Positions 1 through 64,000 of a DNA stretch of 64,000 bases are shown in pieces. This DNA is from Escherichia phage vB_Ec-G1, in the sequence record PQ433349.1. The stretch is one strand, 5' to 3'. The translations under genes and the position numbers were made by a program. The notes beneath the pieces are model-generated. The model was not told the DNA's origin, made no database searches, and was given only the letters and a program-made list of their open reading frames with translations. Positions within the stretch are counted from its first letter, which is position 1. The number at the start of each line of letters is the position of its first letter.

Positions 1-1619
1 CAACTACAATTACTAATTTACCCGAAACATCAAAAGTTAATGGTTCAGATTACCTGGTTTTAGACCAACCTGATAAGACTGTTAAAAGCACAGTTTCCAA
101 CTTTCTTGCTGACACTGGGGTGGTTTTAGCCACCCAGTTGAAAGATACAGATGGAGCAGATTTAATAGGCTCACCACATGCCGGAACTCTGGCACAAATG
201 TTGCCGTGGGTTACTCCAGAGCAATTTGGCGCTGTTGGTGACGGTGTAACAGATGATATTGCGGCTCTTGACGCCTGTATGTCATACGCGAGAGAACGCG
301 GAGTAGATATCGTATTTTCCAAAACTTATGCCATTTCCAGACCCTACGTAATATATATGGGGCTACGGAGGAACCCACGCCATATAGGTATGGGTAATAT
401 GGCAAAAATAATCATTACAACTACGGCCACATCTGGGCTTCCGGTTGATTCTTATGAGATTCCTATGGACGTTAACGCGGCTGTTATTGTAGCCGCGATC
501 ACAGGTACAGGGTATAACCAGCAACCACAGAACTTCCGCTGGGAAAACATCGACATTGATACTACTGTAAATGCAGATTACGGCATGTATACGACAAAAA
601 TGCAATCAGCATCCATACGGAACTTCAGGACTCATAATTTCAAAACAGGTATCCAAGATAACGGGTCATGGAATACTTTGTATGAAAATATAAAAATGAC
701 AAAACACAGTATTGTTGGCTTCCGTAAGACTAGGGGTACTAGCACTACTATACGTAACTGTTATGTAGAGCAATCCACCGTAGGGTATCACGTTCGCAGT
801 GGCTATTCTCAGCTTGAGGGTTGTGCTTGTGATACAAGTACAGATGTATCTTATTGGATTGAAGGCAACCCTGTAGCGTCTAGTAGTGACGATACTTTCT
901 CTATTGTATCTTGTGGCTCAGAGAACTCAGGCAAAGCTGTTATACGATTAACTGGTACAGTTACACTTAGTGTAAGAAACTTCCAAGCATTTAACTGGGC
1001 GCAGCAGCAAGACCCTATACCTGAATACTTCATGGATTTACAGTCAAATAGCGCTAGTATATCTCTTGAAGATATACGGTATTTAGGTATTAGCGCCGGA
1101 CGAATAAAAGATACTGGGGTTAGTAACAATATAACCATTCGCAACATGACTACACGTGGAAGCGATGTGCGCAGCGGCGATGTACTGCCGAATAGCACCA
1201 AGATTATTGAAATGTCGCGTTCAGGTGTTCGTGTGTCTTCCGGTTATTCCCCTGATGGGATACTTATAGATTTTGACAATCTCTTCTTCACCACAGGGTC
1301 TAGCACTCAGCCAGTAAACTACAGTCCATTATTCAATAAGCAGCGTATATACCGCACGAAGGTGACGGTAACAAGAACATCGGGAACATATGGGAGAGCA
1401 CAAGTAACTTTGCCATTCAATTTTTCTGATACAAGTTATGTAGTGCAACTTACACCCAATGTGTACCATACCGACATAGCTACACATGCTCTCGTGGCTA
1501 CTGTTGGGCCTACAGACAAGACAGTAAACAGTTTTTATGTAAATTTAGGTAGCATCAACGGCAGCAGTACGTGGACTAGTTGTCAGGTTGATGTTACCGT
1601 TTTCGGACTGACTCCATAA
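1..1619 (+). CDS. tailspike/depolymerase-like protein (pectate-lyase-like), 5-prime partial
   Basis: Reading frame of track ORF 120..1619 stays open back to window start (no stop from nt 3); FGAVGDGVTDD motif typical of pectate-lyase-fold tailspikes. Confidence 0.6.
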   Translation, partial: TTITNLPETSKVNGSDYLVLDQPDKTVKSTVSNFLADTGVVLATQLKDTDGADLIGSPHAGTLAQMLPWVTPEQFGAVGDGVTDDIAALDACMSYARERGVDIVFSKTYAISRPYVIYMGLRRNPRHIGMGNMAKIIITTTATSGLPVDSYEIPMDVNAAVIVAAITGTGYNQQPQNFRWENIDIDTTVNADYGMYTTKMQSASIRNFRTHNFKTGIQDNGSWNTLYENIKMTKHSIVGFRKTRGTSTTIRNCYVEQSTVGYHVRSGYSQLEGCACDTSTDVSYWIEGNPVASSSDDTFSIVSCGSENSGKAVIRLTGTVTLSVRNFQAFNWAQQQDPIPEYFMDLQSNSASISLEDIRYLGISAGRIKDTGVSNNITIRNMTTRGSDVRSGDVLPNSTKIIEMSRSGVRVSSGYSPDGILIDFDNLFFTTGSSTQPVNYSPLFNKQRIYRTKVTVTRTSGTYGRAQVTLPFNFSDTSYVVQLTPNVYHTDIATHALVATVGPTDKTVNSFYVNLGSINGSSTWTSCQVDVTVFGLTP

Positions 1620-1625
1620 AACTAA

Positions 1626-1643
1626 GCCCCCGAATTGGGGGGC
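1626..1643 (+). terminator. GC hairpin after tailspike gene (weak terminator)
   Basis: gcccccgaattgggggg inverted repeat right after stop; no clear T-tract. Confidence 0.35.
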
Positions 1644-1660
1644 ACAATTACGGTAATATT

Positions 1661-2104
1661 ATGAATGAATCAGGTGAACTGCTCCTAGTCAGACTGGAGA
1701 AACGATTGAAGACTCTGTTTGATAATCAGGCAATGGATAGACAGGACCGTGAGAAACTGGAGGAAACTTTGGTAGAACTACGGGATTCAATAAACGATAT
1801 AGTAAATAGACTTAACAGCGTGGAGGATATCTTAGCTAAATCTGAACCTACCATCGAAGAGTTCATCACCATTAAACATAAAGTTGCTGGTGCTGGAATT
1901 TTTGGCAAGTGGGCTTCATTAAGGTTCACACAAGATATGTCCTGCAAGCGCATGTCATCGCCATGTGATAAAATGATGAAAACATATCGTAGCAGGGTTA
2001 ATCTTGTCTTTAATTACTATCGTACTAACTCAAAGTGTTGTCACTACCACTGCAAGCCCCTCTTTGGAGGGGGCTTACTTAGAAAAACAAAGAGGTTGTT
2101 ATGA
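1661..2104 (+). CDS. hypothetical protein, coiled-coil N-terminus
   Basis: Track ORF; no clear RBS; 3-prime end runs through a hairpin, real stop may differ. Confidence 0.3.
   Translation: MNESGELLLVRLEKRLKTLFDNQAMDRQDREKLEETLVELRDSINDIVNRLNSVEDILAKSEPTIEEFITIKHKVAGAGIFGKWASLRFTQDMSCKRMSSPCDKMMKTYRSRVNLVFNYYRTNSKCCHYHCKPLFGGGLLRKTKRLL
2055..2080 (+). terminator. stem-loop
   Basis: agcccctc tttg gagggggct inverted repeat. Confidence 0.4.
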
Positions 2105-2409
2105 ATGAAATGTTCTCCCAAGGTGGTAAAGGTTCAACCGGAATCTTAACCAATAAACAAGCAGTAGCCCGTCACTTTGGAGTTAAACAATCTGAGGTTG
2201 TTTACTTCTCAGTTGGTGTGGATTTGGGTGGGTATAAGGTTGTCTATGATAAGGAGACGCAAAGGGCGTATTCCCTACCTGCTGATATTGCCTCAGGTAT
2301 TACTGCCATTAGTCTTAGTGCTGCTGTACTTGTGCATTCAGCGGGTTCTGTAGACCTTGGGGAATTAGCTGTATATCGTGATTTAAAAAGTAATGAGAAC
2401 GCACCATGA
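2101..2409 (+). CDS. hypothetical tail-module protein
   Basis: Track ORF; AAGAGG RBS upstream of ATG; start overlaps previous stop. Confidence 0.5.
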   Translation: MNEMFSQGGKGSTGILTNKQAVARHFGVKQSEVVYFSVGVDLGGYKVVYDKETQRAYSLPADIASGITAISLSAAVLVHSAGSVDLGELAVYRDLKSNENAP

Positions 2410-2648
2410 GAAAATTTTTAATAGGTATGTTTTGTACATATCCTGATAATAAAGTCAGTTCTACTAAAGTCTGGAACGCTGTAGGCATGTCGGTTATGAC
2501 AGGCATGTTTATCTTTTTAGGAATAGAAAAAGAAATTCCTGAATGGATGGGTTGGGCTTTTGTTTTCATGATAACCCCTTCTCGCCTCATGAAAAATCTT
2601 ATTGATTTACGTTGGGGCAGATCACAATCTACCAAAGAGGATGACTAA
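2406..2648 (+). CDS. small membrane protein
   Basis: Track ORF; hydrophobic segments; ATGA overlap with neighbours. Confidence 0.45.
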   Translation: MRKFLIGMFCTYPDNKVSSTKVWNAVGMSVMTGMFIFLGIEKEIPEWMGWAFVFMITPSRLMKNLIDLRWGRSQSTKEDD

Positions 2649-4135
2649 TGGACGAATATGGTTTGACAGATGCGGGATTTGTAATCCCGACTTTTGACGA
2701 TGTTCTAAACAATTATATGACAGCAGTAAAAAACACATTTGGTGCAGATGCAGCCACTTCGGAAGATACTGTGATCGGACAACTGTTTAGAATAATTGCA
2801 TACACAGATTACACATTGTGGGAAGGTATGCAAGGTGTTTATAATACTCAAACACTGGATGGTGCAGAAGGTATTTATCTTGATGAAATCTTTTCTAAAC
2901 GCGGTTTCTATCGAGCAGGGGCAGCAGCAAGTACAGGTTATGCATATGTTAAGAGTAATAACAAAGCAGCTTGGACTTATGAGCTAGGCACGGATATTTA
3001 CTTCAACTCTGATAGTGATATGAACTACTATGTTAGCACACCAACTATGTTGAATGCTAAGATTGCAGCTTATCAAATCTCTCGTGCTAATGCAACTGCT
3101 ACAGGTGTTCCAAATATTACTTTTTATGCACAAAGTGCGGTAGATGGAGGACTAAACAGTAAAACACTTGCACCTGGTTCTTCTACATTTATAACCGATC
3201 TTGAAACTTTTATCAAGGCAAATTTAACAGAAGCTGATCGTAGTCTTGTATTTTCTGATTCAGGTAACTTATCAATTGGTTTTACTTCTTTAACTAGTGA
3301 TACTCCAGTGGGACTGGTAACTCCTATTAAATTTTATGCTAGTGTTCCGGTTGGAACCAAGTGGAGTGAGATTCCGGTAGTTGCAGCAGAGAAAGGATAC
3401 AATCCTGTTGGTGTGGAGTCTATTACAGGGATATCTTCTACCTTTACAGGTTATCTTGACAGTGGTAACTTCTATTCATTTTCTCCTGGTCGAGATGTTG
3501 AGACAGACGCAGAATTCCGCTCTCGTTTCAATGACAATGTTGATGAAGCTAACGCAGGGACACGAGCAGCCATTGTGAAAGCTCTGCTACTTACAGATGG
3601 TGTTACTAAGGTGAAGATTTACGATAACCCTACGTTACATGATCAAGAACATGCTCCGGCTATGACTTTCCAGACTATAGTTTATGGAGGAAGTGCTGAA
3701 GAAGTTGCTGAAGTTATTTACAAAACTAAACCAATCAACAGTTTGACACATGGAACAACCAACATAACTGTTACAACGGAAGACGGAGGACAAGAAATTA
3801 TTCGCTTCTCCCCTGGTGCTTCTGCTATGTATTCCGTAAAACTTGTTTATCAAACTGTCAACGGAACAACTTTAAGTGGAACAGAAAAACAAAACATCGT
3901 AGAAGCTTTACAAAACCTGCAAGCTTACTTTGAGTTAGGTTCTTCAGTAACGAACGATCAAATCAAAGGTGTTATTTATGCAGCACTTGCTTTTGGACGC
4001 TTGACTTCTCTTCGTGTTTATGTTAAACTTAATACTGAGGATGACAGTAAATATACAGAGAATAATATAGTTCCTGCTTATAATGTTGTCCCTTCTTTTG
4101 ACCTTGATAACATTTCTTACGAGTATGGAGTGTAA
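2648..4135 (+). CDS. baseplate protein (Baseplate J-like)
   Basis: 495 aa; position in tail module and N-terminal resemblance to baseplate J-like wedge proteins (from memory, not searched). Confidence 0.5.
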   Translation: MDEYGLTDAGFVIPTFDDVLNNYMTAVKNTFGADAATSEDTVIGQLFRIIAYTDYTLWEGMQGVYNTQTLDGAEGIYLDEIFSKRGFYRAGAAASTGYAYVKSNNKAAWTYELGTDIYFNSDSDMNYYVSTPTMLNAKIAAYQISRANATATGVPNITFYAQSAVDGGLNSKTLAPGSSTFITDLETFIKANLTEADRSLVFSDSGNLSIGFTSLTSDTPVGLVTPIKFYASVPVGTKWSEIPVVAAEKGYNPVGVESITGISSTFTGYLDSGNFYSFSPGRDVETDAEFRSRFNDNVDEANAGTRAAIVKALLLTDGVTKVKIYDNPTLHDQEHAPAMTFQTIVYGGSAEEVAEVIYKTKPINSLTHGTTNITVTTEDGGQEIIRFSPGASAMYSVKLVYQTVNGTTLSGTEKQNIVEALQNLQAYFELGSSVTNDQIKGVIYAALAFGRLTSLRVYVKLNTEDDSKYTENNIVPAYNVVPSFDLDNISYEYGV

Positions 4136-4137
4136 AA

Positions 4138-4767
4138 ATGGCAGTGAGTGTTGACCATGTAACAACTTGGGCCAGTATCAATGAAGACGTTAAAAACCTT
4201 CTGATTGAAGATTTTAAATCTTCTCCTAACATTGTCAAGCTCCTCTACATCGTATCCAGTGAAAAGCAAAAGATAGATCAGGCAATGATCTATCTTGCTA
4301 AACACCGCTTGATCTCCACAGCCACAGGCAAATACCTAGATATCTTAGGAGAAGAAATGGGGATCGAACGTAATGGCTCTGATGATGAAGAGTATAGAAC
4401 AATATTAAAAATCAGGGCTTACCGCGTAGCCTCATCGGGGACTCGTGGTGACATAATTGATATCTTCGCCCGTTTCACAGGAACCGAGCGTGAAACGCTT
4501 AATACTTACGTAGGTTTGAATAAAACCTTTGATGTGTTTTTCTACAACCTGTGTCTTCAATCTGATCAAGCTTTAGAGCAGTTGCTAAGTGTTTTTCCTA
4601 TTATTAGCAGCTACCGTCTTGGAGCAAAAGCAGGATCAGCTTTTGGTTTTAGTTCTTATTATGCTACCAAACCGCCTCATGGTATTGGTGGTTTAGGTTC
4701 CCTGTACATGGAATCTACTGGGGATGAAACAGGACGCATGTGTACGCTTCTCAAGCAAATAGATTAA
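4138..4767 (+). CDS. baseplate/tail formation protein (P2 gpI-like, tentative)
   Basis: Track ORF directly downstream of baseplate J-like gene. Confidence 0.4.
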   Translation: MAVSVDHVTTWASINEDVKNLLIEDFKSSPNIVKLLYIVSSEKQKIDQAMIYLAKHRLISTATGKYLDILGEEMGIERNGSDDEEYRTILKIRAYRVASSGTRGDIIDIFARFTGTERETLNTYVGLNKTFDVFFYNLCLQSDQALEQLLSVFPIISSYRLGAKAGSAFGFSSYYATKPPHGIGGLGSLYMESTGDETGRMCTLLKQID

Positions 4768-4776
4768 GGAGTTTAA

Positions 4777-5838
4777 ATGGCGAAGCCAATATATTATCCT
4801 GACTGGGCTACACAAACTGTAACGCTCCCAGGAACTTTAAACACAAACAAAATTAGACCTAAAGAAACCATCCGCACAGTTGGTATGGATTATGGTCAAA
4901 TCATGACTTGCGAAGAAATGAACTGGATTCTTAATAATATCGGTTTATGGATTCGTTATTTGGTGGATGACTTTATTCCAACTTTACCTAATACTTACTT
5001 GCCTTTAGTTGGAACTAAGATTACAATGGCAGGCGATGCTACTGGTGAGGCTACTTGGAACGGTGATAAAGAAGTTATTTTATCTATCCAAGTTCAAGAT
5101 AACAGTCATAATCACTTATCGGCAAACATTACAGATGCTACTAGTTCAATAGTAACACCAAATGTGTTGGTAAAACGTGATGCAGGTGGTGCTATTTATG
5201 GTGGTGATGTTTATGTTAATGGTACTTCCACAACAGATCCTGCAACCCTGTTTTTCAAGAACTTTGCAGGACAGACTAATGGTGAGATTTCTGCCGAATA
5301 CCAAAGTGGAGGTCAGCTTTATATTTATCGTAGAAATCCTAGCACAGGTAGTGTAGCCGCAGGTGTTCGTTTATATGATGCAGGTTATGTTCTAATAGAC
5401 AATCCAAGATCAAACAATGGACAAGACACTTCTAACGGAAATGCTTTAGTTCGTTTAGATTATCTGAACTCTCGTTTGACTTCCCTTCAGAACACATTGC
5501 AGACGAATATTAACACTGTTCAAAACAACTTGAATAATGTTAACAACAACCTCTCTTCTCGTATAAACAATGTAGAAAGTAATCATCAAAGTCAGATTAC
5601 AAATAACTACAACTATGCTAACGGAACCTTTGTAAGAGATATTCGTTATACTAGCCAAGGTGTGTATTATCCACCAGGGAACGAGGTTTCTTGGACTTAT
5701 ATCTGTTCTTCTGGTTATGTTCTTTCTGGTATTATCGTACAGGAAACAGGACGTAGCTCTGCGGATAACATCGGTGGGGTTTACTTCAAACGCCTCCAGC
5801 GCAACGTTAACGGAAACTGGTACGATATTGGAGGCTAA
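4777..5838 (+). CDS. tail fiber protein
   Basis: 353 aa; Asn-rich coiled stretch NNLNNVNNNLSSRINNVESN; followed by Tfa-like chaperone gene. Confidence 0.55.
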   Translation: MAKPIYYPDWATQTVTLPGTLNTNKIRPKETIRTVGMDYGQIMTCEEMNWILNNIGLWIRYLVDDFIPTLPNTYLPLVGTKITMAGDATGEATWNGDKEVILSIQVQDNSHNHLSANITDATSSIVTPNVLVKRDAGGAIYGGDVYVNGTSTTDPATLFFKNFAGQTNGEISAEYQSGGQLYIYRRNPSTGSVAAGVRLYDAGYVLIDNPRSNNGQDTSNGNALVRLDYLNSRLTSLQNTLQTNINTVQNNLNNVNNNLSSRINNVESNHQSQITNNYNYANGTFVRDIRYTSQGVYYPPGNEVSWTYICSSGYVLSGIIVQETGRSSADNIGGVYFKRLQRNVNGNWYDIGG

Positions 5839-6384
5839 ATGATATTTACAAACTTTAAAAAATATATTCCTGAAGACCCTGAAATAAAAGAATTGGTAGA
5901 AGCAGAGAACATTCTTTTTCTTCGTTGCGATCAAGGTTACGATTGGTATGATTTACGTAGCACAGAATTCAATAACGATAAAATGAAAGTCGTTTTTGAC
6001 GATCAAAATCGTATTGTGTTTTGGAACACTGATCCTACATTACTTTGCCCTGAAGATCTTTCTATAGCACAAGTGGACTTTAATATAGACACTTTTGAGG
6101 ATATTAGAAACAAGGTTCTGGATTTAGAAACTTTGACTCTTAAGGATAAAGAGTATTCCCGTGAAGAGTTGATGACACAAGCTAGTGCAAAAATTCGCTC
6201 TTTACAAGAAACAGCGGTAGCACTTATAACACCTTTACAGTATGCTAAAGATTTAGAAATGGCTACTGAAGACGAATTAGCTTATCTTAAAAATCTTCAA
6301 GTTTATGTAGTTAAACTAAATCGTGTTCCGCTTCAAAAAGACTATCCTTACGCTATAGATTGGCCTACATTACCGACAGAATAA
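5839..6384 (+). CDS. tail fiber assembly chaperone (Tfa-like)
   Basis: C-terminal LQVYVVKLNRVPLQKDYPYAIDWPTLP resembles conserved Tfa C-terminus. Confidence 0.65.
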   Translation: MIFTNFKKYIPEDPEIKELVEAENILFLRCDQGYDWYDLRSTEFNNDKMKVVFDDQNRIVFWNTDPTLLCPEDLSIAQVDFNIDTFEDIRNKVLDLETLTLKDKEYSREELMTQASAKIRSLQETAVALITPLQYAKDLEMATEDELAYLKNLQVYVVKLNRVPLQKDYPYAIDWPTLPTE

Positions 6385-6393
6385 GGGATCACT

Positions 6394-6729
6394 ATGGAAT
6401 TTCAAGAAGCATGGGGACTTGCAAAGGATGCAATAATCCCTTTAATCGGAGTCATCTGGTTCTTTTTCAAACAAAAAATGGATAAATTCGGCTCTGATCT
6501 TGAGGAAATGGAGGAGAAAAGTCGAGAGCTAGAGAAGAAGTTGGTCTTTGTTGAATCAACTTATGCAACTAAAGCCGAACTTACCCAGATGCTAAATCAA
6601 ATTAACTCTACATTAATGGCAAATAATAACACCCTTGAGCAAAAAATTGAAAAGATTATGGACCTCAAGAATGCGACTATCCAAATGATGCTAGATGACA
6701 TAGTTAAACGTACACAGAATAAGGGGTAA
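6394..6729 (+). CDS. membrane-anchored coiled-coil protein
   Basis: N-terminal TM helix (IIPLIGVIWFFF) then coiled coil. Confidence 0.45.
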   Translation: MEFQEAWGLAKDAIIPLIGVIWFFFKQKMDKFGSDLEEMEEKSRELEKKLVFVESTYATKAELTQMLNQINSTLMANNNTLEQKIEKIMDLKNATIQMMLDDIVKRTQNKG

Positions 6730-6732
6730 TTA

Positions 6733-9700
6733 ATGGCAACATTCCCAACATATCCAGCAACGTCTCTCGAACAGGGCGTAGACCTGGTTATTTTCTCATC
6801 TAACCAACTCCATGATGTTATTAATGGAAGTGCTACAGAGAGTATTGAAACAGAATCAGGGTTGATACCAACCCTGAGAAAAGCCCTTGTTGACAACTTT
6901 TTCTTTAAAAGCCCATTGGATTGGGCGCAAGGCACAAACGAAACAGTTTTTAACCAACTTCGTTATTTCCAGAATGGAGTATTGAGCGGTTATTACTATG
7001 CCCCTAACGCTACATTGGTTAACCCAATCCCTATGCAAGGGACTCCAGTAGGAGATAACAACTGGGTATTGTGGGGACTGAAAACAGAACAATTAGCAAC
7101 AGAAGTCACCCCGTGGGTATACTCTGGTGCAACGGGTTATGAAACAGTAATTAGTCCTCCTTACATCTTTGATAGTGCTATTGTTACGATCAATGGTGTT
7201 ATTCAGGTTCTGGGGGAAGCTTTCCGTATAGAAGATAGTAAGATCATCCTATCTGAACCTTTGGGACACGATCCTGCAACAGGACTGCCAAACAAGCTTT
7301 TTGCTTACATTGGTAAAATCGTAGCTTCCGCAGATACAGATCCTAACCTAGAGAACCGTCTTGTCAGTTTAGAAACAAAAACGGAAGAACTAACAGAAAG
7401 CATGGATAAAGTCCCTCTGCAAACTATTGCTCGTAAATATGGTTTGTTAGATGATGAGGTGGCTTACGCAACAGCAGGTCAATCGTTAACAGGGATTAAA
7501 GCTCTGTATGATCCAGTAGCACAGTCTTCCTACACATTACCTCCTAACATCACAGGAACTTTAACATCCTTGTCTGTTTCTGGAGTAATGACTTATTCTG
7601 GGGGGTCTGTAGATCTTTCTGCACTAGCTGTTGAACGTGGACAGTTTGTTCATTTGCCTACAAGCTTTGGTAATAACGTAACTCTGACAGCTAAAAATCA
7701 GACGATTGGACGTGGTGCTGGTCGTTATCGTTGGGCTGGAAGTTTACCAAAAAGTATTTTGGCCTCCGATACATTGGAGACAAGTGGTGGATTAGGTCCA
7801 AATGCATGGGTTCTGACCAATACAGAAGGACTGTTAACCCCTCGTGGTGGAACATACAACGATTTATTCGATGTTGTCTACTTGTCAGAATTTGCTAACA
7901 ACACAACAACATATACCACACCAGAAGCAGCTTTCCAAGCGGCACTGTTAGCAGCAAAAGCTTCGAAAAGCAAGATTCTCGATGCTTACGGTTGCGATAT
8001 GACTTTCACGACAAGCTCTTTTGATATTCAAGGTATCACTTTGCGTGGGGGTGTGTTCCGTGGTCAACGCGACTATCGTGTGCAAAATGCTACAGTAGAA
8101 GGCACAACTTTCCGTAACTCTCGTGTTATGTATTGGGGTGGTGCTGTGCGCATGTTCGATTGTTTGTGGGACGGTGCTCCTCGCGCAGGTCAAGTTGGTA
8201 GCTTGGTATTCCAAGGCAACCCAATATCAGGTACTTTTGAAATTGATAATTGTACTTTTAAAAACGGGTTGTATGGCATCCTTCAACAAGGAACAGGGGA
8301 ACCAGTAACACGTGGTGTCTTCCGTAACCTTACCTTCATGGACATGCAAGGTGATGCAATAGAACTGAACGTCATCAATAAACATTATGACGATGGTTGT
8401 GTGATTGAGAATATTTACCTGTCTAATATCGATGGGACTAACGCTCCTATTCCTCTGTCCAACTGGGGTATCGGTATCGGTGTAGCTGGTAAAGGACCAT
8501 ATGGTTACGGAATCCCTGATGATCAATATTGCAAGAATATTACAATTCGTAACGTTTTTGCAAAACGTTGTCGTCAGATTGTCCACGTAGAAGTTGGTCG
8601 TAATATCTCTATCGAAAACATTCATGGCGATCCAGACCAGACCGTATCTGTTGGGACAGGTTTGGCAACTGGCGCAGTTGTAATGTACGGAAGTAAAGAT
8701 TTTACGATTGACGGTGTTTACGGAGAGCCTAAAACAGACGGTAGCACACTTGCAAGTAATATCCGTATGATTTATTTGGAGTGGGGAACTAACGCAGTTC
8801 TGGACGGAGAGGGTAATCCGGTAGTTCCGGCACAGGGTAGACCTTCAAACCCATGCTTTAACTATTCTGTTCGTAATATTCATACCAAAACTGGACGTGT
8901 TTTTGCGGGAGTTTCCGCTGGGCCAGGTTATGAAAACAGAGTTAGCTTTGAAAATATTCGTTGCGCTGCATTGCAGTTGTTCGGTATAGCTTCTTGGCTT
9001 TCAATGTCTAACATCACCTGTAATATCTTCGATTGTGTTGGTCAACCTGAATCTGGTCCAGGGACATTTTATGATGGATTCTTCCGTAGAGAAAAATCTG
9101 TTCTTGAAATGGTTAACGTAAACTGTTACCCAGATGGCAAGACGATGGTTACTGGTCGTCCACAGTGGAGCCGTTGCCGTTACTCGGATATTCATCGTGT
9201 CAACTGTAATGTTGAAGCTAATATGTATACCAATATCGCAGGTGGTATTGGAGCTATTGTAGGGACAACGGGCAAAGTTTATTACTTAGAGCCTAATCCT
9301 AGTCGAAACATTGATGGAATGCATTTCCCAACAGGGAAAGAGTTTGACAAAGGGGATATGATAGTCAAGGCGGATAATACGTTCTTCCTTGTAACAACAA
9401 GTGGGGCATATATTCCAGATATCCCAGCTTTCGGTATTCGAGCTACACAGGCAGGAGATACCTTCCTGACACAGAACTTGACTCCTAACGGGACAGCAAC
9501 AAATGCTTCTTGGTTGTATCATTACCCTCTGTCAGCAGGGACACGTATCCGTATTCCTGGTGCTGGCGTAGGTGGAGCAGATTTGGACACAGTTATTACT
9601 CGTGCACCTTATCAAGATAATGATACGTGGACTAACCCAGTTAAAATAGACATTGCAGATCCAATTGTAACGCCTACAAGTGCTGGAGTTAGAATTAAAA

Positions 9701-9786
9701 CCATACCTAATGATTCCAGTAATGTTTCTGTAGGTAATACTGCGGTTATTCGCCCAACGCCAGTAGTAGATGTGCCAACAACCTAA
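6733..9786 (+). CDS. tailspike protein with beta-helix domain
   Basis: 1017 aa; conserved N-terminal anchor region then repetitive beta-strand-rich region typical of polysaccharide-degrading spikes. Confidence 0.7.
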   Translation: MATFPTYPATSLEQGVDLVIFSSNQLHDVINGSATESIETESGLIPTLRKALVDNFFFKSPLDWAQGTNETVFNQLRYFQNGVLSGYYYAPNATLVNPIPMQGTPVGDNNWVLWGLKTEQLATEVTPWVYSGATGYETVISPPYIFDSAIVTINGVIQVLGEAFRIEDSKIILSEPLGHDPATGLPNKLFAYIGKIVASADTDPNLENRLVSLETKTEELTESMDKVPLQTIARKYGLLDDEVAYATAGQSLTGIKALYDPVAQSSYTLPPNITGTLTSLSVSGVMTYSGGSVDLSALAVERGQFVHLPTSFGNNVTLTAKNQTIGRGAGRYRWAGSLPKSILASDTLETSGGLGPNAWVLTNTEGLLTPRGGTYNDLFDVVYLSEFANNTTTYTTPEAAFQAALLAAKASKSKILDAYGCDMTFTTSSFDIQGITLRGGVFRGQRDYRVQNATVEGTTFRNSRVMYWGGAVRMFDCLWDGAPRAGQVGSLVFQGNPISGTFEIDNCTFKNGLYGILQQGTGEPVTRGVFRNLTFMDMQGDAIELNVINKHYDDGCVIENIYLSNIDGTNAPIPLSNWGIGIGVAGKGPYGYGIPDDQYCKNITIRNVFAKRCRQIVHVEVGRNISIENIHGDPDQTVSVGTGLATGAVVMYGSKDFTIDGVYGEPKTDGSTLASNIRMIYLEWGTNAVLDGEGNPVVPAQGRPSNPCFNYSVRNIHTKTGRVFAGVSAGPGYENRVSFENIRCAALQLFGIASWLSMSNITCNIFDCVGQPESGPGTFYDGFFRREKSVLEMVNVNCYPDGKTMVTGRPQWSRCRYSDIHRVNCNVEANMYTNIAGGIGAIVGTTGKVYYLEPNPSRNIDGMHFPTGKEFDKGDMIVKADNTFFLVTTSGAYIPDIPAFGIRATQAGDTFLTQNLTPNGTATNASWLYHYPLSAGTRIRIPGAGVGGADLDTVITRAPYQDNDTWTNPVKIDIADPIVTPTSAGVRIKTIPNDSSNVSVGNTAVIRPTPVVDVPTT

Positions 9787-9792
9787 TGGAAT

Positions 9793-9818
9793 AGAGGGGG
9801 AATTCCCCCTCTTCTTCC
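9793..9818 (+). terminator. intrinsic terminator
   Basis: agaggggg aatt ccccctct hairpin then T-rich run. Confidence 0.5.
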
Positions 9819-9848
9819 AATAGAATGGTCTAATGATAGGAGAGATAA

Positions 9849-11873
9849 ATGAATTTAACAAGACCTAATAGTGCGATAGCCGATCTGGTAGAAGCTACTT
9901 ATCGAAAACGTCGCAGCTTTGAGGCAGGTTTTACATTACGTAATTCCCGTGAAGTTTTGCTGTTAGCAGCAGAAGGGAATTATTACCAATGGAAAGGAAC
10001 TTTTCCTAAAGTAGTTCCAGCAAACTCTACGCCAGCCACCACAGGTGGTATTTCTTCCCTTGCATGGCAAAGTGTTGGGACCGCTGATGATATAGCAATT
10101 ATCAATGCCAAGTTTACGGCAATGCAGCAACAGATTGATGATCTGTCGGAAACAATACCTGAAGCTGGTAAATCGGCTTATCAGATCGCACTTGATAATG
10201 GTTTTGTTGGAACAGAAGCACAATGGCTTGCTTCTTTGAAAGGGGATACTGGTGCTCAACTTAATATTAAAGGATCATTAGCAAGCACTAGTGAACTACC
10301 ATCCACAGGTAACGTTGCAGGGGATGGTTATATCGTAGGTGATGTAATCTACGCTTGGGATGGTTCTGTTTGGAAACTTATTTCTTCTCTTGGGCCAGAA
10401 GGTAAATCAGCTTACGAGGTATGGTTGGCAGATGGTAATACAGGATCTGTTTATGATTTTCTTACCTCTATAAAAGGTGATAAAGGCGATGTTGGTCCTA
10501 CAGGGCCACAGGGAGCACCTGGTGTTAACGCCAACGGTTTTGATTATCGTGGGGATTTGCCTTCTACAAGTAACTTACCACAACCTAACTCTGAAAACGT
10601 AAGCCAAGCTTATTCTATCAATGGTAATCTTTATGTCTCTAATGGGACAGCTTGGGTCAACATGGGTAATATTGTTGGTCCTCAAGGTCCACAAGGTGAG
10701 GCAGGTAAAGACGGTCTAGATGGAACAGATGGGGATGAAGGGAAATCTGCATATCAAAGTTGGCTGGATGCTGGTAATGAAGGGACAGAAGTAGATTTTA
10801 TTGCCTCACTTAAAGGTCCAAAAGGAGACAAGGGTGATCAAGGAGAGCGAGGTCCACAAGGTGAACTAGGTCCACAAGGACCAGTGGGTGCAACAGGATC
10901 AGGCTTAGAGATTATCGGGGTTCTGAACAGTGAAGCTGAACTTCCTCCTACTGGAGAAGTAGGTGATGCATATAAAATTAATAATGATTTGTATGTTTGG
11001 GTTCAAGATGCTACGGAATGGATGAATGTTGGCAGTCTTGGAGGAACATCAATTACAGCTAAAGGTCATGTTCCGAACAGTGAAGCTCTCCCTGTTTATA
11101 ATAACTATGGTGATGCCTACTTAACTGAAGATACTAGTAATCTTTACATCTATACCTACGATCAAGACACCAATTCCGCATCTTTTGTTGACATGGGAAG
11201 TATTAAAGGCGACAAAGGTGAAAAAGGGGATAAAGGAGATAAGGGTGATCCTGGAACAAACGGAACCAACGGTACTAATGGGACCAACGGTAAGGACGGC
11301 GCACAGTGGTTTGTAGCAACAACTAATCCAGTCGCAGGTGATGGTGTTATCAATGATTACGCTTTCAATACTACCACTGGGGCAGTGTTTAAGAAAACAG
11401 ATTCTTCTACGTGGACACTTATAGGAACTCTTCCTAGTATACCAGAAGCCCCTCAAGATGGCTTGACGTATGGTCGTTCTGATGGAAACTGGATCGAAAT
11501 ATCAGGATCAGATCCTACGGAAGCTATAACACCAACTAGAGTTACAGCAGGTTTCATGGAACTTGAAACAACTACTGCCAACTCTGGAGCATCTTGGACT
11601 CCTTCTGGAACTTCCAATATGTATGTTGTTACAGTAACTGATGCTCTGACAGTTGGAGCATGGCCTGGTGTCACTGGCTCTACAAAACCTAAAGCGTTTT
11701 CAGCAATGATTTATTTGATTCAAGATACAACGGGACACACGGTTACACTAGATGCGTCTTATGGAGCACTAAATGATACAGAAATAGCAACTGCTGCTAA
11801 CGCAGTAACAATTTTGCAATTAACGTATCCTGGTGTGGGTGATATCGTGGACATGGTTGTTGTAACACGATAA
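9849..11873 (+). CDS. collagen-like tail fiber protein
   Basis: Several Gly-X-Y runs (GPQGPQGEAGKDGLDG, GDKGDQGERGPQGELGPQGPVG, GDKGEKGDKGDKGDPGTNGTNGTNGTNG). Confidence 0.75.
   Translation: MNLTRPNSAIADLVEATYRKRRSFEAGFTLRNSREVLLLAAEGNYYQWKGTFPKVVPANSTPATTGGISSLAWQSVGTADDIAIINAKFTAMQQQIDDLSETIPEAGKSAYQIALDNGFVGTEAQWLASLKGDTGAQLNIKGSLASTSELPSTGNVAGDGYIVGDVIYAWDGSVWKLISSLGPEGKSAYEVWLADGNTGSVYDFLTSIKGDKGDVGPTGPQGAPGVNANGFDYRGDLPSTSNLPQPNSENVSQAYSINGNLYVSNGTAWVNMGNIVGPQGPQGEAGKDGLDGTDGDEGKSAYQSWLDAGNEGTEVDFIASLKGPKGDKGDQGERGPQGELGPQGPVGATGSGLEIIGVLNSEAELPPTGEVGDAYKINNDLYVWVQDATEWMNVGSLGGTSITAKGHVPNSEALPVYNNYGDAYLTEDTSNLYIYTYDQDTNSASFVDMGSIKGDKGEKGDKGDKGDPGTNGTNGTNGTNGKDGAQWFVATTNPVAGDGVINDYAFNTTTGAVFKKTDSSTWTLIGTLPSIPEAPQDGLTYGRSDGNWIEISGSDPTEAITPTRVTAGFMELETTTANSGASWTPSGTSNMYVVTVTDALTVGAWPGVTGSTKPKAFSAMIYLIQDTTGHTVTLDASYGALNDTEIATAANAVTILQLTYPGVGDIVDMVVVTR
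11209..11297 (+). repeat. tandem 9-bp repeats encoding GDK/GTN collagen triplets
   Basis: gataaagga-type and ggaaccaac-type units repeated 3-4 times within the fiber gene. Confidence 0.6.
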
Positions 11874-11875
11874 CA

Positions 11876-11901
11876 GAAGCCCCGAAAGGGGCTTTCTTTT
11901 T
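11876..11901 (+). terminator. intrinsic terminator
   Basis: gaagcccc gaaa ggggcttt hairpin followed by ctttttt. Confidence 0.7.
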
Positions 11902-11914
11902 ATGGAGGGTTTAA

Positions 11915-14587
11915 ATGTTTCCAATTCCAATATTTACTATTATGACCAGCACTGGTGTCGTTCCTCTGCCAGCAGGTATTGTTAAAAAAGTAATTACTTT
12001 AGATTACCCAGATAACGCTGGTAATTCTAACAGCAGTTTAGCAATTTTGCTTAATGATGGTAGATTGTTTACTCAAGGTGCAAACCTCTTTGGTGAGATT
12101 GCAGATGGAACTCGTAGTGCACGATTCAATAATTTCCACTTAGCTTCTACTGTAGTAGCAGATGTGTTTACCGCAGATCGTTGTTTTGTTATTAAAACTA
12201 ACAGTGGGGGATGGCAATATTCAGGATTGACAGCAGGGTTGGTAGGATCTATAGCAGCAGGTGGTACGGATGCATGTGTAACTACTTGGACCAGCTTTCC
12301 ATCTGTGATAACAGGGACTATTTCTTTAGCCAATCTTAAAGAGGTTAAAGGAGGGTATAACAATACTCTCTGGTTAATGAATAGCGGCGTTCTTTATGGA
12401 TCGGGTCAAAACACAGTAGGCAGTTTAGGTGCAAGTACTACTAACGAAGTTTCTACTCCTCGTCAGATAACAAGCGCAGCAGTTGCTTTTGATGCAGGTT
12501 ACAACCAATGCTCTTATGTCAACAATGTGGGAACCTTGCGTGTTTGTGGAGCTAGTAAAGGTTTAGCAGGTAATAATAACACAACAACAGCTTTTGTCAA
12601 TGCCAAGATATCCGCTACTGAAACAGTGTATGTCAAAGATTACATCAATACAGTTTCCCAGACAATAGTTGTAGGAGATACCTCCGGTGGCACGGGTACA
12701 GTAAACTACTTATATGTTAGATCTAATACAGAAACAACCTACACTAAACTGGATACCTTTGCAGCAGGTTTCTCAACATGGAAGTTTCCACCAAGCCGCC
12801 ACTCTTTTTTCGTTGGGATCAATAATTCCTTGTGGGCTATTGGTAAGAACTACACTGCAAACTTAGGTTTGGGGTATGATTCTGCGAGCGGAGATCCACT
12901 CCAAGTGGGAAAACCAGTTAAACCTGAAGGAGTGGGTTCCTGGGATATAAACAAGCTCACAAGCGTTCATACGCTGAATATGGATGTTACTAACCAATTA
13001 GGTTATCAAGGAACCTTTTTCGTTTATAATGGAGATATGTATTATTCCGGTATTTGGAAAGATGGGAAAGCCTCGTATCTGTTCAATAGTGGTCTAAACT
13101 ATAATAAATTCACACCAATAGCAAGCTCCGTGATTACGGGTGATATTCTGGCAACTGGTTTAACTACAGATTCTTTAGGAATTTGTATTGTAGGTGGAAC
13201 TAAACAGTTGACACATTCTGTTAGCCCAGAAGGAGGTAAACTTTTCAATATTAAATACACTTCTTCTGCCCCTCCAAACATGACAATATCATCTACTGGT
13301 TTAATGACTTTCCATGCAGAAGGTGGTTTTGATGCAGGTATGACAGCCTTAAACGCTGAAGGAACAACTTTATCAGATACCTCTGGAGGATATGCTTCAA
13401 CATTGAGCGTTTACACCCCTAGCTTATCTGCGATGGATGTAGGAACAACACAAACAATGGTAGCAGAAATAACACCAACAGGAGCAGCAAGCTTACCTGA
13501 TATGGTTGTTGAGTATACAACTACAGATCCTAATGTTGCTACAGTAGATCCTACAACTGGTGTAATAACTGGTGTTGGTGATGGTGGTTGTAGGATTGGT
13601 TGCACAGCTACGTATCAAGGTGTTGTTACCGCTTCTGATAGTTCTTATTTAACGGTGAATGCTGTTGCGGGAAAGGAGTTAGCTCCATCTCCGAGTAGTA
13701 GTTTAACGGTTCTAAACGGATATTTCAACCACTCGGCAGATGGGGCAATTACGTTCCCAACTTTATCGGGTACTGTTACACCAGCTAACTTTGTAGTTAA
13801 GGTGGATGACGTTGTAGTTCCTTCAAGTAAAGTAATATTTAGAAACAAAGCTTTCTCTACAGTGGATAGTTATCCAGCAGGAGAATATAGACTGACTATT
13901 GAATTTGCAAGTGCTTCAGTAGTTAATAGTGTGGAAGTGTCTATGGAAGCAAACCCAAGTCTTTTAGAACTTTGGGGCGGTAATAGAATCAGTTATTCTA
14001 CAAGCCCAGCCTCACAATTCTTAAAAGGTTGTGCTAACTTAAGACGAATAACTTCTGATTGTTTTAGTAACACATCTTACACCGGAACATCTATAAGCGG
14101 TATCTTCTCTGGCTGCACAAGTTTGACAGCTATCCCTGAAGGATTATTCAGTGATGCTTTATTTCCTTCAATGACAACAATGTCAAGCACGTTTGAAGGT
14201 TGTACATCTTTAACATCTATTCCTTCAGATTTATTTAAGAATCTGTCAAAAGTTACAAGATATTCTTACACCTTTAAAGATTGCACCTCTCTTGCAGAAG
14301 TTCCAGCAGGAATGTTTGATAATATTCCAACGAAAGTGACCTCTTTAACAGCTACATTCCAAGGTTGTTTAGGACTTACAGATTTTAATAAGATCTTTAA
14401 TGACAACCCAGGGTTAACTGTTTGTGGTAAACGTGGAGCATTATCTTCTTTCTTTAGTGGATGCACAAATCTTACAGGAACAGGAACAACATTAACAAAT
14501 ACATTAGGCGGAGTAGCTAATAGTTACCTATTCAGGTATTGCACAAAACTTTCTGATTATAACAACATTCCTTCGGGTTATAAATAA
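11915..14587 (+). CDS. tail fiber/adhesin with Ig-like (Big_2) domain and leucine-rich repeats
   Basis: 890 aa; Big_2-like segment (ATVDPTTGVITGVGDGG); C-terminal repeats FSGCTSLTAIPEGLF / FEGCTSLTSIPSDLF / FKDCTSLAEVPAGMF. Confidence 0.6.
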   Translation: MFPIPIFTIMTSTGVVPLPAGIVKKVITLDYPDNAGNSNSSLAILLNDGRLFTQGANLFGEIADGTRSARFNNFHLASTVVADVFTADRCFVIKTNSGGWQYSGLTAGLVGSIAAGGTDACVTTWTSFPSVITGTISLANLKEVKGGYNNTLWLMNSGVLYGSGQNTVGSLGASTTNEVSTPRQITSAAVAFDAGYNQCSYVNNVGTLRVCGASKGLAGNNNTTTAFVNAKISATETVYVKDYINTVSQTIVVGDTSGGTGTVNYLYVRSNTETTYTKLDTFAAGFSTWKFPPSRHSFFVGINNSLWAIGKNYTANLGLGYDSASGDPLQVGKPVKPEGVGSWDINKLTSVHTLNMDVTNQLGYQGTFFVYNGDMYYSGIWKDGKASYLFNSGLNYNKFTPIASSVITGDILATGLTTDSLGICIVGGTKQLTHSVSPEGGKLFNIKYTSSAPPNMTISSTGLMTFHAEGGFDAGMTALNAEGTTLSDTSGGYASTLSVYTPSLSAMDVGTTQTMVAEITPTGAASLPDMVVEYTTTDPNVATVDPTTGVITGVGDGGCRIGCTATYQGVVTASDSSYLTVNAVAGKELAPSPSSSLTVLNGYFNHSADGAITFPTLSGTVTPANFVVKVDDVVVPSSKVIFRNKAFSTVDSYPAGEYRLTIEFASASVVNSVEVSMEANPSLLELWGGNRISYSTSPASQFLKGCANLRRITSDCFSNTSYTGTSISGIFSGCTSLTAIPEGLFSDALFPSMTTMSSTFEGCTSLTSIPSDLFKNLSKVTRYSYTFKDCTSLAEVPAGMFDNIPTKVTSLTATFQGCLGLTDFNKIFNDNPGLTVCGKRGALSSFFSGCTNLTGTGTTLTNTLGGVANSYLFRYCTKLSDYNNIPSGYK

Positions 14588-14617
14588 GAAAAGGAGCCAT
14601 TTGGCTCCTTTCTTTTA
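14586..14617. terminator. bidirectional intrinsic terminator between convergent modules
   Basis: aaggagcc atttg gctcctt hairpin flanked by A-run and T-run. Confidence 0.7.
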
Positions 14618-14651
14618 TTCAGCGTTCAACCTCATACACTTGAAACAAACC

Positions 14652-15578
14652 TTAGAAGCAATGCAGGAAGTTTCTACCATATTGCAGTCCAATAGGGGCA
14701 AATGGAATATCATCATCGAAGTCCATTGGAGGTTCTTCTTGATTACTTGGTTCTGGTTGTGGTTCAGGTTTCTTCTCTTCTTTCTTCTCTTCTTTCTTAG
14801 GTTGTTCTGCGGAACCACGAATGGCAGCAGCAACTTTATCAGACAGAGCCAGAACTTTACGAGCAGAATCAATCAGATCTTCTACAGATACAGTCTTAAT
14901 GGTATGGTCTTTACAAGCATTGAGAATAGCGTGACCAACAGATGCCCCAAGATCATAATCATTAATATCAACGCCACGAGATTCAGCAATTTCAGATTTC
15001 AGCGTGACAGTTGCAGATTGAACAACCCCAGCGATATCGAAAGCATCGCCTTTAACACCATTACGAATCAGTTCCAGTGCACCATTTACTGCGTGACCAG
15101 TTTCCAGACCTACAGTATCACGTTTTTTATAGGACTGTTTAGGAGCAGCATCGTTGGAACCTTTATTGCCAGAAGATTTGTTAGACTTCTGAACACCATC
15201 GGTAGACAATACTGTAATACGAGATTTTTTAGTATTGTAGTAAGTTTTACCGCCTTTATTATCAACGCGATCAATATCAATACTTACTTCTACACCTTTT
15301 TCAATAGTGATCCAATTATCACCTTCTTTGACTTGCAGGTTTTCATAACCTTCTTTCAGTTCAATATCACCAAGAGAAATCCAAACACCTTTCTCATCTG
15401 GTTTAGCACCTTTCTCTTTCAGAACAAGAGAAGCTCGGTGAGTTGAAACAATCGTTTTTCCTTCCCAATGAAAAGTTTTAGGTTCAGCGAATTTATCCAG
15501 TTTAACGTAGTCTACGATACCAGTTGCATAAGTTACGGTTTTGCCTTTACGATCAGTTTCAGTATTAATTACGGACAT
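14652..15578 (-). CDS. single-stranded DNA-binding protein-like
   Basis: 308 aa; KEEKKEEKKPEPQPEP linker then acidic DFDDDIPF motif (E. coli SSB-Ct-like), followed by 15 more residues. Confidence 0.55.
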   Translation of the reverse strand: MSVINTETDRKGKTVTYATGIVDYVKLDKFAEPKTFHWEGKTIVSTHRASLVLKEKGAKPDEKGVWISLGDIELKEGYENLQVKEGDNWITIEKGVEVSIDIDRVDNKGGKTYYNTKKSRITVLSTDGVQKSNKSSGNKGSNDAAPKQSYKKRDTVGLETGHAVNGALELIRNGVKGDAFDIAGVVQSATVTLKSEIAESRGVDINDYDLGASVGHAILNACKDHTIKTVSVEDLIDSARKVLALSDKVAAAIRGSAEQPKKEEKKEEKKPEPQPEPSNQEEPPMDFDDDIPFAPIGLQYGRNFLHCF

Positions 15579-15594
15579 TATTATCTCCTCTACA

Positions 15595-15987
15595 TTACAT
15601 TAATTTTGCACAGAAAGAGCGGAGTCTTTCCATATCATCTTGCTCTAACAGGTATTTACCTTTACCTATTCCAACTCCAATTTCACCATTAGGGAAATGA
15701 ACTATTTGCACTGGAAAACCTCCGAGTTTAATTGTGGCAGCTTTGCCTTCTTCGTCTATAACGTTTCGGATTGTATCTTGCAGTGAAATGAATTCTTTGT
15801 TTGTAACAGTGGTTTCAATTATTTCAGATGCTTCAACACGAGCAGTTAGCTTCTTGTTTCCACCTTGAATAACCAAAATCTGAAAATAAAAAGAGTTGTC
15901 AAGACCTACAACATTTTTCTCAACTAGTGTTAAACTGGTATAGTTTCCATAAACAGTTTCAACAGCTATCTTAGAACGTTCAGTCAT
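15595..15987 (-). CDS. hypothetical protein
   Basis: Track ORF 130 aa in replication module. Confidence 0.5.
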   Translation of the reverse strand: MTERSKIAVETVYGNYTSLTLVEKNVVGLDNSFYFQILVIQGGNKKLTARVEASEIIETTVTNKEFISLQDTIRNVIDEEGKAATIKLGGFPVQIVHFPNGEIGVGIGKGKYLLEQDDMERLRSFCAKLM

Positions 15988-16032
15988 TGAATGCTATCCT
16001 ATCATAAAATGTTTAATATTGTCAAGCTTTAA

Positions 16033-16626
16033 TTACCAAGGAATATCATCTTCTTCTAATCTGGTATCTACTTGAGGTGGACGTGGAACCTTAACCTCTT
16101 TCACAAAACGAAGATATGGGAAACGTGTAGCAATTTTAATAACATGTTTGGCATCTTCTCTAACATCTTTGTGCAAGAAGCAGATCCCTGTTTCCAAGGT
16201 TGTTTCAAAATCTTTAGAATAATAACAGTCCTTCCCATCAAATGCAGCCTGGCAGATGGATAGATCGAACTCATTTAGAAAGGTTGTCATTACGCTTGGT
16301 TCCATAATCATAAGGTTGCAAAGCTGACCATCACGTTCAAACTCAAAAACGTGTTTAAGACCAGTAACACCCTCGTAGTTATCCGAAGCTTCTTTGTTTC
16401 CTAATTTACGAACATTAGTTCCCATCAAAGCAGATGCAATCAATTCTTGTATTTGCTCTTCTGATCGATGTGCAGGAAGAGACGTGTAAAAATCCAGATC
16501 ACGTCCAGCAATATCAAGAATACGCCAATCACGAACAGCGCCGCCAGCCAAGACAGAATTAGGATCAGCAATCTTTAATACGGTAAGAATTTCTTTGGCA
16601 ATATTGATTTGTTTTGATTTAGTCAT
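16033..16626 (-). CDS. nucleotidyltransferase (Pol-beta superfamily) with acidic DDIPW C-terminus
   Basis: GGAVRDWRILDIAGRDLDF matches GG[AS]VRD...DxD head motif of CCA-adding/polyA-polymerase class; ends EEDDIPW-stop. Confidence 0.55.
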   Translation of the reverse strand: MTKSKQINIAKEILTVLKIADPNSVLAGGAVRDWRILDIAGRDLDFYTSLPAHRSEEQIQELIASALMGTNVRKLGNKEASDNYEGVTGLKHVFEFERDGQLCNLMIMEPSVMTTFLNEFDLSICQAAFDGKDCYYSKDFETTLETGICFLHKDVREDAKHVIKIATRFPYLRFVKEVKVPRPPQVDTRLEEDDIPW

Positions 16627-16837
16627 GGATACGCTCCACAGTTACTTTTACAACATCGTCCATATTAATCTCATCCCCCAAGACCTCAATAACACCTTCC
16701 TCATAAAGTCGAGCACATTCTTCCCACACTTCAGCTTCCGTCATTCCACCTGCAATCTTATTTGCAAGACCTTTAATAACATCTTCATTTTGTTCATCAA
16801 CAAGAATTGAAACATTAAAGCTCACTAATTTACGCAT
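16619..16837 (-). CDS. hypothetical protein
   Basis: Track ORF 72 aa, start overlaps neighbour. Confidence 0.4.
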   Translation of the reverse strand: MRKLVSFNVSILVDEQNEDVIKGLANKIAGGMTEAEVWEECARLYEEGVIEVLGDEINMDDVVKVTVERIHD

Positions 16838-16847
16838 TGTTTTCTCC

Positions 16848-17015
16848 TTATACTTCTAAACGGAAAGTTTCTTTAGATACAAAATCGTATCCACCTTTTT
16901 CAAGCCAGTCATTGTAAACCTCATCGGCTTGAGACTCTATCATAAAATACCGAGTGATAACTTCGTCTCCGACAATACGCACAATTTTATAGCAAATCAT
17001 GATACCATTTCCCAT
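16848..17015 (-). CDS. small hypothetical protein (about 55 aa, not in ORF track)
   Basis: ATG overlaps upstream stop (TAATG); stop 10 nt before next ATG. Confidence 0.35.
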   Translation of the reverse strand: MGNGIMICYKIVRIVGDEVITRYFMIESQADEVYNDWLEKGGYDFVSKETFRLEV

Positions 17016-17206
17016 TAATCTTCCTCCAGATCAATTTCATTATAACAATGTATGCAGAAACCATCATTGTGCATATGTTGTTCATAGGACATATCTTTAC
17101 CACAAGACCAACAACGGATATCCCCATCGTCCCATTCACGTTCTTCTTCACCTTCAAATTCATCTGGTAGGTAAGGCATACCAAGACAATCTAAATCGTA
17201 ATGCAT
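17015..17206 (-). CDS. zinc-ribbon protein
   Basis: CWSCGKD...CIHCYNE (two CxxC pairs), acidic ends. Confidence 0.45.
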   Translation of the reverse strand: MHYDLDCLGMPYLPDEFEGEEEREWDDGDIRCWSCGKDMSYEQHMHNDGFCIHCYNEIDLEED

Positions 17207-17254
17207 ATCTCCTCCTATAAAGGGGCAGAAGCCCCTTATAAAACAATGAGTTAA

Positions 17255-20200
17255 CTAGTGACAGGACGCCCAGGAGTTACCCACATCATATCCGGCAGTA
17301 AGCTGAACATTAAGATTGTAAAATTCTCCAGCCTTAGTAACAGCTAAAGCAGCAAGTTCACCTGCCCGACTATAGGCTGTAAACCATCCACCTTTGGGAG
17401 ATTCATGAATGTTAGCCCAAATTTGCCCTGTCTCTTTTTCCTTATTATGCTTCCATTCTTCAACTTTAGCAAGGCATTCTTTATCAATTTTCTTTTGTTC
17501 TTCAGGATCGTCTACTTTCTTCCAACCTAATGATTCAGGTGAAAACCATTTAAATTCTACAAGGTTACGAGAAACTTCAAGCTGGGCTTCATCGTGATAT
17601 GCAATCATTTGTTGCACGAAGTCTTTATTCTTCCAGTCATCTTTAAAGAAGTCAACACTTAGCCCTTCTTCTTCGATCATGTCGTCATAAATAACCATTG
17701 CACGTTTAGCACAGATAACCCCACCACTTTGGAACAGAGAGTTAAGAATCGCGTGAGCAGAACGAGTAGGAACCTTACGACCGTCAATACCCAAAACATA
17801 CTGTTTACCAGTCTTAACCCAGAAATCGTTTAAACGTTCTTTAAGACGCGCCAGTGGGAATGCAGCTTCCCAGAAAGCATCGAACACCAACTGACCTGTA
17901 AACTTATCGCTACCAATTGTTTTAGCAACCTTGTCGGCTTGTGCACCATAAGTAATACCATACTTAACAGATTTAGCAGGACTACGTTCAAATTTACGTC
18001 CAATAGTTTCAGTGATACGTTTTGCCATCATTGTGTGAACATCATTAGGTTTCTCTAACAACAGAGCGTTACAATATTCATGTGGCTCCGGCTCGTACCG
18101 CCAACAGTTTCCTGTGATGGTAATGCAGTCTTTCTGACGCATGACCCACGTACCAAGTTCTGTTTGTGGACACCAAACATCCTCTACACCCCACTCTTCA
18201 ATAGTCAAACTTTGAACAGGAATGTGAGAGCGGTTAGCCAATGTTACCACTTTTACTTTCTGCTCTTTTGTATTGAAAGCTACAGAGATATTGCCTCCAT
18301 GCACCAGGTACGAGGCAGTTAAAGCTGCTTCAAAAAGTTCACCTGGGTTCTGCGCCCAACGCCAAACAGGTTTTTGTTTATGTTCATGCCAGTAACCATC
18401 TGCAATCAAGAAACCTTCCAAGAAAGCTACACGCTCGGCATGAGACATATTAACTACACGCTCTACCCACGGAACATCCCATTTACCTTGTTGAACAGAA
18501 GTTAAACTATTTACCTGATCTTGTTCCATGTTAAATGGAGCATTACAAATAATATTATCTCCTGTGCAAAGCTCGGCAGTTGTTCTGACTTTAGGCACAT
18601 AAGTATTCCCTTTACTACGGGTATTAACATACCAACGGTGATCTGCTGTTGCACGGTAAGTGTGTGATTTCCCTTTAATCTCAAACGTCTTACTATTTTT
18701 ATAGAAGACCTTACCTTTTACTTTAGTCCATTCTTTCAGACCTGTTTCAGCATTGTACCCTAAAATCTCATCCCCTTCCTTCAGGTCGTGATATCCTACC
18801 CAACCTTTACGAGTCAAAGCTTGAGCATCCATCGGCACACAGTAGTGTGACTCAATCTTTGCTTCCAAAGAGTCGAAGTCATAACCGATCTGGAAGTATT
18901 TAGGAACTTCTACACCAAACAAGTTACGCATCTCCCATCCAAACAAAGATGTGACACGAGGAATATTAGCTACAGATCTATGTTTCATACGAGAGGTTGC
19001 AGCATCACATGTAGCGGCTGGGGTAGGAATACGCCCATCTGCCCTTACTGCGGCTAAGAAACCTTTATCGTATTCTTGATCTTCTTCATCTTCTTCCCAA
19101 TCAGCACCGCCACCTAAAATAGAGTTCCTACGATGCTTATACGTTAAGTATTCTACAATCTGTGTAGCATAGGGAAATTTCTCACCCAAAGCTTGCAAAT
19201 TGGGACAGATTTCTTTTTCCTGACCTTTGGTAAAACATGGGTTAGTCAATACTTTAAGACCGCGACCTTTACCTTTTGCTATACGCTCTTGAATCTTCCT
19301 TTCCAAGGTTTCCGGTGTGCACTCCAGATGATCACAACGGTCCTGACAAAAATTAGAAGATAAAGTTTGCTCAACGTAAGCTCGAATACCTTTCTGAAGT
19401 TCTTCCTCACTCTTTTTAATCTTGGTGCCAGATTTAAGAGTCAAATCTTTATCTTTATATTCTGATGGTACCCAACCTAATCCTACAAGCCAGTTTTTAA
19501 TATGGGTTGTATCGTTCAATGTTGCAGGGATGTTAGGATCACACAGAGGCTCATCTGCTGCAACTGGCAGTTTCCACTCTTTCCCCAACATAACTAACCA
19601 CCAATCGCCATCCCTCTCTTCCAAATGACCATCATGTTTCTTAGCAAAATTGATCATATGGTTAGTTGGTTCTAGGTTCTTTTTAATTTGCAATTTAGGC
19701 GGAATAAAAGCTTTAAGATAACCTTTTGTTGCTGGTTTAGGTGGCAAAATAGGCTCAACGAGTAAACGAAGACGCTCCATTTCTGCATCCAAAAAAGCAA
19801 GGTTCTCTTCTGCTTGTTTCATGTTAAAAGCAAACCCACGGTGTTCCTGGCGTGTAATAATGTCTGCTACACGTTGTTCAAGTTCAAATGGACCTTCCCA
19901 TTTATCATAATCACCCCATTCTTCCATAAGGTAATTATATACGCTCGTATTGGCTTTGTTGTCATAGATACAGTAATAAAGCATATCCGCAGCAAAAGTC
20001 TTAAATCGATCTTCTTCTGGAATCTCTTTACGGAAATCTATTTTTACATCACCACCTGCTTTTCGAGAAAGTGCTGCCAAGCTATGTCCTGATTTGCCCT
20101 CAATCTTTCGATCTGGGTTTAACACTTTACTCAAAATCAAGGAGTCAATAAGTTTTACCTTATTTTTGCCCCACGTATTATATTTAACACTGTAATCTAA

Positions 20201-20587
20201 TCCATAAAACAGTTTTGTAGCCAACCAGTCGTAGTTGATACCGTTGTGAGCCACAGCCATTTCAACCAGATATTCAGGCTTGTCTTTAAAATAACCTTCA
20301 TGATTAATAAAATCTGGGAAATCTTTTAGTTGAAAATGCGTGTAATCTTGCGCCACATACTCTTTAAGAACATATGTGTATTTACCATCTGACTCTTCAT
20401 AAGGACGCCCATCAAAGATGTATTTAGGGCCATCGTGGAAAGCTACTATTTCTCCTGTTTCATGGTTCTCTAAGACAATACAGTGCATTTGAAATGTGTC
20501 TTTGAGACGATAAGGACTAGCTAAATAATCAATAGTGTCATTATTCAACAATCCGTTTGCTTCAATATCCCATGTAAACTTACTCAC
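17255..20587 (-). CDS. DNA polymerase A (Pol I family) interrupted by an intein
   Basis: Motif A-like DFDSLEAKIESHY, motif B-like KSVKYGITYGA, motif C YHDE; about 245-aa insert after motif A. Confidence 0.85.
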   Translation of the reverse strand: MSKFTWDIEANGLLNNDTIDYLASPYRLKDTFQMHCIVLENHETGEIVAFHDGPKYIFDGRPYEESDGKYTYVLKEYVAQDYTHFQLKDFPDFINHEGYFKDKPEYLVEMAVAHNGINYDWLATKLFYGLDYSVKYNTWGKNKVKLIDSLILSKVLNPDRKIEGKSGHSLAALSRKAGGDVKIDFRKEIPEEDRFKTFAADMLYYCIYDNKANTSVYNYLMEEWGDYDKWEGPFELEQRVADIITRQEHRGFAFNMKQAEENLAFLDAEMERLRLLVEPILPPKPATKGYLKAFIPPKLQIKKNLEPTNHMINFAKKHDGHLEERDGDWWLVMLGKEWKLPVAADEPLCDPNIPATLNDTTHIKNWLVGLGWVPSEYKDKDLTLKSGTKIKKSEEELQKGIRAYVEQTLSSNFCQDRCDHLECTPETLERKIQERIAKGKGRGLKVLTNPCFTKGQEKEICPNLQALGEKFPYATQIVEYLTYKHRRNSILGGGADWEEDEEDQEYDKGFLAAVRADGRIPTPAATCDAATSRMKHRSVANIPRVTSLFGWEMRNLFGVEVPKYFQIGYDFDSLEAKIESHYCVPMDAQALTRKGWVGYHDLKEGDEILGYNAETGLKEWTKVKGKVFYKNSKTFEIKGKSHTYRATADHRWYVNTRSKGNTYVPKVRTTAELCTGDNIICNAPFNMEQDQVNSLTSVQQGKWDVPWVERVVNMSHAERVAFLEGFLIADGYWHEHKQKPVWRWAQNPGELFEAALTASYLVHGGNISVAFNTKEQKVKVVTLANRSHIPVQSLTIEEWGVEDVWCPQTELGTWVMRQKDCITITGNCWRYEPEPHEYCNALLLEKPNDVHTMMAKRITETIGRKFERSPAKSVKYGITYGAQADKVAKTIGSDKFTGQLVFDAFWEAAFPLARLKERLNDFWVKTGKQYVLGIDGRKVPTRSAHAILNSLFQSGGVICAKRAMVIYDDMIEEEGLSVDFFKDDWKNKDFVQQMIAYHDEAQLEVSRNLVEFKWFSPESLGWKKVDDPEEQKKIDKECLAKVEEWKHNKEKETGQIWANIHESPKGGWFTAYSRAGELAALAVTKAGEFYNLNVQLTAGYDVGNSWASCH
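18107..18841 (-). mobile_element. intein with LAGLIDADG homing-endonuclease domain inside PolA
   Basis: Insert begins with Cys (CVPMDAQ), contains VAFLEGFLIADGY, ends ...ITGN followed by Cys; junction codons checked against nucleotides. Confidence 0.6.
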
Positions 20588-21381
20588 TATTCCTCCTTTC
20601 TAATGTTCTCCAGAACCCACTGAAGTTCTTTTAAACTTAAACTTCTTACTCCCGCAGTTTTACTAGCTTCAGCTTTAAGTAACGGGTAAGCCTCAATGAT
20701 ACGCGTTTTAAGATCAGAAGTCAAGGCTTTTAAAAAATAGGTAGATGCTTCAGATAAAGAATCTTCTTCTGATAACACTTTACCTGCACTTGCTCCCGCT
20801 CTCCTAACGGCTATATCGTAGTCTTTACTGTTACCTAATACGAATAGTCGATTCTCTCCTAAAACAACGGGAGAACGCTTCTCGTTGCGTTTAATCCATA
20901 TCTGGAATACACAAGGAACATCCCAAGGTTCTCCATGAAGAATAAAAGATCCTTTTGGACATTCTTCTTCGTAAAGAAGATGCATGTGGGGATTTAGTTT
21001 GTGTGCAAAAAAGATTTTTTGAAATGTGCGAGGCAAGATAAAACAAATACCACCTTCGTTATCCAACATTTCAGCACAATGGTTAAAGAACTTAATGGCA
21101 AGACTAGCATTTTTTCCAAACGGAGGATTACCGACAAAAGCAGTTACACTACCAACAGACTCAACAGATTGAGCTAAAAAATCTGCCTCAATACAATCTT
21201 CAAACTTAGGGTCAATATCAAAAGAAGTTATGTTTTTAAAACAAGAAGAGAAAGCTCCTTCTCCCGCAGATGGTTCTACGTAGTTAGCTTCCTCTCCAAA
21301 AATTTCTTTGATCTTATCACATAAGAACCCCGCATAAGCGGGGTTAGTGTAATATTGATCAAGTGTGTTCAACTTGCTCAA
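20587..21381 (-). CDS. DNA N6-adenine methyltransferase (gamma-class amino-MTase)
   Basis: SAM motif VEPSAGEGAF and catalytic NPPF (VGNPPFGK). Confidence 0.75.
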   Translation of the reverse strand: MSKLNTLDQYYTNPAYAGFLCDKIKEIFGEEANYVEPSAGEGAFSSCFKNITSFDIDPKFEDCIEADFLAQSVESVGSVTAFVGNPPFGKNASLAIKFFNHCAEMLDNEGGICFILPRTFQKIFFAHKLNPHMHLLYEEECPKGSFILHGEPWDVPCVFQIWIKRNEKRSPVVLGENRLFVLGNSKDYDIAVRRAGASAGKVLSEEDSLSEASTYFLKALTSDLKTRIIEAYPLLKAEASKTAGVRSLSLKELQWVLENIRKEE

Positions 21382-21390
21382 TAGTCCTCC

Positions 21391-21822
21391 TTAGTTGTTA
21401 GCGAACTCAATAGTGAGGTCAACTTTACCATCATCAGAAATAACCATGTTTTTAGTATTTTTAAAGATGATATCTACTTTACCTTCACTTACACGACAGA
21501 ATGCAACACCATCTGCAACTTTATCGATATAATATTTGTAAGAAAGAATACCCACTTTACTACGACCAGCACCTTTTGTGAAAGAAGGGCTTACATCGAA
21601 ACGGAAACCTTTAGAAGAAACAACACGGTAAGAACGTCCAGTTGGGATATGTTCAATAACAGAGACATTGTTCTCAACAACTTTTACAGCAAACTCTTCA
21701 GGATGATCCTCAACAATCATGTGCGGAATGGCAAATGCCAACGCTTGTTTGTGTTTAATAACACCAGCACCCAGAGCACCAGCAGCTTTAACTTTTGCAT
21801 TCAGATCGATTGTCATACGCAT
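21391..21822 (-). CDS. hypothetical protein
   Basis: Track ORF 143 aa; own promoter upstream. Confidence 0.5.
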   Translation of the reverse strand: MRMTIDLNAKVKAAGALGAGVIKHKQALAFAIPHMIVEDHPEEFAVKVVENNVSVIEHIPTGRSYRVVSSKGFRFDVSPSFTKGAGRSKVGILSYKYYIDKVADGVAFCRVSEGKVDIIFKNTKNMVISDDGKVDLTIEFANN

Positions 21823-21855
21823 TTTTACTTCTCCTCTTGTTTGGTTGATGAGACA

Positions 21856-21884
21856 AGTATAAGTCCCTTCCGCAAAGTTGTCAA
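21856..21884 (-). promoter_or_regulatory. sigma70-like promoter
   Basis: On minus strand TTGACA, 17-bp spacer, TATACT, upstream of gene 21391..21822. Confidence 0.45.
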
Positions 21885-21914
21885 CAGGTATTTTTAATAA
21901 AAGGGCCGAAGCCC

Positions 21915-23693
21915 TTAATAGTTGCTATCCGTAGGCAAATTAGCAGGATTGTTGAAATACTGCTCTTTGTCATGCAGAGTTGCAGTTCTAATATCATAGT
22001 AAAACTGCCCTGCTGGACCAGTTTCCGAGAACTCACGGTTTTTTAGGATAAAGCAATGAGTCGTATTGCGTTCTACAGGGTCTTCAGCGGCTTTATCTCG
22101 TTCCAAAGCCAAGGTAATACCAGCACCTTTAGCCAAGAAACTACTACCCATTGCATCGTCCTCTGTTAAGTGTTCATTGCCACCATTAGCCGATTTCTTA
22201 ACGTGTGAGATGACGATAATAGTTATAGCATACTCTTTCATGATGCGCTTCAACCATGTTGCTAACTCTTCCTGGGCTTGAACATCCATACCAGAAAGCA
22301 AATCAGAATAAGGGTCGATAACAAGAATTGTTACTCCAAAATAGATGATCATCTCCAAAACTTTTTCTTTGATAGACTCCACATCTGCTCCACGATCATC
22401 ACACACATAAAAACGTGGTGATCCATCTTCTCTTTCGTAAAAATCTAGGATTTTTTCTTTATTCTCTTCCAAGATTTGAAATTTCTCTTCCGGTGTTTTC
22501 CTGTGTAGAGGAATATGCAGGAACGAGGACAACAGGTTACGAGAATATTTCTTATAAGTTGCTTCCAAGGACAGAATACCTAGGGTATGTTCTGGGTGCG
22601 CAACAATAATATGTTTGGTGATCTCGTTCACCATCAAAGTTTTACCGATACTGGTCTTTGCCAGGATGACTGTAATCTCTTCCTCTACTAAACCACCACC
22701 CAGCATATTTGCAGCAACACGCATAAAAGGAGGCAAGGTAATCATCTTGGATTCCAAGCATTCTAATGCAGCTTCATACAAGACATTAGAAGCATAAACA
22801 CCTGCTGGGGTGTATAGACGAGCACTCCAAAAAGCTTTTACGAAATCTTTTGCACGACCTTCTTCCAGATACTGATTGGCATCCTTAAGATCCATCTGCA
22901 TACGGTAGACTTTGTTACGAGGCAGCACCTTAACAATATTTTCAAATGCCTCATTACCTGCTTTGTCATTATCCATGCAAACAATAATCTTCTTAAATTT
23001 TTCAAAGAAAGGGTATTGTGCCTGAACTTGTTTATACATACTGGTTTCACCAGTTGTGCCACTAACTACTGCTGGAAGTTCATATTTGTTGTCCAAGTTT
23101 TCAGACAGCATTTGATAAGCTGCCAGAGCATCGTGTTCACCACCTGTAATTACCACAGTATGAGAACGGTCTGCAAAACGGATTTGTCCAAAAAGATCTA
23201 CATCTTTACCTACTTGACCAATAGGTTTACTGAAATCTTTAGGATGAATACGACGCTTAAAACCAACCAATTCTTTACCGATAGTAGTTGGATATAAACA
23301 ACTTTCTACTACCATCTGATCCCCTTCCTGACGGTATTCATAACGAACACCATAGAAAGATGAAACTTTTTCTTTAATGCCTCGATAACCACGTGGGTTG
23401 GTTGATGTTTCTTGAACAATTTTACGATGAATCTGTTTATTAAATTCCGAACCCACAATCTCCTCCTCTTCTTCTAAAACTTCACCATTTTCTCGTAACC
23501 ATTCTACGCTAGGAATAGTGTATTCACACGCAAAGCACTTAGCACCTTTATGCTCTCCATTAGAATCTAATCCATAAACCATCAGGTTATTACGAGAGCG
23601 ATCCTTGCCATTTTTCATGCAGCGCGGACAACCTGTATGCCCTTCCTTGCTAAGATCAACATCAAATCCATATTTAGTTATAATGTGCGACAC
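21915..23693 (-). CDS. primase-helicase (zinc-finger/TOPRIM primase fused to DnaB-like helicase)
   Basis: N-terminal CPRC...CFAC zinc finger, TOPRIM-like acidic motifs, Walker A AKTSIGKT. Confidence 0.8.
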   Translation of the reverse strand: MSHIITKYGFDVDLSKEGHTGCPRCMKNGKDRSRNNLMVYGLDSNGEHKGAKCFACEYTIPSVEWLRENGEVLEEEEEIVGSEFNKQIHRKIVQETSTNPRGYRGIKEKVSSFYGVRYEYRQEGDQMVVESCLYPTTIGKELVGFKRRIHPKDFSKPIGQVGKDVDLFGQIRFADRSHTVVITGGEHDALAAYQMLSENLDNKYELPAVVSGTTGETSMYKQVQAQYPFFEKFKKIIVCMDNDKAGNEAFENIVKVLPRNKVYRMQMDLKDANQYLEEGRAKDFVKAFWSARLYTPAGVYASNVLYEAALECLESKMITLPPFMRVAANMLGGGLVEEEITVILAKTSIGKTLMVNEITKHIIVAHPEHTLGILSLEATYKKYSRNLLSSFLHIPLHRKTPEEKFQILEENKEKILDFYEREDGSPRFYVCDDRGADVESIKEKVLEMIIYFGVTILVIDPYSDLLSGMDVQAQEELATWLKRIMKEYAITIIVISHVKKSANGGNEHLTEDDAMGSSFLAKGAGITLALERDKAAEDPVERNTTHCFILKNREFSETGPAGQFYYDIRTATLHDKEQYFNNPANLPTDSNY

Positions 23694-23705
23694 TTTGTTC
23701 TCCTG

Positions 23706-23984
23706 TTAAAATGGTTCGTTAGTCTCCATCATATATTCTGCTTCTAGTTCTTCCATGTGCTTTCTAAATTGGAAAGCAATTTCTGCTACAGTTACATTTA
23801 AATCTTTTTCAAAAACTTCTGTAGAGCCTTCATAAAAACGAATACCGTCAATTAAAAGCCCTCCGTGGTAATCCCAATCACTTTCACGAGAAAGCGGGTT
23901 AGGCTCTTCATAATAGTAATCCACCTCCACGACTAAGGCTTTCCCGTTACGAGTGGTGTATTCAAAATCAAAAGTGTTAATCAT
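23706..23984 (-). CDS. hypothetical protein
   Basis: Track ORF 92 aa. Confidence 0.45.
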   Translation of the reverse strand: MINTFDFEYTTRNGKALVVEVDYYYEEPNPLSRESDWDYHGGLLIDGIRFYEGSTEVFEKDLNVTVAEIAFQFRKHMEELEAEYMMETNEPF

Positions 23985-24928
23985 TATAGCTCCTCAAATA
24001 AAAGTCTACGACGCTCATTCAACACATCAATGTGATAATGAGTCCTGACATACTTAGCTAATGCTAATCCTTTCTCCATGCAAACATCGGGAGCACTTAA
24101 TAAGTATTCCGTAATATCTTTCCACTCGGAAGGTGTTTCAGCAAAGAATAACAGATCTTTAAACTCTTGTGTATGATAATTCTCACGAGGAGAACAGATC
24201 AAAGGTAAACCCTTAGCACCTGCCTCAAGAATTTTAAGATTGCTTTTTGCATTATTAAACACGTTATCAATCAATGGCGCAAGACTGATTTGATGACCAT
24301 CGTAAGATTCCATGTAGTTGGCATATGGTCTTACACCTTCATAAACACAAGTTGGTGCTACATTTTCCCTGATTACAGACCATTCACGACTACTTAAAAC
24401 TTCAGAATCCCTACGAAAACCACATATTGTAAGATCTTTACCAAAATCGGGCAAGATAGCCAAATCTTGTTTATGTGTTTCACTTCCAGCCCAGACTAAT
24501 GGAGTTTTGGAGTAGCGATCACGGGTCAACACAAATTGACCTTCATCGTAAGGAAGTCCATTAGGGATTATGTGCACATTATCATTGTATTGTGAAAGTT
24601 CAACTTGCAAGGCAGGTGTCGTAGTTGTAACAAGGTCACTGTGCTCTAAAAACCATTTTAAATGTTCACGAATACCTGATTCAAAAATACCTTCTAACAT
24701 GTGTCCTTTTGGAATAACTAAAGAGTCATCCAAATCCATAACCATTTTAAAGCCTAGGTTTTTAAGGGCTAAAAAGCCCTCTTTACCTTTTGTTGGCACC
24801 CCGTTAAAAACGAAAACGTTGTGTTTAGGTTGTGAAGAGAACTGCCTTGAGTAAGGCAGCACTACCCTATGGAAATCGCAGACACTATAATTGATTCCGT
24901 TACGATTGTCAAGAATTATTTGTCCCAT
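23984..24928 (-). CDS. glycosyltransferase (GT-B-like), paralog 1
   Basis: C-terminal KILEAGAKGLPLI resembles GT1/GT4 EAMAxGxPVI motif; paralogous to next gene. Confidence 0.5.
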   Translation of the reverse strand: MGQIILDNRNGINYSVCDFHRVVLPYSRQFSSQPKHNVFVFNGVPTKGKEGFLALKNLGFKMVMDLDDSLVIPKGHMLEGIFESGIREHLKWFLEHSDLVTTTTPALQVELSQYNDNVHIIPNGLPYDEGQFVLTRDRYSKTPLVWAGSETHKQDLAILPDFGKDLTICGFRRDSEVLSSREWSVIRENVAPTCVYEGVRPYANYMESYDGHQISLAPLIDNVFNNAKSNLKILEAGAKGLPLICSPRENYHTQEFKDLLFFAETPSEWKDITEYLLSAPDVCMEKGLALAKYVRTHYHIDVLNERRRLLFEEL

Positions 24929-24935
24929 ACATCAC

Positions 24936-25883
24936 CTACAAACTTTCAATAACCTGGCGTCGCAATTCGTTTGCATCTGCCAGATTGTAGTGTGTTCGAA
25001 CATGTTCAGCCAAGAACAAGCCACGATCTTCCCGATAGTTTGGATTGCGAAGAAGCTTAACAATTTCGTAATGCCATTCTGCTTTATTCTCTGCGTAAGC
25101 AACAGCACGAGCATCTACAGGGTTAAAATAAGGTAACACCTTAGAACAAACAATCGGAATACCTTTTGCCCCAGCTTCCAGGATTTTGAGATTACTTTTG
25201 CAATTATTAAAATCATTATCTACCAAAGGAGCTATAGCAATAGCATGACTTTCGTAAACATTCATGTAATTATCTAAATCTTTTACAGCAGCTTTATATT
25301 TGGCATTTGGTAAATTTCTGCGAATCTTAATCCACTCTTGTCCCGTGATGCTCTGCGATGCTTCATATCCCGCAATAGTAAGAAGTTCATCATCGAAAGT
25401 ATTAGAGACTAGTCGTAAATCGGGTTCGTGACTAGCACCGCCAGCCCATACAACAGGGGTACCGGATGAACGATCATTTGACAAAGTGAATTGTCCACTA
25501 TCAAAAGGAAGTGCATTTCGGATCACAACAACATTCCTATTTAAGTGACGGATCTTATATGCCAAGTATTCCGTAGTCACAATAACCACATCAGCAAGCT
25601 TAACCATAGCCACAATAGCATGAGTGTTTGACTCGTATAAACTTGCCAAATAATGCTCTGGATTAAGTTGGTAAAAATCATCTAAGTCTACAACAATCTT
25701 AACACCTTGGCGTTTCAAAGATAAAACGTATTCTGCACCTTTAGAGTGGATACGGTTAAACACAACAACATCTTTCTTAGGTTGAATATTATTGTTGTTA
25801 AATGGTATAACAATACGATGATAGTCACAACCGCTGTGAGGTTTTGCATCAATTTTTAGTTTAGACCATTTTTTATTTGACAT
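24936..25883 (-). CDS. glycosyltransferase (GT-B-like), paralog 2
   Basis: Shares CD(F/Y)HR(V/I)V(L/I)P N-terminus and KILEAGAKGIPIV motif with 23984..24928. Confidence 0.5.
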   Translation of the reverse strand: MSNKKWSKLKIDAKPHSGCDYHRIVIPFNNNNIQPKKDVVVFNRIHSKGAEYVLSLKRQGVKIVVDLDDFYQLNPEHYLASLYESNTHAIVAMVKLADVVIVTTEYLAYKIRHLNRNVVVIRNALPFDSGQFTLSNDRSSGTPVVWAGGASHEPDLRLVSNTFDDELLTIAGYEASQSITGQEWIKIRRNLPNAKYKAAVKDLDNYMNVYESHAIAIAPLVDNDFNNCKSNLKILEAGAKGIPIVCSKVLPYFNPVDARAVAYAENKAEWHYEIVKLLRNPNYREDRGLFLAEHVRTHYNLADANELRRQVIESL

Positions 25884-26556
25884 GTGCTAGTGCCTCCTCA
25901 TAAGAAAGTCGGATTTTCCCATTTTTAATATCCTCTAAAGATGCTTTGTATTCTTCCCAGTTAATACCAATAGCAGCTTCTTTCTCTTCTTTTGTCAGAT
26001 TAGCAAAAGGCATAGGATTGTTTCCAAAAACATCGTCTGGGTGGATATAAGCCATGATACGAAGTGGACAAGGTGTTGCCTGAATACCATGATTCAAACC
26101 AGCAGCTTTCAAACGGTGTCCCCATTCAGCATCTTCAAAACCATAACCGTGAGTGTAAGGGCGGAAATAACCCATCTTCTCAACAACGGCACGAGAATAC
26201 ATTGCAAATTGACACATTGCAAGTTCCCAGAGAATAACTTCTCCTTTGCTTCCAACAACTTTATCTTTGAAATACTCCGGCATACCAAAGAAATCCCATC
26301 CTCCAGAAACAGCCTGATCTACAAAGTATGTTTCCCATCCTTCCATGACTGGGTAGCAATCATCGTCAAAAATAAACCAATAATCATAACCTTCTTCATA
26401 AAACTGGTGCATAAGTTCATTCCTGGCATAAGCTACACCTTTACGATCTGGATCGTTGAATACTCGAAAATCTGCACGTGGATCTGTTACAAGGTAGTCT
26501 TTAAGTGGACGGACGCCTACAGTGATAACACCCACTCCGATTTTAATATTTTCCAT
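25873..26556 (-). CDS. putative glycosyltransferase (GT-A-like, tentative)
   Basis: 227 aa with acidic DDD motif (WFIFDDDCYP); tentative. Confidence 0.35.
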   Translation of the reverse strand: MENIKIGVGVITVGVRPLKDYLVTDPRADFRVFNDPDRKGVAYARNELMHQFYEEGYDYWFIFDDDCYPVMEGWETYFVDQAVSGGWDFFGMPEYFKDKVVGSKGEVILWELAMCQFAMYSRAVVEKMGYFRPYTHGYGFEDAEWGHRLKAAGLNHGIQATPCPLRIMAYIHPDDVFGNNPMPFANLTKEEKEAAIGINWEEYKASLEDIKNGKIRLSYEEALAHVK

Positions 26557-26564
26557 TATCTCTC

Positions 26565-27128
26565 CTAAATAGTTTTACTGTGATCGTGACAGTGTAATAA
26601 ATGATGTATAGACCGTTGAGGATTTGTTTGACCTAATCTGTAAATGTGAAACAGATACATTCCCCGCATCAATCCTAACCTCTTTCCTTTTTCATGTAAA
26701 GTGCGAGAGAAAATTAAGTCGAATTGGATAGATTTTTCTTCGAAAGGAATTTCATTCCACAACGATTTTCTAAAAAGCAAAAAGAAACCTGCCAGAGGTG
26801 TTCCGAAAGGAACTTCTTCAACACTCACTTTATGATATTCTCTTGCAATCTTAGCATATTCTATATGGTTTAGAATATCTGGATCATCGTTAATTTGGTT
26901 AGAGAAAAGCTGATAACCACTACCTAACCTGTTACAAGTTGCACCTATTACATCAAAAGGTGGGTTTGAAATAACAAGCTCTTCAAGCATAGATGGTTGA
27001 TCAGGCAGGAGGAACATTGTATCGGTATCTCTTAAGCACACCCAACTATCATCTGGAAGAACGGCAATAGCTTCATTGATAGCCTTGCCGATATTTCCTG
27101 TCAGATAGGGAGTAATATAATAAATCAT
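26565..27128 (-). CDS. hypothetical protein, possible nucleotide-sugar transferase
   Basis: 187 aa; CLRDTDTMF DxD-like motif; tentative. Confidence 0.35.
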   Translation of the reverse strand: MIYYITPYLTGNIGKAINEAIAVLPDDSWVCLRDTDTMFLLPDQPSMLEELVISNPPFDVIGATCNRLGSGYQLFSNQINDDPDILNHIEYAKIAREYHKVSVEEVPFGTPLAGFFLLFRKSLWNEIPFEEKSIQFDLIFSRTLHEKGKRLGLMRGMYLFHIYRLGQTNPQRSIHHLLHCHDHSKTI

Positions 27129-27144
27129 TCTCCCCTCCGTTATA

Positions 27145-27336
27145 TTAACTGTCAGCTACAATCCCACGTTTAATCATTTCTTGTTGGATTTGGATGACAC
27201 GATCTCGTGCTTCCATATATTCTTTAAAAGATTCTTGGAGATGGTCACGAGCTACATCCCGTAGTTTAATCAGTTTGTCGTTTGTCACTTCTTGAAGAGA
27301 GATCTCGCCAGTTTCATTGGTCCCAAGCGTTTTCAT
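27145..27336 (-). CDS. hypothetical protein
   Basis: Track ORF 63 aa. Confidence 0.4.
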   Translation of the reverse strand: MKTLGTNETGEISLQEVTNDKLIKLRDVARDHLQESFKEYMEARDRVIQIQQEMIKRGIVADS

Positions 27337-27592
27337 TTACAACCTCCTTAATAGCTACTGCACAGTTCTTACAAATACATTGACCTTTGTTCTTAGAAAT
27401 TTCAATGTAAGGTTCATTTTCGTTTTCTCCGCGTCGTGAATCGTATATTACAGTATTGAAGCAGACAACGCAAATGTTTTTAATAACGACATATTTTTGC
27501 ACTTTCTGTTTAGTGCGGAAATTGACTTCAATGACTTCTCCCATCAGTGAATCTCCCCTAAAATGTTGTTTTGAGACATTACTGCGGAGCAT
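27314..27592 (-). CDS. zinc-ribbon protein
   Basis: CVVCFN...CICKNC; true start may be internal Met. Confidence 0.4.
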   Translation of the reverse strand: MLRSNVSKQHFRGDSLMGEVIEVNFRTKQKVQKYVVIKNICVVCFNTVIYDSRRGENENEPYIEISKNKGQCICKNCAVAIKEVVNENAWDQ

Positions 27593-27891
27593 TCTACAGC
27601 ATCATGAGTCCTTGCAAAACGCTCCCACAGCACAGCATCTACTTTAAGAACCATACAAGGATAAATACTGTCGTTGATCATATCAATGCTATATTTATCT
27701 ACATCCTTTTCATCTTCCATAAACAAAGTAGCGTATGCTTCCAAATGTTTACGGGTGTAGTATACGTCCTCTTCGGTAAGACCGACAACCAGGTAACTTG
27801 CTACAACAACAGTATTATCTTCTTGCATTTTAACTCCCCTTTGGTAGATAGAAACCATGCACTTTATCTCGATAAACAAGACGCATATCAC
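27544..27891 (-). CDS. hypothetical protein
   Basis: Track ORF 115 aa. Confidence 0.4.
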   Translation of the reverse strand: MICVLFIEIKCMVSIYQRGVKMQEDNTVVVASYLVVGLTEEDVYYTRKHLEAYATLFMEDEKDVDKYSIDMINDSIYPCMVLKVDAVLWERFARTHDAVECSAVMSQNNILGEIH

Positions 27892-28351
27892 GCTCCCAGT
27901 GTGTCCTTATATTCCGTTTCTTGAAGTATAGAGCACCTTTAGTAACATCTAAAACAGACCGCAATTCAGGAAAATGTTTCTCTAAATAAAGTAAACGCTC
28001 CGCTATTGCTTTTGCTTCCTGCCACTTATCTTTCTCTGTTACGTTAAAAGTTTTCGCATATGAGAATTGCCCTTTCTGGAACAAGACTCCTCTGACTGTG
28101 TTAGGAAAGTAGGCATCATTTCTTCTATTGATTACCACATTCCCAACGGCATTCATTCCTTTTTTACCCAGACCGCGACCTTCTGCGTAAATTGCACAAG
28201 CTAATAGAATTTTATCATTATATTGCTTTGTACATTTGTGAACTACTTTAGCGGTTTTTACGTTTGCAGCTTCGGCTTTCGCCACAACAGGTGTAAATGT
28301 AAAAGCAGTTAAGGATAGTAACGCAACTGTTACAAAGTTTTTTATCAGCAA
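27830..28351 (-). CDS. secreted cell-wall hydrolase (SleB/CwlJ-like), candidate endolysin
   Basis: N-terminal signal peptide; AIYAEGRG...NVVINRRND...FQKGQFS; TTG start with AAGGAGG RBS. Confidence 0.6.
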   Translation of the reverse strand: MLIKNFVTVALLSLTAFTFTPVVAKAEAANVKTAKVVHKCTKQYNDKILLACAIYAEGRGLGKKGMNAVGNVVINRRNDAYFPNTVRGVLFQKGQFSYAKTFNVTEKDKWQEAKAIAERLLYLEKHFPELRSVLDVTKGALYFKKRNIRTHWERDMRLVYRDKVHGFYLPKGS

Positions 28352-28383
28352 ATTTTGCCTCCTTTTTAAGTTAACGAATTTCT

Positions 28384-28412
28384 AGTATAACACGATAGAG
28401 GCTTTATTGCAA
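28384..28412 (-). promoter_or_regulatory. sigma70-like promoter for the hydrolase gene
   Basis: On minus strand TTGCAA, 17-bp spacer, TATACT, just after a GC hairpin. Confidence 0.45.
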
Positions 28413-28450
28413 GAGGGGGATTTCTCCCCCTCAAAATCATTTGTTAATTA

Positions 28451-29053
28451 TTATGGACATTCATACCATTCTTTTTTACCACCGAAGGCCATCACCACAT
28501 CACAAATATCCAGACCAGCTTTGCCTACACCATATGCTTTCAGCTTCCATTCCCCATCTTCACGAACCAAGGAAGCCACGTGGCAGATTGTGTTGCCAGC
28601 TACTTCAGGAGCCAGGAAGTCAAAATCCAGAATTTCCACATTGCGCTCGGAGTCGAAGATTTTAAGCATACCTTCAGAAGCATGACCAAAACGTTTCAGA
28701 CCTGTATCATCATCAATGGTCAGAACAAAGGCAATCTCTTGTGCATCAGGGGAGATTTTAGCCAGAGTAATATCAATCTGCTCCATGCTGCCAGTTCCAT
28801 CACGAACATCGTCACCAGCGAAGGTAGAACGTTCAGGATCAAACTTGTTAGCATAGCAAACCAGATGACGTGCAGACAGCATTTCAGGATTGCCAGCGGC
28901 ATTGTGACGACAAACCAGTGCACTTACATCCAGATCCAGTTTAGAATCAGATTTCCAAGAGAATTCCAGGCGCAGTTCTTTCAGAGCCGGAGCAACTTTC
29001 TTCAGGGAAATTTTTTCGCTAGAGCCTTTTTTCAGGGAAATTTTATCAGTCAT
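28451..29053 (-). CDS. terD: TerD-domain protein
   Basis: 200 aa; N-terminal KISLKK strand and GDDVRDGTG...IAFVLTIDDD core typical of TerD family. Confidence 0.75.
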   Translation of the reverse strand: MTDKISLKKGSSEKISLKKVAPALKELRLEFSWKSDSKLDLDVSALVCRHNAAGNPEMLSARHLVCYANKFDPERSTFAGDDVRDGTGSMEQIDITLAKISPDAQEIAFVLTIDDDTGLKRFGHASEGMLKIFDSERNVEILDFDFLAPEVAGNTICHVASLVREDGEWKLKAYGVGKAGLDICDVVMAFGGKKEWYECP

Positions 29054-29068
29054 CTTTTGTCTCCTCTA

Positions 29069-29338
29069 TTATTTAAGTGTAATACCAGTTACAGTCAATT
29101 CTACTTCCAAAAGCTTAGATGTGTTTTGGATTGATACTAATTGTGCATGATGGTTTAGTTCTACAGCAGAATAATCATTTTCCCCATCGTCTACTTTTAA
29201 ATAAACAATGATTTCACTAAGGTCTAAACCATTTTCGTCAAATGCATTTTCATAGACGAAAGTATCTCCTACATCCAAATCTTTAATGGTAAGGCATCGT
29301 TTATTTACTTTTTGCTCATCAATTTCGAAGTTTAACAC
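29069..29338 (-). CDS. hypothetical protein, paralog of 30360..30638
   Basis: Shares DLDVGDTF...EVELTVTGITLK with the paralog. Confidence 0.45.
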   Translation of the reverse strand: MLNFEIDEQKVNKRCLTIKDLDVGDTFVYENAFDENGLDLSEIIVYLKVDDGENDYSAVELNHHAQLVSIQNTSKLLEVELTVTGITLK

Positions 29339-29567
29339 TTCTTCCTCCTAATGTTATCTCCGGTTTGTATATACGAAGAATTATAGCGTTTTCATTTTCT
29401 TTGTCAACCCATTCTTCATAATCAGGCCATACATGAATCTCTACTCTACTTACAATATCTTCCATTCGCACAGTCCCAATGAAATACTCTTTGAGACTGC
29501 GCATAATGAAAGCTTCTCTCTCACGCCAATAATTTTCTATGACTTGAGAGGCAAGCTCGTCGATCAT
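29319..29567 (-). CDS. hypothetical protein
   Basis: Track ORF 82 aa. Confidence 0.4.
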   Translation of the reverse strand: MIDELASQVIENYWREREAFIMRSLKEYFIGTVRMEDIVSRVEIHVWPDYEEWVDKENENAIILRIYKPEITLGGRSVKLRN

Positions 29568-30358
29568 TTTTTAGCACCTACTTTAACAACCCACTCTCCG
29601 AACTCTTCAGATAAGAGTTTGTCATAAAGCTCTGAATCTGTCAAGTCTAAATCTTTAATACCAATAAAACCAACATTATCATAAGCATTTGCCAGTTCTT
29701 TCAGGAAGCCAAACTTCTCATTACCAACGCCAACCATGAACCAATAAATAGGTTTATTCTTATTCTCTTCGATAAGACGACGAACAGCACTAGGATCACC
29801 ATTCTCACCATCCGTCTGGAAGAATACAACACCAGGGGTAACGTCAGCACCTGGTTCAGATACAGCTACAACTTTTTCACGCTCTACAGACACTGTTTCA
29901 GTTTTACCAAGCAGACGATTAAAGAAGCCTTTCTTTGGAGCCTCCTCTTGTACCACTTGTTTAGTGGTAATATATTTAGTAACAGTGCCAAAATACTCAT
30001 CGTAGATATCCGCCATTACAGGGGCGTAATTTGTTCCACCTCCGATACGAACATTACGCATACATTTACCAACATAGTCATCGTAAACATCTGCTGTTGC
30101 TGGAGTAAGCTCTTGGGAACTCGTATTGAAGGCCCACATATCAATTTGTTGATTATCGTCGAACAGCATACCAAAAGGAAGCAGTTTACCTACAAAATCA
30201 CTCACTACCCCACTAGAATATAGACCATGCATACTACCAGAAATATCTAGAGCACATGCTACACGAAGAACAATCTTACCTTCATTCAGGTTCTTATTCT
30301 TTTTCAGAGAGAAAGCAAGGTTTTCTTGACGTTTTTTCAGGCTGATTTTCTCGGACAT
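29564..30358 (-). CDS. vWA-domain protein (TerY-like)
   Basis: MIDAS motif DISGSM, GGGTN, TDGENGD; TerD-like KISLKK N-terminus. Confidence 0.7.
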   Translation of the reverse strand: MSEKISLKKRQENLAFSLKKNKNLNEGKIVLRVACALDISGSMHGLYSSGVVSDFVGKLLPFGMLFDDNQQIDMWAFNTSSQELTPATADVYDDYVGKCMRNVRIGGGTNYAPVMADIYDEYFGTVTKYITTKQVVQEEAPKKGFFNRLLGKTETVSVEREKVVAVSEPGADVTPGVVFFQTDGENGDPSAVRRLIEENKNKPIYWFMVGVGNEKFGFLKELANAYDNVGFIGIKDLDLTDSELYDKLLSEEFGEWVVKVGAKK

Positions 30359-30359
30359 A

Positions 30360-30638
30360 TTATTTCTCCTTCTTAAGTGTGATATTGGTAACTTCTAAAT
30401 CTACTTCCACCATATTTGTATCTGGTGGGATGCAATGAGTATAGCCTCGTTGTGCTAGTGATCCATTAATACAGATCGCACTGTTTGTGGAATTTTTAAT
30501 GAACACCAAGTTACGGTAGGTATCCAACCCTGCGTCTTCATAGGCATCATAATACATGAATGTGGCCCCTACGTCAAGATCTTCGAAAGCAATAGGTAAA
30601 TCCTGACTTTTTTCTTCTTGAATATTGAATCTAAACAC
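30360..30638 (-). CDS. hypothetical protein, paralog of 29069..29338
   Basis: Probable GTG start with AGGAGG RBS (track ORF extends to 30704); shares DLDVGATF...EVDLEVTNITLKK. Confidence 0.4.
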   Translation of the reverse strand: MFRFNIQEEKSQDLPIAFEDLDVGATFMYYDAYEDAGLDTYRNLVFIKNSTNSAICINGSLAQRGYTHCIPPDTNMVEVDLEVTNITLKKEK

Positions 30639-31194
30639 GCATACCTCCTCTACCAATTTTGAAGCCCAAATCGTAAGCTTCCTTAGTGATCTTTTGTAAC
30701 TCACTTATAGGAAGTGTTACAAGAGGATCATCTTCTTCAATTTCCATCTTGTCATCTTCTGTTTCAATGAGAGTATTATGCACTTTGTGATAAGGGTTGT
30801 CAACACGTTTAAACTTATTCTTTTCTGTGCTGAAAAAACAGTCTGGATCTTCTTCACCATCACCCCAACCTTGGTTAGGATCTCCGTCAGATTGTTCTGT
30901 AGGGATTTCACCTGTAAAGTACTCTTCCAGCACCATAGCAATACCGTCCCTTGGATTTGAGGAATGCATTAAATCACAAACCTTACCCCAATCCATAGCC
31001 CATTCGAACCGTTCACGAATGCCATTTTCATCCTCCTTCCCAGAGAAAACACAACCATAACTATCATAGTTGCCATACATCTCTTCAATAACAACACCGT
31101 CCTTCAAAAGAAAGAGGTAGCAAGGTGATCCGTCGAAAGAAGTAGAAAGGGCAGCTTTGCCCGATTCTTTGCACAAAAAGCTAAAACAACCCAT
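30631..31194 (-). CDS. hypothetical acidic protein
   Basis: Track ORF 187 aa. Confidence 0.5.
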   Translation of the reverse strand: MGCFSFLCKESGKAALSTSFDGSPCYLFLLKDGVVIEEMYGNYDSYGCVFSGKEDENGIRERFEWAMDWGKVCDLMHSSNPRDGIAMVLEEYFTGEIPTEQSDGDPNQGWGDGEEDPDCFFSTEKNKFKRVDNPYHKVHNTLIETEDDKMEIEEDDPLVTLPISELQKITKEAYDLGFKIGRGGMRV

Positions 31195-31592
31195 TACAAA
31201 CCCTCCTTCAGATTATCAAGAGCTACAGTGGTTTCACAAAATTCTCCATAAGCTTTATGATGTTCCAGAAAAGCTTCGGGTCCACCCCAGTCATTATCTT
31301 GTGTATTCCAGCCATCAATAAAAGCATCTTCAATGATTGTGATCAGTTCCTGTCGAGTCAACGTAATGGTATCAGGTTTCTGCGTAGTTTCCACACGGAA
31401 CCCTGGTTCTTCATAAAAACCTTTAGTTACAATGGATTCTAACTCTTCTGCATCACAGAGGAAGTAGCCACAAAGATAACACCAACCGTCATCATCTTTC
31501 ATTACTTCATAAACTTCACCACTTGCTAACTTGGTGAAAAGAGTAGGGTCTGTTACTGTAAGTTTTAAAAGAATACCTGTTGGATTATACAT
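31194..31592 (-). CDS. hypothetical protein
   Basis: Track ORF 132 aa; start overlaps upstream small ORF (ATGTATAA). Confidence 0.5.
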   Translation of the reverse strand: MYNPTGILLKLTVTDPTLFTKLASGEVYEVMKDDDGWCYLCGYFLCDAEELESIVTKGFYEEPGFRVETTQKPDTITLTRQELITIIEDAFIDGWNTQDNDWGGPEAFLEHHKAYGEFCETTVALDNLKEGL

Positions 31593-31758
31593 CTTCTTCC
31601 TCCTCTAAAATATGGAACCCGTAATTACAATAATCCTGAAAGGTTTCGTGTGCAAGATCTTCTATATCCTCTTGAGACATATCATCTTCAATTTCGATAT
31701 CCACAACCTCATTGCATCCACACCAAGCAGTTTCAATATTCACTCGTAATATTTTCAT
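31585..31758 (-). CDS. small Cys-containing protein (about 57 aa, not in ORF track)
   Basis: GAGGAGGAGGAG RBS directly before ATG; coupled to both neighbours. Confidence 0.4.
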   Translation of the reverse strand: MKILRVNIETAWCGCNEVVDIEIEDDMSQEDIEDLAHETFQDYCNYGFHILEEEEDV

Positions 31759-31955
31759 TACTCCTCCTCCTCATTGAAGTCAATATCTGCAAGGAGTTCG
31801 AATTTACGGAAGTTACGACAACCTTCATAAATATAACAATCACGACAAACTGCTAGAACACTTGGGGGATATATGCCTCCCATCGGTGCGAATCGTTTTT
31901 CGTCATCATAACGGACACCAATGTCTTCATCAATTATATAGATACGGATTCTCAT
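31758..31955 (-). CDS. small Cys-rich protein
   Basis: Track ORF 65 aa; CRDCYIYEGC; acidic C-terminus. Confidence 0.4.
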   Translation of the reverse strand: MRIRIYIIDEDIGVRYDDEKRFAPMGGIYPPSVLAVCRDCYIYEGCRNFRKFELLADIDFNEEEE

Positions 31956-33064
31956 TTACCAAGCCCTCGTTTCACAGCAGCTACCATCCCGTCTTCCAGA
32001 GATTGAACTTCATTAATATAATCAACACGAGCAGCACGGGCTTCCGTATTGATGCGGTTAGTTTCTTCCAACATCTTAACCAAGTTTTCCTGATCGTGAC
32101 GCAGAGTTTCAATATCCAACACTTGACGGTTAGCCAGTGCTGCTGCTTCGATCTGATTCTGTGTAGCAAGATCGCTACCCAGTTTAATTGCCAGGTTAAA
32201 TTCATCAAGAACGTTATTCTGCGTCTCTGCTGCTTTCATTTGACGTAAGCTCTCGATATACATTGAGAAGTTAGCAGAGTAAGCAGGAATAACATTATTT
32301 ACTATGTTACGCGCAGATCGCATTAAGCTTGCAGAAACTTTTTGCATACCTTGTACACGCGGTCCCATTTGGACACACAGTAGGCGCAATGCTTTTAAAT
32401 CTGCAATACGAATCTCCAGAAGATCCAAAGTATCTCGGATCACTTGTCGCTGTTCTACTGCATCTTCTGGAAGAGCAGCCAAAGCTTGTTCTTCTTTTTC
32501 ATAGGTTGCTGTTAGAAGCTGCATATCTCGGTTCAAACTTGCAGCATATTGTCCAATAGCTTGATGTAGCTTTTCAAGATATACCAAGGAATCTTCTTCT
32601 TTGCGAATATCCATTTGAAGGTTCTTTACCAACTCTTCAATACGGTTATTAACATTATCAAACTCCCCAAACAGGTCTTCTTTCATACCCATAACTTTTT
32701 TAATGAGTTTAGTAATACCCTTGCTTTGTTTAATAGAGTTTGGATCAAGTTGTTTTGCCTGTTTAATCAAAGCTGTGAGTCGTTCACTCATCTGATCGCC
32801 TTGATTACTACGTTGATGTTTTAATACCTCGGCATTCAAGGAACGCAAGGTTGTTCCTGCCTCTGCCCCAATCTCTTCGATCTCTTGTCGGGTCATAGAA
32901 GGCAAAACTGGAACTTCTTGCGGTGCCGCTGGTGCATAAACAGGACTGGCATCTAACACGCTTGGAGCGAATACAGATTTACTTGCATCTGTTGTTGCAG
33001 CAAATACGCTCATTTCAGGCTTCTTCTGACCACCAGTAACTGCTTTTAAAAATGGACTTGTCAT
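31952..33064 (-). CDS. telA: TelA-like toxic-anion-resistance protein
   Basis: 370 aa, mostly helical/coiled; size and Ter context consistent with TelA/KlaA family (from memory). Confidence 0.55.
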   Translation of the reverse strand: MTSPFLKAVTGGQKKPEMSVFAATTDASKSVFAPSVLDASPVYAPAAPQEVPVLPSMTRQEIEEIGAEAGTTLRSLNAEVLKHQRSNQGDQMSERLTALIKQAKQLDPNSIKQSKGITKLIKKVMGMKEDLFGEFDNVNNRIEELVKNLQMDIRKEEDSLVYLEKLHQAIGQYAASLNRDMQLLTATYEKEEQALAALPEDAVEQRQVIRDTLDLLEIRIADLKALRLLCVQMGPRVQGMQKVSASLMRSARNIVNNVIPAYSANFSMYIESLRQMKAAETQNNVLDEFNLAIKLGSDLATQNQIEAAALANRQVLDIETLRHDQENLVKMLEETNRINTEARAARVDYINEVQSLEDGMVAAVKRGLGK

Positions 33065-33651
33065 TCTTCATTCTCCTCTTCTGCATCTCTTATATATGGT
33101 GAAACACCGTACTCTTTAGCTACTTTAACCCAATCGTCCCATTTATACAACCATAATTTTCCTTCGGTCCCTTCTTTATCTGATTTCAACCACATATTAG
33201 GTTGCTTACCTGGGTACATGCGATTAGGTTTACGATTATAACCTCTAACACATCTTGTCGCAAACCTATCTACCAGAACAAGAACATATTTATATTCGTG
33301 GTTCAACGGCTCTTTGGAAGTGGCTTTAGGATTAGCCCCTAATTCTGCTGCCAGTTTTTGCCAATGAGCACCGTGCCTACTAAACTTACCCATACAACCA
33401 TCAATAGCATGAGCAATTTCGTGCTTCATTGTATCCACGATCATATCTCTTGTAGAGTTCTTATGCAAGTGCCAATTTACAACAACAATTTTATCTCGGT
33501 AGTTGCACCAACCGAAAGAGTTATTCACTTTGTTTCTAACACAAGCTTTATATCCTGCTTCACGTAACATGTTGTAGTAAACAGGAAAATCTTCTTTTAT
33601 TTCCTGCATCACTTCCCACCACAAGAGTTGCAAGTCTCTCTCGGTATACAT
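33061..33651 (-). CDS. SprT-like zinc metallopeptidase domain protein
   Basis: HEIAHAIDGCMGKFSRHGAHW (HExxH ... HGxxW). Confidence 0.55.
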   Translation of the reverse strand: MYTERDLQLLWWEVMQEIKEDFPVYYNMLREAGYKACVRNKVNNSFGWCNYRDKIVVVNWHLHKNSTRDMIVDTMKHEIAHAIDGCMGKFSRHGAHWQKLAAELGANPKATSKEPLNHEYKYVLVLVDRFATRCVRGYNRKPNRMYPGKQPNMWLKSDKEGTEGKLWLYKWDDWVKVAKEYGVSPYIRDAEEENEE

Positions 33652-33654
33652 AAC

Positions 33655-34248
33655 TTACACCTTAAAAGTGAAATGCGTGGTCGTGGTTTCAAAATCAGGA
33701 CCAGATAAACGTGCACTGAAATCTGAAATATTTGTAATTAAAAAGCTTTTATGCATACCTAACACAGCTACGCTTTCAATATCTTCTACTAACATTTCAA
33801 TCATGTTAGAAACATGGCTGAACGTAGAGTTTTGTTTTTTGATGGTGTAGAAAGAAAGATTACCACCTGCTGTATAAGATACCTCTTCAAAATCTTTAAT
33901 CGTATATTGTGTGCCATCAGTAAAGAAAATGGTAGCTTTATTAGTAGCACGTTTCTTGTTTTTTGGTCCTTTTTTACGTTTACTGCGAGTAGGCAAACCG
34001 TTTGGGAACACCATAGCTACAAATTCTTCAGCAGAAACCTCCTTACCGAAATCATAACCATAAGAAACAGCGTCTATAAACTCGTCATCTTCATTTTTAA
34101 AATAATGGAAATAGGGCCAATTTGAGAGATTATCGAGCATCTTATGCTCGTCCACAGCAGAGAATGTATCCCTCAAAGCGCGTGTGATTTGCAAAGCATT
34201 AGGCAACCTTTTAACACCTACGATGGAAGTACGAATAGAAATTGTCAT
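33655..34248 (-). CDS. hypothetical protein
   Basis: Track ORF 197 aa. Confidence 0.45.
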   Translation of the reverse strand: MTISIRTSIVGVKRLPNALQITRALRDTFSAVDEHKMLDNLSNWPYFHYFKNEDDEFIDAVSYGYDFGKEVSAEEFVAMVFPNGLPTRSKRKKGPKNKKRATNKATIFFTDGTQYTIKDFEEVSYTAGGNLSFYTIKKQNSTFSHVSNMIEMLVEDIESVAVLGMHKSFLITNISDFSARLSGPDFETTTTHFTFKV

Positions 34249-34262
34249 TGTTTTTCTCCTTA

Positions 34263-34700
34263 TTAACGTCGCTTGCTACGAGATGAACTCTTTTTACTTA
34301 AAGGGCTATTGTAAGATTTACGAGTTGTATAGCTACTATTTGTTTTAAAAGTTTGTCTCGGCTTTTCATAAGTTTTTATCTCTTGTTTAGGCTTACCATA
34401 AAAATTAGTTTTCGGTTTAGGTGTATTATAATGCTTATTAATAATCGTTCTGTTATCGTTATAATCCCCACTGTTACGATTACTACCACCACTCATCATA
34501 TGCCCTAACAACATACCTGTAGCAAACTCACCAACACCGCTACTACTAGAACCGCCACCATTGTTGATAATAGTTGTATCTCCGTCAGATCCTTGTTGAG
34601 CGTATTGTTGAGGAGGTTGTTGGTATTGTGCAGGATTTGTTTCATCCTCACAAGCTGTTAAAAAGATACAACCAATTAAAATCAGGGCTAGTTTTTTCAT
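34263..34700 (-). CDS. lipoprotein
   Basis: MKKLALILIGCIFLTAC lipobox then Gln/Gly/Ser-rich low-complexity region; start at internal Met of track ORF. Confidence 0.5.
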   Translation of the reverse strand: MKKLALILIGCIFLTACEDETNPAQYQQPPQQYAQQGSDGDTTIINNGGGSSSSGVGEFATGMLLGHMMSGGSNRNSGDYNDNRTIINKHYNTPKPKTNFYGKPKQEIKTYEKPRQTFKTNSSYTTRKSYNSPLSKKSSSRSKRR

Positions 34701-34883
34701 ATTTGCTTTCCTCATTTTGACTATTAATACATCTGTGTTTGAAATCTCCAGAGAAGCAATAAAGTTGCTCTCCATCTCGGTATAAACTCACTTTACTGCC
34801 GTTGATTACGCTTGTCAATACAAAAATTACAACAAACAACCCTATTGCAAAACAAATATTTTCAAACACAATCAACAAGTATT

Positions 34884-35234
34884 TCATTTTAAAAATACCT
34901 CATCATCAGTTTCATTATCCCAGAAGAACAAATCCCAACCATTCGGATCATTCCATTTGGCTGCTGGAGAAGTCCATATTTGTTCGATATCAATATTCAA
35001 AACTTCACCGTTTCGTTTTGAAACAGCTTTAGTTAATTCCCAACGAGATACAGGCTCTACTTCCCCTGAACCACTCCCACAACAAGCTACCACGTTAGGA
35101 GGCAAATTAATTGGATCTTTGGTCACGATCATAACGCTTACCCCAGGGTAAACTTTTGAAAGATAATCTAAAACGTAATCCACATCACCAGATAAATCCC
35201 AAACAAGTTCTTGAATTTCATCAAAATTATTCAT
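34884..35234 (-). CDS. hypothetical protein
   Basis: Track ORF 116 aa. Confidence 0.45.
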   Translation of the reverse strand: MNNFDEIQELVWDLSGDVDYVLDYLSKVYPGVSVMIVTKDPINLPPNVVACCGSGSGEVEPVSRWELTKAVSKRNGEVLNIDIEQIWTSPAAKWNDPNGWDLFFWDNETDDEVFLK

Positions 35235-35243
35235 AAGTCTCTC

Positions 35244-35270
35244 CTATAAAATAGCCTCCCGAAGGAGGCT
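35244..35270 (-). terminator. intrinsic terminator after terC
   Basis: agcctcc cgaa ggaggct hairpin then T-rich run on minus strand. Confidence 0.5.
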
Positions 35271-35276
35271 CATCTA

Positions 35277-36251
35277 TTAAACAGCAGCTTCTTCTTTTTC
35301 AGGGAAGATAAAGCTTGCAATAACACCAAGAGCTAATGTGCCTAGAACAATCATCAGACTTACGTTAGGGGAAATATCATGCGGGAGGAATGACCACTTG
35401 GCATGAAGTGTTTCACCGAACGGGTGATACATAAGTTTAGCACCGACAAATACCAGAACCACAGCAACAGCTTTCTCTAAGTGAACCAGATATTTCACAG
35501 CCACACTTAACACAAAGAAAAGTGCACGTAAACCAAGAACAGCCATCAGCATTGCAGAATAAACTAGCAGAGGTTCTTGTGTCACACCGATCACAGCCGG
35601 AACTGAATCAAAAGAGAAGACAATATCTGTAAGCTCAATAACAAACACACAAAGAAGAGCAGGAGTTGCATATTTAATACCATTCTTAATGGTGATGAAC
35701 TTTTCACCATCCAGTGCATTGTGCACAGGCAGAACTTTACCTACTAAACGAACAGCCCAATGCTTAGAGTAATCAATATCCTCTTCTTCGTCACCACCTT
35801 TGATGATAGCCACGGCAGACCAAGCTACAATCAAACCGAACAACACTTGGACCGACCAATGAAGGTTAAACAAAGCGGTCCCTGCTGCAACAAAAATACC
35901 TCGGAAGACAATGGCTCCTGCAATCCCCCAAAGTAAAATCTTATGTTGGAGATGTGTGCTCTTAATTCCAAAGCTTGCAAAAATTGCCATGAACACCATC
36001 AGGTTATCTACAGAAAGACTCTTTTCCAACACATAGCCACTTAGGAAAAGCGCGGCAAACTCTTTACCATGTTCTACCCAAATGAATGCGTAATATCCTA
36101 AAGCTAAAGCAATCCAAAAAACAGACCAAAGCAAAGCAGATTTAATTCCAATTTCTTTATTCTCTTTATGACCAAAGAAATCAATACCAATAGACAATGC
36201 TAAAATACCAACTAAAACAACTACATCAATAATGGGGAAACCAAGTTGCAT
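35277..36251 (-). CDS. terC: TerC-family integral membrane protein
   Basis: Multiple TM helices; signature EKSLSVDN and ELTDIVFSFDSVPAV. Confidence 0.85.
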   Translation of the reverse strand: MQLGFPIIDVVVLVGILALSIGIDFFGHKENKEIGIKSALLWSVFWIALALGYYAFIWVEHGKEFAALFLSGYVLEKSLSVDNLMVFMAIFASFGIKSTHLQHKILLWGIAGAIVFRGIFVAAGTALFNLHWSVQVLFGLIVAWSAVAIIKGGDEEEDIDYSKHWAVRLVGKVLPVHNALDGEKFITIKNGIKYATPALLCVFVIELTDIVFSFDSVPAVIGVTQEPLLVYSAMLMAVLGLRALFFVLSVAVKYLVHLEKAVAVVLVFVGAKLMYHPFGETLHAKWSFLPHDISPNVSLMIVLGTLALGVIASFIFPEKEEAAV

Positions 36252-36332
36252 TATTTTCTCCTTTCTCTTTGCGGGGAACCACTCCCCGCCTCATGTGATA
36301 CATCTTACTCTATTCTAAAACTTTGTCAACAC

Positions 36333-36554
36333 TTATTTTGAAGAACTTGAGGAAAAGATCCCACGTAGTACAGCCATGATAAATGCCACACACACCACAG
36401 TCCAGAAGGTGACAGGAACAGTGATATCTGTGTGACCCATCATTTCAACAACGTAGTTATAAGCCAGCAGCAGAAGCCATGCTGGAATCATACTAATCAG
36501 AAAAGCAATAACAAACACAATAATCACTGCAAGAATACCTGCTAAAACGCCCAT
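36333..36554 (-). CDS. small membrane protein
   Basis: 73 aa, two predicted TM helices. Confidence 0.5.
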   Translation of the reverse strand: MGVLAGILAVIIVFVIAFLISMIPAWLLLLAYNYVVEMMGHTDITVPVTFWTVVCVAFIMAVLRGIFSSSSSK

Positions 36555-36567
36555 AATATTTCTCCTC

Positions 36568-37044
36568 TTAAAGTTTATAAATAGTCACATCGTGACCTGT
36601 TTTTACTAAAGTTTCTTCAATCATCACTTCAATGATAGCCCAATTACCTCCTGCCAACCCTGCTCCAATCATAGGTAAGCCGATCTTACATTTTTGGTCA
36701 CGGAGAAGCAAATCATTAGCCATAGCTATTAGTGCATCGTACAAGGCATCATAGTCCAACTGACGACCTTTAGCATTGTATCCGTAACGGTATTGCCCGT
36801 ACAGATTATATACCAAAGGGTCTGATTGTTCGTCTGGCACCCCTAAACTAAAACAACCCAGTTTACTTTGATCACCAGCCATTGTGTCTAAGTCTGCTGC
36901 ATATGCGTAAGGAAATGCTCGTTTGATTTGTGGGGCAATACCTGCCCCCATATTACACATACAGTTGCAACAATGAGCAATAACAGTTACTTCACCTGCT
37001 TTAGCGGCATCAATAAGATTACCTGTTTTCATTTTAAGCATTTT
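36568..37044 (-). CDS. macro-domain protein (ADP-ribose binding/hydrolase)
   Basis: VIAHCCNCMCNMGAGIA and IGLPMIGAGLAGG resemble macro-domain motifs; start at internal Met of track ORF. Confidence 0.55.
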   Translation of the reverse strand, partial: KMLKMKTGNLIDAAKAGEVTVIAHCCNCMCNMGAGIAPQIKRAFPYAYAADLDTMAGDQSKLGCFSLGVPDEQSDPLVYNLYGQYRYGYNAKGRQLDYDALYDALIAMANDLLLRDQKCKIGLPMIGAGLAGGNWAIIEVMIEETLVKTGHDVTIYKL

Positions 37045-37054
37045 TAGCCCCTTA

Positions 37055-37882
37055 TTACAGAATGTGCTGTTTTGTGTAACGATCCAAGAATTCAAAGTTT
37101 TCAGCATACTTTGAAATTCGGTTGTAACCTTCTCCCAAGCATCCAAAGAAAAGTTGCTCTACATAGTAGTGTGGCAATTGACTAAGAATGATTTTGAAGT
37201 CTTCATGATTTTGGCCCATAAGATATTTAATAGGACGAACAAGACACTGTGCATCACGTTCTTCATTAATCATTTTAACAAACGCTTCTGGTGTATTAAT
37301 GTAGTTAAAATTCAGTTTAGCTTCGGTATCTGCTTGATTACCTTCATATTTTGCAAAATACAGGAAGTAAACATCATTTTTAACTTGATTTTCATCAAGA
37401 ATCTCAATCAGTTTGTCTTCATGCGTTCCAGTGATATTTACATCATCAATGAATACAAGCTTCTTATCACCCCAGAATTCTTTGTTGCAGTAGAATGTAT
37501 CCCCATCAATAAGTTTCTTACGACTAGCTTTATCCAAGAAACCATAATCGTTGATATAGCTAACTTTACGATGAATAATGTCCAGTTCTGCTGAACGACC
37601 TTGATCATATTGTGATTGCAACATGTTAAAGTAATTAATAAAATGATCTGTCATCATTGTTGCAGCATTATGCACATGGTTGTAAGGAGAAGGAATGATA
37701 ACAAATTGTTCCCCAATATGTTTCATTGCCACTTGAGCAAAAAACTGAAGTGCCAATTCTTTACCCATACGACGCGCGGCTTGGTTACTACCAAATTTCA
37801 ATTTTGAATAATCTTGGATATCAAAAGTAGCAGTTTCCAGGTCATCAAATTTATTTGCAAAAATTTGAGTTTGATTACGCAT
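37055..37882 (-). CDS. phosphoribosyltransferase (PRTase) domain protein
   Basis: PRPP-binding motif KKLVFIDDVNITGTHEDK. Confidence 0.65.
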   Translation of the reverse strand: MRNQTQIFANKFDDLETATFDIQDYSKLKFGSNQAARRMGKELALQFFAQVAMKHIGEQFVIIPSPYNHVHNAATMMTDHFINYFNMLQSQYDQGRSAELDIIHRKVSYINDYGFLDKASRKKLIDGDTFYCNKEFWGDKKLVFIDDVNITGTHEDKLIEILDENQVKNDVYFLYFAKYEGNQADTEAKLNFNYINTPEAFVKMINEERDAQCLVRPIKYLMGQNHEDFKIILSQLPHYYVEQLFFGCLGEGYNRISKYAENFEFLDRYTKQHIL

Positions 37883-38531
37883 TTACAATTTCTCCTCTTT
37901 TAAGTTTCTCTAGTAAGTCGTTAGGGTTCTTAATATGACAGAAGTTAAATCCTAAGTCAACACATTTTCCATCATATTCTTCACTATCGCCTACGTGCAA
38001 TACTTCGTGCCCTAACAGAGGGATCGGAGAATACGTGAGCGTGCGAGCAAAGAATCGCGGATCTGGTTTACAAAGTAAAGCTTCATCCGAGAAATGGGTG
38101 AACTCAAAACAATTCCAACTATCAAACTTACAAGCACGACGCAGGATATCCCCTGATATAAAGTTGGTATTGCTCTTAATACTCAAATCATAACGTCCCG
38201 AAAGATACAGCAAGTACATCGGCAGATCCACGGCTACGTGTGGTGGAAACTTAAGGAACCACTGTTCACACTCGAAACGAAGCTTTGCAGACTTCCAAGG
38301 TGTTATCCCAAGTTCAGAACCAAGTCTTTCCCAGGCGTATGCTGCACACTCGGCTTTGCCTTGAAGTGCTGCATTATCCAGTTCCTTTTTGATCTTCTTA
38401 TAAGCTGCTCTTGCTTCCACTTCCGTAATATCTCCATATTTTGCGATAGTCCAGGCTCGCATGTCTGCGTAATTGGAGTTTGCTGTGATCAGTGTGTTCC
38501 ATACATCAAAAGAGATATGTTTAATAGTCAT
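37875..38531 (-). CDS. HAD-superfamily hydrolase
   Basis: Motif I FDVWNTL, KPDPRFF, motif IV HVGDSEEYD. Confidence 0.6.
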   Translation of the reverse strand: MTIKHISFDVWNTLITANSNYADMRAWTIAKYGDITEVEARAAYKKIKKELDNAALQGKAECAAYAWERLGSELGITPWKSAKLRFECEQWFLKFPPHVAVDLPMYLLYLSGRYDLSIKSNTNFISGDILRRACKFDSWNCFEFTHFSDEALLCKPDPRFFARTLTYSPIPLLGHEVLHVGDSEEYDGKCVDLGFNFCHIKNPNDLLEKLKRGEIVNA

Positions 38532-38532
38532 A

Positions 38533-39138
38533 TTAAGCCCACCATGCGTCTAAGTTAAGATTACTGTCCACTACCACTTGTTCTATGTGGTAGCCTTTTA
38601 TCTGTATCCCACTGTTCAAGAGCATATCATACGCTTCATTGAAACGCAACTTATCTTCTGCGGAATATAAGCGAGCATTATAAAATCGGTAATCAATTTC
38701 TTCAGCATTAGAAGAAATACGGAAGAAGTTTGTTTCTACTTCGGGATCACTTGCTGAAGTCTTAATGTGAACTTCTCCATAATTTTCTTTACTTAGATCC
38801 ATGAAAAGAACACAGGCAACATGTTTAAACATTCGTTCCAGTTTGTAACGAACAACATTGAAACCTGCATTCTCAAGTTTTTCTACACACTGCAACATTA
38901 AAGTAGTGTCGAGATCGCTTTGATACTTTGTTAACATACGATCACGTTGAGACTTTGTATCCCGATGTAAATCAATTGTTGTGCATTTGGCACCAATAAT
39001 CTTAGCTGCTTTCATCAACTCTTCAGAACTAACGTTAGATAAAGTAAGATGAAAATGGGCTTTCCACACTTTTTTAGCAGGGACACCAAAAGATTTATCC
39101 CCACTATTCGGCATGTTGACTACTACACTATGTTGCAT
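38533..39138 (-). CDS. hypothetical protein
   Basis: Track ORF 201 aa. Confidence 0.45.
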   Translation of the reverse strand: MQHSVVVNMPNSGDKSFGVPAKKVWKAHFHLTLSNVSSEELMKAAKIIGAKCTTIDLHRDTKSQRDRMLTKYQSDLDTTLMLQCVEKLENAGFNVVRYKLERMFKHVACVLFMDLSKENYGEVHIKTSASDPEVETNFFRISSNAEEIDYRFYNARLYSAEDKLRFNEAYDMLLNSGIQIKGYHIEQVVVDSNLNLDAWWA

Positions 39139-39153
39139 TACTTATCTCCTCAC

Positions 39154-39378
39154 TTAAAATGGAAGTCTTTGAAGTTCATCTCCTCCGATATCAAGTAATT
39201 TAGCAACATCTCGATCAGAAAGCAACTCTTTTCTTTGTAAAATATCCACAAGGGTTGCAAGAATGTCCTTAACGTCCCGATCACTGTTCTTCAAAAGTTC
39301 TCCTGCCGTCCCTACTCTATCTCCTACAGCAAAATATGTAACCATGAAACCTCCTAAGTTAATCTGATTGCCAACCAC
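39154..39378 (-). CDS. hypothetical protein
   Basis: Track ORF 74 aa downstream of nrdG. Confidence 0.35.
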   Translation of the reverse strand: MVGNQINLGGFMVTYFAVGDRVGTAGELLKNSDRDVKDILATLVDILQRKELLSDRDVAKLLDIGGDELQRLPF

Positions 39379-39829
39379 TTGCCGTTTTGGTCCATAATCT
39401 TTGATTATCTGACCCTCTGAAAGGTTTTGTAGTTGGATTGTTTATTTCATACTTTCCGTCTACAATAATGTCAACAAGATTTTTAATATACAAAGGCACT
39501 TCCTCAAAAGTATATCCTGTATACACCATTATATCTTTGCTTGACCCATAAACATCTCTAACCTTTTCTATAAGGTTTTTAACATTGTAAATATTCTGCG
39601 GATCTAATGGCTCTCCTCCTAAAATTGTTAAACCTTTTACAAACGGTCTTGACAAATCTTTTAAAACTTGCTCTACATTTTCGTGAGTAAACGGTTTCCC
39701 ATAAGAATAAGACCAGGCTTTTTGGTTAAAACAGCCACGACAACCGTGGCTACAACCACTAACCCAGAGGGAGCACCTAACTCCCTCGCCATTAATAAGA
39801 TCTACAGGTTCATATCCTGCAAAATTCAA
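39359..39829 (-). CDS. nrdG: anaerobic ribonucleotide reductase activating protein
   Basis: Radical-SAM cluster motif CSHGCRGC near N-terminus; adjacent to nrdD. Confidence 0.8.
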   Translation of the reverse strand: MNFAGYEPVDLINGEGVRCSLWVSGCSHGCRGCFNQKAWSYSYGKPFTHENVEQVLKDLSRPFVKGLTILGGEPLDPQNIYNVKNLIEKVRDVYGSSKDIMVYTGYTFEEVPLYIKNLVDIIVDGKYEINNPTTKPFRGSDNQRLWTKTASGWQSD

Positions 39830-41640
39830 AGATGTTTCTCCCTTTGCAAAACTTCCTGCATTTTACCTTTGTTGTAAGGGCGTGAATTAGGGGCAGAAAG
39901 ATACCCTGACACACGTCTAACTACAGAAATAGTTTCTTCTTCATGGTTGCCACAATCAGGACACTCAAACCCTTTAGCCGTTGCCTTAAATTCTCCATGA
40001 AAACCACACTTAAAGCATTGATCCACGGGCTGATTAATACCAAAATAGTGAATATGTTCATAAGCGTAGTCTACTAAAGTCTCCAAAGCTTCTAAGTTAT
40101 TCTTTAAGTTTGGTGTTTCGACATAACTTATGTTACCACCATTACTAATCTGTGCAAAACCTGCTTCATAATCCCATTTTTCAAAAGGATTTGTTACCAA
40201 CCATACAGGTTGATGAAAAGAGTTAGTAAGATAATCTCTTTCTACCAAACCTGGGTATTTTTCATTTAAAGCTGTTGCAAACTTATAGCACAAGGATTCT
40301 GCTGGAGTTCCATAGAGACTAAACGCCAGCTTAGATCGTTCTTTAAACACAGCACACACATCTTTCATATGTTGCAGAATGCTTTTACCAAGTTCCTTTT
40401 TATCTTTTTCTTCTGGATAAAGGATTTCCAAAGCTTCGGCAAGACCTACATAACCAATACTAATAGAAGCATAACCACCTTCAAACAAAACACCAATTTC
40501 ATCATTGGCATTTAAACGCGCTAAAGCCCCTTCCATGAAAAGAATAGGGTTTTCAGATGCTTTGGTATGTCTGATACGGTTTACACGTAGCATGTGAGCA
40601 TCGTAGGCTATCTCCATATGTTTATTAAGAAGATCGGTGAAAGATTCTCCTTTACTTCTTGCTTCCGCAGCAATCAGAGGCAAGTTGATAGAAACTACTC
40701 CAAGGTTGAATCGTCCATCATATTTTTCTCCTTGTTCGGTGGCATAGTACGACAAAAAGGAACGACAACCCATACTCGTAACGGTACCATCTGCTGATCC
40801 CGTAACTTCTTTGTTCAAAGGAACAGAAATAAAATCTGGATAAATACGATCAGCACAACATGCCAAAGCTTGTTGCTTAAGGTCGTAGTTAGGATCACTA
40901 GGTTTCATGTTAACACCTTCTTGTAAAAAGAAAATAACTTTAGGGAATACAGGCGTTACATGATCTTTGCCTAGACCGTTACTATGCACTTTAAGATAGT
41001 TAGCTGTGATCATTCTGCCAAAAACAGAGGTATCCAGACCCATACTGATTGTAATAAAAGGAGATTGTCCATTAACACTCATTAAAGTGTTAACCTGATA
41101 CAAAAGAGTTTGCATAGCGTCATATACATCTTGTTCGGTCATTTCTAGGGCTTCTTTCCTTGCATAACAACCGTAGCGACGTTTGGTTATCTCCATGTTT
41201 TTAAGGAAACTGGCTTCAACATAAGGACTAAGACCTTTATCAATGTGCGCACACGTTTGACCTCCATACTGACTGGAGGCAACAGCTTGGATGATTTGAG
41301 TTAGCACTGTAGTAGCCACCCCAATAGATTTTGGTTTTTCTATCTGTGCGGCTCCGATCTTAAAACCATTCTCTAACATATCTTGATAATTAACAAGACA
41401 ACAGTTTGTAAGAGGAGAGAGTAGATAATCCAAGTCGTGAATATGTCCAAAACCTTCTGTATGCCATTCTGACAAGTTTTTTGGCAGTATCTGTGTCATT
41501 GCCATATGTTTGCTTAAAATCCCCGCCAAGAGATCCCTATGCGTGTTAACGAGGTGGGAAGGTTTGTTTGCATTCTCTCTAGTGTATGTTTCTGAAGTGC
41601 GATCTAAAAAAGAAAAAACATCTTGGTACAAATCTTTCAT
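39826..41640 (-). CDS. nrdD: anaerobic ribonucleoside-triphosphate reductase
   Basis: 604 aa; C-terminal zinc ribbon CFKCG...CPDCG and glycyl-radical motif RRVSGY. Confidence 0.85.
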   Translation of the reverse strand: MKDLYQDVFSFLDRTSETYTRENANKPSHLVNTHRDLLAGILSKHMAMTQILPKNLSEWHTEGFGHIHDLDYLLSPLTNCCLVNYQDMLENGFKIGAAQIEKPKSIGVATTVLTQIIQAVASSQYGGQTCAHIDKGLSPYVEASFLKNMEITKRRYGCYARKEALEMTEQDVYDAMQTLLYQVNTLMSVNGQSPFITISMGLDTSVFGRMITANYLKVHSNGLGKDHVTPVFPKVIFFLQEGVNMKPSDPNYDLKQQALACCADRIYPDFISVPLNKEVTGSADGTVTSMGCRSFLSYYATEQGEKYDGRFNLGVVSINLPLIAAEARSKGESFTDLLNKHMEIAYDAHMLRVNRIRHTKASENPILFMEGALARLNANDEIGVLFEGGYASISIGYVGLAEALEILYPEEKDKKELGKSILQHMKDVCAVFKERSKLAFSLYGTPAESLCYKFATALNEKYPGLVERDYLTNSFHQPVWLVTNPFEKWDYEAGFAQISNGGNISYVETPNLKNNLEALETLVDYAYEHIHYFGINQPVDQCFKCGFHGEFKATAKGFECPDCGNHEEETISVVRRVSGYLSAPNSRPYNKGKMQEVLQREKHL

Positions 41641-41704
41641 TATTAATCCTTATTTTGTGAGTAGAACTATTATTCTACCTCTTCCAACCGAAAAAAGCTT
41701 TGAG

Positions 41705-41734
41705 GGAAATCAAAAAAGGCGCAAAGTGCGCCTT
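41705..41734 (-). terminator. intrinsic terminator
   Basis: aggcgcactttgcgcct hairpin followed by tttttgattt on minus strand. Confidence 0.65.
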
Positions 41735-41743
41735 TAAGTTTTA

Positions 41744-43090
41744 TCATTTGGAGAGGAATTGTCTTCCCATGATCTTACCGTTCTTCACAGCGGTCCCATC
41801 GTGTCCATTGTAATCCCAGGTTCCATCGATATTACGCAAGAAGCTATCACGAACAGTATAGGCTTTACCGTTCTCTACTTTACTTTCTTCCACAATGATT
41901 GCCATAACAAGCTTATTTTCAATTTCGGTAGTAACCGATTCTTTGATACCCTCTGTAACTTCACGATCATATTGGATATAAACTCGCTCCTCGGTTACTT
42001 GCACGTCTACCACATTTTTAAATGTATAGGTCTGTTGTGTAGTGTAGAGGACACGAACGACACTCTTCTTACCTACTGGCGGCTTCTGACGACGCTTGCG
42101 GTAACGTGGAGACGGGTTAAGTTTAATATAACCTACAATATCTGATCCATCTCCAGAGTGGCTCCAATACAACGTCTCTGCCAACAAACCTTTTCCTTGG
42201 TCCCCATTTCGAAAAAGAACATTAACAGGACCATCACAAGGGCGTCTACCTCCGATGTGGGCTTGGTATTTTGCTGTTCTTGGGAGAACAAAATATTCTT
42301 CAATCTGCCATTCACTATCGTATTTCTCCCATTCAAAGTGGTTGGCTTTACATACTTCTAAAACACCATTTTTGTAACGGACTTGAACAAAGTCTTCACA
42401 AGGTTGAATACCTGTATTAGGAATATAGGTAGGCTCTGTGTCTTCTGGTTCAAAAGTCTCTTTTTGTTGTTCCACATCTTCCACTTTTCTTACATGCTTA
42501 GTATAAAACATATCTTTAAACTCCTGTGCTTCAACCTCAACTGCAAATTCATGTTCTCTGACAACCGGAGGCACAAGGCTTCCACACTCAAGATGTAGAG
42601 CATCCAGACCTGCCATTTTATCGTAAAAGATAACTTTTCGATACTTCTTACCGTCTTCTGGAATAGCAGGGTCTACTCGTTTAAGACGGGAAGCATCGCT
42701 TTTAGTCCAAAAACTCTTCCCTGTTGTATTATTGAAAGTAGTAATCATTTCTTCAATTTCTTCTTCGGAAAGGTTACTAGTGTCTGTGTAAACATCTTCA
42801 ATTTTTAGCATTTTAGTTTTCTTAAGAATTAAATCTAGCATTGCATCTCCTGTAAAACGCAGTTCATTATCTCCTACTGTCGGATCTCCAGTAAATTCAT
42901 TGGTCCCGACTGTGTGACAGATGTATGGAAAATTTGTGCAACCGTGTAAAAGAGCATATTTTCCTGTAAGTTTAGGATCTGTCTCTTTGGTCCAACCATA
43001 TGCAATCTCAATAGCTTTGCAAAGCCTGTCGAACAAGCCCCGATTGTTTGCCGCTGTTACCAAATCTTGCTTATGTGCATATACATTCAT
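41744..43090 (-). CDS. hypothetical protein
   Basis: Track ORF 448 aa; no motif recognised by eye. Confidence 0.5.
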   Translation of the reverse strand: MNVYAHKQDLVTAANNRGLFDRLCKAIEIAYGWTKETDPKLTGKYALLHGCTNFPYICHTVGTNEFTGDPTVGDNELRFTGDAMLDLILKKTKMLKIEDVYTDTSNLSEEEIEEMITTFNNTTGKSFWTKSDASRLKRVDPAIPEDGKKYRKVIFYDKMAGLDALHLECGSLVPPVVREHEFAVEVEAQEFKDMFYTKHVRKVEDVEQQKETFEPEDTEPTYIPNTGIQPCEDFVQVRYKNGVLEVCKANHFEWEKYDSEWQIEEYFVLPRTAKYQAHIGGRRPCDGPVNVLFRNGDQGKGLLAETLYWSHSGDGSDIVGYIKLNPSPRYRKRRQKPPVGKKSVVRVLYTTQQTYTFKNVVDVQVTEERVYIQYDREVTEGIKESVTTEIENKLVMAIIVEESKVENGKAYTVRDSFLRNIDGTWDYNGHDGTAVKNGKIMGRQFLSK

Positions 43091-43641
43091 AATAATCCTC
43101 CTCGTTTTATTGCAATAGATGCCCTAGGCTCTGCGATACCAGTGGCGTATAAATACGGATGACCTTGTGGAGAAGTTCTCATCCCAAACGAACCTAATTC
43201 TAACCCATACGTATCTTCCACGTCAAGACCAATATCTGTCTCTATGATTTGAGTTTGAACTTTGTAATACGTCCAAAAGAAATAGCGCATAGTTTCGGCA
43301 TACTCTTTGATGGACGCTCCTGGATAAAACTCAATAATTTCCAACTTCAAGAAAATGTTAAAATGAACATCATCTAACTCTTCCTCTGTTCGGTAGCAAG
43401 GTGTTAGAGCCATATAAGGATGATCTGTTGAAAATTCAAAACCATCTTTCTCCATCTGGAGGAAAGACTGCTCTGCACTGGCTACGTAGAACTTACCATT
43501 AGGATGCCCCAAGGGGCGATCCTCTTTACCTTCTGGTAATGTATATGCAAGGATATCCGCATCTACAAGATAAGGGACTTCCAACATCTCCGCAAATCGT
43601 CCGTAGTAATCAATAGCTTGAGCAATAACAGCTACGTTCAT
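43087..43641 (-). CDS. hypothetical protein
   Basis: Track ORF 184 aa. Confidence 0.5.
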   Translation of the reverse strand: MNVAVIAQAIDYYGRFAEMLEVPYLVDADILAYTLPEGKEDRPLGHPNGKFYVASAEQSFLQMEKDGFEFSTDHPYMALTPCYRTEEELDDVHFNIFLKLEIIEFYPGASIKEYAETMRYFFWTYYKVQTQIIETDIGLDVEDTYGLELGSFGMRTSPQGHPYLYATGIAEPRASIAIKRGGLL

Positions 43642-43889
43642 GATCTTCCTCCTGTGCGGAAAGCGCGTTTAGTAATGTTTGACATAATGATCAAATCTTG
43701 TAAAGTCATATCTGGGAACTGTTGTTCTAAAACTCCCTCTACAGCACCTATAATATCTGATAATTCAACAAGTTGCATTATTTTGCAATCCTGTTCAACA
43801 GCATCAAAAAGTTCTTCTACTTCCTCTTTAATCTTTTCTATACTGCCATAAGGTTGCTTCTTAATATTTGTTATGTGATACCCTGCCAT
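43638..43889 (-). CDS. MazG-like nucleotide pyrophosphohydrolase domain protein (tentative)
   Basis: EEVEELFDAVEQD...ELSDIIGAVEGVLE resembles MazG-type EExxE...ELgD motifs. Confidence 0.35.
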   Translation of the reverse strand: MAGYHITNIKKQPYGSIEKIKEEVEELFDAVEQDCKIMQLVELSDIIGAVEGVLEQQFPDMTLQDLIIMSNITKRAFRTGGRS

Positions 43890-45482
43890 TTAACGATCCT
43901 CTCTGATTTGATTAATCTTACGAGCAAGGGCAGCTATGAGCTTATCTTCTTCGGATACAGGAGCCGTGCTCTTACCTAAACGATGCATGTCTAAAATCTC
44001 TTGAACAGTCCGGTTCCATTGCAGACATTTAATACAACGTGTATGTGCAACATACAGAAGATTTCGTTCTGATTCTTCAAGACCTACCCACTCACCCTTC
44101 TTATCATAATTGGAAGGGAAGTCATTTGCAACAATAACCTGATCCCACTCCAAACCTTTTGATTTATGGGCTGTAGTTAAAGTAACTTTAGCCGTTGGAG
44201 AGTTACGGTGCATACGTAGAGTGTATGCAATATTATTAGCTTTACCAGAAACAACAATGTTTAAAAGTCGTTTTGCATCAGGATCTGATTCTGCACACTC
44301 TACAAATTCTTCCCAGGAAGTATAAGGTAGAACTGTCTCATGCTTAACTTTGTCCAAATCACCTCTACGTAAAGCATTAACACTATCAACCATAGAAATG
44401 AAATCTTTGGTATCTACGTTAATAATAATTTCTTCTCCGTTAGCGATTCGGTCCATAGCTTCGAGCAACAGAGTCAAATTCTTACGGAAAATAATAGTGT
44501 AAGGTTTACTATAATCTACCACATCAGAATGAAAACTTCCAGTGACAGTATCATAACCTTTGCCTACCAGCGGATGCTTCAGAGGTGAGCGATCAGAAAG
44601 GATCGCATTAGCAATGTCCGCAACTTTAGGACCAAAACGAAAACAAGCTGTCAGAGGCAACTCAACTCCATATGTAGCTGTTTGCTTCATCATATTCTGG
44701 CTTCCACGGAACTGATAAATACTCTGAAATTCATCACCCACAACAACAATACGTTTAGCCGATTTAGCATTACGAAGGATAGACAGGAATGCAGGGTTAA
44801 CATCCTGGAACTCATCTCCGAAAATAATATCATACCCTAAATCTTCTTTACTCAATTCAAAGAGTTTCACATAAGTGTCATGAGTCATAATGGTTTCTGA
44901 CTTAGGATCAATACGCTCACGCCAAAGTTGCTTCGCATATTTAACAACTTCGTTAATAAGTTTTTGTTCGTTGATGTTTTTACGTTTAAGATCTGACATA
45001 TGCACTTTAGGAAAATGTTTATGTCCAATATGTTCATCGTCAGAAAACTCATATTTAGCTAAAGTTTGTTTTACCATTAATCCAATCATTGCACGAGTCA
45101 GTAGCACTTTACCATTCTTATCAATCAAGTTCTGAATCTTGAATTTTTTGGCAATCTCACTACCAGTTCCAGCTACGTTAACATATTGACCTTCTGGACG
45201 AGATAATTTGTGTCGAAGGTTTTGTGGAAGACGCTGGTAACAGATAGAATGTAGCGTTCGGCACATAACATTAGGTGGCATTTTACGTCGAGCTTCCTCT
45301 GCCATACTTTTGTTAAATGCCAAGTATAGAATACTATCATTTGTGCCATTAGCCAACATATATAGTGTTGACGTTTTACCTGATCCAGATTTAGCTTGAA
45401 TTGTAACGAAACGATTTTCTTTATACCCACTTTCAATAGCATATTGTTCATCGGTAGGTGTAAAACTCAATTGTGTAGACAC
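43890..45482 (-). CDS. SF1 DNA helicase (UvrD/Rep-like)
   Basis: Walker A AKSGSGKTS, motif II IIFGDEFQD, motif VI-like TTAHKSKGLEWDQV. Confidence 0.7.
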   Translation of the reverse strand: MSTQLSFTPTDEQYAIESGYKENRFVTIQAKSGSGKTSTLYMLANGTNDSILYLAFNKSMAEEARRKMPPNVMCRTLHSICYQRLPQNLRHKLSRPEGQYVNVAGTGSEIAKKFKIQNLIDKNGKVLLTRAMIGLMVKQTLAKYEFSDDEHIGHKHFPKVHMSDLKRKNINEQKLINEVVKYAKQLWRERIDPKSETIMTHDTYVKLFELSKEDLGYDIIFGDEFQDVNPAFLSILRNAKSAKRIVVVGDEFQSIYQFRGSQNMMKQTATYGVELPLTACFRFGPKVADIANAILSDRSPLKHPLVGKGYDTVTGSFHSDVVDYSKPYTIIFRKNLTLLLEAMDRIANGEEIIINVDTKDFISMVDSVNALRRGDLDKVKHETVLPYTSWEEFVECAESDPDAKRLLNIVVSGKANNIAYTLRMHRNSPTAKVTLTTAHKSKGLEWDQVIVANDFPSNYDKKGEWVGLEESERNLLYVAHTRCIKCLQWNRTVQEILDMHRLGKSTAPVSEEDKLIAALARKINQIREDR

Positions 45483-45496
45483 GTATTTCTCCTCTC

Positions 45497-46006
45497 TTAA
45501 TAAAAACTCTTGACAATCCTCATCATTTCCTTAGCTCTGCTGGCGTAAGGTTCTTTTAGATTAGGTGGCAAATGTGCATTAATGTATCCCATTTGTTTTT
45601 CCCATGTCCACTTATCTTTAAATCTTGGCATGGTATCTCCTGCTAAACTGTTTTCTTTTCGTGTTTGAATAATCCAATTACATGGAAAATGCACACCACC
45701 TTTACGGAAGGGAATATAATGTCCCAATGTGAATGCCTTATTGTTCTTTAAACGTCCAGCTAAATTAAGATTAACAATAAGACTACGAAACACATAGTAT
45801 TGATAAAGATTGTCAACAGTATATACAGAGTAGTATGCTCTAAGTGCATTATCTCTACTAAGATTACCAACATCCAAACTGCACCAGTTTAAATTACTTG
45901 GATCATAGTTGTGATTATCAATCCATTCTTCTCTTTCCTCAAATTCTGCATTAACAGCAGATTGCCCTGCTGTAGATACAAAAAGAGAATTTGCATCAAA
46001 GAACAT
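45497..46006 (-). CDS. HNH endonuclease
   Basis: HYIPFRKGGVHFPCNWIIQTRKEN fits HNH H..P...GG...N...N pattern. Confidence 0.5.
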   Translation of the reverse strand: MFFDANSLFVSTAGQSAVNAEFEEREEWIDNHNYDPSNLNWCSLDVGNLSRDNALRAYYSVYTVDNLYQYYVFRSLIVNLNLAGRLKNNKAFTLGHYIPFRKGGVHFPCNWIIQTRKENSLAGDTMPRFKDKWTWEKQMGYINAHLPPNLKEPYASRAKEMMRIVKSFY

Positions 46007-46016
46007 ACTCCCTCCT

Positions 46017-46427
46017 TTAGTTTACATCGTTTAGAGCATTACCAATCTTTAAGATAATAACATCGTTAAGGGCTTCTTCTCCATTAAGGCCAGAGAAAGC
46101 AGGAGTAACGAAAGTTACCATATAATAATGGTCTTCTTGTAGGATTGCGATAACGCCGTCTAGTTTAACATCTCCTGTGAAACGAAAAACTTTCAACTTT
46201 TGTTCTAAAGGAAGATCTCCTTCAACATTTAAAACCATATCTCCAACACCAAACTTTTCTGCCCCGATGTAGATGTAAGCTTGGTCCTCTTTTTTATGAT
46301 AATATAGTGTTGCTTGTTTGTCTTGTAGTGTTGTGATACCAAACACATCTACATCAATAATATTTTTCAAAAATTCTCCTCCCAAATCCAATAATTGTCT
46401 ACATAAGTAGGATGCCTTTTGTCCCAC
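46017..46427 (-). CDS. hypothetical protein
   Basis: Track ORF 136 aa; start likely internal. Confidence 0.4.
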   Translation of the reverse strand: MGQKASYLCRQLLDLGGEFLKNIIDVDVFGITTLQDKQATLYYHKKEDQAYIYIGAEKFGVGDMVLNVEGDLPLEQKLKVFRFTGDVKLDGVIAILQEDHYYMVTFVTPAFSGLNGEEALNDVIILKIGNALNDVN

Positions 46428-46735
46428 TCTTTTCTAGCCCAAGCCACGGCTGCTACCAATACATCTCCATGACAAGGTTGAGGGGAGCAGAAGCAAACTA
46501 AATCTTTCCCTTCTAGCTCTAATAAATCTTCAAGAGTGATCTTACCACAACGAATTTGCTCCCACAACCACTCTTTATACCTTTGTATAGTTGATCCTCG
46601 TGGTTCATCATCTTTTAACTTAAAAGGGTTTGCAAACTTGGAGGCTTTTAGTCCCATATGTGGCATTGCTCTACCAATATAAACAGCACCCTCTGGGATT
46701 GTTTTGCCTAAATGGTAAAAGTTTAATACCTTCAT
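46367..46735 (-). CDS. DUF4326-like protein (tentative)
   Basis: YIGR...SKFANPF...LVCFCSPQPCHGDVL pattern recalled for DUF4326. Confidence 0.4.
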   Translation of the reverse strand: MKVLNFYHLGKTIPEGAVYIGRAMPHMGLKASKFANPFKLKDDEPRGSTIQRYKEWLWEQIRCGKITLEDLLELEGKDLVCFCSPQPCHGDVLVAAVAWARKEWDKRHPTYVDNYWIWEENF

Positions 46736-46736
46736 A

Positions 46737-47099
46737 TTAACCTAAACACATACGTGCGATCAGACCTTGAATTAGTTTATCTGCTTCTTCACGATCATAG
46801 TCGGTATCTTCTATACCACCATCTTCGTCACGATAAACTTTACCTTCCAGGTACCCAGCATCGATCAAACCAATAATCAAATCGAACTGCCAACAAGAAT
46901 TACCGAAAGGACGTTTTCCACTGAAACTGTCTTCTTCTTCCCAAAGTGTAGAGAGCAGTCGTCTGAAATATTCACGCACAGTAACAGTTCCAAGATCATC
47001 GTCTTCAAAAACAACATCTAAAGCGTCTGGTTCAGCTTTCTCTACAACAGGCACATAACGTTGACCATTAATAACAACATCTACAATCGTTTCTCTCAT
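46737..47099 (-). CDS. hypothetical protein
   Basis: Track ORF 120 aa. Confidence 0.45.
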   Translation of the reverse strand: MRETIVDVVINGQRYVPVVEKAEPDALDVVFEDDDLGTVTVREYFRRLLSTLWEEEDSFSGKRPFGNSCWQFDLIIGLIDAGYLEGKVYRDEDGGIEDTDYDREEADKLIQGLIARMCLG

Positions 47100-47458
47100 T
47101 TTTCCTCCTTCTTGTATTCTAAGAACATGTCAACTTCATAAGCTGTCCGTTCATTAAATTTACTAGGGTCTACTAAAATAAAAAGTTGTTTATTTATATC
47201 TTGAAACTCTTTTACTACAATGTAAAGGTGTTTCTTACAAGAGAAGCCTGTTGCTTGATAAGCATCGCCCCAATCATCCACACCTTTTAATGTTTCTACA
47301 TACTTACATTTTATTTTATCTTTACCGTCTTGGTAAAGTGCTTCACCTCCGAACCATGTGAAGAATTTAGTGCGATCTGCCCCAACCTTAAAGCCGTCAC
47401 GAGCAAAAACACCAGCAGAGGCTAATAACAGCAAGGCAAACAGCACTTTTCTCATCAC
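47096..47458 (-). CDS. secreted protein with signal peptide
   Basis: MMRKVLFALLLLASAGVFA signal sequence. Confidence 0.5.
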   Translation of the reverse strand: MMRKVLFALLLLASAGVFARDGFKVGADRTKFFTWFGGEALYQDGKDKIKCKYVETLKGVDDWGDAYQATGFSCKKHLYIVVKEFQDINKQLFILVDPSKFNERTAYEVDMFLEYKKEEK

Positions 47459-47766
47459 ATCTCCTCGTCGGACTTCAAGGCTTTAGAGAATACTACATTA
47501 AACATTTCACCGCAACCATTATTAACATAATACATGATGTAATTATCATCTTCGTCTACAGGCGCACGATACTCCAATTCATAACTATACAGATTAGAAT
47601 TACTTGTGCAACCTTGTGGATACCAAAAGTAAAGTTCACCACAAGATTCTACCCATTTAAGACCAGTCCGATCTTCAAACACCAATGTAGAAGGGTTTTC
47701 TGAATCTTTCACAGCTTCTTCATATTGTTGATGTACCATAACTGCTAATGATAATGTACTCATCAC
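47455..47766 (-). CDS. hypothetical protein
   Basis: Track ORF 103 aa (GTG/ATG start). Confidence 0.45.
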   Translation of the reverse strand: MMSTLSLAVMVHQQYEEAVKDSENPSTLVFEDRTGLKWVESCGELYFWYPQGCTSNSNLYSYELEYRAPVDEDDNYIMYYVNNGCGEMFNVVFSKALKSDEEM

Positions 47767-47936
47767 GCCTCCAAATAGTGTTTACAAATGACAAAACGCC
47801 ATGTTTGTTTATAATAGTCTCTTTTTTCAAGAGCCTCTTTGTAAGAGGGTATACGTTGCGACAGAAGCATCCATTCACAATCTGCACCCATTCTTCCATA
47901 AAGCGCGTAACGGATGTTACTTTGTTTATCTCCCAT
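47763..47936 (-). CDS. small protein (57 aa, not in ORF track)
   Basis: AAGGAGG RBS 5 nt before ATG; TGATG stop-start coupling to next gene. Confidence 0.45.
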   Translation of the reverse strand: MGDKQSNIRYALYGRMGADCEWMLLSQRIPSYKEALEKRDYYKQTWRFVICKHYLEA

Positions 47937-47979
47937 AAATGCCTCCTTAATCTTGTTTACAAGTATACCCTCTAATTAG

Positions 47980-48177
47980 TTACACTTTTTCCCAAGTACC
48001 AAAAGCACAGGAAGGGTAGATTCCAACTTGAGGGTTTCCGTTATCATCTTTGAAAGTAAAACTGTTGTTGTCTTTATCAAGAACTGTAGAATAAATCTTA
48101 CCAACAGTAACGCAGTTGGAAGCTTGACCCAGTTCAGTAAGAGTAAGACATTTCATTTTCTGTTTCTTTGTAGCCAT
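47980..48177 (-). CDS. hypothetical protein
   Basis: Track ORF 65 aa; AAGGAG RBS; promoter upstream. Confidence 0.5.
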   Translation of the reverse strand: MATKKQKMKCLTLTELGQASNCVTVGKIYSTVLDKDNNSFTFKDDNGNPQVGIYPSCAFGTWEKV

Positions 48178-48207
48178 TTATAAAATCTCCTTAGTAAGTG
48201 AATCTTT

Positions 48208-48237
48208 ATTCTACACAAAGAGCTTTGCACATGTCAA
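48208..48237 (-). promoter_or_regulatory. sigma70-like promoter
   Basis: On minus strand TTGACA, 18-bp spacer, TAGAAT. Confidence 0.5.
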
Positions 48238-48259
48238 GTAACTCTTTGTCAGATTAGTC

Positions 48260-48529
48260 TTAATGATTGGTGATGTTGATGACAATCTTAGTTTCAACCT
48301 TAGCCCAACAGGAATCTGCTTCATTAAAACGACTATTCACAATGTATTCTCCTGCACGAGAGCCTGTTAAGCACACTGCACCTGTATCTGTAGCCAAATA
48401 GTATTCCCGTTCTTGTTCATCTACTTCTGCAATGTAGTAGTAGAAAACAGACATAGGTTCAATTTCAGCTAAACGGTATAATTTTGGAACAGGGGATTTC
48501 TCGATAAACTCAACAGAAGTTTTACTCAT
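48260..48529 (-). CDS. hypothetical protein
   Basis: Track ORF 89 aa. Confidence 0.45.
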   Translation of the reverse strand: MSKTSVEFIEKSPVPKLYRLAEIEPMSVFYYYIAEVDEQEREYYLATDTGAVCLTGSRAGEYIVNSRFNEADSCWAKVETKIVINITNH

Positions 48530-48767
48530 TTGTTTTCTCCTAGATCTAAACTAATTAAGAAGTCACGAAGGATGATCATTTGTTCTGTAGACAATGATAA
48601 CACACTCTCCTATTATTGTTCTTGATCTTACGATCATCTACCGATAAGAACAAGTACTTAAATCTCTGTTCTTCGAACATCTAACGATAGAGATTAATCT
48701 ATTACATAATCTATACTCGCTATCGCTCGACCCTTCGGGGTTAGGGTAGCATATTTTTTGAAAAAAG
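48530..48767 (-). promoter_or_regulatory. long structured intergenic leader with palindromes
   Basis: About 235 nt without ORF in a tightly packed region; minus-strand TTGTTC-17-TAAGAT promoter-like element and several inverted repeats. Confidence 0.3.
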
Positions 48768-49124
48768 TCAACATTTATTTTTGGTAAGCAGATAAATCAA
48801 CTGTTCACCTGCTTCTGGTGCATATAGTGATTTAGTATCGAAGTCAAAGAAGTGAGTGACTCCTGTTACTTTGGATGCCTGAATAGATAATCGTGCAAGC
48901 TTAAGCAGATTATCCATTTCCGCAATCTTTGCACGAAATACTGCACGTGTAGCGTCAAAAGCTGCATGTGGCATGTATTTACGATTTAGACTACTACGTT
49001 TAAATTTACGATAATCTGCAATGATCTTGTTACGTTCTTTGTTCAAGTGCTTTACCAGTGCAGTGTATACATGTGGTTCTTTGTTAGCCATTGTTAATCT
49101 CCTCTTCATATGTTGGTAGTGCAT
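48768..49124 (-). CDS. hypothetical basic protein
   Basis: Track ORF 118 aa. Confidence 0.45.
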   Translation of the reverse strand: MHYQHMKRRLTMANKEPHVYTALVKHLNKERNKIIADYRKFKRSSLNRKYMPHAAFDATRAVFRAKIAEMDNLLKLARLSIQASKVTGVTHFFDFDTKSLYAPEAGEQLIYLLTKNKC

Positions 49125-49296
49125 GGTATGCGATCACAGGTGCCAAGTCAAAATAAAAATGACCATTGATAACAGCTATCGTGCCATTGCGTGTTTTGTT
49201 AACTTCACAGAATCCCTTCTTGCCGTTTGCCATGATTACAAGCCACTCTCCGATAGGAACATCCTCGGTACCAGATACTTTAATCCATCCACTCAC
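49084..49296 (-). CDS. hypothetical protein
   Basis: Track ORF 70 aa. Confidence 0.4.
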   Translation of the reverse strand: MSGWIKVSGTEDVPIGEWLVIMANGKKGFCEVNKTRNGTIAVINGHFYFDLAPVIAYHALPTYEEEINNG

Positions 49297-49550
49297 TTTA
49301 CTTCCCCTTTGTAATCGGACACTATACCAGGCCTTACTTTTGCCTTAAGATGTTTCAACTCTACCATAGGAGTTGCCACTTGTATAGGGCTAACTTCAAC
49401 CTTGTAGATAGTATATTCATAAGTCGCATATTTACCTATGGAATGCAAATACTTAATTGCGTGTTCAGGGGAATCTGCTTCAACATACCCTAAATCTTTC
49501 GTAGTACGACCTTCGGTATCGCCTTCAGTGGTTACGTGATAAAGTGTCAT
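49293..49550 (-). CDS. hypothetical protein
   Basis: Track ORF 85 aa. Confidence 0.45.
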   Translation of the reverse strand: MTLYHVTTEGDTEGRTTKDLGYVEADSPEHAIKYLHSIGKYATYEYTIYKVEVSPIQVATPMVELKHLKAKVRPGIVSDYKGEVK

Positions 49551-49870
49551 AAAACCTCCTTCTGGTTGGCTGCTTCAATCATAACGTTAAGAGTCTCCAT
49601 ACCGCTTTCAACTGCTTGAGCAATCTCTTGGAACACTGTTTTCTTAAAGATGTATAAAGATCCTGCCTGTAAGCGTTGCACACAGCATAAGAGGGTTTGG
49701 TGATCCATAACAAAGTCTCCATAAGCACAATCAATTTTCCCTGTGATTGGGTTGTCTCGTGAGCGAGGATCGTATTCTAATGTGATATGCGTTACACCAG
49801 GTAAAGTAACAAACTGACAACGGATGTTGACACGTGGTGCAATTGACACGCTAAACAAACTGTTTGACAT
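49547..49870 (-). CDS. hypothetical protein
   Basis: Track ORF 107 aa. Confidence 0.45.
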   Translation of the reverse strand: MSNSLFSVSIAPRVNIRCQFVTLPGVTHITLEYDPRSRDNPITGKIDCAYGDFVMDHQTLLCCVQRLQAGSLYIFKKTVFQEIAQAVESGMETLNVMIEAANQKEVL

Positions 49871-50017
49871 TTAAACCTCCTCGTAGTAAGGCAAAGCTTT
49901 GATCAGCTGTTCTGAAGTGCCATTCTCTGTCCATGTAACCCCGTTGTCAAGAGAAACATACCCTTTCTTATCGATAAATTTACGGAGACAACCAGTGAAC
50001 TTGTTTTTGTAGATCAT
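49871..50017 (-). CDS. small protein (about 48 aa, not in ORF track)
   Basis: ATG overlaps upstream stop; stop abuts next ATG (TAAATG). Confidence 0.35.
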   Translation of the reverse strand: MIYKNKFTGCLRKFIDKKGYVSLDNGVTWTENGTSEQLIKALPYYEEV

Positions 50018-50457
50018 TTCTTCTTTCCTTTCTTTAATTTGTTGTGACCTTTACCCTTATAAAGCTTGTGATTACGAGCAGATGGGTTATTTTGGTTCTC
50101 CAGTCGGCTAACAGGTGTATTCCAAAGATTTCCTGCTACAAAAGATGCTGCCACAAGTTCTTCCAGGTATACAAAATCCAAAGCAGGTATCTTTGTTTCC
50201 CTCATCTTGCGTTCTACATTAGACAACACGCCTTCTTCCTTACTGTCTTCTTTTTCAATTACAGACCAACCCTCTTCCTGCCAAGCTTCCCCTCTGAACC
50301 AAGTTTCCATGTTATAACCTTGTTCGTCGAGAATAACACCATCTCGCATCTCAAACCATTCGCCACCACAAAAATGGCGGTGCTCAACACGTCTACCTTC
50401 CTTCATTGCTTCTTTAGCTTCGGGCCAAGTCAGTTTGATGTTTTGGATGTTTTGCAT
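50014..50457 (-). CDS. DUF2829-like protein (tentative)
   Basis: N-terminal LTWPEAKEAMKEGRRVEHRHF resembles DUF2829 F.EAL.A.K.GkkV.R..W pattern; first gene after divergent promoter region. Confidence 0.4.
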   Translation of the reverse strand: MQNIQNIKLTWPEAKEAMKEGRRVEHRHFCGGEWFEMRDGVILDEQGYNMETWFRGEAWQEEGWSVIEKEDSKEEGVLSNVERKMRETKIPALDFVYLEELVAASFVAGNLWNTPVSRLENQNNPSARNHKLYKGKGHNKLKKGKKK

Positions 50458-50571
50458 TTGTTTTCTCCTTTTGTTTGGTAGGAGTTGATCTTAACAAGAT
50501 TAAAAAGTATGTCAATACTTGATCTGAAATTATTTTCAGGTATCATGTATGAACATTAACAAGAGAGGTAG
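50458..50571. promoter_or_regulatory. divergent promoter region
   Basis: Non-coding gap between minus-strand and plus-strand operons; TTGATC-17-ATCATG like element and imperfect palindrome GATCTGAAA...TTTCAGGTATC. Confidence 0.4.
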
Positions 50572-50865
50572 ATGATGAACATTACTTTAGCAACTAAGAA
50601 TATTTCTGAAACAATTAACGGTTTTGGTGTGATTGTAGCCTTGCACGGTAACAATGAGAAATGGTTGGCTTCTTTTGAAGAGGATCGTCAACACAACATT
50701 ATTTTAGATGCCCCTATAAAAGTTATGCATATCGTTGGTGAAAGCAAAGTGCTCACTTCCTCCCGTTCAAAAGAACAAATTACAAATGAATTAGTAAAAC
50801 TGCTTGACAATGTTCTTAACATGTTTGATAATGCACCCATCGATACAAAACGTGTCTTAATGTGA
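50572..50865 (+). CDS. hypothetical protein
   Basis: Track ORF 97 aa. Confidence 0.45.
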   Translation: MMNITLATKNISETINGFGVIVALHGNNEKWLASFEEDRQHNIILDAPIKVMHIVGESKVLTSSRSKEQITNELVKLLDNVLNMFDNAPIDTKRVLM

Positions 50866-50877
50866 GAGGAGAACAAA

Positions 50878-51165
50878 ATGTACTATTCACAAGACGAAGC
50901 AGCAAACATTAAACTGGCAGTTGGCGATCTTATTGTGTCACCTAACTACCATTGGGATAACACAGATTTGGTTGAAGTAGTAACTCATGTTGGGTTTGAG
51001 GGTGTTGTGCTCTACACACTGGGTGGAGGTGTTGTTGGGGAAATGGAACGTTATACAACAACGAAGAAACTGGTAAGCTCTTATCGCATGTTTTTACACC
51101 AAGGTTCGGAAGAGTATACAGCTTTCTTGTTGAAATTAGATGCAGATCGGGAGAAGGCACGATGA
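50878..51165 (+). CDS. hypothetical protein
   Basis: Track ORF 95 aa. Confidence 0.45.
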   Translation: MYYSQDEAANIKLAVGDLIVSPNYHWDNTDLVEVVTHVGFEGVVLYTLGGGVVGEMERYTTTKKLVSSYRMFLHQGSEEYTAFLLKLDADREKAR

Positions 51166-51518
51166 AAATTGTACACGATGAAATTCAAATAGAAGAAAGT
51201 GACCTGATGGATTTGGATGCAGTTTTGGGGAAGGTAATCTATGCAGGAATTAAAGCCTTCCGTGAGAAGGCAAACAATAGCACGTTTGTCATGATCCCCA
51301 CTAAACTGATGCGTGTTTTGTATCCAAATAGAAGTGCGTCGTATACAGATGAAGAAGAGGAGACAGGTAGAAGAGAGTGGTTAAATATTTTAGAAAAGAT
51401 GGAGAATGCTTTTATTGATAGTGGTAATCCAGAAATCGTGTATGCTGAAGATCAAAGGAAGGCACGGTTAGAGGGCCGTCTTTTATTCGCTAGTTATTTT
51501 GATAATCTTTGGAGCTAA
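51162..51518 (+). CDS. hypothetical protein
   Basis: Track ORF 118 aa. Confidence 0.45.
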   Translation: MKIVHDEIQIEESDLMDLDAVLGKVIYAGIKAFREKANNSTFVMIPTKLMRVLYPNRSASYTDEEEETGRREWLNILEKMENAFIDSGNPEIVYAEDQRKARLEGRLLFASYFDNLWS

Positions 51519-51697
51519 ATATGTCTGAATTCTTCATAATGGCTTTCTTAGGGATCTATCTGATTATTAGTGCTGTTGGCTTAATCATGTCTCTAATAGA
51601 GGAAATGGGAATTAAGTGGAATTGTGCATTCGGTATAGCTCTTATGCTCACTCCAGTTTGGATCTACATTTGCAAATCGGTTGAACTAATTGGTTAA
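51509..51697 (+). CDS. small membrane protein
   Basis: 62 aa, two hydrophobic helices. Confidence 0.4.
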   Translation: MELNMSEFFIMAFLGIYLIISAVGLIMSLIEEMGIKWNCAFGIALMLTPVWIYICKSVELIG

Positions 51698-51707
51698 TGG
51701 AGGTAAT

Positions 51708-52046
51708 ATGTTTAGTAAAGAAATGAGAGAGGTGATCGCTACTCTGGTAGTTGATCATGGTGTTGAAGTTGAGCGTCACGTTTGGAAAGACGAGCCTCCT
51801 TTCTTTGATTTGGCATCACGGGCTAAAAGTCACATGTATCTCCTTGAAGATGATAAGGATTTTATTCTGCGTATGCGTTATGATCGAGAGTTTAGAATTC
51901 CTCTTGACACAGATCCTGATGATGTAGTATTGTGGTTGGCAGAGCATTTCGCATTTAACGCTCTACATGGAAGAAGTTTTGGTAATGAACGTTGGGATAC
52001 CATTTGTCGTAAACATAATATTGAACCAGAATACGGGAGTATGTAG
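51708..52046 (+). CDS. hypothetical protein
   Basis: Internal Met of track ORF 51690..52046. Confidence 0.45.
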   Translation: MFSKEMREVIATLVVDHGVEVERHVWKDEPPFFDLASRAKSHMYLLEDDKDFILRMRYDREFRIPLDTDPDDVVLWLAEHFAFNALHGRSFGNERWDTICRKHNIEPEYGSM

Positions 52047-52297
52047 TGTTAAGTATCAAACCTAAAATGATTACTGAAGATCAAAAAGATTACATTTATA
52101 AATGTGGTCGGGTGTGGAAAGAATACACTAAAGGTAATGAAGTTATTGTAGTTACGGAACATGCTATTTCTTTATCAGATCTTTTTGGTGATTATTTGCA
52201 AGTCATTAAAATTGGTATTGACAGAGGTTTGGTGCAGGTGTTAACATTATCCCAAGTTGAAGCAGAACACTTAGACAAAATCATTGTCGAGTTCTAA
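52046..52297 (+). CDS. hypothetical protein
   Basis: Track ORF 83 aa. Confidence 0.45.
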   Translation: MLSIKPKMITEDQKDYIYKCGRVWKEYTKGNEVIVVTEHAISLSDLFGDYLQVIKIGIDRGLVQVLTLSQVEAEHLDKIIVEF

Positions 52298-52310
52298 AAG
52301 GAGAAAGAAT

Positions 52311-52475
52311 ATGATCTCTTTAGAATCAATAGCTTTTAAGAAAGGGTATACCGCAGGGTTCAAGTTTGGTATGTTTAATAAAGTAAATCCATATTGTCTA
52401 ATGACACACAAAAAGGAATTCGAAGAATGGGAAGATGGATTTTCTAAAGGCTATCAGGCAAAGGGTTGGTTGTAA
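52311..52475 (+). CDS. hypothetical small protein
   Basis: AAGGAGA RBS before internal ATG of track ORF 52284..52475. Confidence 0.4.
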   Translation: MISLESIAFKKGYTAGFKFGMFNKVNPYCLMTHKKEFEEWEDGFSKGYQAKGWL

Positions 52476-52484
52476 GGAGAGAAT

Positions 52485-52649
52485 ATGATTTTAAACTTCA
52501 TCATCAACTTGTGTTTGACATTGGGACTACTTTGTGCAATAGTATCCCCTTTGGTTGGTGAATATTGTTCTGAATTGGCGATGTTTATAGTTCTTGGTGC
52601 GGCTATTGCTAATATGTTTGTCGCTGCGATTTGTATGTTGTGGGAATAG
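52485..52649 (+). CDS. small membrane protein (54 aa, not in ORF track)
   Basis: AAGGAGAG RBS; entirely hydrophobic. Confidence 0.35.
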   Translation: MILNFIINLCLTLGLLCAIVSPLVGEYCSELAMFIVLGAAIANMFVAAICMLWE

Positions 52650-52660
52650 GAGGGAAGTTT

Positions 52661-53017
52661 ATGAAAAAATTAATCTTAGCCACATTGCTGGCTACCGTAA
52701 GCTTCACCACTTACGCTCAAAAATTTGTAGCAGTTAAAACGGATATTGGTAAAGATGTTGTGATCACAGGCAACAAGTTTTACTATACACCTGGGAATGG
52801 TGTTCTAGAAGAGTGCAAAGATGTTGAGGCATATACAGGAAAAGAAGATAACACGGAACGTCCTTTTTATTCGATTATAGCTACTTGCAAAAATGAAATA
52901 GTAGCTATTAAACAATACAAAGATGCCCCTGGAGGAGAGTACTTATTAATCAAGAATATTAAGAGTGAAAAAACTGCAAAGTTTACAGTAATTATTTTAA
53001 AAGGAGAAACGTTCTAA
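52661..53017 (+). CDS. secreted protein with signal peptide
   Basis: MKKLILATLLATVSFTTYA signal peptide; GGAGGG RBS. Confidence 0.5.
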   Translation: MKKLILATLLATVSFTTYAQKFVAVKTDIGKDVVITGNKFYYTPGNGVLEECKDVEAYTGKEDNTERPFYSIIATCKNEIVAIKQYKDAPGGEYLLIKNIKSEKTAKFTVIILKGETF

Positions 53018-54156
53018 TGAAATACACTATTTTTGGAGATGTAGCTGTTGTAAATAAGGAATATGGCGTTGAAGCTAATAAACTTCCTGCTGGAGTTTGG
53101 GTTGTCAACTGCGATCCGCACGGTAACTACTCTTTAGTGCGTGGCGAAAGTTTCTCTCTTCCGAACACTCTTTATGGGGAAACTAAAGACCGCGCCGCAC
53201 ATGTTATTAAAACATTTGCTCGTCGTAGTAAAGAAGGTAAAAATACTGGGGTGTTACTGACAGGGACAAAGGGCAGTGGTAAGACGATGTTAGCTAAACT
53301 GATTAGCATGTCCCTAATGTCCACAGAAGGTTTAGGTATTCCAACCATTTTGGTGACACAGCCTTACACAGATGCTGGATTCTTAGAATTTATGAGTAAA
53401 ATTACAGATCGTGCTGTTGTTTTATTTGACGAGTTTGATAAAGTGTACGCTAAGAAAGAAGATCAGGAAGCACTGTTGACCTTGTTGGATGGAACAGGAA
53501 GTGGAAATAAACTTTACATCCTCACTAAAAATAGTGGCTATATCTCGGAATATTTTGTAAACCGTCCTAGTCGTATCTACTACAGTTTCAATTACGATAA
53601 ACTGTCTAGTGAAACTATGTTAGATTACTTGGATAAGAACTTGGTAAATAAAAAGCACGTAGATAACTTCCAACGTTTATGGGATGTTAGCACAGAGTTG
53701 TCTTTCGATGTTATTCAAGGCATTGTAGAAGAATTGAATTTCTATCCAAAAATGACTTTTAAAGAATGTCTTGAAATGATGGGTATTTCTTTAGGGAACG
53801 ATGCTAAATGGAATGTGGCTTCTATCGTAGCTAATGGCAAAACCTTGAAGGTGAATTGGATCAATAACTGGCACGACTTCACCCCTACTAAGTTTTTGTC
53901 GGGTGCTTGTTCCCTGAACATCTATCTACAAAGTTTGAAAGATGATGAAGTGGAAGCAATGGAAACCAACAGTTATGTTATCCTGGATGAAGATGGTGAT
54001 CCACATATTGATCTATGTGCAACGGCTGATGGTCTAACTTGTGATCTGATTGAAGGTGGTAAGATTCTGGTTATGAGCACTACACCAGGAAACACTCTGC
54101 GAGTGGTGCTGGAGCCTGTAACACAACGTTCCACTACTTTGGGTAGCGTATTCTAA
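53017..54156 (+). CDS. AAA+ ATPase
   Basis: Walker A GTKGSGKT, Walker B VVLFDEFD. Confidence 0.6.
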   Translation: MKYTIFGDVAVVNKEYGVEANKLPAGVWVVNCDPHGNYSLVRGESFSLPNTLYGETKDRAAHVIKTFARRSKEGKNTGVLLTGTKGSGKTMLAKLISMSLMSTEGLGIPTILVTQPYTDAGFLEFMSKITDRAVVLFDEFDKVYAKKEDQEALLTLLDGTGSGNKLYILTKNSGYISEYFVNRPSRIYYSFNYDKLSSETMLDYLDKNLVNKKHVDNFQRLWDVSTELSFDVIQGIVEELNFYPKMTFKECLEMMGISLGNDAKWNVASIVANGKTLKVNWINNWHDFTPTKFLSGACSLNIYLQSLKDDEVEAMETNSYVILDEDGDPHIDLCATADGLTCDLIEGGKILVMSTTPGNTLRVVLEPVTQRSTTLGSVF

Positions 54157-54172
54157 TAAGGCTCCCTTATTA

Positions 54173-54197
54173 AACCCGCTTCGGCGGGTTTTGTTAT
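54173..54197 (+). terminator. intrinsic terminator
   Basis: aacccgcttcggcgggtt hairpin followed by ttgtt. Confidence 0.7.
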
Positions 54198-54224
54198 ATT
54201 GATTTCAGTTTAATAGGAAGAGAA

Positions 54225-55226
54225 TTGTTAGATATGCCAGTAAAGAAGAGTATTGAAACATATATGGAAGAATGTAAGCCGATAGCTGAGGCTAAAGGGA
54301 TTACCATTCTCGGCACGTATGGAGAAGATAAAGGTGTGCATACGAAGATGATCAATCGTTGTGAACATGGTCATGAATGGAACACTACAACCTTTAATAA
54401 ATTTAAGTCTGGTCGTGGTTGCCCTGTTTGTAGGTATGAGAGAGCAGGACAAGCTAAAACTATTCCAGATGATCAGCACATACAAGATTTTATGAATACA
54501 GGCAAGTTTAAACCTGGGACTATCTTCACTAATACAGGAAAACGAGCTAAAGGAGGGCGCAATATTTTATGGTGTGTAGAGTGTCCTGTTTGTAGTGTTG
54601 ATGAATATGTTCAAGCGGGTGTCTGCAATGGTAAATTTTACTCTACAGGGAGTAGCCTTAAAAAAGGGCAAACCCCTTGCCGTTGTGCAACTAACTATCA
54701 CCACACAGAAGAACAGATCACCTACAGAACAAAGAAGGAAGTAGAGAGTAAAGGATACATTTGGATAGGATGGATCGGGAAACCTTTTGCACATGGTAAG
54801 TTTAAATATGGATGTAAGGAGCACGGAGAGCAGATAGGACGTGCAAGGGATTTATTACACCAGGGTAGTGGTTGTCCTGGTTGCGCTGGCAAGAATCAAC
54901 AACAGGCATACATTAACAACGTCTATGATGAACAAGGTGTTCTTTGTGCATTGAAGTTTGGCATTGCCAATAATAGCGATCAGCGTATTAAGATCCAGAA
55001 CTACAACAATGTGTTTACGATGAAACAAACCCAAGTGTGGCGCTTCCCTACTGTGAAGCAATGCAAAGATGCAGAGAAGCGTTGTAAGCGTGTCCTTCAC
55101 ACGGAAGCAGTGAGCAAATATTCTATGCCAGATGGCTACACAGAGACAGTGGAGTTATCTTGCATGGCATCAATACAAAATATTTATAAACTTTATGGTG
55201 GAACATTACAGGAGGAAACATGTTAG
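54225..55226 (+). CDS. zinc-ribbon-repeat protein with GIY-YIG/T5orf172-like C-terminal domain (tentative)
   Basis: Three repeats of C.HG..W ... G.GCP.C; C-terminal YINNVYDEQGVLCALKFGIANNSDQRIK; sits right after a terminator. Confidence 0.45.
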   Translation: MLDMPVKKSIETYMEECKPIAEAKGITILGTYGEDKGVHTKMINRCEHGHEWNTTTFNKFKSGRGCPVCRYERAGQAKTIPDDQHIQDFMNTGKFKPGTIFTNTGKRAKGGRNILWCVECPVCSVDEYVQAGVCNGKFYSTGSSLKKGQTPCRCATNYHHTEEQITYRTKKEVESKGYIWIGWIGKPFAHGKFKYGCKEHGEQIGRARDLLHQGSGCPGCAGKNQQQAYINNVYDEQGVLCALKFGIANNSDQRIKIQNYNNVFTMKQTQVWRFPTVKQCKDAEKRCKRVLHTEAVSKYSMPDGYTETVELSCMASIQNIYKLYGGTLQEETC

Positions 55227-55585
55227 TTGACGTTCAAATTATGCGCAACGAAAGAATGGACTTCTTTGAAGCAGTAGAGAAACATCTGATCCGATGGGAC
55301 TATGAATTTGTTCCTGCTGGATGTGGACCAGTAGAGCATTTAGCGGAAGACGACGATGTATACATGATCATTCGTCAAGTGTACCAGACAGACCAGTGTG
55401 AAGAAACTCCCGAACTGATTTTGTTTGAGTGTAAAGATCTTGCAAAATATTTTGACTATGGCGGAAAAGAGGGTCATAATCTCTCCAGATACAATAAACG
55501 TCTACTTATCTTAGACTACATGCGGAACAACAAACACAAACTCATCGACGCAGACGCAGTTTATGGCTACTGGTGGATGGACTAA
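55220..55585 (+). CDS. hypothetical protein
   Basis: Track ORF 121 aa. Confidence 0.45.
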   Translation: MLVDVQIMRNERMDFFEAVEKHLIRWDYEFVPAGCGPVEHLAEDDDVYMIIRQVYQTDQCEETPELILFECKDLAKYFDYGGKEGHNLSRYNKRLLILDYMRNNKHKLIDADAVYGYWWMD

Positions 55586-55598
55586 CAAAGGAGAAACT

Positions 55599-55778
55599 AT
55601 GGCACGTTTAGCAGATCATGAAATCTTTAAACCTATTCTGAACCACTATGATGAACTTAAAGCAGTGTTGGATTGTTATAGAGAGGATGAAGAACGTTTG
55701 GAAGTCAATCTTAAGATAGTTCTGATGAAAGCTTTTCAAGACGGGCAAGCTAAAGTTTTAGAAGGCATGAAAAAATGA
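55599..55778 (+). CDS. hypothetical small protein
   Basis: GGAG RBS before internal ATG of track ORF 55563..55778. Confidence 0.4.
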   Translation: MARLADHEIFKPILNHYDELKAVLDCYREDEERLEVNLKIVLMKAFQDGQAKVLEGMKK

Positions 55779-56317
55779 GAATAACTGATGAATATGTATT
55801 CTTCTTTTCACATAAAGATGTGTTTAGTAATTGGTATATTGCACCCTTTACAGAAACTGAACCAGGTTACAATGAGACTTTCTGTTGTGTTGAGCAATAT
55901 ATGATGTGGCGTAAGGCTTTGCTGTTCAAGGATCATGCGATTGCAGCAGCTATCCTTGATCACTCAACTATACGTGACAACGAGAGGAAACAAGCATACT
56001 ACAAACGTATGGGTCGAGCGGTATCTGGTTTTAATAATGATATGTGGGAAGAGAACCGTGAGCGTATTGTTATGCGAGGCTTATGCTTGAAATATGTACA
56101 GAATCCAGATTTGTATGCAGACTTACACCTTTACCAATACAAAACGTTTGTTGAAGCAAGCCCCTACGATAAGGTTTACGGAATTGGAATGGGGATGTAT
56201 GAACCAGGGGTGCTAAACCCTGCTACCTGGAAAGGGCAGAATCTTTTAGGCAAATATCATAATAAACTGATCGAAATACTTTTCCCAGACAAAATACCGC
56301 AAAGACGATATTTGTGA
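55775..56317 (+). CDS. NADAR-domain protein (YbiA-like ADP-ribose processing)
   Basis: FSNWY, CVEQYMMWRKALLF, RMGRAVSGFNNDMWEENRERIVMRGLCLKYVQNPDL, ASPYDKVYGIGMG align with E. coli YbiA as recalled. Confidence 0.75.
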   Translation: MRITDEYVFFFSHKDVFSNWYIAPFTETEPGYNETFCCVEQYMMWRKALLFKDHAIAAAILDHSTIRDNERKQAYYKRMGRAVSGFNNDMWEENRERIVMRGLCLKYVQNPDLYADLHLYQYKTFVEASPYDKVYGIGMGMYEPGVLNPATWKGQNLLGKYHNKLIEILFPDKIPQRRYL

Positions 56318-56372
56318 TATTTTAACTTTTTTCATTTTTAGAACAAAGGTGTCACTTTGTAGCACAGAAATA

Positions 56373-56408
56373 AGGCTCCTACAGCACCGTAGAGAGCCTG
56401 TTATTTTG
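56373..56408 (+). terminator. intrinsic terminator
   Basis: ggctcctac agcacc gtagagagcc hairpin followed by tgttattttg. Confidence 0.6.
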
Positions 56409-56561
56409 TCCTATACAAACCCTTATCTTTTTCAGTTTGCATCACTAGGATTCGATCTAAGTGGGTTCCTGAAGGTCTGCCAATAAGATTAAAGGTTATC
56501 TCAAATTCCCACTACCTATTATCTCAAAAATCCCTCAAATTATTTAAACTTTTTAAGAATT

Positions 56562-56740
56562 TACAAAAGTGAAAGTTGAAAACCAAAATTTAAAGTTTAG
56601 GAAAATTATCTTAAAATGTTAGATACAAAACAAAACTCAAAAATCAAGGAAAATTTTAAAAATTTTGCGCGCCCACAGTATTTAAAGTTTTTTTGCTTTT
56701 ACAAAAATGAAAGTACAAAAGCAAAATTTAAAGTTTACAA
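56562..56740. repeat. two about 38-bp direct repeats in an AT-rich non-coding region
   Basis: acaaaagtgaaagttgaaaaccaaaatttaaagtttag (56562-56600) vs acaaaaatgaaagtacaaaagcaaaatttaaagtttac (56701-56740), about 33/38 identical. Confidence 0.6.
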
Positions 56741-56789
56741 AAATTTATGCAGATGGGAATGAGAAGAGTTCTCATATGGAAATGCAAAT

Positions 56790-56860
56790 GATAATGATTC
56801 GCATTTAGGTTTATAAATGAGATTGATTCTTATTCAATAAGGTAAATGATAATCATTCTC
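56790..56860. promoter_or_regulatory. pair of Fur-box-like sites
   Basis: gataatgattcgcatt and aatgataatcattctc versus E. coli Fur consensus GATAATGATAATCATTATC. Confidence 0.45.
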
Positions 56861-57097
56861 ATTTAAAGAATGACGCGCAGGGGCGGTGTTTGTCTCGCGC
56901 TCCCGTGTCCCCTCGCCATGTAATAAGAATAACAGATCCAGCCAGGAAAGCAAGCGATTATTTTATCTTTACATTTCTTTACAAATATATAGCGCCCAGC
57001 CTACCGGCGATCAACCTTCCAACCAGTGCCCCCTGGTATGTTAGCCCCGCCTTTACGCCGTGGGGTGGCGCTTCCTCTTCTGTATGTAAAACAGTAT

Positions 57098-57135
57098 AAG
57101 CCCGATCCCTGGGCTTGTCAAGATTATTTTTTGTT
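57098..57135. terminator. stem-loop with T-run
   Basis: aagcccgatccctgggctt hairpin then ttattttttgtttt on plus strand; also just past stop of minus gene. Confidence 0.4.
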
Positions 57136-57390
57136 TTCTTGCCAGGATAGGACACCTAACCAAAAATATATATCGCCCCGCGCCCCTGGTGGTATCTTGC
57201 TTTCCCCGCCGCCACTGCAAGCCCATAGATAACCATTTGCGAACGTATCAAAATGATCTATCTCTTCCACCTTATGATCGCCCAGGTTGAGAACGGTTTC
57301 AACCTTTAAGCCCGTTGCGCTTGCTACCTGGTGCACCGTGCCGCCTTGCCAGCCCAATGAGTGCATAAGGTGTAATGTAGTATTTGTCAT
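57124..57390 (-). CDS. hypothetical protein in GC-rich island
   Basis: Track ORF 88 aa; codon usage unlike rest of window. Confidence 0.45.
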   Translation of the reverse strand: MTNTTLHLMHSLGWQGGTVHQVASATGLKVETVLNLGDHKVEEIDHFDTFANGYLWACSGGGESKIPPGARGDIYFWLGVLSWQENKK

Positions 57391-57499
57391 GGTATCGCCC
57401 TTTCTTTGATGTGCGCCCTGGTTGGCGCGGTAGAAAGATGATAGCCCTTTCTTTTATATATAGCAAGCAAAAAGAAAATAAAAAAGATTGAAAAAGTGA

Positions 57500-57556
57500 T
57501 TGACGTTCGCCAGGTGGCGGCATAATATTTACCACGTAGGGCGGCAATGGTGCCGC
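57500..57556 (+). promoter_or_regulatory. promoter plus leader hairpin cassette A
   Basis: TTGACG-17-TAATAT, then ccacgtagggcggcaatggtgccgc hairpin. Confidence 0.6.
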
Positions 57557-57577
57557 TCATTATTTGGAGTTAAAATC

Positions 57578-57775
57578 ATGGCAACATTGCACATTGTGGC
57601 GAAAGCTGGACAAATAAACGTGGTAGTAAACGGTTTTACTGAGTTCAGTCATCCCCAGGATGATCATGAAACGGTTTTATCTTTCATTGATTCACTGTTA
57701 GAAATGGGAGTAATTACAGAAGACCAGCACGCTACAAAATGCAAGCGCGTTAATCAAATTGCAGGGATAGAATAA
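57578..57775 (+). CDS. small protein (65 aa)
   Basis: ATG after cassette A and GGAG RBS; internal Met of track ORF. Confidence 0.5.
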   Translation: MATLHIVAKAGQINVVVNGFTEFSHPQDDHETVLSFIDSLLEMGVITEDQHATKCKRVNQIAGIE

Positions 57776-57781
57776 AAAGTA

Positions 57782-57842
57782 TTGACAACAAACAACAACC
57801 TGATAAGATGTATCACATAGGGCGGCGGAATGGTCCAGCCGC
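57782..57842 (+). promoter_or_regulatory. promoter plus leader hairpin cassette B
   Basis: TTGACA-16-TAAGAT (TG upstream), then tcacatagggcggcggaatggtccagccgc. Confidence 0.6.
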
Positions 57843-57867
57843 TCACAACAGAAGAGAGATTATAATC

Positions 57868-58140
57868 ATGGCATCATATAGCGCAACAATGATCGTAGCT
57901 GGCACCACTGGTAAACCTATGCGCGGTGGCGGATCTTTCGCTAATATCAATATTGACGGGCGTTTATCCCTGGACGCAGCGATCACCGTGGCGCGGGAAA
58001 CATTTAAGAAAGAATGTAAATTCAATAAACAAGATTATCTCGGTTTCGCTATTGAAAAAACCGCGCGTTTTGTTGATTATAAAAGCCCAAAAATGGTTGA
58101 TACTACACTAAAAGCGCAAGATGTAGCGTTTTTGCTTTAA
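57868..58140 (+). CDS. small protein (90 aa)
   Basis: ATG after cassette B and AGAGAG RBS. Confidence 0.5.
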   Translation: MASYSATMIVAGTTGKPMRGGGSFANINIDGRLSLDAAITVARETFKKECKFNKQDYLGFAIEKTARFVDYKSPKMVDTTLKAQDVAFLL

Positions 58141-58143
58141 GGC

Positions 58144-58199
58144 TTGACATTAACGAATAATTTGTTAATATGTTACATAAAGCGGGAATAGTTCCCGCT
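58144..58199 (+). promoter_or_regulatory. promoter plus leader hairpin cassette C
   Basis: TTGACA-17-TAATAT, hairpin agcgggaatagttcccgct. Confidence 0.55.
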
Positions 58200-58216
58200 A
58201 TTTGTAAGGTGGTAGA

Positions 58217-58474
58217 ATGTTTTACATCAAATTAAAAGGTCACGTGATCGCGTTCAAAGATAACGCTTTTTACAGATTAGCAAAATATGCGTTAATACAT
58301 CCCCACTATGTTTATATAAGGGGGCGTGATGAAATAAATATCTTTGATCAAACAACATGCGAGAACATCGAGATCCGCAAGGTTGGCGTACGTGATTATC
58401 GTACATCTTTCTACCCTTGCAAGGATTCAGCAAGTCTTTTTAAAGTATGCCAATTGTTGAAAAAAGGTGGTTAA
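58217..58474 (+). CDS. small protein (85 aa)
   Basis: Track ORF; AAGGTGG RBS. Confidence 0.5.
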   Translation: MFYIKLKGHVIAFKDNAFYRLAKYALIHPHYVYIRGRDEINIFDQTTCENIEIRKVGVRDYRTSFYPCKDSASLFKVCQLLKKGG

Positions 58475-58475
58475 T

Positions 58476-59033
58476 ATGGGCCGCGAATATGTGATCCAGT
58501 CTTGGGTAAAACATGAAGCAGATGATCCGCGCATCATTCCCGATCATCTTATCGATGAATCCACGGGATATAGCGGTGAGCAAATAGGTAACAGATTAGC
58601 ACGTAGTAACGGCAACGTAAAAGCGCGTTATGTGCGCCCTGGTTGGCTGGCAAATGGTAACGCTGATTTATCCAGTGCGGAAGATGCGAGCGACGGCGCG
58701 AAAGATAATCCTTTGTACAAAGTTGATCCGGCTTTTCGTGTCCTGGATGAATACCCCAGCAAGATAGCGGCGCTCGATCAGGCCCTGGAAAGTAAGCGCA
58801 TCACCTGGACCGCTTACAACATGGCAAAAAACGTACTTGATGGTAAATTGATTCAAGCTGAAAGAAAATTAGCCAAAATTGCAGCCATAGCCCAGGAGGA
58901 AGACGAGGAGACAACGGAAGAGGAAGAGTACGAAGAGATCCCGCCGTTGTTGTGTGTTGATGCTTTTCCTGATTATCAGCCGACAGAGGAAGAAAAAAGG
59001 ATCGCACTAGAAAACTTTGAAAATAGTCTTTGA
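58476..59033 (+). CDS. hypothetical protein with acidic C-terminal region
   Basis: Internal Met of track ORF 58467..59033; no own cassette, likely co-transcribed. Confidence 0.5.
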   Translation: MGREYVIQSWVKHEADDPRIIPDHLIDESTGYSGEQIGNRLARSNGNVKARYVRPGWLANGNADLSSAEDASDGAKDNPLYKVDPAFRVLDEYPSKIAALDQALESKRITWTAYNMAKNVLDGKLIQAERKLAKIAAIAQEEDEETTEEEEYEEIPPLLCVDAFPDYQPTEEEKRIALENFENSL

Positions 59034-59086
59034 CATATCGCCGCCACTGGCATAATATTTACCACGTAGGGCGGCAATGGTGCCGC
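59030..59086 (+). promoter_or_regulatory. promoter plus leader hairpin cassette D
   Basis: TTGACA-17-TAATAT overlapping previous stop; about 45 nt identical to cassette A. Confidence 0.6.
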
Positions 59087-59115
59087 TCATAGTGAAATTA
59101 TGCAAGAGGCTTACA

Positions 59116-59211
59116 ATGATTAATAAAGAAAATAGCTTGACGGTTGGAACGATTAACGCTATCATTCTAGCCGTTCCATTTTGGATTGTAGTAGCGGCTA
59201 TTATTTTCTAA
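59116..59211 (+). CDS. small membrane peptide (31 aa, not in ORF track)
   Basis: ATG after cassette D; single hydrophobic helix. Confidence 0.35.
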   Translation: MINKENSLTVGTINAIILAVPFWIVVAAIIF

Positions 59212-59219
59212 AAATATTC

Positions 59220-59280
59220 TTGACAACGTTTTTTAATCTGATAAGATGTATCACATAGGGCGGCGGAATACTTCCCCGCC
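59220..59280 (+). promoter_or_regulatory. promoter plus leader hairpin cassette E
   Basis: TTGACA-16-TAAGAT, tcacatagggcggcggaatacttccccgcc. Confidence 0.6.
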
Positions 59281-59301
59281 AAAACAAAAAAGGGTAACAC
59301 A

Positions 59302-59664
59302 ATGAGCAAGCAAATCAATACTATCATGTTTAATCTGGTATCTTTCCGCGATGATATGAAAAATTTACCACGTGAAACGGTTGATATTCATGTTTCAGCT
59401 TATCGCGCCCTTATTGACATGTTACCGCTAAAACGTGATCAACATGCCGCTAATATGATGCTTAATGCTATGCTTAAAAAGATGATTCAAACGGATCTTA
59501 CTCTGGCGTATGAGTATCAAGGGCGCTTATATGCGACTTACAACAAAGCGGTACCTGGTCTGGGAAGTACCGAAGAGTTGCACGGCTTAAACCTGGATCA
59601 AAACACTTGGGATAGTATGCGCCGCGTTATGGTATGGGCCGAAAGCGGTAAAATTTACGAATAA
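59302..59664 (+). CDS. hypothetical protein (120 aa)
   Basis: Track ORF after cassette E. Confidence 0.55.
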   Translation: MSKQINTIMFNLVSFRDDMKNLPRETVDIHVSAYRALIDMLPLKRDQHAANMMLNAMLKKMIQTDLTLAYEYQGRLYATYNKAVPGLGSTEELHGLNLDQNTWDSMRRVMVWAESGKIYE

Positions 59665-59670
59665 AAACGG

Positions 59671-59726
59671 TTGACACTGTTTAAACTTCTGGTATAGTTT
59701 ATCACGTAGGGCGGCAATGGTGCCGC
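59671..59726 (+). promoter_or_regulatory. promoter plus leader hairpin cassette F
   Basis: TTGACA-16-TATAGT, tcacgtagggcggcaatggtgccgcc. Confidence 0.6.
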
Positions 59727-59747
59727 CAACAATAAAAGGTTAACATC

Positions 59748-59927
59748 ATGGCTATCATTGCAAAAACTGAGATTATAGGTTTAGATTCGATCCTCCTGGC
59801 TTATGAGGAAACTTTAAAAATGTATGTAGTGACCTATGGTGATTATGTGCGTGAATACGAATACATTGATCTTGCTTTCGAATGTTACATTCGCCAGGTC
59901 AATAAAGCCTATAATGATTATCGTTAA
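59748..59927 (+). CDS. small protein (59 aa, not in ORF track)
   Basis: ATG after cassette F with AAAGG RBS. Confidence 0.45.
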   Translation: MAIIAKTEIIGLDSILLAYEETLKMYVVTYGDYVREYEYIDLAFECYIRQVNKAYNDYR

Positions 59928-59946
59928 AAGTTTTAGTCTTATACTA

Positions 59947-59997
59947 TTGACAATGAGTGATAGTATAAGCATAATAACTTTTATCGGGAATACTTCC
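59947..59997 (+). promoter_or_regulatory. promoter plus leader hairpin cassette F2
   Basis: TTGACA-17-CATAAT flanked by palindrome cttatactat...atagtataag; hairpin gggaatacttccc. Confidence 0.5.
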
Positions 59998-60024
59998 CAC
60001 TAACCAAAAAGAGAGAGTGACACC

Positions 60025-60390
60025 ATGGCTATTAATATCAATGTTTCCGCTTATGCTACCCTGGCTAACACGGCTAAAATTGAATTATCCAGCATTGAGG
60101 CGGTGCATATTAGCGCCCGTCGCTGGTTTCAACGGTCCTACGGTAATACATATTTTTCTTTAATGGTTGACGTTGAGATCGGCGGTAAACTGATCGAGGT
60201 GGTTAACGTTCCGTTTCAATATGGCTATGGTGATCATTTTGATACCGTCGCCCTGGAAGAATTTAGCAAGGTTATTAATATGGAAGGTAAAGAGTTTTCA
60301 CGTGGCGCGTATCTTTCCCGTTTTTGCCGTGATAATGGGATCACTGTATACAGTCATGCAAGCGATGTAAAACGTAAAAAAGATTTATAA
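60025..60390 (+). CDS. hypothetical protein (121 aa)
   Basis: Track ORF; AGAGAG RBS. Confidence 0.55.
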   Translation: MAININVSAYATLANTAKIELSSIEAVHISARRWFQRSYGNTYFSLMVDVEIGGKLIEVVNVPFQYGYGDHFDTVALEEFSKVINMEGKEFSRGAYLSRFCRDNGITVYSHASDVKRKKDL

Positions 60391-60396
60391 AAAGCA

Positions 60397-60456
60397 TTGA
60401 CAGCACGAATAAAAAGAGTAAACTGTATTACATAGAGAGCGGGAATAGTTCCCGCC
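60397..60456 (+). promoter_or_regulatory. promoter plus leader hairpin cassette G
   Basis: TTGACA-16-TAAACT, ttacatagagagcgggaatagttcccgcc. Confidence 0.55.
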
Positions 60457-60479
60457 TCACTGAAAAAGAGAGAAAAATC

Positions 60480-60719
60480 ATGGCTAAATCTAAAATGTAC
60501 AACGGTCACAAAAACAAAACTCATTGGAATGTAAGCCTGTGGATTAATAACGATGAGGGATTGTATCGGTTTGCATTGGGATTGATCAATGAGTGCGGTA
60601 ATAAAGATCAGGCGGCTGATTTAATGTGCTACCGTTTGAAACAGGATGGAATCACTACAACGCCAGACGGCTTTAAGTATAGTAAAACTGCAATCCGCGC
60701 CGCTATGGTTGGAATGTAA
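60480..60719 (+). CDS. small protein (79 aa)
   Basis: Track ORF after cassette G. Confidence 0.5.
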   Translation: MAKSKMYNGHKNKTHWNVSLWINNDEGLYRFALGLINECGNKDQAADLMCYRLKQDGITTTPDGFKYSKTAIRAAMVGM

Positions 60720-60728
60720 TAAAAACAG

Positions 60729-60787
60729 TTGACAACGTTTAAAATTAGTGTAAGATGTATCACATAGGGCGGGAAATGGTTTCCCGC
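60729..60787 (+). promoter_or_regulatory. promoter plus leader hairpin cassette H
   Basis: TTGACA-16-TAAGAT, tcacatagggcgggaaatggtttcccgc. Confidence 0.6.
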
Positions 60788-60813
60788 TCACAACAGAAGA
60801 GAGATTAAAGATT

Positions 60814-61041
60814 ATGGCTATCAATATTGTTCGCGTATCCGGTACCGTTGGTAACTCCCAGGTTGTAGCAGTTATCACAGAGAAGAAAGGGGATGATCTT
60901 CACTCTTCCTTGAATAGCTGGGCGGTCGCTAACTTCGGGCAATGGTCGAGCGTTGAGTACATCGAATCCTACCAGGTGCCGACGATTAGCCTAACCGATC
61001 TCAACGTTGATCGCTTGTTGTGCCTGGATGAATTAATCTGA
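60814..61041 (+). CDS. small protein (75 aa)
   Basis: Track ORF after cassette H. Confidence 0.5.
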   Translation: MAINIVRVSGTVGNSQVVAVITEKKGDDLHSSLNSWAVANFGQWSSVEYIESYQVPTISLTDLNVDRLLCLDELI

Positions 61042-61051
61042 AAAAAGATTA

Positions 61052-61111
61052 TTGACACCGGAAAGAAAAAGAGTAGAATATATTACATAGGGCGGCGGAA
61101 TGGTCCACCGC
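61052..61111 (+). promoter_or_regulatory. promoter plus leader hairpin cassette I
   Basis: TTGACA-16-TAGAAT, ttacatagggcggcggaatggtccaccgc. Confidence 0.6.
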
Positions 61112-61136
61112 TCACAACAGAAGAGAGATTATCACG

Positions 61137-61352
61137 ATGGCTAATATCCGCACTTTACTGAAAAATGCAAGTCAAGTTTTATTTTCAGATGACGAGTATT
61201 TCAATAAAGACATTACAGGCGTGAAAAATTTAAAAGACGTGAAGGATGTTATCGGTATCCGTGGATCTTTACGTAAGGGCGATTACTACGGTAACAAGGT
61301 GCAATATAAACTGTCAAAGGATTACAATTTTACTTTGACAATTATTTCATAA
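61137..61352 (+). CDS. small protein (71 aa)
   Basis: Track ORF after cassette I. Confidence 0.5.
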   Translation: MANIRTLLKNASQVLFSDDEYFNKDITGVKNLKDVKDVIGIRGSLRKGDYYGNKVQYKLSKDYNFTLTIIS

Positions 61353-61358
61353 AACCGC

Positions 61359-61418
61359 TTGCAATACTGCAAAAATAAAGTAAACTATATTCATCAAGGC
61401 GGGGAATGGTCCGCCGCC
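61359..61418 (+). promoter_or_regulatory. promoter plus leader hairpin cassette J
   Basis: TTGCAA-16-TAAACT, hairpin ggcggggaatggtccgccgcc. Confidence 0.5.
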
Positions 61419-61442
61419 TAACAAAGAGAAGAGGAAAACATC

Positions 61443-61610
61443 ATGATCACTTTCGCTACCCGTGAAGCCGCTCGCAACGTTGCACGTAAAGTTAACGCCG
61501 CCAACCTGGGCGCTACGCTTAAAGCCCCGGTGAAAGATGAATCAGGCAAATGGATCTTCCCTGGTCTGCGTCATGCTGACAAGTTAGGTACTTTAAGCCT
61601 TAAAAAATAA
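61443..61610 (+). CDS. small basic protein (55 aa, not in ORF track)
   Basis: ATG after cassette J; first 21 nt identical to start of 61685..61906. Confidence 0.45.
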   Translation: MITFATREAARNVARKVNAANLGATLKAPVKDESGKWIFPGLRHADKLGTLSLKK

Positions 61611-61613
61611 TCG

Positions 61614-61649
61614 TTGACTTTTCGTTATAGCGCCTTACAATGGGCGCTA
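61614..61649 (+). promoter_or_regulatory. promoter-like element with hairpin, cassette K (variant)
   Basis: TTGACT then hairpin tagcgcc ttacaatg ggcgcta; -10 unclear. Confidence 0.35.
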
Positions 61650-61684
61650 TAGAGAAGAGAAACCACTGCTAACAAGGAAACATC

Positions 61685-61906
61685 ATGATCACTTTCGCTA
61701 TTGTCGCCGTTGTCGCTGGTCAGGTTTACGTAAACGATACATTCACCACAGAAGACAAGGCCGCAGGAGACATAACCGCCGTTTACAATGAGTGCAAGGC
61801 AGTAGAAAGGATGTTAGCGCCTTGTATGCTAATGAGTGAACGCCAGGACGGGATAACAGTATTTACTAACATTGAAACAGGGTACCAAATGGTAGTAACA
61901 AAATAA
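61685..61906 (+). CDS. small protein (73 aa)
   Basis: Track ORF; N-terminus MITFA shared with 61443 ORF. Confidence 0.5.
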   Translation: MITFAIVAVVAGQVYVNDTFTTEDKAAGDITAVYNECKAVERMLAPCMLMSERQDGITVFTNIETGYQMVVTK

Positions 61907-61909
61907 AGC

Positions 61910-61965
61910 TTGACACGGATTTAATTTTTAGTAAACTGTTACACGTAGGGCGGGAATAGTTCCCG
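61910..61965 (+). promoter_or_regulatory. promoter plus leader hairpin cassette L
   Basis: TTGACA-16-TAAACT, ttacacgtagggcgggaatagttcccgc. Confidence 0.6.
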
Positions 61966-61985
61966 CTCAAAAAGAGAGAAAGACC

Positions 61986-62339
61986 ATGAAAGCACAAAAT
62001 GCAATTAAAGAGTACATCCTTGCCGCTATCGATTTTAATGATTACGGTATTACAACCGAAAAAGAGAAGATCGCGGAATTGATGCGCCGTTTTAATTCCG
62101 AGTACTGGTACCCTGATAACCAATCACGTTTTAATTATAGTATTGTTAAAGCACTTGCATCATGGTTACAAGGCTTGCCATCAGATATCAATATCGCTTT
62201 CGAATATTGGGAAATTGATCGCCTGTTAACATCCTGGGGATACATTAAAGAGAATAGCAGCGATGATAAAATCCAACGAGAAAGGGAAAATTATTGGCTT
62301 TATATTGCAGGCGTGATCCTTGCTTGCTCTTATGAATGA
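61986..62339 (+). CDS. hypothetical protein (117 aa)
   Basis: Track ORF after cassette L. Confidence 0.55.
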   Translation: MKAQNAIKEYILAAIDFNDYGITTEKEKIAELMRRFNSEYWYPDNQSRFNYSIVKALASWLQGLPSDINIAFEYWEIDRLLTSWGYIKENSSDDKIQRERENYWLYIAGVILACSYE

Positions 62340-62345
62340 TAAACC

Positions 62346-62398
62346 TTGACAATTTTACAAAACAGTTTAAATTAACAATATAGCGGCAATGGTGCCGC
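62346..62398 (+). promoter_or_regulatory. promoter plus leader hairpin cassette M
   Basis: TTGACA, AT-rich -10 region, hairpin gcggcaatggtgccgc. Confidence 0.5.
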
Positions 62399-62418
62399 TC
62401 ATATGAAGAGGAAACAAA

Positions 62419-62565
62419 ATGAATACATCTAATCGCGCAGAAAAAATTCAATCTTCCAAGATCCGCAAGGCCTGGAACGAGGAAGTGATCCGCAAAGGCG
62501 ACAAGCGCAATAAAACAAAGCGCGGGAAGAGTGACAAATATAATTGGATGGATTTAGAGGATTAA
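62419..62565 (+). CDS. small basic protein (48 aa, not in ORF track)
   Basis: ATG after cassette M with GAGGAA RBS; terminator follows. Confidence 0.4.
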   Translation: MNTSNRAEKIQSSKIRKAWNEEVIRKGDKRNKTKRGKSDKYNWMDLED

Positions 62566-62572
62566 CATAACA

Positions 62573-62600
62573 AGGGCGCACCAAGCGCCCTTTCTTTTTA
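62573..62600 (+). terminator. intrinsic terminator
   Basis: agggcgc accaa gcgccct hairpin followed by ttctttttat. Confidence 0.75.
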
Positions 62601-62620
62601 TATACAGAGGATAAACAAAG

Positions 62621-62806
62621 ATGACTTTAAACGAGCTTAAAACAGCCTACAACGCAACATTAAAAATAGCCGTGCGTTACCGTGATGCGTATGGTTTTAT
62701 CGCGCAGGGCGTGATCCTGGGCTTTTCTGACGATGGTTTGATCTATGTTGATGCACATCACAACAAGGTTAAACCTGAAAACGTCATTAACATAAAATAT
62801 CTTTAA
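62621..62806 (+). CDS. small protein (61 aa)
   Basis: Track ORF; GAGGA RBS. Confidence 0.5.
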   Translation: MTLNELKTAYNATLKIAVRYRDAYGFIAQGVILGFSDDGLIYVDAHHNKVKPENVINIKYL

Positions 62807-62812
62807 AAACGG

Positions 62813-62870
62813 TTGACACCATAACCGGACCTGTTAAACTGTATTACATCAGGCGGGGGAATAGTTCCCC
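62813..62870 (+). promoter_or_regulatory. promoter plus leader hairpin cassette N
   Basis: TTGACA-16-TAAACT, ttacatcaggcgggggaatagttcccc. Confidence 0.55.
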
Positions 62871-62892
62871 ACCATACAAAAAGGTAAATATT

Positions 62893-63099
62893 ATGATCAC
62901 CGCAAAACAAGAAAAAATTATTATCGACGTTGCAGCCGTTGCCGCTATTGCTATTATTGGATCTTATTATGATACCCGTTTCCCGTCGGCTATGCATGAG
63001 ATCGCCGCCGTTGCATCAGTTGGCGTGCTGTTTTACGTTGGTAAACGCTATTTATCACCAATGATTAACAAGCTAACACCGTGGAAAAATAAAGGTTGA
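62893..63099 (+). CDS. small membrane protein (68 aa)
   Basis: Track ORF; two hydrophobic helices. Confidence 0.5.
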   Translation: MITAKQEKIIIDVAAVAAIAIIGSYYDTRFPSAMHEIAAVASVGVLFYVGKRYLSPMINKLTPWKNKG

Positions 63100-63150
63100 T
63101 CCTGCTTTATATTGTGTTATAGTTATCGTGTAGGGCGGCAATGGTGCCGC
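63096..63150 (+). promoter_or_regulatory. promoter plus leader hairpin cassette O
   Basis: TTGATC-16-TATAGT, tcgtgtagggcggcaatggtgccgc. Confidence 0.55.
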
Positions 63151-63171
63151 GCCCCCTTTGAGGATGAAATC

Positions 63172-63456
63172 ATGAGTAAAGCTAACACCGTGCTAATGTT
63201 TTCCTTGGTTAATGATGCCGCTTACTTGTCCAACATGACGCAGGAGGGTAACACATTAACGGCAACATTCACCAATAAGCTTAATCGAGTGATCATCATC
63301 TCACTGAAAACAATTAGTAAAGGCGTTTACTCGTTAGCTTATCATTGGATCACTGATACCAACGAGACAAGCCAGGACTATAGCGCCCCTTTCCCTGAAT
63401 CAATGGCACGGGAGATCATCGCCGCCGTTGTAAATGATGGTTTGTTTACTGCATAA
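63172..63456 (+). CDS. hypothetical protein (94 aa)
   Basis: Internal Met of track ORF 63112..63456, after cassette O. Confidence 0.5.
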   Translation: MSKANTVLMFSLVNDAAYLSNMTQEGNTLTATFTNKLNRVIIISLKTISKGVYSLAYHWITDTNETSQDYSAPFPESMAREIIAAVVNDGLFTA

Positions 63457-63474
63457 AATAATTTAGAAAAAGGC

Positions 63475-63530
63475 TTGCAATCATTTTGAGATAGTGTATA
63501 TTTAATTCATAGGGCGGCGGGAATAGTTCC
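63475..63530 (+). promoter_or_regulatory. promoter plus leader hairpin cassette P
   Basis: TTGCAA-16-TATATT, ttcatagggcggcgggaatagttccc. Confidence 0.55.
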
Positions 63531-63554
63531 CAAGGCAAACGAGAGGATTACACG

Positions 63555-63674
63555 ATGAGCAAGTACACAGTAGAATACACGGTACAAAATCCGGCAGTAT
63601 CCGAAGGTAAAAAGATGACATTTGCCATCAGTATAATCGCTTTCGTTGTCACTATCTTATTAATCATCTTATAA
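63555..63674 (+). CDS. small membrane peptide (39 aa, not in ORF track)
   Basis: ATG after cassette P with GAGAGG RBS; C-terminal hydrophobic helix. Confidence 0.4.
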   Translation: MSKYTVEYTVQNPAVSEGKKMTFAISIIAFVVTILLIIL

Positions 63675-63684
63675 GGTGCGTACC

Positions 63685-63846
63685 ATGAAAACAACAGACA
63701 TTATCAAAGAGATCGCCCTTGCCGCTGACGTTGAGATCGAGGAAGTGATCGCGCTCAATCTTACAGAAGAAGACTTGCGCAATTATGAAGCGGAAAGCGT
63801 GAAAGCAAGCGGCGCGGTCCTGGCATATAATCCGGCTAACAAGTAA
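63685..63846 (+). CDS. small acidic protein (53 aa, not in ORF track)
   Basis: AAGGTG RBS then ATG. Confidence 0.4.
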   Translation: MKTTDIIKEIALAADVEIEEVIALNLTEEDLRNYEAESVKASGAVLAYNPANK

Positions 63847-63855
63847 GGGGATAAC

Positions 63856-64000
63856 ATGAATCCGAAAGATATGCAAGCATGGAAAGGGTACGACGATCTA
63901 AGCGCCTTGCGCAATAAGTCAAGCCGTAACCTTAGACGGTTAGAAGCAAAGAAAAAGAAAAACAGTTTGACAAGTCCGCTTAATCTGGTAAAGTGTATCT
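63856..64000 (+). CDS. small protein, 3-prime partial at window end
   Basis: AAGGGG RBS then ATG; ORF open to window end. Confidence 0.35.
   Translation, partial: MNPKDMQAWKGYDDLSALRNKSSRNLRRLEAKKKKNSLTSPLNLVKCI
63966..64000 (+). promoter_or_regulatory. promoter cassette Q (partial at window end)
   Basis: TTGACA-17-TAAAGT followed by gtatct as in other cassettes. Confidence 0.45.

Follow-up and report, generated by a model that had tools for sequence, protein, structure and literature searches.

Genomic context and boundaries of the insert

The window, i.e., the whole stretch of 64,000 nucleotides analyzed here, derives from a Phapecoctavirus (an ESCO5/phAPEC8-like coliphage) and carries, on its minus strand, a gene for a family A DNA polymerase interrupted by a segment of 245 codons. 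The elements of the locus are arranged as follows:

17255..20587, minus strand: gene of the polymerase precursor, family A; GTG start, 1110 codons plus stop, interrupted by the intein (from the list of open reading frames)
18842..20587, minus strand: N-extein, residues 1-582, ending with motif A (G568-Y-D570-F-D-S-L-E575...ESHY582); placed by alignments with phAPEC8 and T7 gp5
18107..18841, minus strand: intein of 245 residues (Cys1 ... Thr243-Gly244-Asn245), precursor residues 583-827; delimited by its exact absence from phAPEC8
17255..18106, minus strand: C-extein, residues 828-1110 plus stop, with motif B (O-helix) RSPAKSVKYGITYGA and a Pfam DNA_pol_A stretch at 845-1009

The precursor is 99.3-99.8% identical to the polymerases of ESCO5-like Phapecoctavirus members. 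An earlier note on this DNA, made from the letters alone, had placed an insert of 245 residues (583-827, at 18107-18841) in a PolA protein of 1110 amino acids, and re-reading the codons on the DNA bears this out together with the junctions it proposed. The insert starts with CVPMDAQ and ends with ITGN followed by Cys; Cys583 is encoded by TGT (plus-strand 'aca' at 18839-18841), Asn827 by AAC (plus-strand 'gtt' at 18107-18109) and Cys828 by TGT (18104-18106). The polymerase of phage phAPEC8, with 865 amino acids, lacks exactly these 245 residues (...KIESHY|CWRYEPEP...); its empty site reads AAATTGAATCACACTAC|TGTTGGCGGTACGAGCC across the junction, and the exteins of the two phages differ at 43 of 2598 nucleotides (~1.7%).

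The insert had also been described as lying directly after motif A, and this position is corroborated by the alignment of DFDSLEAKIESHY, immediately upstream of it, with motif A of T7 DNA polymerase, GIDASGLELRCLAHF, in which D570 stands opposite the Asp of the GIDASGLELR motif of T7 gp5. The insertion point is thus 13 residues past the catalytic Asp of motif A, between the palm and the fingers. On the other side of the insert, the O-helix RSPAKSVKYGITYGA aligns with RDNAKTFIYGFLYGA of T7 gp5, such that motif A (DxxxxE) and motif B (RxxxKxxxYG..YG) are both present, in a T7-like order. Alignment with intein-less PolA homologs, the check that the earlier note had suggested, gave the expected result: removing the insert in silico restores a gap-free stretch from motif A to the O-helix, with an E-value of 6e-20 for the spliced polymerase against T7 gp5 and no gap across the junction. 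Likewise, the Pfam DNA_pol_A model scores 43.8 bits on the unspliced precursor of 1110 amino acids, split into two stretches, vs. 51 bits in one contiguous match on the spliced polymerase.

Structure prediction and the case for protein splicing

An AlphaFold2 model of the insert (pLDDT 95.4, pTM 0.92) displays a HINT fold, typical of protein splicing, and a single LAGLIDADG domain. The best Foldseek match of this model is the TliVMA intein (E 2.8e-8, TM 0.70), followed by PI-SceI, PI-PfuI and then mini-inteins, and the 36 PDB matches with E <= 0.001 consist entirely of inteins and of related HINT domains (of the hedgehog autoprocessing and bacterial intein-like types). A profile built from the family of this intein also matches solved inteins in the PDB, i.e., Spl DnaX (1e-6), AceL NrdHF (5.7e-5), NrdJ-1 and gp41-1. 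Curated models scored the insert below their thresholds: Pfam Intein_splicing reached 16.3 bits (cut-off 35.8, E 0.009) and LAGLIDADG_3 12.9 (cut-off 22.5), and the NCBIfam search returned no match. A phmmer search of the PDB with the intein or a mini-intein version of it gave weak matches only, none of which aligned class 3 structures. The weak matches paired the N-lobe of the intein with the C-lobe of a mini-intein, Mtu RecA, which makes them unsuitable as a test of register. Neither further inteins of the same family nor tRNAs were found in the window.

Taken together, the intein-less homologs, the contiguous polymerase obtained on removal, the HINT-plus-LAGLIDADG model and a GenBank precedent uphold the proposal that the insert is an intein; the element as such is already known, as the same intein is annotated in MZ501100. 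We conclude that it is very probably a mobile, self-excising intein in the only family A replicative DNA polymerase of the phage. According to the course that we propose, translation would yield a precursor of 1110 amino acids with a 245-residue HINT domain between palm and fingers; the intein would then excise itself and join Tyr582 to Cys828, giving the polymerase of 865 amino acids that intein-less sister phages encode directly. We infer this excision and ligation step from the sequence, the fold and the viability of the phages—the interrupted gene being the single polymerase gene of viable lytic phages. The subthreshold scores of the curated intein models would speak for a permanent, non-excised insertion domain akin to the thioredoxin-binding loop of T7 gp5 and merely intein-like. 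We consider such a domain extremely improbable, since every splice-junction residue is present and invariant, the fold is that of HINT proteins, near-identical phages precisely lack the insert, and the same module recurs at numerous sites that are unrelated, as are the proteins that hold them (portal, terminase, tape measure and helicase). Moreover, judging from the T7 alignment, the active site would probably not tolerate 245 extra residues placed between motif A and the O-helix.

A predicted hybrid splicing center

The residues that would carry out splicing were located on the DNA, and their conservation was counted over 120 family members drawn from clusters built at 50% identity:

18839..18841, minus strand: TGT codon of Cys1, which is the usual N-terminal nucleophile of class 1, read on the DNA; Cys in 120/120 members
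18632..18649, minus strand: block B, T65-A-D-H68-R-W70 (Thr B:7, His B:10, Trp B:12); Thr and His in 120/120, Trp in 119/120
18107..18181, minus strand: blocks F and G, D221-V-W-C224-P-Q-T...W-V-M-R-Q...I-T243-G244-N245; C224, T243 and N245 in 120/120, G244 in 119/120
18170-18172, minus strand: Cys224 codon, block F (F:4)
18104..18106, minus strand: Cys+1 codon TGT, first C-extein residue and transesterification nucleophile; the same TGT is present in intein-less phAPEC8

The intein thus has the junction residues of its kind (Cys1, the C-terminal Asn245 and Cys+1) and the Thr-x-x-His of block B (T65, H68); across the family, the +1 residue is Ser, Cys or Thr in 53, 38 and 29 members, respectively. 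Read from the sequence, its catalytic center is a putative hybrid, in which the class 1 residues Cys1, Thr65 and His68 are combined with the class 3 WCT triplet, i.e., W70 (B:12), C224 (F:4) and T243 (G:5). Position F:4 is occupied by Cys instead of the Asp of ordinary inteins, and no His that could assist Asn cyclization was found at G:6 (Gly244) or around F:13 (G230, T231, W232). The replacement of the penultimate His by Gly, noticed at the outset, is the rule in the family (119/120)—a hallmark rather than a defect. This His is known to be dispensable, as the Gly-bearing Bethlehem RDF intein splices better than its G316H mutant (PMC5050341).

Two cysteines could initiate the reaction. In the sequence of events that we favor as a best guess, Cys1 would form the first thioester, as in the related Bethlehem RDF intein (regarded as class 1), and Cys224 would stand in for the Asp found at F:4 of ordinary inteins. 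Initiation of the class 3 type by Cys224 is nearly as likely. In this second route, Cys224 would attack the N-terminal junction, a branched intermediate would form at block F and the N-extein would then pass to Cys+1, with Cys1 being dispensable or having another role, e.g., in a redox-sensitive disulfide. We rate it as a tentative reading, somewhat short of probable. The full WCT triplet is present in the register of the class 3 MP-Be intein, which was rebuilt from AY500153 for this comparison such that the published residue numbering (PMC2807308) was reproduced. W70 is aligned by the family HMM with Trp67 of MP-Be; 21 residues separate Cys224 from Asn245, as they do in MP-Be (C320 to N341) and in the Bethlehem RDF intein (C296 to N317), and Thr stands two residues ahead of the Asn. 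This triplet is invariant in 119-120 of the 120 members; the lack of His at F:13 and G:6 is shared with the class 3 intein AceL NrdHF, and class 3 structures are among the Foldseek matches (TM ~0.71-0.74, normalized to the target).

Against the class 3 route stand, above all, Cys1 and Thr B:7, both invariant (120/120), the latter being dispensable in MP-Be; a class 3 intein would lack a nucleophile (Cys, Ser or Thr) at position 1. Nor does the sequence of the family lie particularly close to class 3: class 1 inteins rank first in the PDB profile search with the family, Msm and Mch DnaB1 were not found in it, and the family HMM reaches only E 0.13 against MP-Be at Z = 1e6, with an alignment of the N-lobe only. 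In addition, Bethlehem RDF, a related intein, is regarded as a class 1 member, and a published graft of the WCT triplet onto a class 1 intein yielded no class 3 splicing. One published census (Hoffmann et al.) defines class 3 by the missing N-terminal Cys, a definition that excludes an intein family with Cys1 from this class.

A single LAGLIDADG domain

The domain nested in the HINT fold comprises the following elements:

18227..18484, minus strand: single LAGLIDADG domain, approximately intein residues 120-205, with a helix-strand-strand-helix-strand-strand topology in the models
18395..18427, minus strand: LAGLIDADG motif AFLEGFLIADG, intein residues 139-149; its Asp148 (18398-18400) is the candidate catalytic residue
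18350..18352, minus strand: Gln164, an invariant column in two family alignments, with the Gln of the I-DmoI motif 'ITQK' as its counterpart in an HMM alignment

The single LAGLIDADG-type motif that had been reported is indeed there, and models and motif scan agree on one such domain per chain. Of the suggestion that the insert holds a homing-endonuclease domain, the LAGLIDADG fold and motif stand, but models and Foldseek reveal just one half-domain. Position 148 is Asp or Glu in 117 and Gly149 is present in 118 of the 120 family members, and an HMM alignment places Asp148-Gly149 on the GDG of I-DmoI. When searched as an isolated domain, the model retrieves I-CeuI at the top (E 0.013, probability 1.0), as well as I-HjeMI, PI-SceI, I-OnuI, I-DmoI and WhiA; these matches are interleaved with unrelated designed proteins, and none lies at E <= 0.001. 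The alpha-beta-beta-alpha-beta-beta core is present in the model, with short beta-hairpins (strands of 4-6 residues).

Because a single half-domain retains the conserved catalytic Asp and the Gln, the endonuclease probably acts as a homodimer, as judged from sequence; the activity of a lone half-domain would depend on such pairing. Two intein molecules would then pair and cut intein-less polymerase alleles in co-infection, and repair of the cut allele would copy the intein in (homing). The search for a pseudo-palindrome at the empty site gave 6/11 at best, i.e., chance level, such that a symmetric target gets no support from the empty site.

The missing symmetry is also among the observations that would fit a different history, in which a splicing-competent intein carries a dead endonuclease remnant—half of a two-domain ancestor—that is retained for the sake of the HINT fold, with the element persisting by vertical descent and general recombination. 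A related intein of 324 amino acids in phage nepoznato has an extra segment holding a second LAGLIDADG-like motif, GRFLGWLLSDGYY, against one domain here. Other family members of ~310-360 amino acids are taken as two-domain forms, for which the motif scan gave no confirmation, and mini-inteins of 138-163 amino acids exist in the family, which means that loss does occur. We nevertheless regard a dead remnant as unlikely, given that inteins with a single domain are the rule among 119 clusters (50% identity), and that the D/E-Gly pair and Gln164 are conserved as described above. The distribution of the element bears on the same question.

Distribution and evolution among related phages

The polymerase site is uninterrupted in 81 phage records (phAPEC8 and 80 others) and carries the intein in 34. 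Each of two genera contains intein-bearing as well as intein-less alleles, and so does a single species (VEcB). Two VEcB records were considered as one isolate with and without the intein, a reading that was rejected: with 27 differences over 2580 extein nucleotides, they represent separate isolates of that species, i.e., a polymorphism rather than an observed homing event. The entry 'Putative DNA polymerase, part I' of phage outra was considered as a split gene and likewise rejected, as the gene is full-length and its name a transferred one.

Comparison of the intein with its Justusliebigvirus copy gave an omega of 0.022 for the whole intein and of 0.04 in the LAGLIDADG domain. In the same intergeneric comparison, dS is 0.48 for the intein vs. 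1.3-3.0 for the exteins, i.e., 3-6 times lower in the intein. With respect to the intein of Klebsiella phage KP13-16, synonymous sites are saturated and only 23 residues have changed. These sequence comparisons point to an intein that is under selection and moving between phages. The low dS could come from ordinary recombination of co-infecting phages rather than from endonuclease-driven homing, and inheritance across saturated synonymous divergence, as seen with KP13-16, would suit a dead remnant as well. The low omega in the LAGLIDADG domain itself argues against such a remnant, and so do the patchy presence of the intein among phages with polymerase genes only 1-2% apart, the reduced dS between genera and the invasion of many sites by the family. 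An intein that is probably still mobile is the reading that we retain.

The wider intein family and its implications

An initial homolog search gave only 9 proteins, and it was an exhaustive search of cluster representatives that revealed the family: with E <= 0.001 as the limit, it comprises 2,220 clusters (50% identity), most of them located in phage polymerase genes. Its inteins occupy at least six polymerase sites as well as other genes, encoding portal, terminase, tape measure and helicase proteins. Considered jointly, these observations would describe a very large, mostly phage-borne and undescribed family that combines Cys1, the WCT triplet, a Gly-Asn end and a dimerizing single-domain LAGLIDADG enzyme, and that might represent a surviving form of the class 3 progenitor—a composite that we put forward as speculative and consider rather doubtful as a whole. 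Tori and Perler reportedly proposed a phage progenitor for class 3 inteins. If the family were such a form, Cys1 would still be there with Cys F:4 already in place; splicing could proceed by either or both cysteines, e.g., through a redox-gated Cys1-Cys224 pair, and the enzyme would be the first intein-borne homodimeric LAGLIDADG endonuclease. A limited literature search for intein-borne single-motif LAGLIDADG enzymes returned nothing relevant, which is no proof of novelty.

For the phage, the arrangement is ordinary biology, i.e., a selfish element in an essential replication gene, with splicing needed for a working polymerase. For genome annotation, the intein deserves marking in therapeutic Phapecoctavirus and Justusliebigvirus genomes; most records listed for the group read plain 'DNA polymerase I' or 'hypothetical protein' (e.g., those of ESCO5, anhysbys and ZCKP1, from the near-identical group of the window), and according to a 2024 paper, coliphages have no reported inteins (PMC11162368). 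From a mechanistic perspective, the invariance of both Cys1 and Cys F:4 makes the family a natural test of the initiating cysteine and of the origin of class 3, and a family without His at G:6 or F:13 is a test of unassisted Asn cyclization. Finally, an intein of 245 amino acids with a single-LAGLIDADG nuclease offers a compact scaffold for engineering.

Comparison with known systems

The closest known element is the polymerase intein of phage PaulScherrer (Bas60 of the BASEL collection, MZ501100), annotated as a mat_peptide 'intein' at the same site, with 735 nucleotides, the same boundaries and a 97.6% identical protein. Its host polymerase, from a different genus (Justusliebigvirus), is just ~83% identical to that of the window; the intein annotation rests on comparative genomics only (PMC8594841). 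Phage SD2 (PQ821640) likewise has its polymerase gene labeled 'intein-containing DNA polymerase precursor'.

Further afield, the two-domain inteins PI-SceI, TliVMA and PI-PfuI have the same layout of a HINT fold with nested LAGLIDADG domain (TM 0.52-0.70, normalized to the query). They differ in length, with 360-540 amino acids vs. 245 and one LAGLIDADG domain here; they contain two LAGLIDADG motifs as an in-chain pseudo-dimer, Asp at F:4 and a penultimate His. Each chain of the homodimeric single-motif enzymes I-CeuI and I-CreI has, like the window intein, a single LAGLIDADG helix and a single alpha-beta-beta-alpha-beta-beta core. However, these enzymes (207 amino acids for I-CeuI) are free-standing, intron-encoded and equipped with long DNA-binding hairpins, whereas the domain of the window spans ~85-105 amino acids inside an intein, has short hairpins and is a predicted dimer.

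The prototype of class 3, the 'DnaB' intein of mycobacteriophage Bethlehem (gp11, MP-Be), is phage-borne as well, and its WCT triplet (Trp B:12, Cys F:4, Thr G:5) is in register with that of the window intein; LAGLIDADG domains are found in most class 3 inteins, too. Class 3 inteins differ in lacking an N-terminal nucleophile (Pro1 in MP-Be) and in their Thr-His-Asn end, in contrast to the Cys1 and Gly-Asn of the window intein. The AceL NrdHF intein (PDB 6zgq; TM 0.74, normalized to the target), a fast-splicing class 3 member from an Antarctic lake metagenome, resembles it in the absence of His at F:13 and G:6, but is split, with no N-terminal nucleophile, the triplet MCT in place of WCT and no endonuclease domain.

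The Bethlehem RDF intein (gp51), recovered by the family HMM at E 1.7e-10, shares Cys1, the TxxH motif, a Cys at F:4 placed 21 residues ahead of the Asn, the Thr-Gly-Asn end and a LAGLIDADG endonuclease with the window intein. It differs from the latter in having Val rather than Trp at B:12, 317 amino acids, a larger endonuclease region, Ser at +1 and a metallophosphoesterase as host protein. This intein, treated as class 1 (PMC5050341), splices completely, does so more slowly upon a Gly-to-His exchange and encodes a toxic endonuclease (Kelley et al. 2016, PMC5050341).

Polymerase gene and removal of the insert

The intein sits in a family A DNA polymerase gene, whose ORF, junction codons (read on the DNA) and upstream neighbor are as follows:

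17255..20587, - strand, polymerase precursor ORF (GTG start, 1110 aa)
18839-18841, - strand, residue 583 Cys, codon TGT (+ strand 'aca')
18107-18109, - strand, residue 827 Asn, codon AAC
18104-18106, - strand, residue 828 Cys, codon TGT
20587..21381, - strand, N6-adenine methyltransferase ORF, upstream of the polymerase

The insert reads CVPMDAQ...AFLEGFLIADG...ITGN/C (slashes mark junctions), and re-reading the ORF and codons on the DNA bore out all coordinates, residue numbers and motifs of the earlier note. The 865-aa polymerase of phAPEC8 (JX561091) is devoid of exactly the 245 intein residues (...KIESHY/CWRYEPEP...; DNA junction ...CACTAC/TGTTGG...), with 43 of 2598 extein nucleotides differing from the window. 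A 300-nt probe spanning the empty site recovered an uninterrupted site in 81 phage records, and the intein was found at ≥90% identity in 34. Intein-bearing and intein-less alleles coexist in each of the genera Phapecoctavirus and Justusliebigvirus. The species Justusliebigvirus VEcB is itself polymorphic: NC_052663 is intein-less and OZ035773 carries the intein, their exteins differing at 27 of 2580 nt. The insert is therefore a precise, removable insertion.

Splicing would yield an 865-aa polymerase. The protein spliced in silico matched Pfam DNA_pol_A as one stretch (residues 504-764, 51 bits), against two stretches and 43.8 bits for the unspliced precursor, and aligned to T7 DNA polymerase (E 6e-20) gap-free at the junction—with T7 ...GIDASGLELRCLAHF-MARFD... 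opposite ...GYDFDSLEAKIESHY-CWRYE... and, in motif B, RDNAKTFIYGFLYGA opposite RSPAKSVKYGITYGA. This alignment places the intein 13 residues past the motif A Asp (D570), ahead of the O-helix. The comparison with intein-less homologs that the earlier note had proposed thus came out in its favor, as excision restores a contiguous motif A to O-helix region.

The window polymerase is 99.3-99.8% identical to those of ESCO5, anhysbys, ZCKP1 and other Phapecoctavirus members (subfamily Stephanstirmvirinae), and ~83% identical to those of phi92-like Justusliebigvirus. The methyltransferase gene lies immediately upstream; downstream, beyond a stretch with three small ORFs annotated in phAPEC8, is a tRNA nucleotidyltransferase-like gene. 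By ORF coordinates, base 20587 (within 20585-20589) is common to the polymerase GTG start and the methyltransferase stop codon, a junction likewise annotated in phAPEC8; this one-base overlap suggests translational coupling of the two genes. Neither tRNA genes nor a second intein of the same family were found in the 64-kb window. In intein-less VEcB NC_052663, the polymerase gene has an annotated 'endonuclease' on its upstream side and an 'HNH endonuclease' on its downstream side (locus 437-832 and 3530-4126), so the replication module may host several kinds of homing elements.

Intein identity and fold

The insert scored below the cut-offs for Pfam Intein_splicing (16.3 against 35.8 bits) and LAGLIDADG_3 (12.9 against 22.5), and had no NCBIfam match. 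An exhaustive HMMER search retrieved 2,220 representative clusters at E ≤ 0.001 (78 at E ≤ 1e-30), the majority spanning all 245 residues in 228-263 aa. An AlphaFold2 model built from an alignment of 52 of these clusters (pLDDT 95.4, pTM 0.92) shows a predicted HINT fold with a single LAGLIDADG domain. Its first Foldseek matches in the PDB were endonuclease-bearing inteins—TliVMA (E 2.8e-8, TM 0.70), PI-SceI, PhoVMA and PI-PfuI—followed by mini-inteins of all classes and hedgehog and BIL domains, while the family profile matched the Spl DnaX mini-intein (1e-6), NrdJ-1, AceL NrdHF and gp41-1. Taken with the removable insertion and the conserved junction residues, the model upholds the earlier identification of a LAGLIDADG-bearing intein in this polymerase. 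Such an element is already known at the annotation level: GenBank MZ501100 (phage PaulScherrer, Bas60) carries a mat_peptide 'intein' with identical 735-nt boundaries, so the element is real and a sister phage has already been annotated with it, and the BASEL paper found such inteins by comparative genomics (PMC8594841).

Endonuclease domain

The modeled domain forms one helix-strand-strand-helix-strand-strand unit (H134-148, E149-152, E159-164, H168-180, E185-190, E196-201). Modeled in isolation (pLDDT 88), its top PDB match was the homodimeric, single-motif I-CeuI (E 0.013, probability 1.0); I-HjeMI, PI-SceI, I-OnuI, I-DmoI, bI3 maturase and WhiA also matched, interleaved with unrelated designed proteins and none at E ≤ 0.001. 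Profile alignment to I-DmoI sets Asp148-Gly149 on GDG and the invariant Gln164 on ITQK; Asp or Glu occupies the former position in 117/120 family members and Gly the next in 118/120. Phage nepoznato carries a 324-aa relative in which an additional segment brings a second LAGLIDADG-like motif, GRFLGWLLSDGYY; it is with the second motif of that intein that the window domain aligns. Some family members are mini forms (138-163 aa) and others reach ~310-360 aa, all with a TGN end. One LAGLIDADG domain provides only half an active site in I-CreI-type enzymes, so by analogy activity would require a dimer of two inteins, and homing would presumably proceed through a dimeric nuclease. No pseudo-palindrome above chance was found at the empty site.

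Distribution and mobility

Divergence from the PaulScherrer copy
Region; dS; omega
Whole intein; 0.48; 0.022
LAGLIDADG domain; 0.32; 0.04
C-extein; 1.3; 0.073
N-extein; 3.0; 0.056

Intein dS falls below extein dS, so the intein copies share a more recent ancestor than the genes that house them, which suggests that the element passed laterally from genus to genus; the omega values indicate strong purifying selection over the full intein length. In Klebsiella phage KP13-16 the intein occupies the identical site and pS reaches 0.80 (saturated), yet only 23 of 245 residues differ; the element is old and constrained. Within family A polymerases, inteins of the family are found at six or more distinct sites; other hosts are a primase-helicase, an SU10-type portal and some proteins whose function is not known. 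This patchy, laterally exchanged distribution is more in keeping with active homing than with a dead element; alternatively, the intein may have spread by recombination without help from the endonuclease.

Several individual records deserve mention. Nepoznato (MN850571, locus 1105-4674), nieznany, ukendt, AV126 and phiWec187 carry the 324-aa intein (same family, 33% identical) ~50 residues downstream, inside motif B (SVKYG/C...TLTGN/CTYGAQ); where the window intein is inserted, these phages show Thr for Cys at +1 and diverged flanks (HY/TWRYDNPDHAY), possibly a homing-resistant allele. Two metagenomic proteins (P0029 and P0041) each bear two family inteins, separated by ~20 residues, in a single host protein of unknown function, with only weak HTH matches at its N-terminus. 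The 193-aa protein P0001, from a 1.8-kb contig, represents part of the window intein at 77% identity; its first 35 residues look frameshifted (MDAQALTRRGRGQDIMTSKKVMRSVGYNADTGLKEW) and it ends prematurely after the LAGLIDADG domain, so that it is a copy in decay or else a product of misassembly. Finally, MG065645, MG065650, MG065656 and MG065689 ('Campylobacter phage' A145, B15, C3 and A110a) are labeled Campylobacter jejuni phages; their polymerase gene nearly exactly matches that of E. coli Phapecoctavirus, their genomes are similar in size (~146-151 kb), and B15 shows 99.9% protein identity to the window exteins. The Campylobacter label looks doubtful.

Catalytic residues and splicing class

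Junction and nuclease residues are conserved in the family, as counted in 120 inteins (the window's and 119 excised from members of 50%-identity clusters).

Catalytic positions
Position; window residue; family count
A:1; Cys1; 120/120
B:7; Thr65; 120/120
B:10; His68; 120/120
B:12; Trp70; 119/120
F:4; Cys224; 120/120
G:5; Thr243; 120/120
G:6; Gly244; 119/120
G:7; Asn245; 120/120
+1; Cys; Ser 53, Cys 38, Thr 29

The penultimate Gly, noted earlier as replacing His, is thus what this family normally has at G:6 (119/120 members).

Class 3 inteins are defined by a WCT triplet, made up of Trp B:12, Cys F:4 and Thr G:5 (PMC2807308), and the window family has it. As a register check, the class 3 prototype (MP-Be) was rebuilt from Bethlehem gp11 as 341 aa with Pro1, Ser62, His65, Trp67, Cys320, Phe330, Thr339, His340, Asn341 and Thr+1, in agreement with the published numbering. 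The family HMM puts its Trp column on MP-Be Trp67, and in both inteins Asn follows Cys F:4 by 21 residues, with Thr at Asn-2. Unlike class 3 inteins, however, the window family keeps Cys1 without exception; assisting His residues at G:6 and around F:13 are absent from it. Hoffmann et al. took the lack of N-terminal Cys as the defining mark of their 1,701 class 3 inteins, a definition under which this family falls outside; Tori et al. mentioned no more than three inteins in which WCT is accompanied by Ser1 or Cys1, leaving the mechanism open (PMC2807308). We lean towards splicing initiated by Cys1 (class 1) over Cys224 (class 3), because Cys1 and Thr B:7 are invariant and the family is not specifically close to class 3 in sequence.

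According to a 2024 paper, coliphages had no reported inteins (PMC11162368), and our literature search, with key older literature outside its reach, found no paper describing the window family. The hybrid catalytic signature and single-domain nuclease might be new parts; that they mark an undescribed large, mostly phage-borne family—combining Cys1, WCT, a Gly-Asn end and a single-domain LAGLIDADG needing a dimer—we regard as rather unlikely.

Actinophages also hold relatives. Members with Cys1, WCT and T[G/S]N lie in tape measure (Mcklovin), terminase (GordTnk2) and portal (Lahirium, annotated 'contains intein') proteins. A further one, the 317-aa Bethlehem RDF intein (CDS annotated gp52 in AY500153), is picked up by the family HMM (E 1.7e-10 when the search space is set to one million sequences) and has Cys1, Thr65, His68, Val70, Cys296, Thr315, Gly316, Asn317 and Ser+1. 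Kelley et al. handled it as class 1 and reported complete splicing, more than 5 h to 50% splicing in the G316H mutant, and an endonuclease toxic in E. coli (PMC5050341). By analogy with this intein, the best available evidence, those with Cys1, Cys F:4 and Thr-Gly-Asn would be expected to splice well.

Follow-up and report, generated by a model that had tools for sequence, protein, structure and literature searches.

Organization of the glycosyltransferase locus

The window analysed here, a stretch of 64,000 nucleotides of Escherichia phage vB_Ec-G1 (PQ433349.1), comes from a Phapecoctavirus (phAPEC8-like), a member of a commonly found group of large E. coli phages in which the cassette described below is conserved. 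Four glycosyltransferase (GT) open reading frames, all on the minus strand, co-oriented and tightly packed, occupy positions 23984-27128 (Table 1), a block that RefSeq already labels "glycosyltransferase x4". The original prediction of four glycosyltransferase-like genes was borne out at its exact coordinates by PHROG matches, motifs, and structural models: all four proteins match PHROG glycosyltransferase families (E 1e-78 to 1e-148), with weak Pfam support for GTB1, GTB2, and GTA3 and none for GTA4.

The genes form an operon with junctions of 8, -11, 7, and -1 nt, the start of GTB2 overlapping the stop of GTA3 by 11 nt and the start of a 92-aa ORF overlapping the stop of GTB1 by 1 nt. This ORF is likely the last gene of the translationally coupled GT unit, a functional membership that we infer from position only; in phages Bas60 and KP13-16, a small ORF likewise separates the GT-B gene from the primase-helicase. 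A transmembrane segment is predicted in none of the four GTs (maximum 19-residue hydropathy ≤1.65), which appear to be soluble. A perfect sigma-70 consensus promoter precedes the block, which lies in an early/middle leftward unit together with the replication and Ter genes, the structural genes being elsewhere. The block does sit beside the primase-helicase, methyltransferase, and polymerase genes, as first described, but with all genes here on the minus strand, it is transcriptionally upstream of them and not downstream.

Table 1. Coordinates of the genes and features discussed in the text
Feature	Position	Strand	Remarks
Tail fibre	9849-11873		collagen-like GXY runs
DNA polymerase	17255-20587	-	transcriptionally downstream of the GT block
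Amino-methyltransferase, NPPF motif	20587-21381	-	transcriptionally downstream of the GT block
Primase-helicase	21915-23693	-	transcriptionally downstream of the GT block, which it abuts
92-aa ORF, function not assigned	23706-23984	-	phrog_4240, E 6e-33
GTB1, diverged tandem paralogue of GTB2, 314 aa	23984-24928	-	41% identity to GTB2
GTB2, GT4-like GT-B glycosyltransferase, 315 aa	24936-25883	-	phrog_7162, E 1e-148; conserved copy of the pair
GTA3, GT2-like GT-A glycosyltransferase, 227 aa	25873-26556	-	phrog_2456, E 3e-78
GTA4, minimal GT-A glycosyltransferase, 187 aa	26565-27128	-	first gene of the block; phrog_14179, E 3e-112
TerD, Ter-type stress module	28451-29053 and beyond	-	adjoins the GT block equally
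Sigma-70 consensus promoter	29407-29380		GT block downstream

Predicted folds and catalytic motifs

GTB1 and GTB2 are true paralogues, as had been proposed, their identity extending over 303 residues (E 1e-77), and both carry the motifs quoted for them, CDFHR/CDYHR towards the N-terminal end and KILEAGAKGLP/KILEAGAKGIP towards the C-terminal end. Across 44 GT-B homologues, C19, H22, R23, K233, and E236 are invariant, and the stretch K233-x-L-E236-A-G-x-K-G-x-P is invariant or nearly so; in our reading of the sequence, the EX7E motif would be only partly canonical, its first acidic residue being replaced (C228). GTB2 has weak Pfam matches to Glyco_trans_1_4 and Glyco_trans_1_2, and GTB1, scoring 25.2 bits, just passes the cut-off of 25 for Glyco_trans_1_2; the family matched by both (PF13524) is that of the CgeB spore-surface maturation proteins. 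The AlphaFold (AF2) model of GTB2 (pLDDT 94.5) has a GT-B fold with BshA, PglA, GlgM, MshA, TarM, and SdgB as top PDB neighbours (E about 1e-10), and this predicted structure together with the C-terminal motif places GTB2 among GT4-like enzymes. Outside homologues are nearly all nearer to GTB2 than to GTB1. GTB1 has a 1:1 orthologue in the phi92-like phage Bas60 (77% identity), and because Klebsiella phage KP13-16 carries only a single GT-B gene, the duplication is lineage-specific.

The two smaller genes do carry DxD-type motifs, as predicted. GTA4 has an invariant D34-x-D36 (22 homologues) and no match in Pfam or NCBIfam; its AF2 model (pLDDT 91.7) adopts a GT-A fold, and Foldseek retrieved only GT-A enzymes from the PDB (E about 5e-4, TM about 0.5), including LH3, AvpGT, LARGE1, COLGALT1, GalNAc-T2, and SpsA. 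In GTA3, F63-D64-D65-D66 and Y138-G139-x-E141-D142 are invariant, and short stretches give sub-threshold Pfam matches to TAGT (residues 32-68), Glycos_transf_2 (29-70), and Glyco_transf_7C (119-155); the TAGT match (PF20691) reaches 19.3 bits where the cut-off is 27.5, over residues 32-68 only, which leaves GTA3 outside that family. Both proteins can be assigned to the predicted GT-A fold, GTA4 by model and motif and GTA3 by motifs and weak Pfam matches.

Distribution and mobility of the cassette

The phi92-like phages carry orthologues of all four GTs (66-77% identity) at the same position. More widely, GT-B relatives turn up in at least 581 viral contigs, and hundreds of unrelated phages share the cassette; on the bacterial side, 185,579 species genomes yielded 20 loci, the majority of which are prophages. 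A GTA3-like gene lies directly upstream of the GT-B gene at 48 of 98 related loci and a GTA4-like gene occurs at 18, and a terminase, portal, or capsid gene was identified within the 8-10-kb flanks of at least 51, 37 of the 98 being unclassifiable. The cassette is mobile among phages and usually sits beside packaging and head genes, and from these comparisons the GTA3-GTB pair appears as the ancient core of the mobile module, with GTA4 as a frequent third member. For example, Pseudomonas prophages have the order holin, GTA3, GTB, small terminase, large terminase, portal, whereas an Enterobacter prophage reads endolysin, GTA4, NAD-epimerase/dehydratase, GTA3, GTB, HNH, terminase. In a Paraburkholderia prophage, capsid, portal, and a collagen-repeat protein precede GTA4 and GTB, which are followed by a Big_1/PKD tail tube protein; in a Chitinophaga prophage, an acetyltransferase, a GT2, and GTB are followed directly by the portal, and Streptomyces phage Zuko has a sugar epimerase, a distant GTB homologue, terminase, and portal. 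Three Burkholderiaceae chromosomes (Burkholderia dolosa and two Trinickia species) encode homologues of 41-45% identity behind an intimin/invasin inverse-autotransporter adhesin.

Donor sugar

Every member of the phage subfamily encodes a complete dTDP-L-rhamnose pathway (RmlABCD) elsewhere in the genome, and in EF1-1, a 98%-identical relative, RmlA, B, C, and D all score above the NCBIfam equivalog cut-offs. RmlC and GT-B counts match (64/64 records at ≥95% identity, 65/66 at 60-80%), giving about 130 records in all, apparently from the same genomes, judged from counts; Vequintavirus names were absent among the matches listed in either search. Because the Rml genes fall outside the window, some 75 kb from the GT block, the link between this donor and the GTs is one of co-occurrence.

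Candidate acceptors

The best explanation, tentative and with a probability of about 0.35, is that the four GTs glycosylate virion or surface proteins in the cytoplasm, probably with phage-made dTDP-rhamnose. On this reading, the soluble cytoplasmic enzymes of the translationally coupled operon would jointly build a short glycan in up to four transfers, drawing at least partly on dTDP-L-rhamnose from RmlABCD. The acceptors would be proteins of the phage particle, structural or exposed at its surface, modified before or during assembly, and the resulting glycan coat may alter the surface properties or immune recognition of the particle.

Another acceptor is DNA. Olsen et al. 2020 proposed a link between the dTDP-rhamnose pathway of the genus and DNA glycosylation, and the original prediction favoured sugar hypermodification of the DNA; the GTs would then place rhamnose or other sugars on a modified base. 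The cassette shares much with established systems, namely the T4 alpha/beta-glucosyltransferases, the arabinosyl-5-hydroxycytosine of RB69 and DLP3, and the hexosyl-5hoC of RL38J1 (PMC13326640): several GTs with tandem GT-B paralogues among them, folds of the GT4 type, a sugar-nucleotide pathway encoded in the same phage genome, and a location in the replication module, the validated RB69 arabinosylation cluster being flanked by the gp41 helicase/uvsX on one side and the gp43 polymerase on the other. A comparison with DNA arabinosyltransferases had been suggested at the outset. GTB2 and the validated DNA arabinosyl-/glucosyltransferases of DLP3, RB69, and RL38J1 share their top PDB neighbours (BshA 3mbo, MshA 3c4q, SPS 6kih, 7qsg, BH4 glucosyltransferase), whereas sequence-profile similarity is absent, hhalign giving the GT-B profile a probability of 1.1% against RB69p003 and 0.35% against RB69p047. 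Because the validated enzymes give the same structural matches, the fold evidence is neutral on the acceptor, and the combination of GT4-like GTs, a sugar pathway, and siting in the replication module is shared and does not discriminate between acceptors. No resemblance to the T4 enzymes appeared: alpha- and beta-GT are absent from the top 50 matches of GTB2 in both PDB and BFVD, and the T4 glucosyltransferase families gave no Pfam match at E up to 1.

A second type of DNA-modifying cluster combines a methyltransferase, a 5mYOX (TET) enzyme, and GTs (TAGT; Pyle et al., bioRxiv 10.1101/2023.12.21.572611), with GT-A and GT-B enzymes making mono- to trisaccharides. Terminase, ParB-methyltransferase, and epimerase genes are found near these clusters as they are near the cassette, a ParB-N6/N4 methyltransferase lying 2.4 kb from it in nine related loci, and GTA3 shares the R...DDD...ED region of TET-associated DNA GTs (sub-threshold Pfam TAGT, phrog_842). 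On the other hand, GTA3 does not reach the TAGT model, and a C5-methyltransferase and a TET/JBP dioxygenase were undetected beside the cassette in the contexts examined. In temperate phages, the Pfam-annotated genes up to 10 kb from the cassette include no hydroxylated-base or base-modifying enzyme, a check made in four prophage/viral contexts that does not exhaustively cover unannotated small ORFs; Pyle et al. rated GT contigs that lack a neighbouring 5mYOX or ThyS gene as unlikely DNA modifiers.

Nor was a source of hydroxylated base found. That the window lacks a hydroxymethylase, as originally observed, is consistent with how the corresponding region of EF1-1 is annotated, and the search for such an enzyme in the rest of the genome found none in the EF1-1 genome annotation. 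Neither the window nor that annotation contains a ThyA homologue, TET/JBP, or C5-methyltransferase, and the ThyA homologue with D169N that marks 5hodCMP synthases (PMC13326640) is therefore not found, unlike in the T4/RB69/DLP3/RL38J1 systems with their ThyA-type 5hoC or 5hmC synthase; nor was their dCTPase and dNMP-kinase set identified in the GT block. The sole thymidylate synthase of the genus is of the ThyX type (Pfam Thy1, 35 bits), with about 1,000 records, most without the cassette; rV5-like, ICP1, and N4-like phages and many Pseudomonas phages have this ThyX but not the cassette. The NPPF motif of the window methyltransferase is of the amino-methyltransferase and not the C5 type, and the EF1-1 proteins labelled "DNA methyltransferase" contain no C5-methyltransferase domain. 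Finally, whereas RB69 and DLP3 DNA is highly restriction-resistant, the orthologue-bearing phi92-like phages, which represent a sister genus, are fully sensitive: Bas60, Bas61, and Bas62 of the BASEL collection, which have all four GTs, are published as forming no plaques on EcoRI, EcoRV, and EcoPI strains. Wholesale, genome-wide hypermodification is disfavoured by the lack of a hydroxylated-base enzyme, the amino-methyltransferase neighbour, and these restricted relatives; because of the restriction and missing-hydroxylase data, DNA glycosylation would need to be sparse or sequence-specific, and in that form we consider it unlikely.

The GTs and phage dTDP-rhamnose could instead remodel host envelope glycans, modifying undecaprenyl-linked ECA/O-antigen intermediates or LPS core at the inner membrane face; this would mask the phage's own receptors during infection, resulting in superinfection exclusion and keeping progeny from adsorbing to debris. 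Gene clusters for O-antigen and LPS have GT2-like, GT4-like, and RmlABCD enzymes as their standard set. The cassette resembles these clusters, as well as GtrABC and TarP, in its GT2-like and GT4-like set, its dTDP-rhamnose supply, and its carriage by phages. Phage proteins named RfaG are among the BFVD neighbours of GTB2, more distant chromosomal homologues belong to glycan-type clusters that include a methyltransferase and a large GT4 in Luteibacter and a GT90 in Edaphocola, the early/middle transcription unit behind the sigma-70 promoter would suit such a role, and phi92-like relatives absolutely need ECA (no plaques on a wecB mutant) and the LPS outer core. We nevertheless find this reading rather doubtful. 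The cassettes of temperate phages are co-directional inside late/structural operons, and because of this embedding, remodelling would come too late and be silent in lysogens. Unlike GtrABC, moreover, the cassette includes no membrane flippase or bactoprenol GT, and it lies in lytic or late operons, not at lysogenic-conversion sites; no polymerase, ligase, or other Gtr-type membrane component accompanies it, all four proteins lacking a membrane segment.

The Ter-type module raises a further alternative, in which the acceptor is a small molecule, such as the nucleoside-like metabolite predicted for that module (PRTase, HAD phosphatases, TerD, TelA), or a host protein modified in takeover or anti-defence. 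The block lies directly downstream of, and co-directional with, TerD/vWA/TelA/SprT and PRTase, HAD, and phosphatase genes (Ter genes of phi92 are noted in PMC11162368, citing Anantharaman et al. 2012), and small-molecule acceptors are represented among the structural neighbours, by BshA, MshA, and BH4 glucosyltransferase for GT4 and AvpGT for GT-A. Hundreds of cassette-bearing phages, however, have no Ter genes nearby, late-operon placement in temperate phages is ill-suited to early host takeover, and no particular acceptor candidate emerges, which makes this alternative very unlikely.

Glycosylation of virion proteins or host envelope glycans had been named originally as the alternative to DNA modification, and it is the better fit to the comparative genomics. 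For virion proteins in particular, the operon structure and solubility of the GTs argue for cytoplasmic protein glycosylation, and the placement of the cassette beside terminase, portal, and capsid genes argues for a virion-protein acceptor. Adhesin-specific protein glycosyltransferases are encoded beside their adhesin genes in TibC/TibA, Aah/AIDA-I, and HMW1C/HMW1. The Burkholderia and Trinickia homologues have this classic layout, a soluble GT gene beside a large adhesin gene, and therefore also point to a protein acceptor, although TibC, Aah, and HMW1C belong to other GT families (heptosyltransferases, GT41) and the adhesin link of the cassette homologues is genomic only and limited to one lineage, Burkholderiaceae. 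Also against a protein acceptor, the GT block of this phage is in the early/middle unit, away from the structural genes, and because DNA-glycosylation clusters show like neighbours (Pyle et al.), the gene context is not specific to proteins. Virus-encoded cytoplasmic GTs are known to decorate particle proteins: the capsid of actinobacteriophage Che8 is glycosylated by phage-encoded GTs according to PMC11256854 and PMC13313380 (citing Freeman 2023), and giant viruses encode sugar pathways and GTs for their virion fibrils (PMC10117803). Sugar-nucleotide synthesis in Che8 and its relatives, chloroviruses, and mimiviruses is sometimes virus-encoded, as in this phage subfamily; the distant GT-B homologue adjoining the terminase in Zuko is a further likeness to the Che8 type. 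Whereas a glycoprotein is reported for Che8, none is known from the subfamily or from cassette phages of Gram-negative hosts.

A crude scan of the window and EF1-1 proteins for a Ser/Thr-rich acceptor tail found no 30-residue stretch with at least 16 Ser/Thr. The GXY runs of the tail fibre include GTNGTNGTNGTNG, and collagen proteins lie alongside the cassette at two of the 98 related loci.

A translationally coupled block of four glycosyltransferase genes

The original prediction placed four glycosyltransferase-like genes in this block, and all four products match PHROG glycosyltransferase families (E 1e-78 to 1e-148), in line with the RefSeq annotation, which predates our analysis and reads "glycosyltransferase (x4)"; the annotation as such is therefore already known. 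The proposed tandem pair of GT-B paralogues is borne out by the 41% identity of GTB1 and GTB2 (E 1e-77), both of which carry the quoted motifs CD(F/Y)HR and KILEAGAKG(L/I)P, with residues invariant or nearly so across 44 GT-B homologues, and the DxD-type motifs ascribed to the two smaller genes are likewise conserved, FDDD and YGxED being invariant in GTA3 and DxD in GTA4. Pfam support is weak for GTB1, GTB2, and GTA3, with no Pfam match for GTA4; NCBIfam has no match to any of the four, none of which contains a hydrophobic segment. Sequence searches of the PDB with GTB2, GTA3, and GTA4, as single proteins and as profiles, returned nothing meaningful. The AlphaFold model of GTA4 (pLDDT 91.7) is a minimal GT-A fold, and that of GTB2 (pLDDT 94.5) a GT4-like GT-B fold, with BshA, PglA, GlgM, MshA, sucrose-phosphate synthase, TarM, and SdgB as its best PDB neighbors.

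The successive spacings from GTA4 to GTB1 are 8, -11, and 7 nt, and a 92-aa ORF shares 1 nt with the GTB1 stop, which argues for one translationally coupled unit. The block had been described as lying downstream of the replication genes; on the coding strand it is upstream of the primase-helicase, methyltransferase, and DNA polymerase genes and is itself preceded by a Ter-type stress module. A promoter and terminator scan gave no clear unit boundaries. A perfect sigma-70 consensus (TTGACA, 16 nt, TATAAT; 12/12) faces the TerD, lysin, glycosyltransferase, and primase genes and may be an early promoter of the unit containing the block.

Coordinates of the features discussed, in the window and in related sequences
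Feature	Sequence	Coordinates	Strand	Remark
Glycosyltransferase block	window	23984-27128	-	
GTA4	window	26565-27128	-	187 aa
GTA3	window	25873-26556	-	227 aa
GTB2	window	24936-25883	-	315 aa
GTB1	window	23984-24928	-	314 aa
92-aa ORF	window	23706-23984	-	
Sigma-70 consensus	window	29407-29380	-	within ORF 29319-29567
Ter-type module	window	28451-33651	-	continues further upstream
TerD	window	28451-29053	-	
vWA	window	29564-30358	-	
TelA-like	window	31952-33064	-	
SprT-like	window	33061-33651	-	
DNA polymerase ORF	window	17255-20587	-	family A, 1,110 aa
Site lacking HNH gene	window	~17218-17234		
Tail fiber	window	9849-11873	+	674 aa
HNH endonuclease	EF1-1, L001	12939-13529		
ThyX-like protein and neighbor	EF1-1, L005	44381-45997		outside window; ThyX-like protein 332 aa
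"DNA methyltransferase"	EF1-1, L006	17925-18404		XkdF-like serine protease
Multi-glycosyltransferase cluster	Acetivibrio MAG contig, L026	10019-13691		

Conservation in the subfamily and the dTDP-rhamnose pathway

Across this region, 64 Phapecoctavirus (phAPEC8-like) genomes share 98% identity with the window. Each of the four genes has a 1:1 orthologue (66-77% identity) in the sister genus Justusliebigvirus (phi92-like), where they likewise lie directly before the primase-helicase gene. A Klebsiella member of the subfamily carries GTA4, GTA3, and only one GT-B gene, which marks the duplication of GT-B as lineage-specific. The subfamily encodes dTDP-L-rhamnose synthesis in full, about 75 kb from the block and outside the window; in EF1-1, a Phapecoctavirus relative, RmlA, B, C, and D each score above the NCBIfam equivalog cut-off. 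Two identity bands, with about 130 records together, show matching numbers for RmlC and the GT-B gene, and the records apparently come from the same genomes. Phapecoctavirus and phi92-like phages, which are among the most often isolated broad-host-range coliphages and are therapy candidates, all retain the four glycosyltransferases and the full pathway. The idea of DNA modification is already in print, rhamnosylation of hydroxymethylated nucleotides having been suggested for these phages (Olsen et al. 2020). A "putative dTDP glycosylation machinery" has also been remarked on (Maffei et al. 2021). Our literature search found no functional test of these four genes.

A widespread mobile phage cassette

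A new result of our comparisons is that the block is one copy, expanded in this lineage, of a mobile cassette that is very widespread among phages. The GT-B family is overwhelmingly phage-borne, with at least 581 viral contigs and only 20 loci, mostly prophages, among 185,579 species genomes; given this spread of the cassette core, a single experiment would annotate a large uncharacterized phage gene family. Across 98 loci, a GTA3-like gene lies directly upstream of the GT-B gene in 48, a GTA4-like gene is present in 18, and the two occur together in 13. An identified terminase, portal, or capsid gene is found in the flanks of at least 51 of the 98, the Stephanstirmvirinae type with an adjoining primase-helicase accounts for 12, and 37 are unclassified. 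For example, the gene order in Pseudomonas prophages is holin, GTA3, GTB, terminase, and portal; an Enterobacter prophage has endolysin, GTA4, NAD-epimerase/dehydratase, GTA3, GTB, HNH, and terminase; Chitinophaga prophages have acetyltransferase, GT2, and GTB beside portal or terminase; and Streptomyces phage Zuko has sugar epimerase, GTB, terminase, and portal.

Burkholderia dolosa and two Trinickia species have a chromosomal GT-B homologue (41-45% identity). There (L010, L013, L019, L021, and L022) its gene comes after those for an inverse autotransporter of the intimin/invasin type (IAT_beta, Big_1, and Invasin_D3 domains) and an uncharacterized 555-571-aa protein, with three further uncharacterized genes on the opposite strand and otherwise housekeeping surroundings; the island probably serves adhesin glycosylation. 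Other, more divergent chromosomal homologues are found in glycan-type gene clusters. A 504-aa "extended" GT-B (locus L020) was rejected as a fusion, being an ORF-calling artifact in GC-rich DNA, and a 171-aa neighbor recurring at 36 loci proved to be an HTH/sigma-r4-like protein rather than a hidden GTA4. On a phage-like Acetivibrio contig, genes for a GT1 enzyme and a GT9/TibC-like heptosyltransferase come after the GT-B homologue, in a cluster adjoining RNR, RecA, and HNH genes.

DNA as a possible sugar acceptor

Known phage DNA glycosylation requires a hydroxyl-bearing base, supplied either before replication by a ThyA homologue (5hmC, 5hmU, or 5hoC) or after it by a C5-methyltransferase with a TET-like dioxygenase (PMC13326640; Pyle et al.). 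The original prediction had seen no hydroxymethylase in the window, and the annotation of this region indeed lists no ThyA homologue or TET/JBP; the proposed search of the rest of the genome was equally negative for both in the whole EF1-1 annotation. The sole EF1-1 thymidylate synthase is of the ThyX type (Pfam Thy1 35 bits, TIGR02170 weak), a divergent protein adjoining an NT5C-like deoxynucleotidase. As a hidden hydroxymethylase it was rejected: members of the ThyX family are found in 1,034 phage records of many genera, including rV5-like, ICP1, N4-like, and many Pseudomonas phages with no cassette, so it does not belong to a glycosyltransferase pathway. NPPF, an amino-methyltransferase motif, is present in the adjacent 264-aa methyltransferase, and no C5-methyltransferase domain was found in EF1-1 proteins labeled "DNA methyltransferase." Several entries so labeled in EF1-1 (L005 and L006) have no Pfam methyltransferase domain, and one turned out to be an XkdF-like serine protease that probably represents the prohead protease; the deposited EF1-1 annotation should be used with caution. 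In Pfam-annotated cassette contexts, no base-hydroxylating enzyme was found within 10 kb, and Pyle et al. judged glycosyltransferase contigs lacking a 5mYOX or ThyS partner to be unlikely DNA modifiers, although the DNA-glycosylation clusters they describe likewise lie near terminase, ParB-methyltransferase, and epimerase genes.

Restriction data point the same way. The phi92-like BASEL phages Bas60-62, which bear the orthologues, fail to form plaques on EcoRI-, EcoRV-, or EcoPI-expressing strains, with only mild effects of EcoKI and EcoCFT_II, and have been described as exceptionally susceptible to restriction-modification systems (Maffei et al. 2021). These data rule out T4- or RB69-like base replacement in the sister genus and, by orthology, make it unlikely in the window phage.

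In the suggested structural comparison, the T4 alpha- and beta-glucosyltransferases are both absent from the GTB2 top 50 in PDB and in BFVD, and no profile relationship to arabinosyltransferases emerged (hhalign of the GT-B family against the RB69 enzymes, probability at most 1.1%); GTA3 scored 19.3 bits over 37 residues against the TAGT model, below its cut-off of 27.5. However, the PDB neighbors of GTB2 (3mbo, 3c4q, 6kih, 7qsg, and the BH4 glucosyltransferase) are shared by the enzymes of DLP3, RB69, and RL38J1 that have been validated as DNA arabinosyl- or glucosyltransferases, and these phages have several glycosyltransferases, including tandem pairs, alongside phage sugar-nucleotide synthesis (PMC13326640, a 2026 NAR paper on arabinosyl-5-hydroxycytosine), in clusters that lie, like the window block, in the replication module. 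We therefore dropped the GT4-like fold without T4 enzymes among its top matches as an argument against a DNA acceptor; neither fold nor overall architecture favors one acceptor over another. Protein charge was equally uninformative as an indicator of DNA binding, the RB69 arabinosyltransferases being acidic too.

Thus, the glycosyltransferase nature of the genes stands, and the reading of the block as DNA sugar hypermodification, as we report here for the first time, lacks its defining components and is at odds with the restriction data of orthologue-bearing phages. DNA glycosylation is quite unlikely and would need to be sparse or motif-specific and to use an as yet unidentified acceptor; a sparse version by chemistry needing no ThyA- or TET-made hydroxyl is highly improbable. 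Were DNA the target, it would be modified without any known hydroxylating enzyme.

Particle and envelope as possible sugar acceptors

What the original prediction kept as its fallback, a virion-protein or envelope-glycan acceptor, agrees better with the comparative genomics, and glycosylation of the particle or surface is newly put forward as the better working hypothesis. The cassette would be a mobile, cytoplasmic, multi-step glycosylation module, usually expressed with particle genes, whose donor sugars may be tailored by lineage-specific accessory enzymes (epimerase, acetyltransferase, or Rml). We favor virion or surface proteins as its substrate, at a probability of about 0.35, on the basis of the structural-module placement, the adhesin-linked bacterial homologues, a CgeB-family signal, and the Che8-type actinobacteriophage and giant-virus precedents. 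The estimate is held at this level by the lack of a demonstrated glycoprotein or acceptor, by the position of the block among early/middle genes in the window phage, and by the neighborhoods described by Pyle et al. More specifically, and tentatively, GTA3-GTB(-GTA4) might be a widespread, horizontally mobile virion-glycosylation module that in phAPEC8- and phi92-like phages would use phage-made dTDP-rhamnose to build a short glycan on particle proteins.

Remodeling of host ECA or LPS would match the GT2/GT4/Rml composition and the absolute dependence of these phages on ECA and LPS core, but it agrees poorly with both the late-operon position of the cassette in temperate phages and the lack of membrane components, and is unlikely; if correct, a lytic phage would be masking receptors in a new way. 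If, as we favor, the particle is the target, phage virion glycosylation would extend from actinobacteriophages to Gram-negative phages, for which we know of no earlier system, with consequences for antibody recognition and pharmacokinetics. With these phages in routine isolation and therapeutic use, such a glycan could affect how immunogenic the particles are and how they are cleared and adsorb.

Collagen was considered as a clue to the acceptor. The top structural matches of GTA4 are collagen glycosyltransferases, and one Paraburkholderia prophage has capsid, portal, a collagen-repeat protein, GTA4, GTB, and then an Ig-like-domain tail tube protein; the link is anecdotal, with the association in only 2 of the 98 loci. 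The window also encodes a tail fiber with four collagen-like GXY runs, one of which, GDKGEKGDKGDKGDPGTNGTNGTNGTNGKDG, has repeated N-G-T sequons; the fiber is a speculative candidate glycan acceptor.

Neighboring genes

Upstream of the SprT-like gene, the Ter-type module continues with phosphatase, PRTase, and two hydrolase (HAD-like) genes. According to a paper citing Anantharaman et al. 2012, the Ter system was predicted there to make a nucleoside-like metabolite, and the window module matches the system as so described. A small-molecule or host-protein target, for example linked to this module, has no specific support and is improbable.

The DNA polymerase ORF contains an intein, and its Bas60 orthologue is annotated as "intein-containing DNA polymerase precursor," with the intein mapped. 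EF1-1 differs from the window in having an HNH endonuclease gene immediately before its polymerase gene, as seen from a break in the blastn alignment and from the annotation; the homing-type endonuclease thus shows presence/absence polymorphism.

Follow-up and report, generated by a model that had tools for sequence, protein, structure and literature searches.

Gene content of the block

The 64,000-nucleotide window from Escherichia phage vB_Ec-G1 (PQ433349.1) belongs to the genus Phapecoctavirus and is 98.9% identical to phAPEC8 when the whole block is compared. The block (positions 27830-39138), with all features on the minus strand, is located in the early/middle, leftward replication arm of this virulent phAPEC8-like myovirus. 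It adjoins the anaerobic ribonucleotide reductase genes (NrdDG). A sequence-only reading had described a single Ter-like assembly here; every gene that it named is present on that strand, and the cluster is confirmed with Pfam and NCBIfam support. The block is nevertheless a mosaic, since its macrodomain family is widespread, g01 and the SprT-like gene are missing in phi92, and the SleB-like gene appears to be separately transcribed. Its heart is a reduced form of the Ter "hub" known from bacteria, composed of TerC/Alx, TelA, a TerF-type vWA protein and one TerD. Phage-specific small partners flank this hub (two paralogues of about 90 residues, a lipoprotein and small membrane proteins), and five products of the block are envelope targeted.

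A phage Ter cluster is not new, with a phi92 report in 2012 (as cited in PMC11162368) and a discussion of phages in 2021. Ter clusters in jumbo and "smaller tailed phages" are described in PMC7824862, where superinfection exclusion was proposed, and clusters were published for phiPsa374 (PMC9796965) and phiKp34 (PMC8386662). In the literature, the phAPEC8/phi92 locus is called an "alx-like ter cluster". The sequence-only reading that the role of Ter in phages is not established agrees with published statements (PMC11162368, PMC9796965).

The Ter core

Profile searches support the TerC, TelA and TerD assignments. The TerC/Alx-family integral membrane protein (35277..36251; Pfam TerC, 3e-40) has nine predicted spans in a hydropathy scan, scores 319 bits against the NCBIfam TerC/Alx subfamily TIGR03718 (cut-off 246; 2.6e-95) and shares about 50% identity with TerC/Alx proteins of bacteria. 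The TelA-like protein (31952..33064; Pfam TelA, 3.2e-33) is found in 222 phage records. The vWA protein (29564..30358) had been taken to be TerY-like, but it is of the TerF-C-terminal type (vWA-TerF-like, PF10138, 1.6e-37); its gene occurs in 209 phage records, and its MIDAS motif is intact, the DxSxS...T...D residues being kept in every phage lineage aligned.

The TerD-domain protein (28451..29053; Pfam, 3.2e-28) matches the solved TerD structures 2KXT (1.5e-15) and 3IBZ (3e-14). In the phage alignment, SMEQ replaces the acidic DDE that ends the canonical Ca-loop motif, in this subfamily only. TerD and the vWA protein indeed share the KISLKK-type N-terminus noticed earlier (M-x-x-KISLKK in both). 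The block encodes one TerD-domain protein and no TerB, and the PADLOC defence models gave no match to the Ter proteins.

The HAD-PRTase pair

The ComF-like, Ter-associated phosphoribosyltransferase PRTase_3 (37055..37882) matches PF15610 (2.2e-41) over its full length (9-264 of 264 profile positions). Its PRPP loop, VFIDDVNITGTHE, is conserved in the alignment, and the family is present in 156 phage records. The HAD-superfamily hydrolase (37875..38531), called an obligate partner of PRTase_3, had been recognized from the sequence; its family membership holds through NCBIfam HAD-IA families and motifs conserved in the alignment, while its Pfam score of 21 bits is under the Pfam cut-off. Motif I reads FDVWNTL, in which the nucleophile Asp is kept and the Asp+2 position is an invariant Trp.

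In phages, metagenomic contigs and Rhizobium/Sinorhizobium plasmids, PRTase_3 immediately follows the HAD gene. The pair and the Ter core occur together within genomes, sometimes unlinked, and by genus counts the PRTase_3 phages are nested within the vWA phages, even with the genes 13-160 kb apart. PRTase_3 and the unusual HAD protein probably make a ribosylated small molecule from a base and PRPP; as the HAD protein lacks the Asp+2 typical of phosphatases, a "nucleoside" product is uncertain.

Macrodomain, g01 and SprT-like genes

The macrodomain protein (36568..37041; Pfam Macro, 5.6e-5) had been identified correctly but with too long a reading frame, whose upstream extension is unused in annotated relatives. 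It matches the PADLOC DarG model (3.1e-10) and the PDB structures 5E3B, TARG1 and TaqDarG 5M31, and is 37% identical to T4 Tk.4 (E 6e-22), which a 2025 preprint named AdfM, an anti-DarTG2 factor (bioRxiv 10.1101/2025.11.20.689424). The family, including Tk.4/AdfM, is present in 2,991 phage records and common in phages without Ter genes. We infer from this homology a putative Tk.4/AdfM-like ADP-ribose eraser that may counter DarTG2, a function separate from the Ter hub.

The 201-residue protein g01 (38533..39138; phrog_22504) has no Pfam match. Its AlphaFold model (pLDDT 82) folds into two ferredoxin-like halves, for which neither 2H-phosphoesterases nor any other known fold gave a convincing match. 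PADLOC HMMs labelled AbiEi match it over the full length (4.7e-13), but the label is not corroborated: all 43 homologues are phage-encoded or in phage surroundings, with no AbiEii gene adjacent. Absent from phi92, g01 is found in Rheinheimera phages distant from any Ter genes, and is peripheral to the Ter set. The SprT-like zinc metallopeptidase gene (33061..33651; Pfam SprT-like, 4.2e-9; HEIAH motif) is present in Klebsiella phage 05F01 and absent from the sister genus phi92.

Small proteins and lipoprotein

Between the macrodomain and TerC genes lies a 73-residue protein with two predicted membrane spans (36333..36554; phrog_16065), which has a phi92 homologue with 60% identity. The 116-residue protein (34884..35234; phrog_27498) has no counterpart found in phi92. 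The earlier gene list overlooked a 79-residue protein with an N-terminal membrane span (34648..34887), a homologue of phi92 gp181, whose gene overlaps the start of the lipoprotein gene. The lipoprotein itself had been noticed, with a different gene extent: the real gene (34263..34700) starts MKKLALILIGCIFLTAC and encodes 145 residues, the length annotated in relatives, with the lipobox LTAC and a low-complexity, Lys-rich C-terminus. Homologues are found in phi92 and 05F01, and the same two phages conserve the C-terminal part of the 197-residue protein (33655..34248; phrog_27550; gp179 in phi92).

Three small ORFs of 65, 57 and 132 residues (31194..31955) vary among relatives, with EF1-1 lacking window positions 31363-31584. 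The conserved 187-residue protein (30631..31194; phrog_14928) is 76% identical to its phi92 counterpart (dN/dS 0.13); its single-sequence AlphaFold model has a pLDDT of 35. The small proteins A (30360..30638) and B (29069..29338), both phrog_11278, are true paralogues flanking the vWA gene, as had been proposed (33% identity over 89 residues, E 3e-13). In each of the three Stephanstirmvirinae genera, a copy of paralogue A precedes vWA, and the 82-residue protein (29319..29567; phrog_22387) is specific to Phapecoctavirus.

Promoter-like sites and the SleB-like hydrolase

Sigma-70-type promoter-like sites, called as consensus matches only, precede three of the core genes. The site for TerC (36302..36329; TTGACA-16-TAAGAT) is followed by a 5'UTR hairpin and has an equivalent ahead of the TerC-like gene in 05F01; a terminator-like hairpin is found 3' of TerC (35253..35270), and no riboswitch, Mn type included, was found ahead of the gene. 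The site before paralogue A and vWA (30775..30803; TTGACA-17-CATAAT, 11/12) is conserved in phi92 (L003 10915-10943), and the site before paralogue B and TerD (29380..29407; TTGACA-16-TATAAT) is a perfect consensus match. The region holds 55 promoter-like sites against 42 +/- 7 in shuffled controls, a total not above the controls.

The SleB/Hydrolase_2-type peptidoglycan hydrolase (27830..28351; Pfam Hydrolase_2, SleB-like, 1.8e-17) is predicted to be secreted, with a signal peptide ending AKA/EA. The 100-nt gap between the TerD and SleB-like genes holds a hairpin and a promoter-like site, and the latter gene is, as its sequence reads, a separate transcription unit and predicted second wall hydrolase, the genus also having a GH24 lysozyme (PMC10793346).

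Distribution and conservation

In the synteny comparison, the four-gene core (TelA, vWA, TerC and TerD) recurs without interruption in at least six phage lineages that are unrelated to each other. It is found in Rhizobium, Caulobacter, Pseudomonas (Otagovirus), Xanthomonas and Acinetobacter phages, and also in metagenomic contigs; the same four genes side by side across unrelated phages argue for a grouping beyond chance. Every sequenced member of the subfamily, roughly 131-133 in all, retains the Ter genes (about 133 records for a core helicase, about 131 for TelA, 132 for vWA and 131 for PRTase). The Ter set is under purifying selection, with dN/dS of 0.09-0.27 against phi92 (TelA 0.09, TerD 0.12).

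Possible function of the Ter genes

The likeliest role, which we propose tentatively, is to shield the envelope of the infected cell early on from rival phages, colicins and ion stress. Shortly after infection, the Ter genes would be transcribed by host RNA polymerase via strong sigma-70 promoters. TerC would enter the inner membrane, with TelA, vWA and TerD assembling on its cytoplasmic face and the PRTase/HAD product as a possible ligand or signal for this assembly. The envelope and ion balance would be hardened until scheduled lysis, so that neither superinfecting phages, nor pore-forming colicins, nor metal or envelope stress could spoil the infection. We infer this phenotype as a phage counterpart to what plasmid ter operons confer, namely phage inhibition and colicin resistance. 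In those operons, insertions in terC, terD or terZ abolish both; the minimal unit is reported to be TerC-TerD, and in Klebsiella, plaques are larger when terC is deleted (PMC12054061). For phage Ter systems, a role of this kind was put forward by Aravind's group (PMC7824862).

Envelope protection is suggested by this precedent and proposal, the contiguity of the core, the nesting of PRTase_3, the universality in the subfamily and the purifying selection. It is also consistent with the intact MIDAS motif, PRPP loop and HAD nucleophile, the five envelope-targeted products, and near-perfect sigma-70 matches before TerC, vWA and TerD that are partly conserved in phi92 and 05F01. It is weakened by the missing TerB and extra TerD paralogues, the altered TerD loop, the missing HAD Asp+2, the consensus-only promoters and the lack of Ter matches among the PADLOC defence models.

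A role in metal and ion homeostasis that would serve the metabolism of the phage itself, and not competition, seems rather unlikely. TerC/Alx would export or deliver Mn2+ (or Zn2+/Ca2+), and TerD, vWA and TelA would sense or buffer metal, giving the right levels for phage enzymes or the metalation of an exported phage protein. The phage TerC falls in the Alx subfamily; Alx is described as exporting Mn2+, and the TerC proteins of Bacillus as metal chaperones for export (PMC10197570, PMC12096827). In Klebsiella, terC gives resistance to Zn/Mn, the MIDAS site of the phage vWA protein is intact, and the block is next to the NrdDG genes and a secreted hydrolase. However, that adjacency is limited to one subfamily and absent in other lineages, a Mn riboswitch was not found ahead of TerC, and the PRTase/HAD co-occurrence is left unexplained.

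Unlikely, too, is a counter-defence function, in which the Ter hub, macrodomain and g01 would together form an anti-defence island, the hub shielding the membrane from depolarising or perforating Abi effectors and/or the PRTase/HAD product disrupting immune nucleotide signalling or nucleotide/NAD depletion. The macrodomain is homologous to AdfM, but its frequency in phages without Ter genes suggests that the adjacency may be incidental, and the Abi antitoxin label of the HMMs matching g01 is not corroborated. NAD-salvage genes repeatedly adjoin Ter or PRTase/HAD genes in other phages, and Ter operons protect against pore-forming colicins.

Less likely again are unrelated neighbours in a permissive region, each acting alone, the "cluster" reflecting shared ancestry of one subfamily. 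Here the genera differ in g01, SprT and several small genes, a TerC cassette has passed between genera by exchange, the PRTase/HAD pair sits apart from the core in 05F01, Rhizobium phages and XaC1, and Rhizobium plasmids carry PRTase/HAD without Ter genes; the contiguous core in unrelated lineages and the genome-level co-occurrence of PRTase_3 argue against it. A role in lysis timing or wall remodelling, with the Ter proteins controlling the SleB-like hydrolase or keeping the envelope stable in its presence up to lysis, is very improbable: TerD-SleB adjacency is kept in three genera and a cleavable signal peptide would let the hydrolase act before the holin, but it appears separately transcribed, other lineages have no such hydrolase beside the core, and the genus has its conventional lysozyme.

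Comparison with known systems

The bacterial Ter hub of Anantharaman, Iyer and Aravind (2012), to the extent that PMC7824862 relates it, comprises the same four families plus PRTase_3 and its HAD partner. Against that account, the phage set is without TerB, ATP-grasp, lyase, kinase and phosphatase, has only one TerD, whose Ca loop is modified, and phage-specific small partners, and its promoter-like sites look like constitutive sigma-70 sites.

The terZABCDEF operon (IncHI2 plasmids, E. coli O157) confers tellurite resistance, phage inhibition and colicin resistance. The phage has homologues of TerC, TerD and the TerF vWA domain, with one TerD-domain protein instead of five and no TerB; as its TerD lacks the acidic Ca-loop end, the terZABCDE phenotypes may not transfer. 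TelA, included in the phage set, belongs in bacteria to another operon (telAB/kilA). The macrodomain and T4 Tk.4/AdfM share PHROG family 335 (DarG/TARG1-type); unlike Tk.4, the gene described here adjoins PRTase/HAD.

Contiguous TelA, vWA, TerC (or DUF475) and TerD are found in phiPsa374 (Otagovirus), Caulobacter/Brevundimonas jumbo phages, Rhizobium Kleczkowskaviridae and Acinetobacter ME3, with PRTase and HAD genes also present in the ME3, Rhizobium and Brevundimonas phages. These Ter proteins are 20-35% identical to those described here, the TerDs retain the canonical GDN...DDE loop, and the accessory genes differ, with no SleB, SprT or small paralogues.

For work on the unsolved Ter mechanism, the phAPEC8-like phages are a tractable system. 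In phi92 the genes come in the same order, and its PRTase, TerC, TelA, vWA and TerD proteins are 65-81% identical to those of the block; the phage described here additionally has g01, the SprT-like and 116-residue genes and, between vWA and TerD, the duplicated small gene and the 82-residue gene with the perfect promoter match.

Layout of the block and its relatives

Judged by sequence comparison, the minus-strand block at 27830-39138 is a mosaic of three layers, which are a Ter core (TelA, a TerF-type vWA protein, TerC and TerD), a pair composed of a HAD hydrolase and a PRTase_3 protein, and lineage-specific passengers. The sequence-only reading had proposed a Ter-like gene cluster here, and profile searches back every domain it named, including the HAD hydrolase, whose Pfam match is weak (21 bits, under the cut-off) and whose assignment was confirmed by alignment. 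The observation is confirmed, while its interpretation as one cluster is partly supported, the block being a mosaic. The macrodomain and lipoprotein genes it listed are present, but their true spans are 36568-37041 and 34263-34700, and the gene for a 79-aa membrane protein (34648-34887) had been overlooked.

The block is covered over its whole length by Escherichia phage phAPEC8 with 98.9% identity, and about 60 further Phapecoctavirus genomes are 96-99% identical to it. These relatives belong to the subfamily Stephanstirmvirinae and are virulent myoviruses with genomes of about 150 kb. In the long minus-strand array that holds the block, a helicase and ribonucleotide reductases are followed by NrdD/NrdG and then by glycosyltransferases and a primase/helicase, so that the block belongs to the replication and nucleotide-metabolism arm of the genome. 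The glycosyltransferase gene run (25873-27128 and beyond) lies directly downstream of the block, before the primase/helicase, and comprises four genes in annotated relatives. Several records, including MG065650, OP562383 and OR584014, are labelled as Campylobacter, Acinetobacter or Pseudomonas phages, yet are 90-99% identical over the block to E. coli Phapecoctavirus or Justusliebigvirus phages, and their host labels look doubtful on this sequence basis. More widely, we compared the block with phi92 (a Justusliebigvirus from the sister genus), Klebsiella phage 05F01, phiPsa374, Caulobacter phage J4, Rhizobium phages, Xanthomonas phage XaC1, Acinetobacter phage ME3, one Asteriusvirus and two metagenomic contigs.

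The Ter hub

TelA, the TerF-type vWA protein, TerC (or the related DUF475) and TerD are encoded contiguously in at least six unrelated lineages. TelA matches its Pfam profile at 3.2e-33 over positions 13-327 of 332. TerC matches Pfam at 3e-40 and the NCBIfam TerC/Alx subfamily TIGR03718 with 319 bits against a curated cut-off of 246, and nine hydrophobic segments are predicted for it. The vWA protein, previously taken to be TerY-like, is instead of the TerF C-terminal type (PF10138, vWA-TerF-like, 1.6e-37), and its MIDAS residues DISGS...GGT...TDG are kept in every aligned lineage. The TerD-domain protein (Pfam TerD, 3.2e-28) matches the solved TerD structure 2KXT in the PDB at 1.5e-15; the TerDs of Stephanstirmvirinae have lost the acidic DDE closing the canonical Ca loop, whereas the other aligned phage TerDs retain it. 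The PADLOC models gave no match to the vWA, TerD, TelA or TerC proteins.

The two small proteins noticed around the vWA gene are indeed paralogues, with 33% identity (E 3e-13) and a common assignment to phrog_11278. One (30360-30638) precedes the vWA gene and the other (29069-29338) precedes TerD. The KISLKK-type start described for TerD and vWA is found in both as M-x-x-KISLKK, and a unit of promoter, phrog_11278 gene and M-x-x-KISLKK protein occurs twice within 29069-30803. phi92 and 05F01 carry the first copy only, and the second therefore stems from a duplication specific to Phapecoctavirus. A recent gene conversion as origin of the KISLKK motif was rejected, since the nucleotides agree at only 22 of 30 positions and the likeness lies at the peptide level. 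A relation of the small paralogues to TerD was likewise rejected (hhalign probability 0.2%). For the 187-aa protein of the block, the single-sequence structure model is unusable (pLDDT 35).

The HAD-PRTase_3 pair

The PRTase matches PRTase_3 (PF15610) end to end at 2.2e-41, and its PRPP loop VFIDDVNITGTHE is conserved and intact in the alignment. In the HAD protein (37875-38531) and its homologues at the comparison loci L003 (phi92), L008, L011, L012 and L023, motif I is an invariant DxWxT and not the canonical DxDxT. The Asp nucleophile is retained, as are the Ser/Thr, the Lys and the acidic motif, but throughout the PRTase_3-linked family a Trp invariably takes the place of the Asp+2 that is typical of phosphatases. 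The general acid/base Asp of a typical HAD phosphatase is therefore missing, and simple phosphomonoesterase chemistry is not assured.

The HAD gene lies directly upstream of the PRTase gene in all genomes compared. In the window, phi92 and the metagenomic contigs the pair adjoins the core, and the distance between the two is 13 kb in 05F01, about 87 kb in the Rhizobium phages and about 160 kb for XaC1. Counted by genus, phages with the PRTase (156 records) form a subset nested within those with vWA (209 of 50,697 records), which argues for a functional tie independent of adjacency. The pair is also found without a Ter core on Rhizobium and Sinorhizobium megaplasmids, and is therefore a self-contained enzyme module.

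In several unrelated phages, NAD-salvage genes adjoin Ter or PRTase/HAD genes (comparison loci L012, 13029-14612; L007, 5862-6425; L005, 695-4594; L022, 5010-7341). These neighbours include PnuC with a NadR-like gene, NMNAT/Nudix, NAMPT with a PRPP-synthase-like gene, and NAD synthetase.

Passenger genes

The first gene of the block (g01, 38533-39138, minus strand, 201 aa), the SprT-like gene (Pfam, 4.2e-9), a 116-aa gene and an 82-aa gene are missing in phi92. Within a 132-aa ORF, a stretch of 222 bp (31363-31584) is missing in the close relative EF1-1, pointing to a small gene that is dispensable or variable. At 34263-34887, the gene for the 79-aa protein, which has a membrane span at its N-terminus, runs into the beginning of the lipoprotein gene, a layout reminiscent of overlapped spanin pairs, though it is far from the lysozyme gene.

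The macrodomain protein (Pfam Macro, 5.6e-5) shows 37% identity to T4 Tk.4 (E 6e-22) and has a PHROG family in common with it. It is closest to the DarG/TARG1 type, matching PADLOC DarG at 3.1e-10 as well as PDB entry 5M31 and TARG1, and its family comprises 2,991 phage records. T4 tk.4, since renamed AdfM, is required on DarTG2-expressing hosts, which was shown for T4 only (bioRxiv 10.1101/2025.11.20.689424). The simplest reading of these similarities is a putative counter-defence enzyme that would stand beside the Ter genes by happenstance, although ME3 and phiPsa374 likewise have macro genes in the vicinity of their Ter genes. In Vibrio phages, PRPP-synthase-like genes adjoin Tk.4-like macro genes.

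The secreted cell wall hydrolase is SleB-like (Pfam Hydrolase_2, 1.8e-17, with a partial match to TIGR02869) and carries a predicted cleavable signal peptide. A GH24 lysozyme is also present in the genus, making the SleB-like protein a second wall hydrolase (PMC10793346). Among the other lineages compared, none has a hydrolase of this type beside the Ter core.

In PADLOC, g01 matches PDLC02277 (4.7e-13) and PDLC02279 (4.4e-12), HMMs labelled AbiEi. An identity as AbiEi was not corroborated, with no match to Pfam AbiEi and no sequence match to the solved structures, an AlphaFold model composed of two ferredoxin-like halves and no winged-helix N-domain, and a phage-like context without an AbiEii neighbour in every inspected contig among those of the 43 proteins retrieved by profile search. 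A 2H phosphoesterase, which would be marked by a 2H fold with two HxT/S motifs, had been suspected but was rejected, the model showing only the two ferredoxin-like halves. The genome scan for g01 matched only phage-derived contigs, and the confident AlphaFold model has no meaningful structural neighbour. The family is a phage-only orphan, invariant in its HxHxT and ExHxK motifs and predicted to have a tandem ferredoxin-like fold. As an orphan antitoxin-like gene, g01 may act in counter-defence.

Conservation and expression signals

In the subfamily, the records number about 133 for the core helicase, about 131 for TelA, 132 for vWA and 131 for PRTase; with counts so near that of the helicase, the three genes are universal in Stephanstirmvirinae. 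The dN/dS values against phi92 are 0.09-0.27 and are rough because dS is near saturation. The Ter set in the subfamily is, as estimated from these alignments, under purifying selection.

A promoter-like site with a perfect sigma-70 consensus (29407-29380, minus strand) precedes the second phrog_11278 paralogue and TerD, and an 11/12 sigma-70 promoter-like site (30803-30775, minus strand), which is kept in phi92, precedes the first paralogue and vWA. A hairpin and a promoter-like site also lie between TerD and the SleB-like hydrolase gene. The TerC unit (35253-36329, minus strand) has its own promoter-like site, a 5'UTR hairpin and a terminator-like hairpin; an Rfam search upstream of TerC gave no riboswitch match. 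In the Phapecoctavirus SKA64, TerC is 94.8% identical to phi92 TerC and 72.8% to that of the window, and its flanks are of the Phapecoctavirus type (about 96-100%). The unit, which corresponds to 10448-11422 in comparison locus L002 and 6227-7204 in L003 (phi92), behaves as an exchangeable cassette.

Possible function

The role of Ter proteins, which are widespread among pathogens, is a long-standing question; links have been drawn to resistance against tellurite, colicins, phages and metals, to gut fitness and to virulence. By analogy and comparative genomics, the block would most likely be expressed early from host-type promoters and shield the envelope and ion balance of the infected cell from rival phages, colicins and stress, an assignment that we hold tentatively, at somewhat below even chances. 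Metal homeostasis is a live rival, and deletion of terC in Klebsiella leads to Zn/Mn sensitivity as well as larger plaques (PMC12054061). Counter-defence is another, to be weighed with the readings of the macrodomain and g01. An assembly of unrelated neighbours is also a live rival, to be set against the nesting of PRTase carriers within vWA carriers and beside the free-standing pair on the megaplasmids.

A further proposal, which we consider unlikely, is that the Ter hub and the HAD-PRTase_3 pair form one ligand-controlled system, where a putative novel riboside made by the enzyme pair would switch a membrane complex of TerC, TelA, vWA and TerD, giving resistance to membrane-targeting host immunity and rival phages. 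The recurrent NAD-salvage neighbours hint that this riboside may be nicotinamide-riboside-like. If true, ligand control would for the first time define a mechanism behind the 40-year-old Ter enigma, in lytic phages that infect K-12. Relatives growing on E. coli K-12 are publicly available (BASEL Bas60-62), which brings the deletion of single genes, assays of exclusion and metabolomics within reach.

Relation to known Ter systems

The presence of a Ter cluster in such phages is already known and is not news. An "alx-like ter cluster" is described for phi92, with its function given as unknown (PMC11162368), and Ter clusters were described in phiPsa374 (PMC9796965) and phiKp34 (PMC8386662). Iyer et al. 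2021 reported Ter systems in jumbo phages and certain related smaller tailed phages, proposing that PRTase/HAD synthesises a signal, TerD acts as the sensor, TerC is the part in the membrane, and TelA and vWA form a structure beneath the membrane that is used against superinfecting phages (PMC7824862). In the literature we found no experimental test of a phage Ter gene or a PRTase_3/HAD pair. Tellurite resistance, phage inhibition and colicin resistance are phenotypes known for bacterial ter operons only, and insertions in bacterial terC, terD and terZ abolish the latter two (PMC12054061).

The TerY-P defence triad combines a TerY vWA protein with a PP2C phosphatase and a Ser/Thr kinase, whereas the vWA of the block is TerF-type, and Pfam scans of the block proteins showed neither the kinase nor the phosphatase domain. 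The canonical terZABCDEF operon encodes TerB and several TerD paralogues (TerZ, A, D, E and F); in contrast, a Pfam scan of all block proteins except the 79-aa ORF (34648-34887) gave one TerD match and no TerB match. The minimal unit reported in bacteria is TerC-TerD (PMC12054061). The subfamily version is minimal and universally kept, being composed of one TerC, one TerD, TelA, one vWA and a two-enzyme metabolite module.
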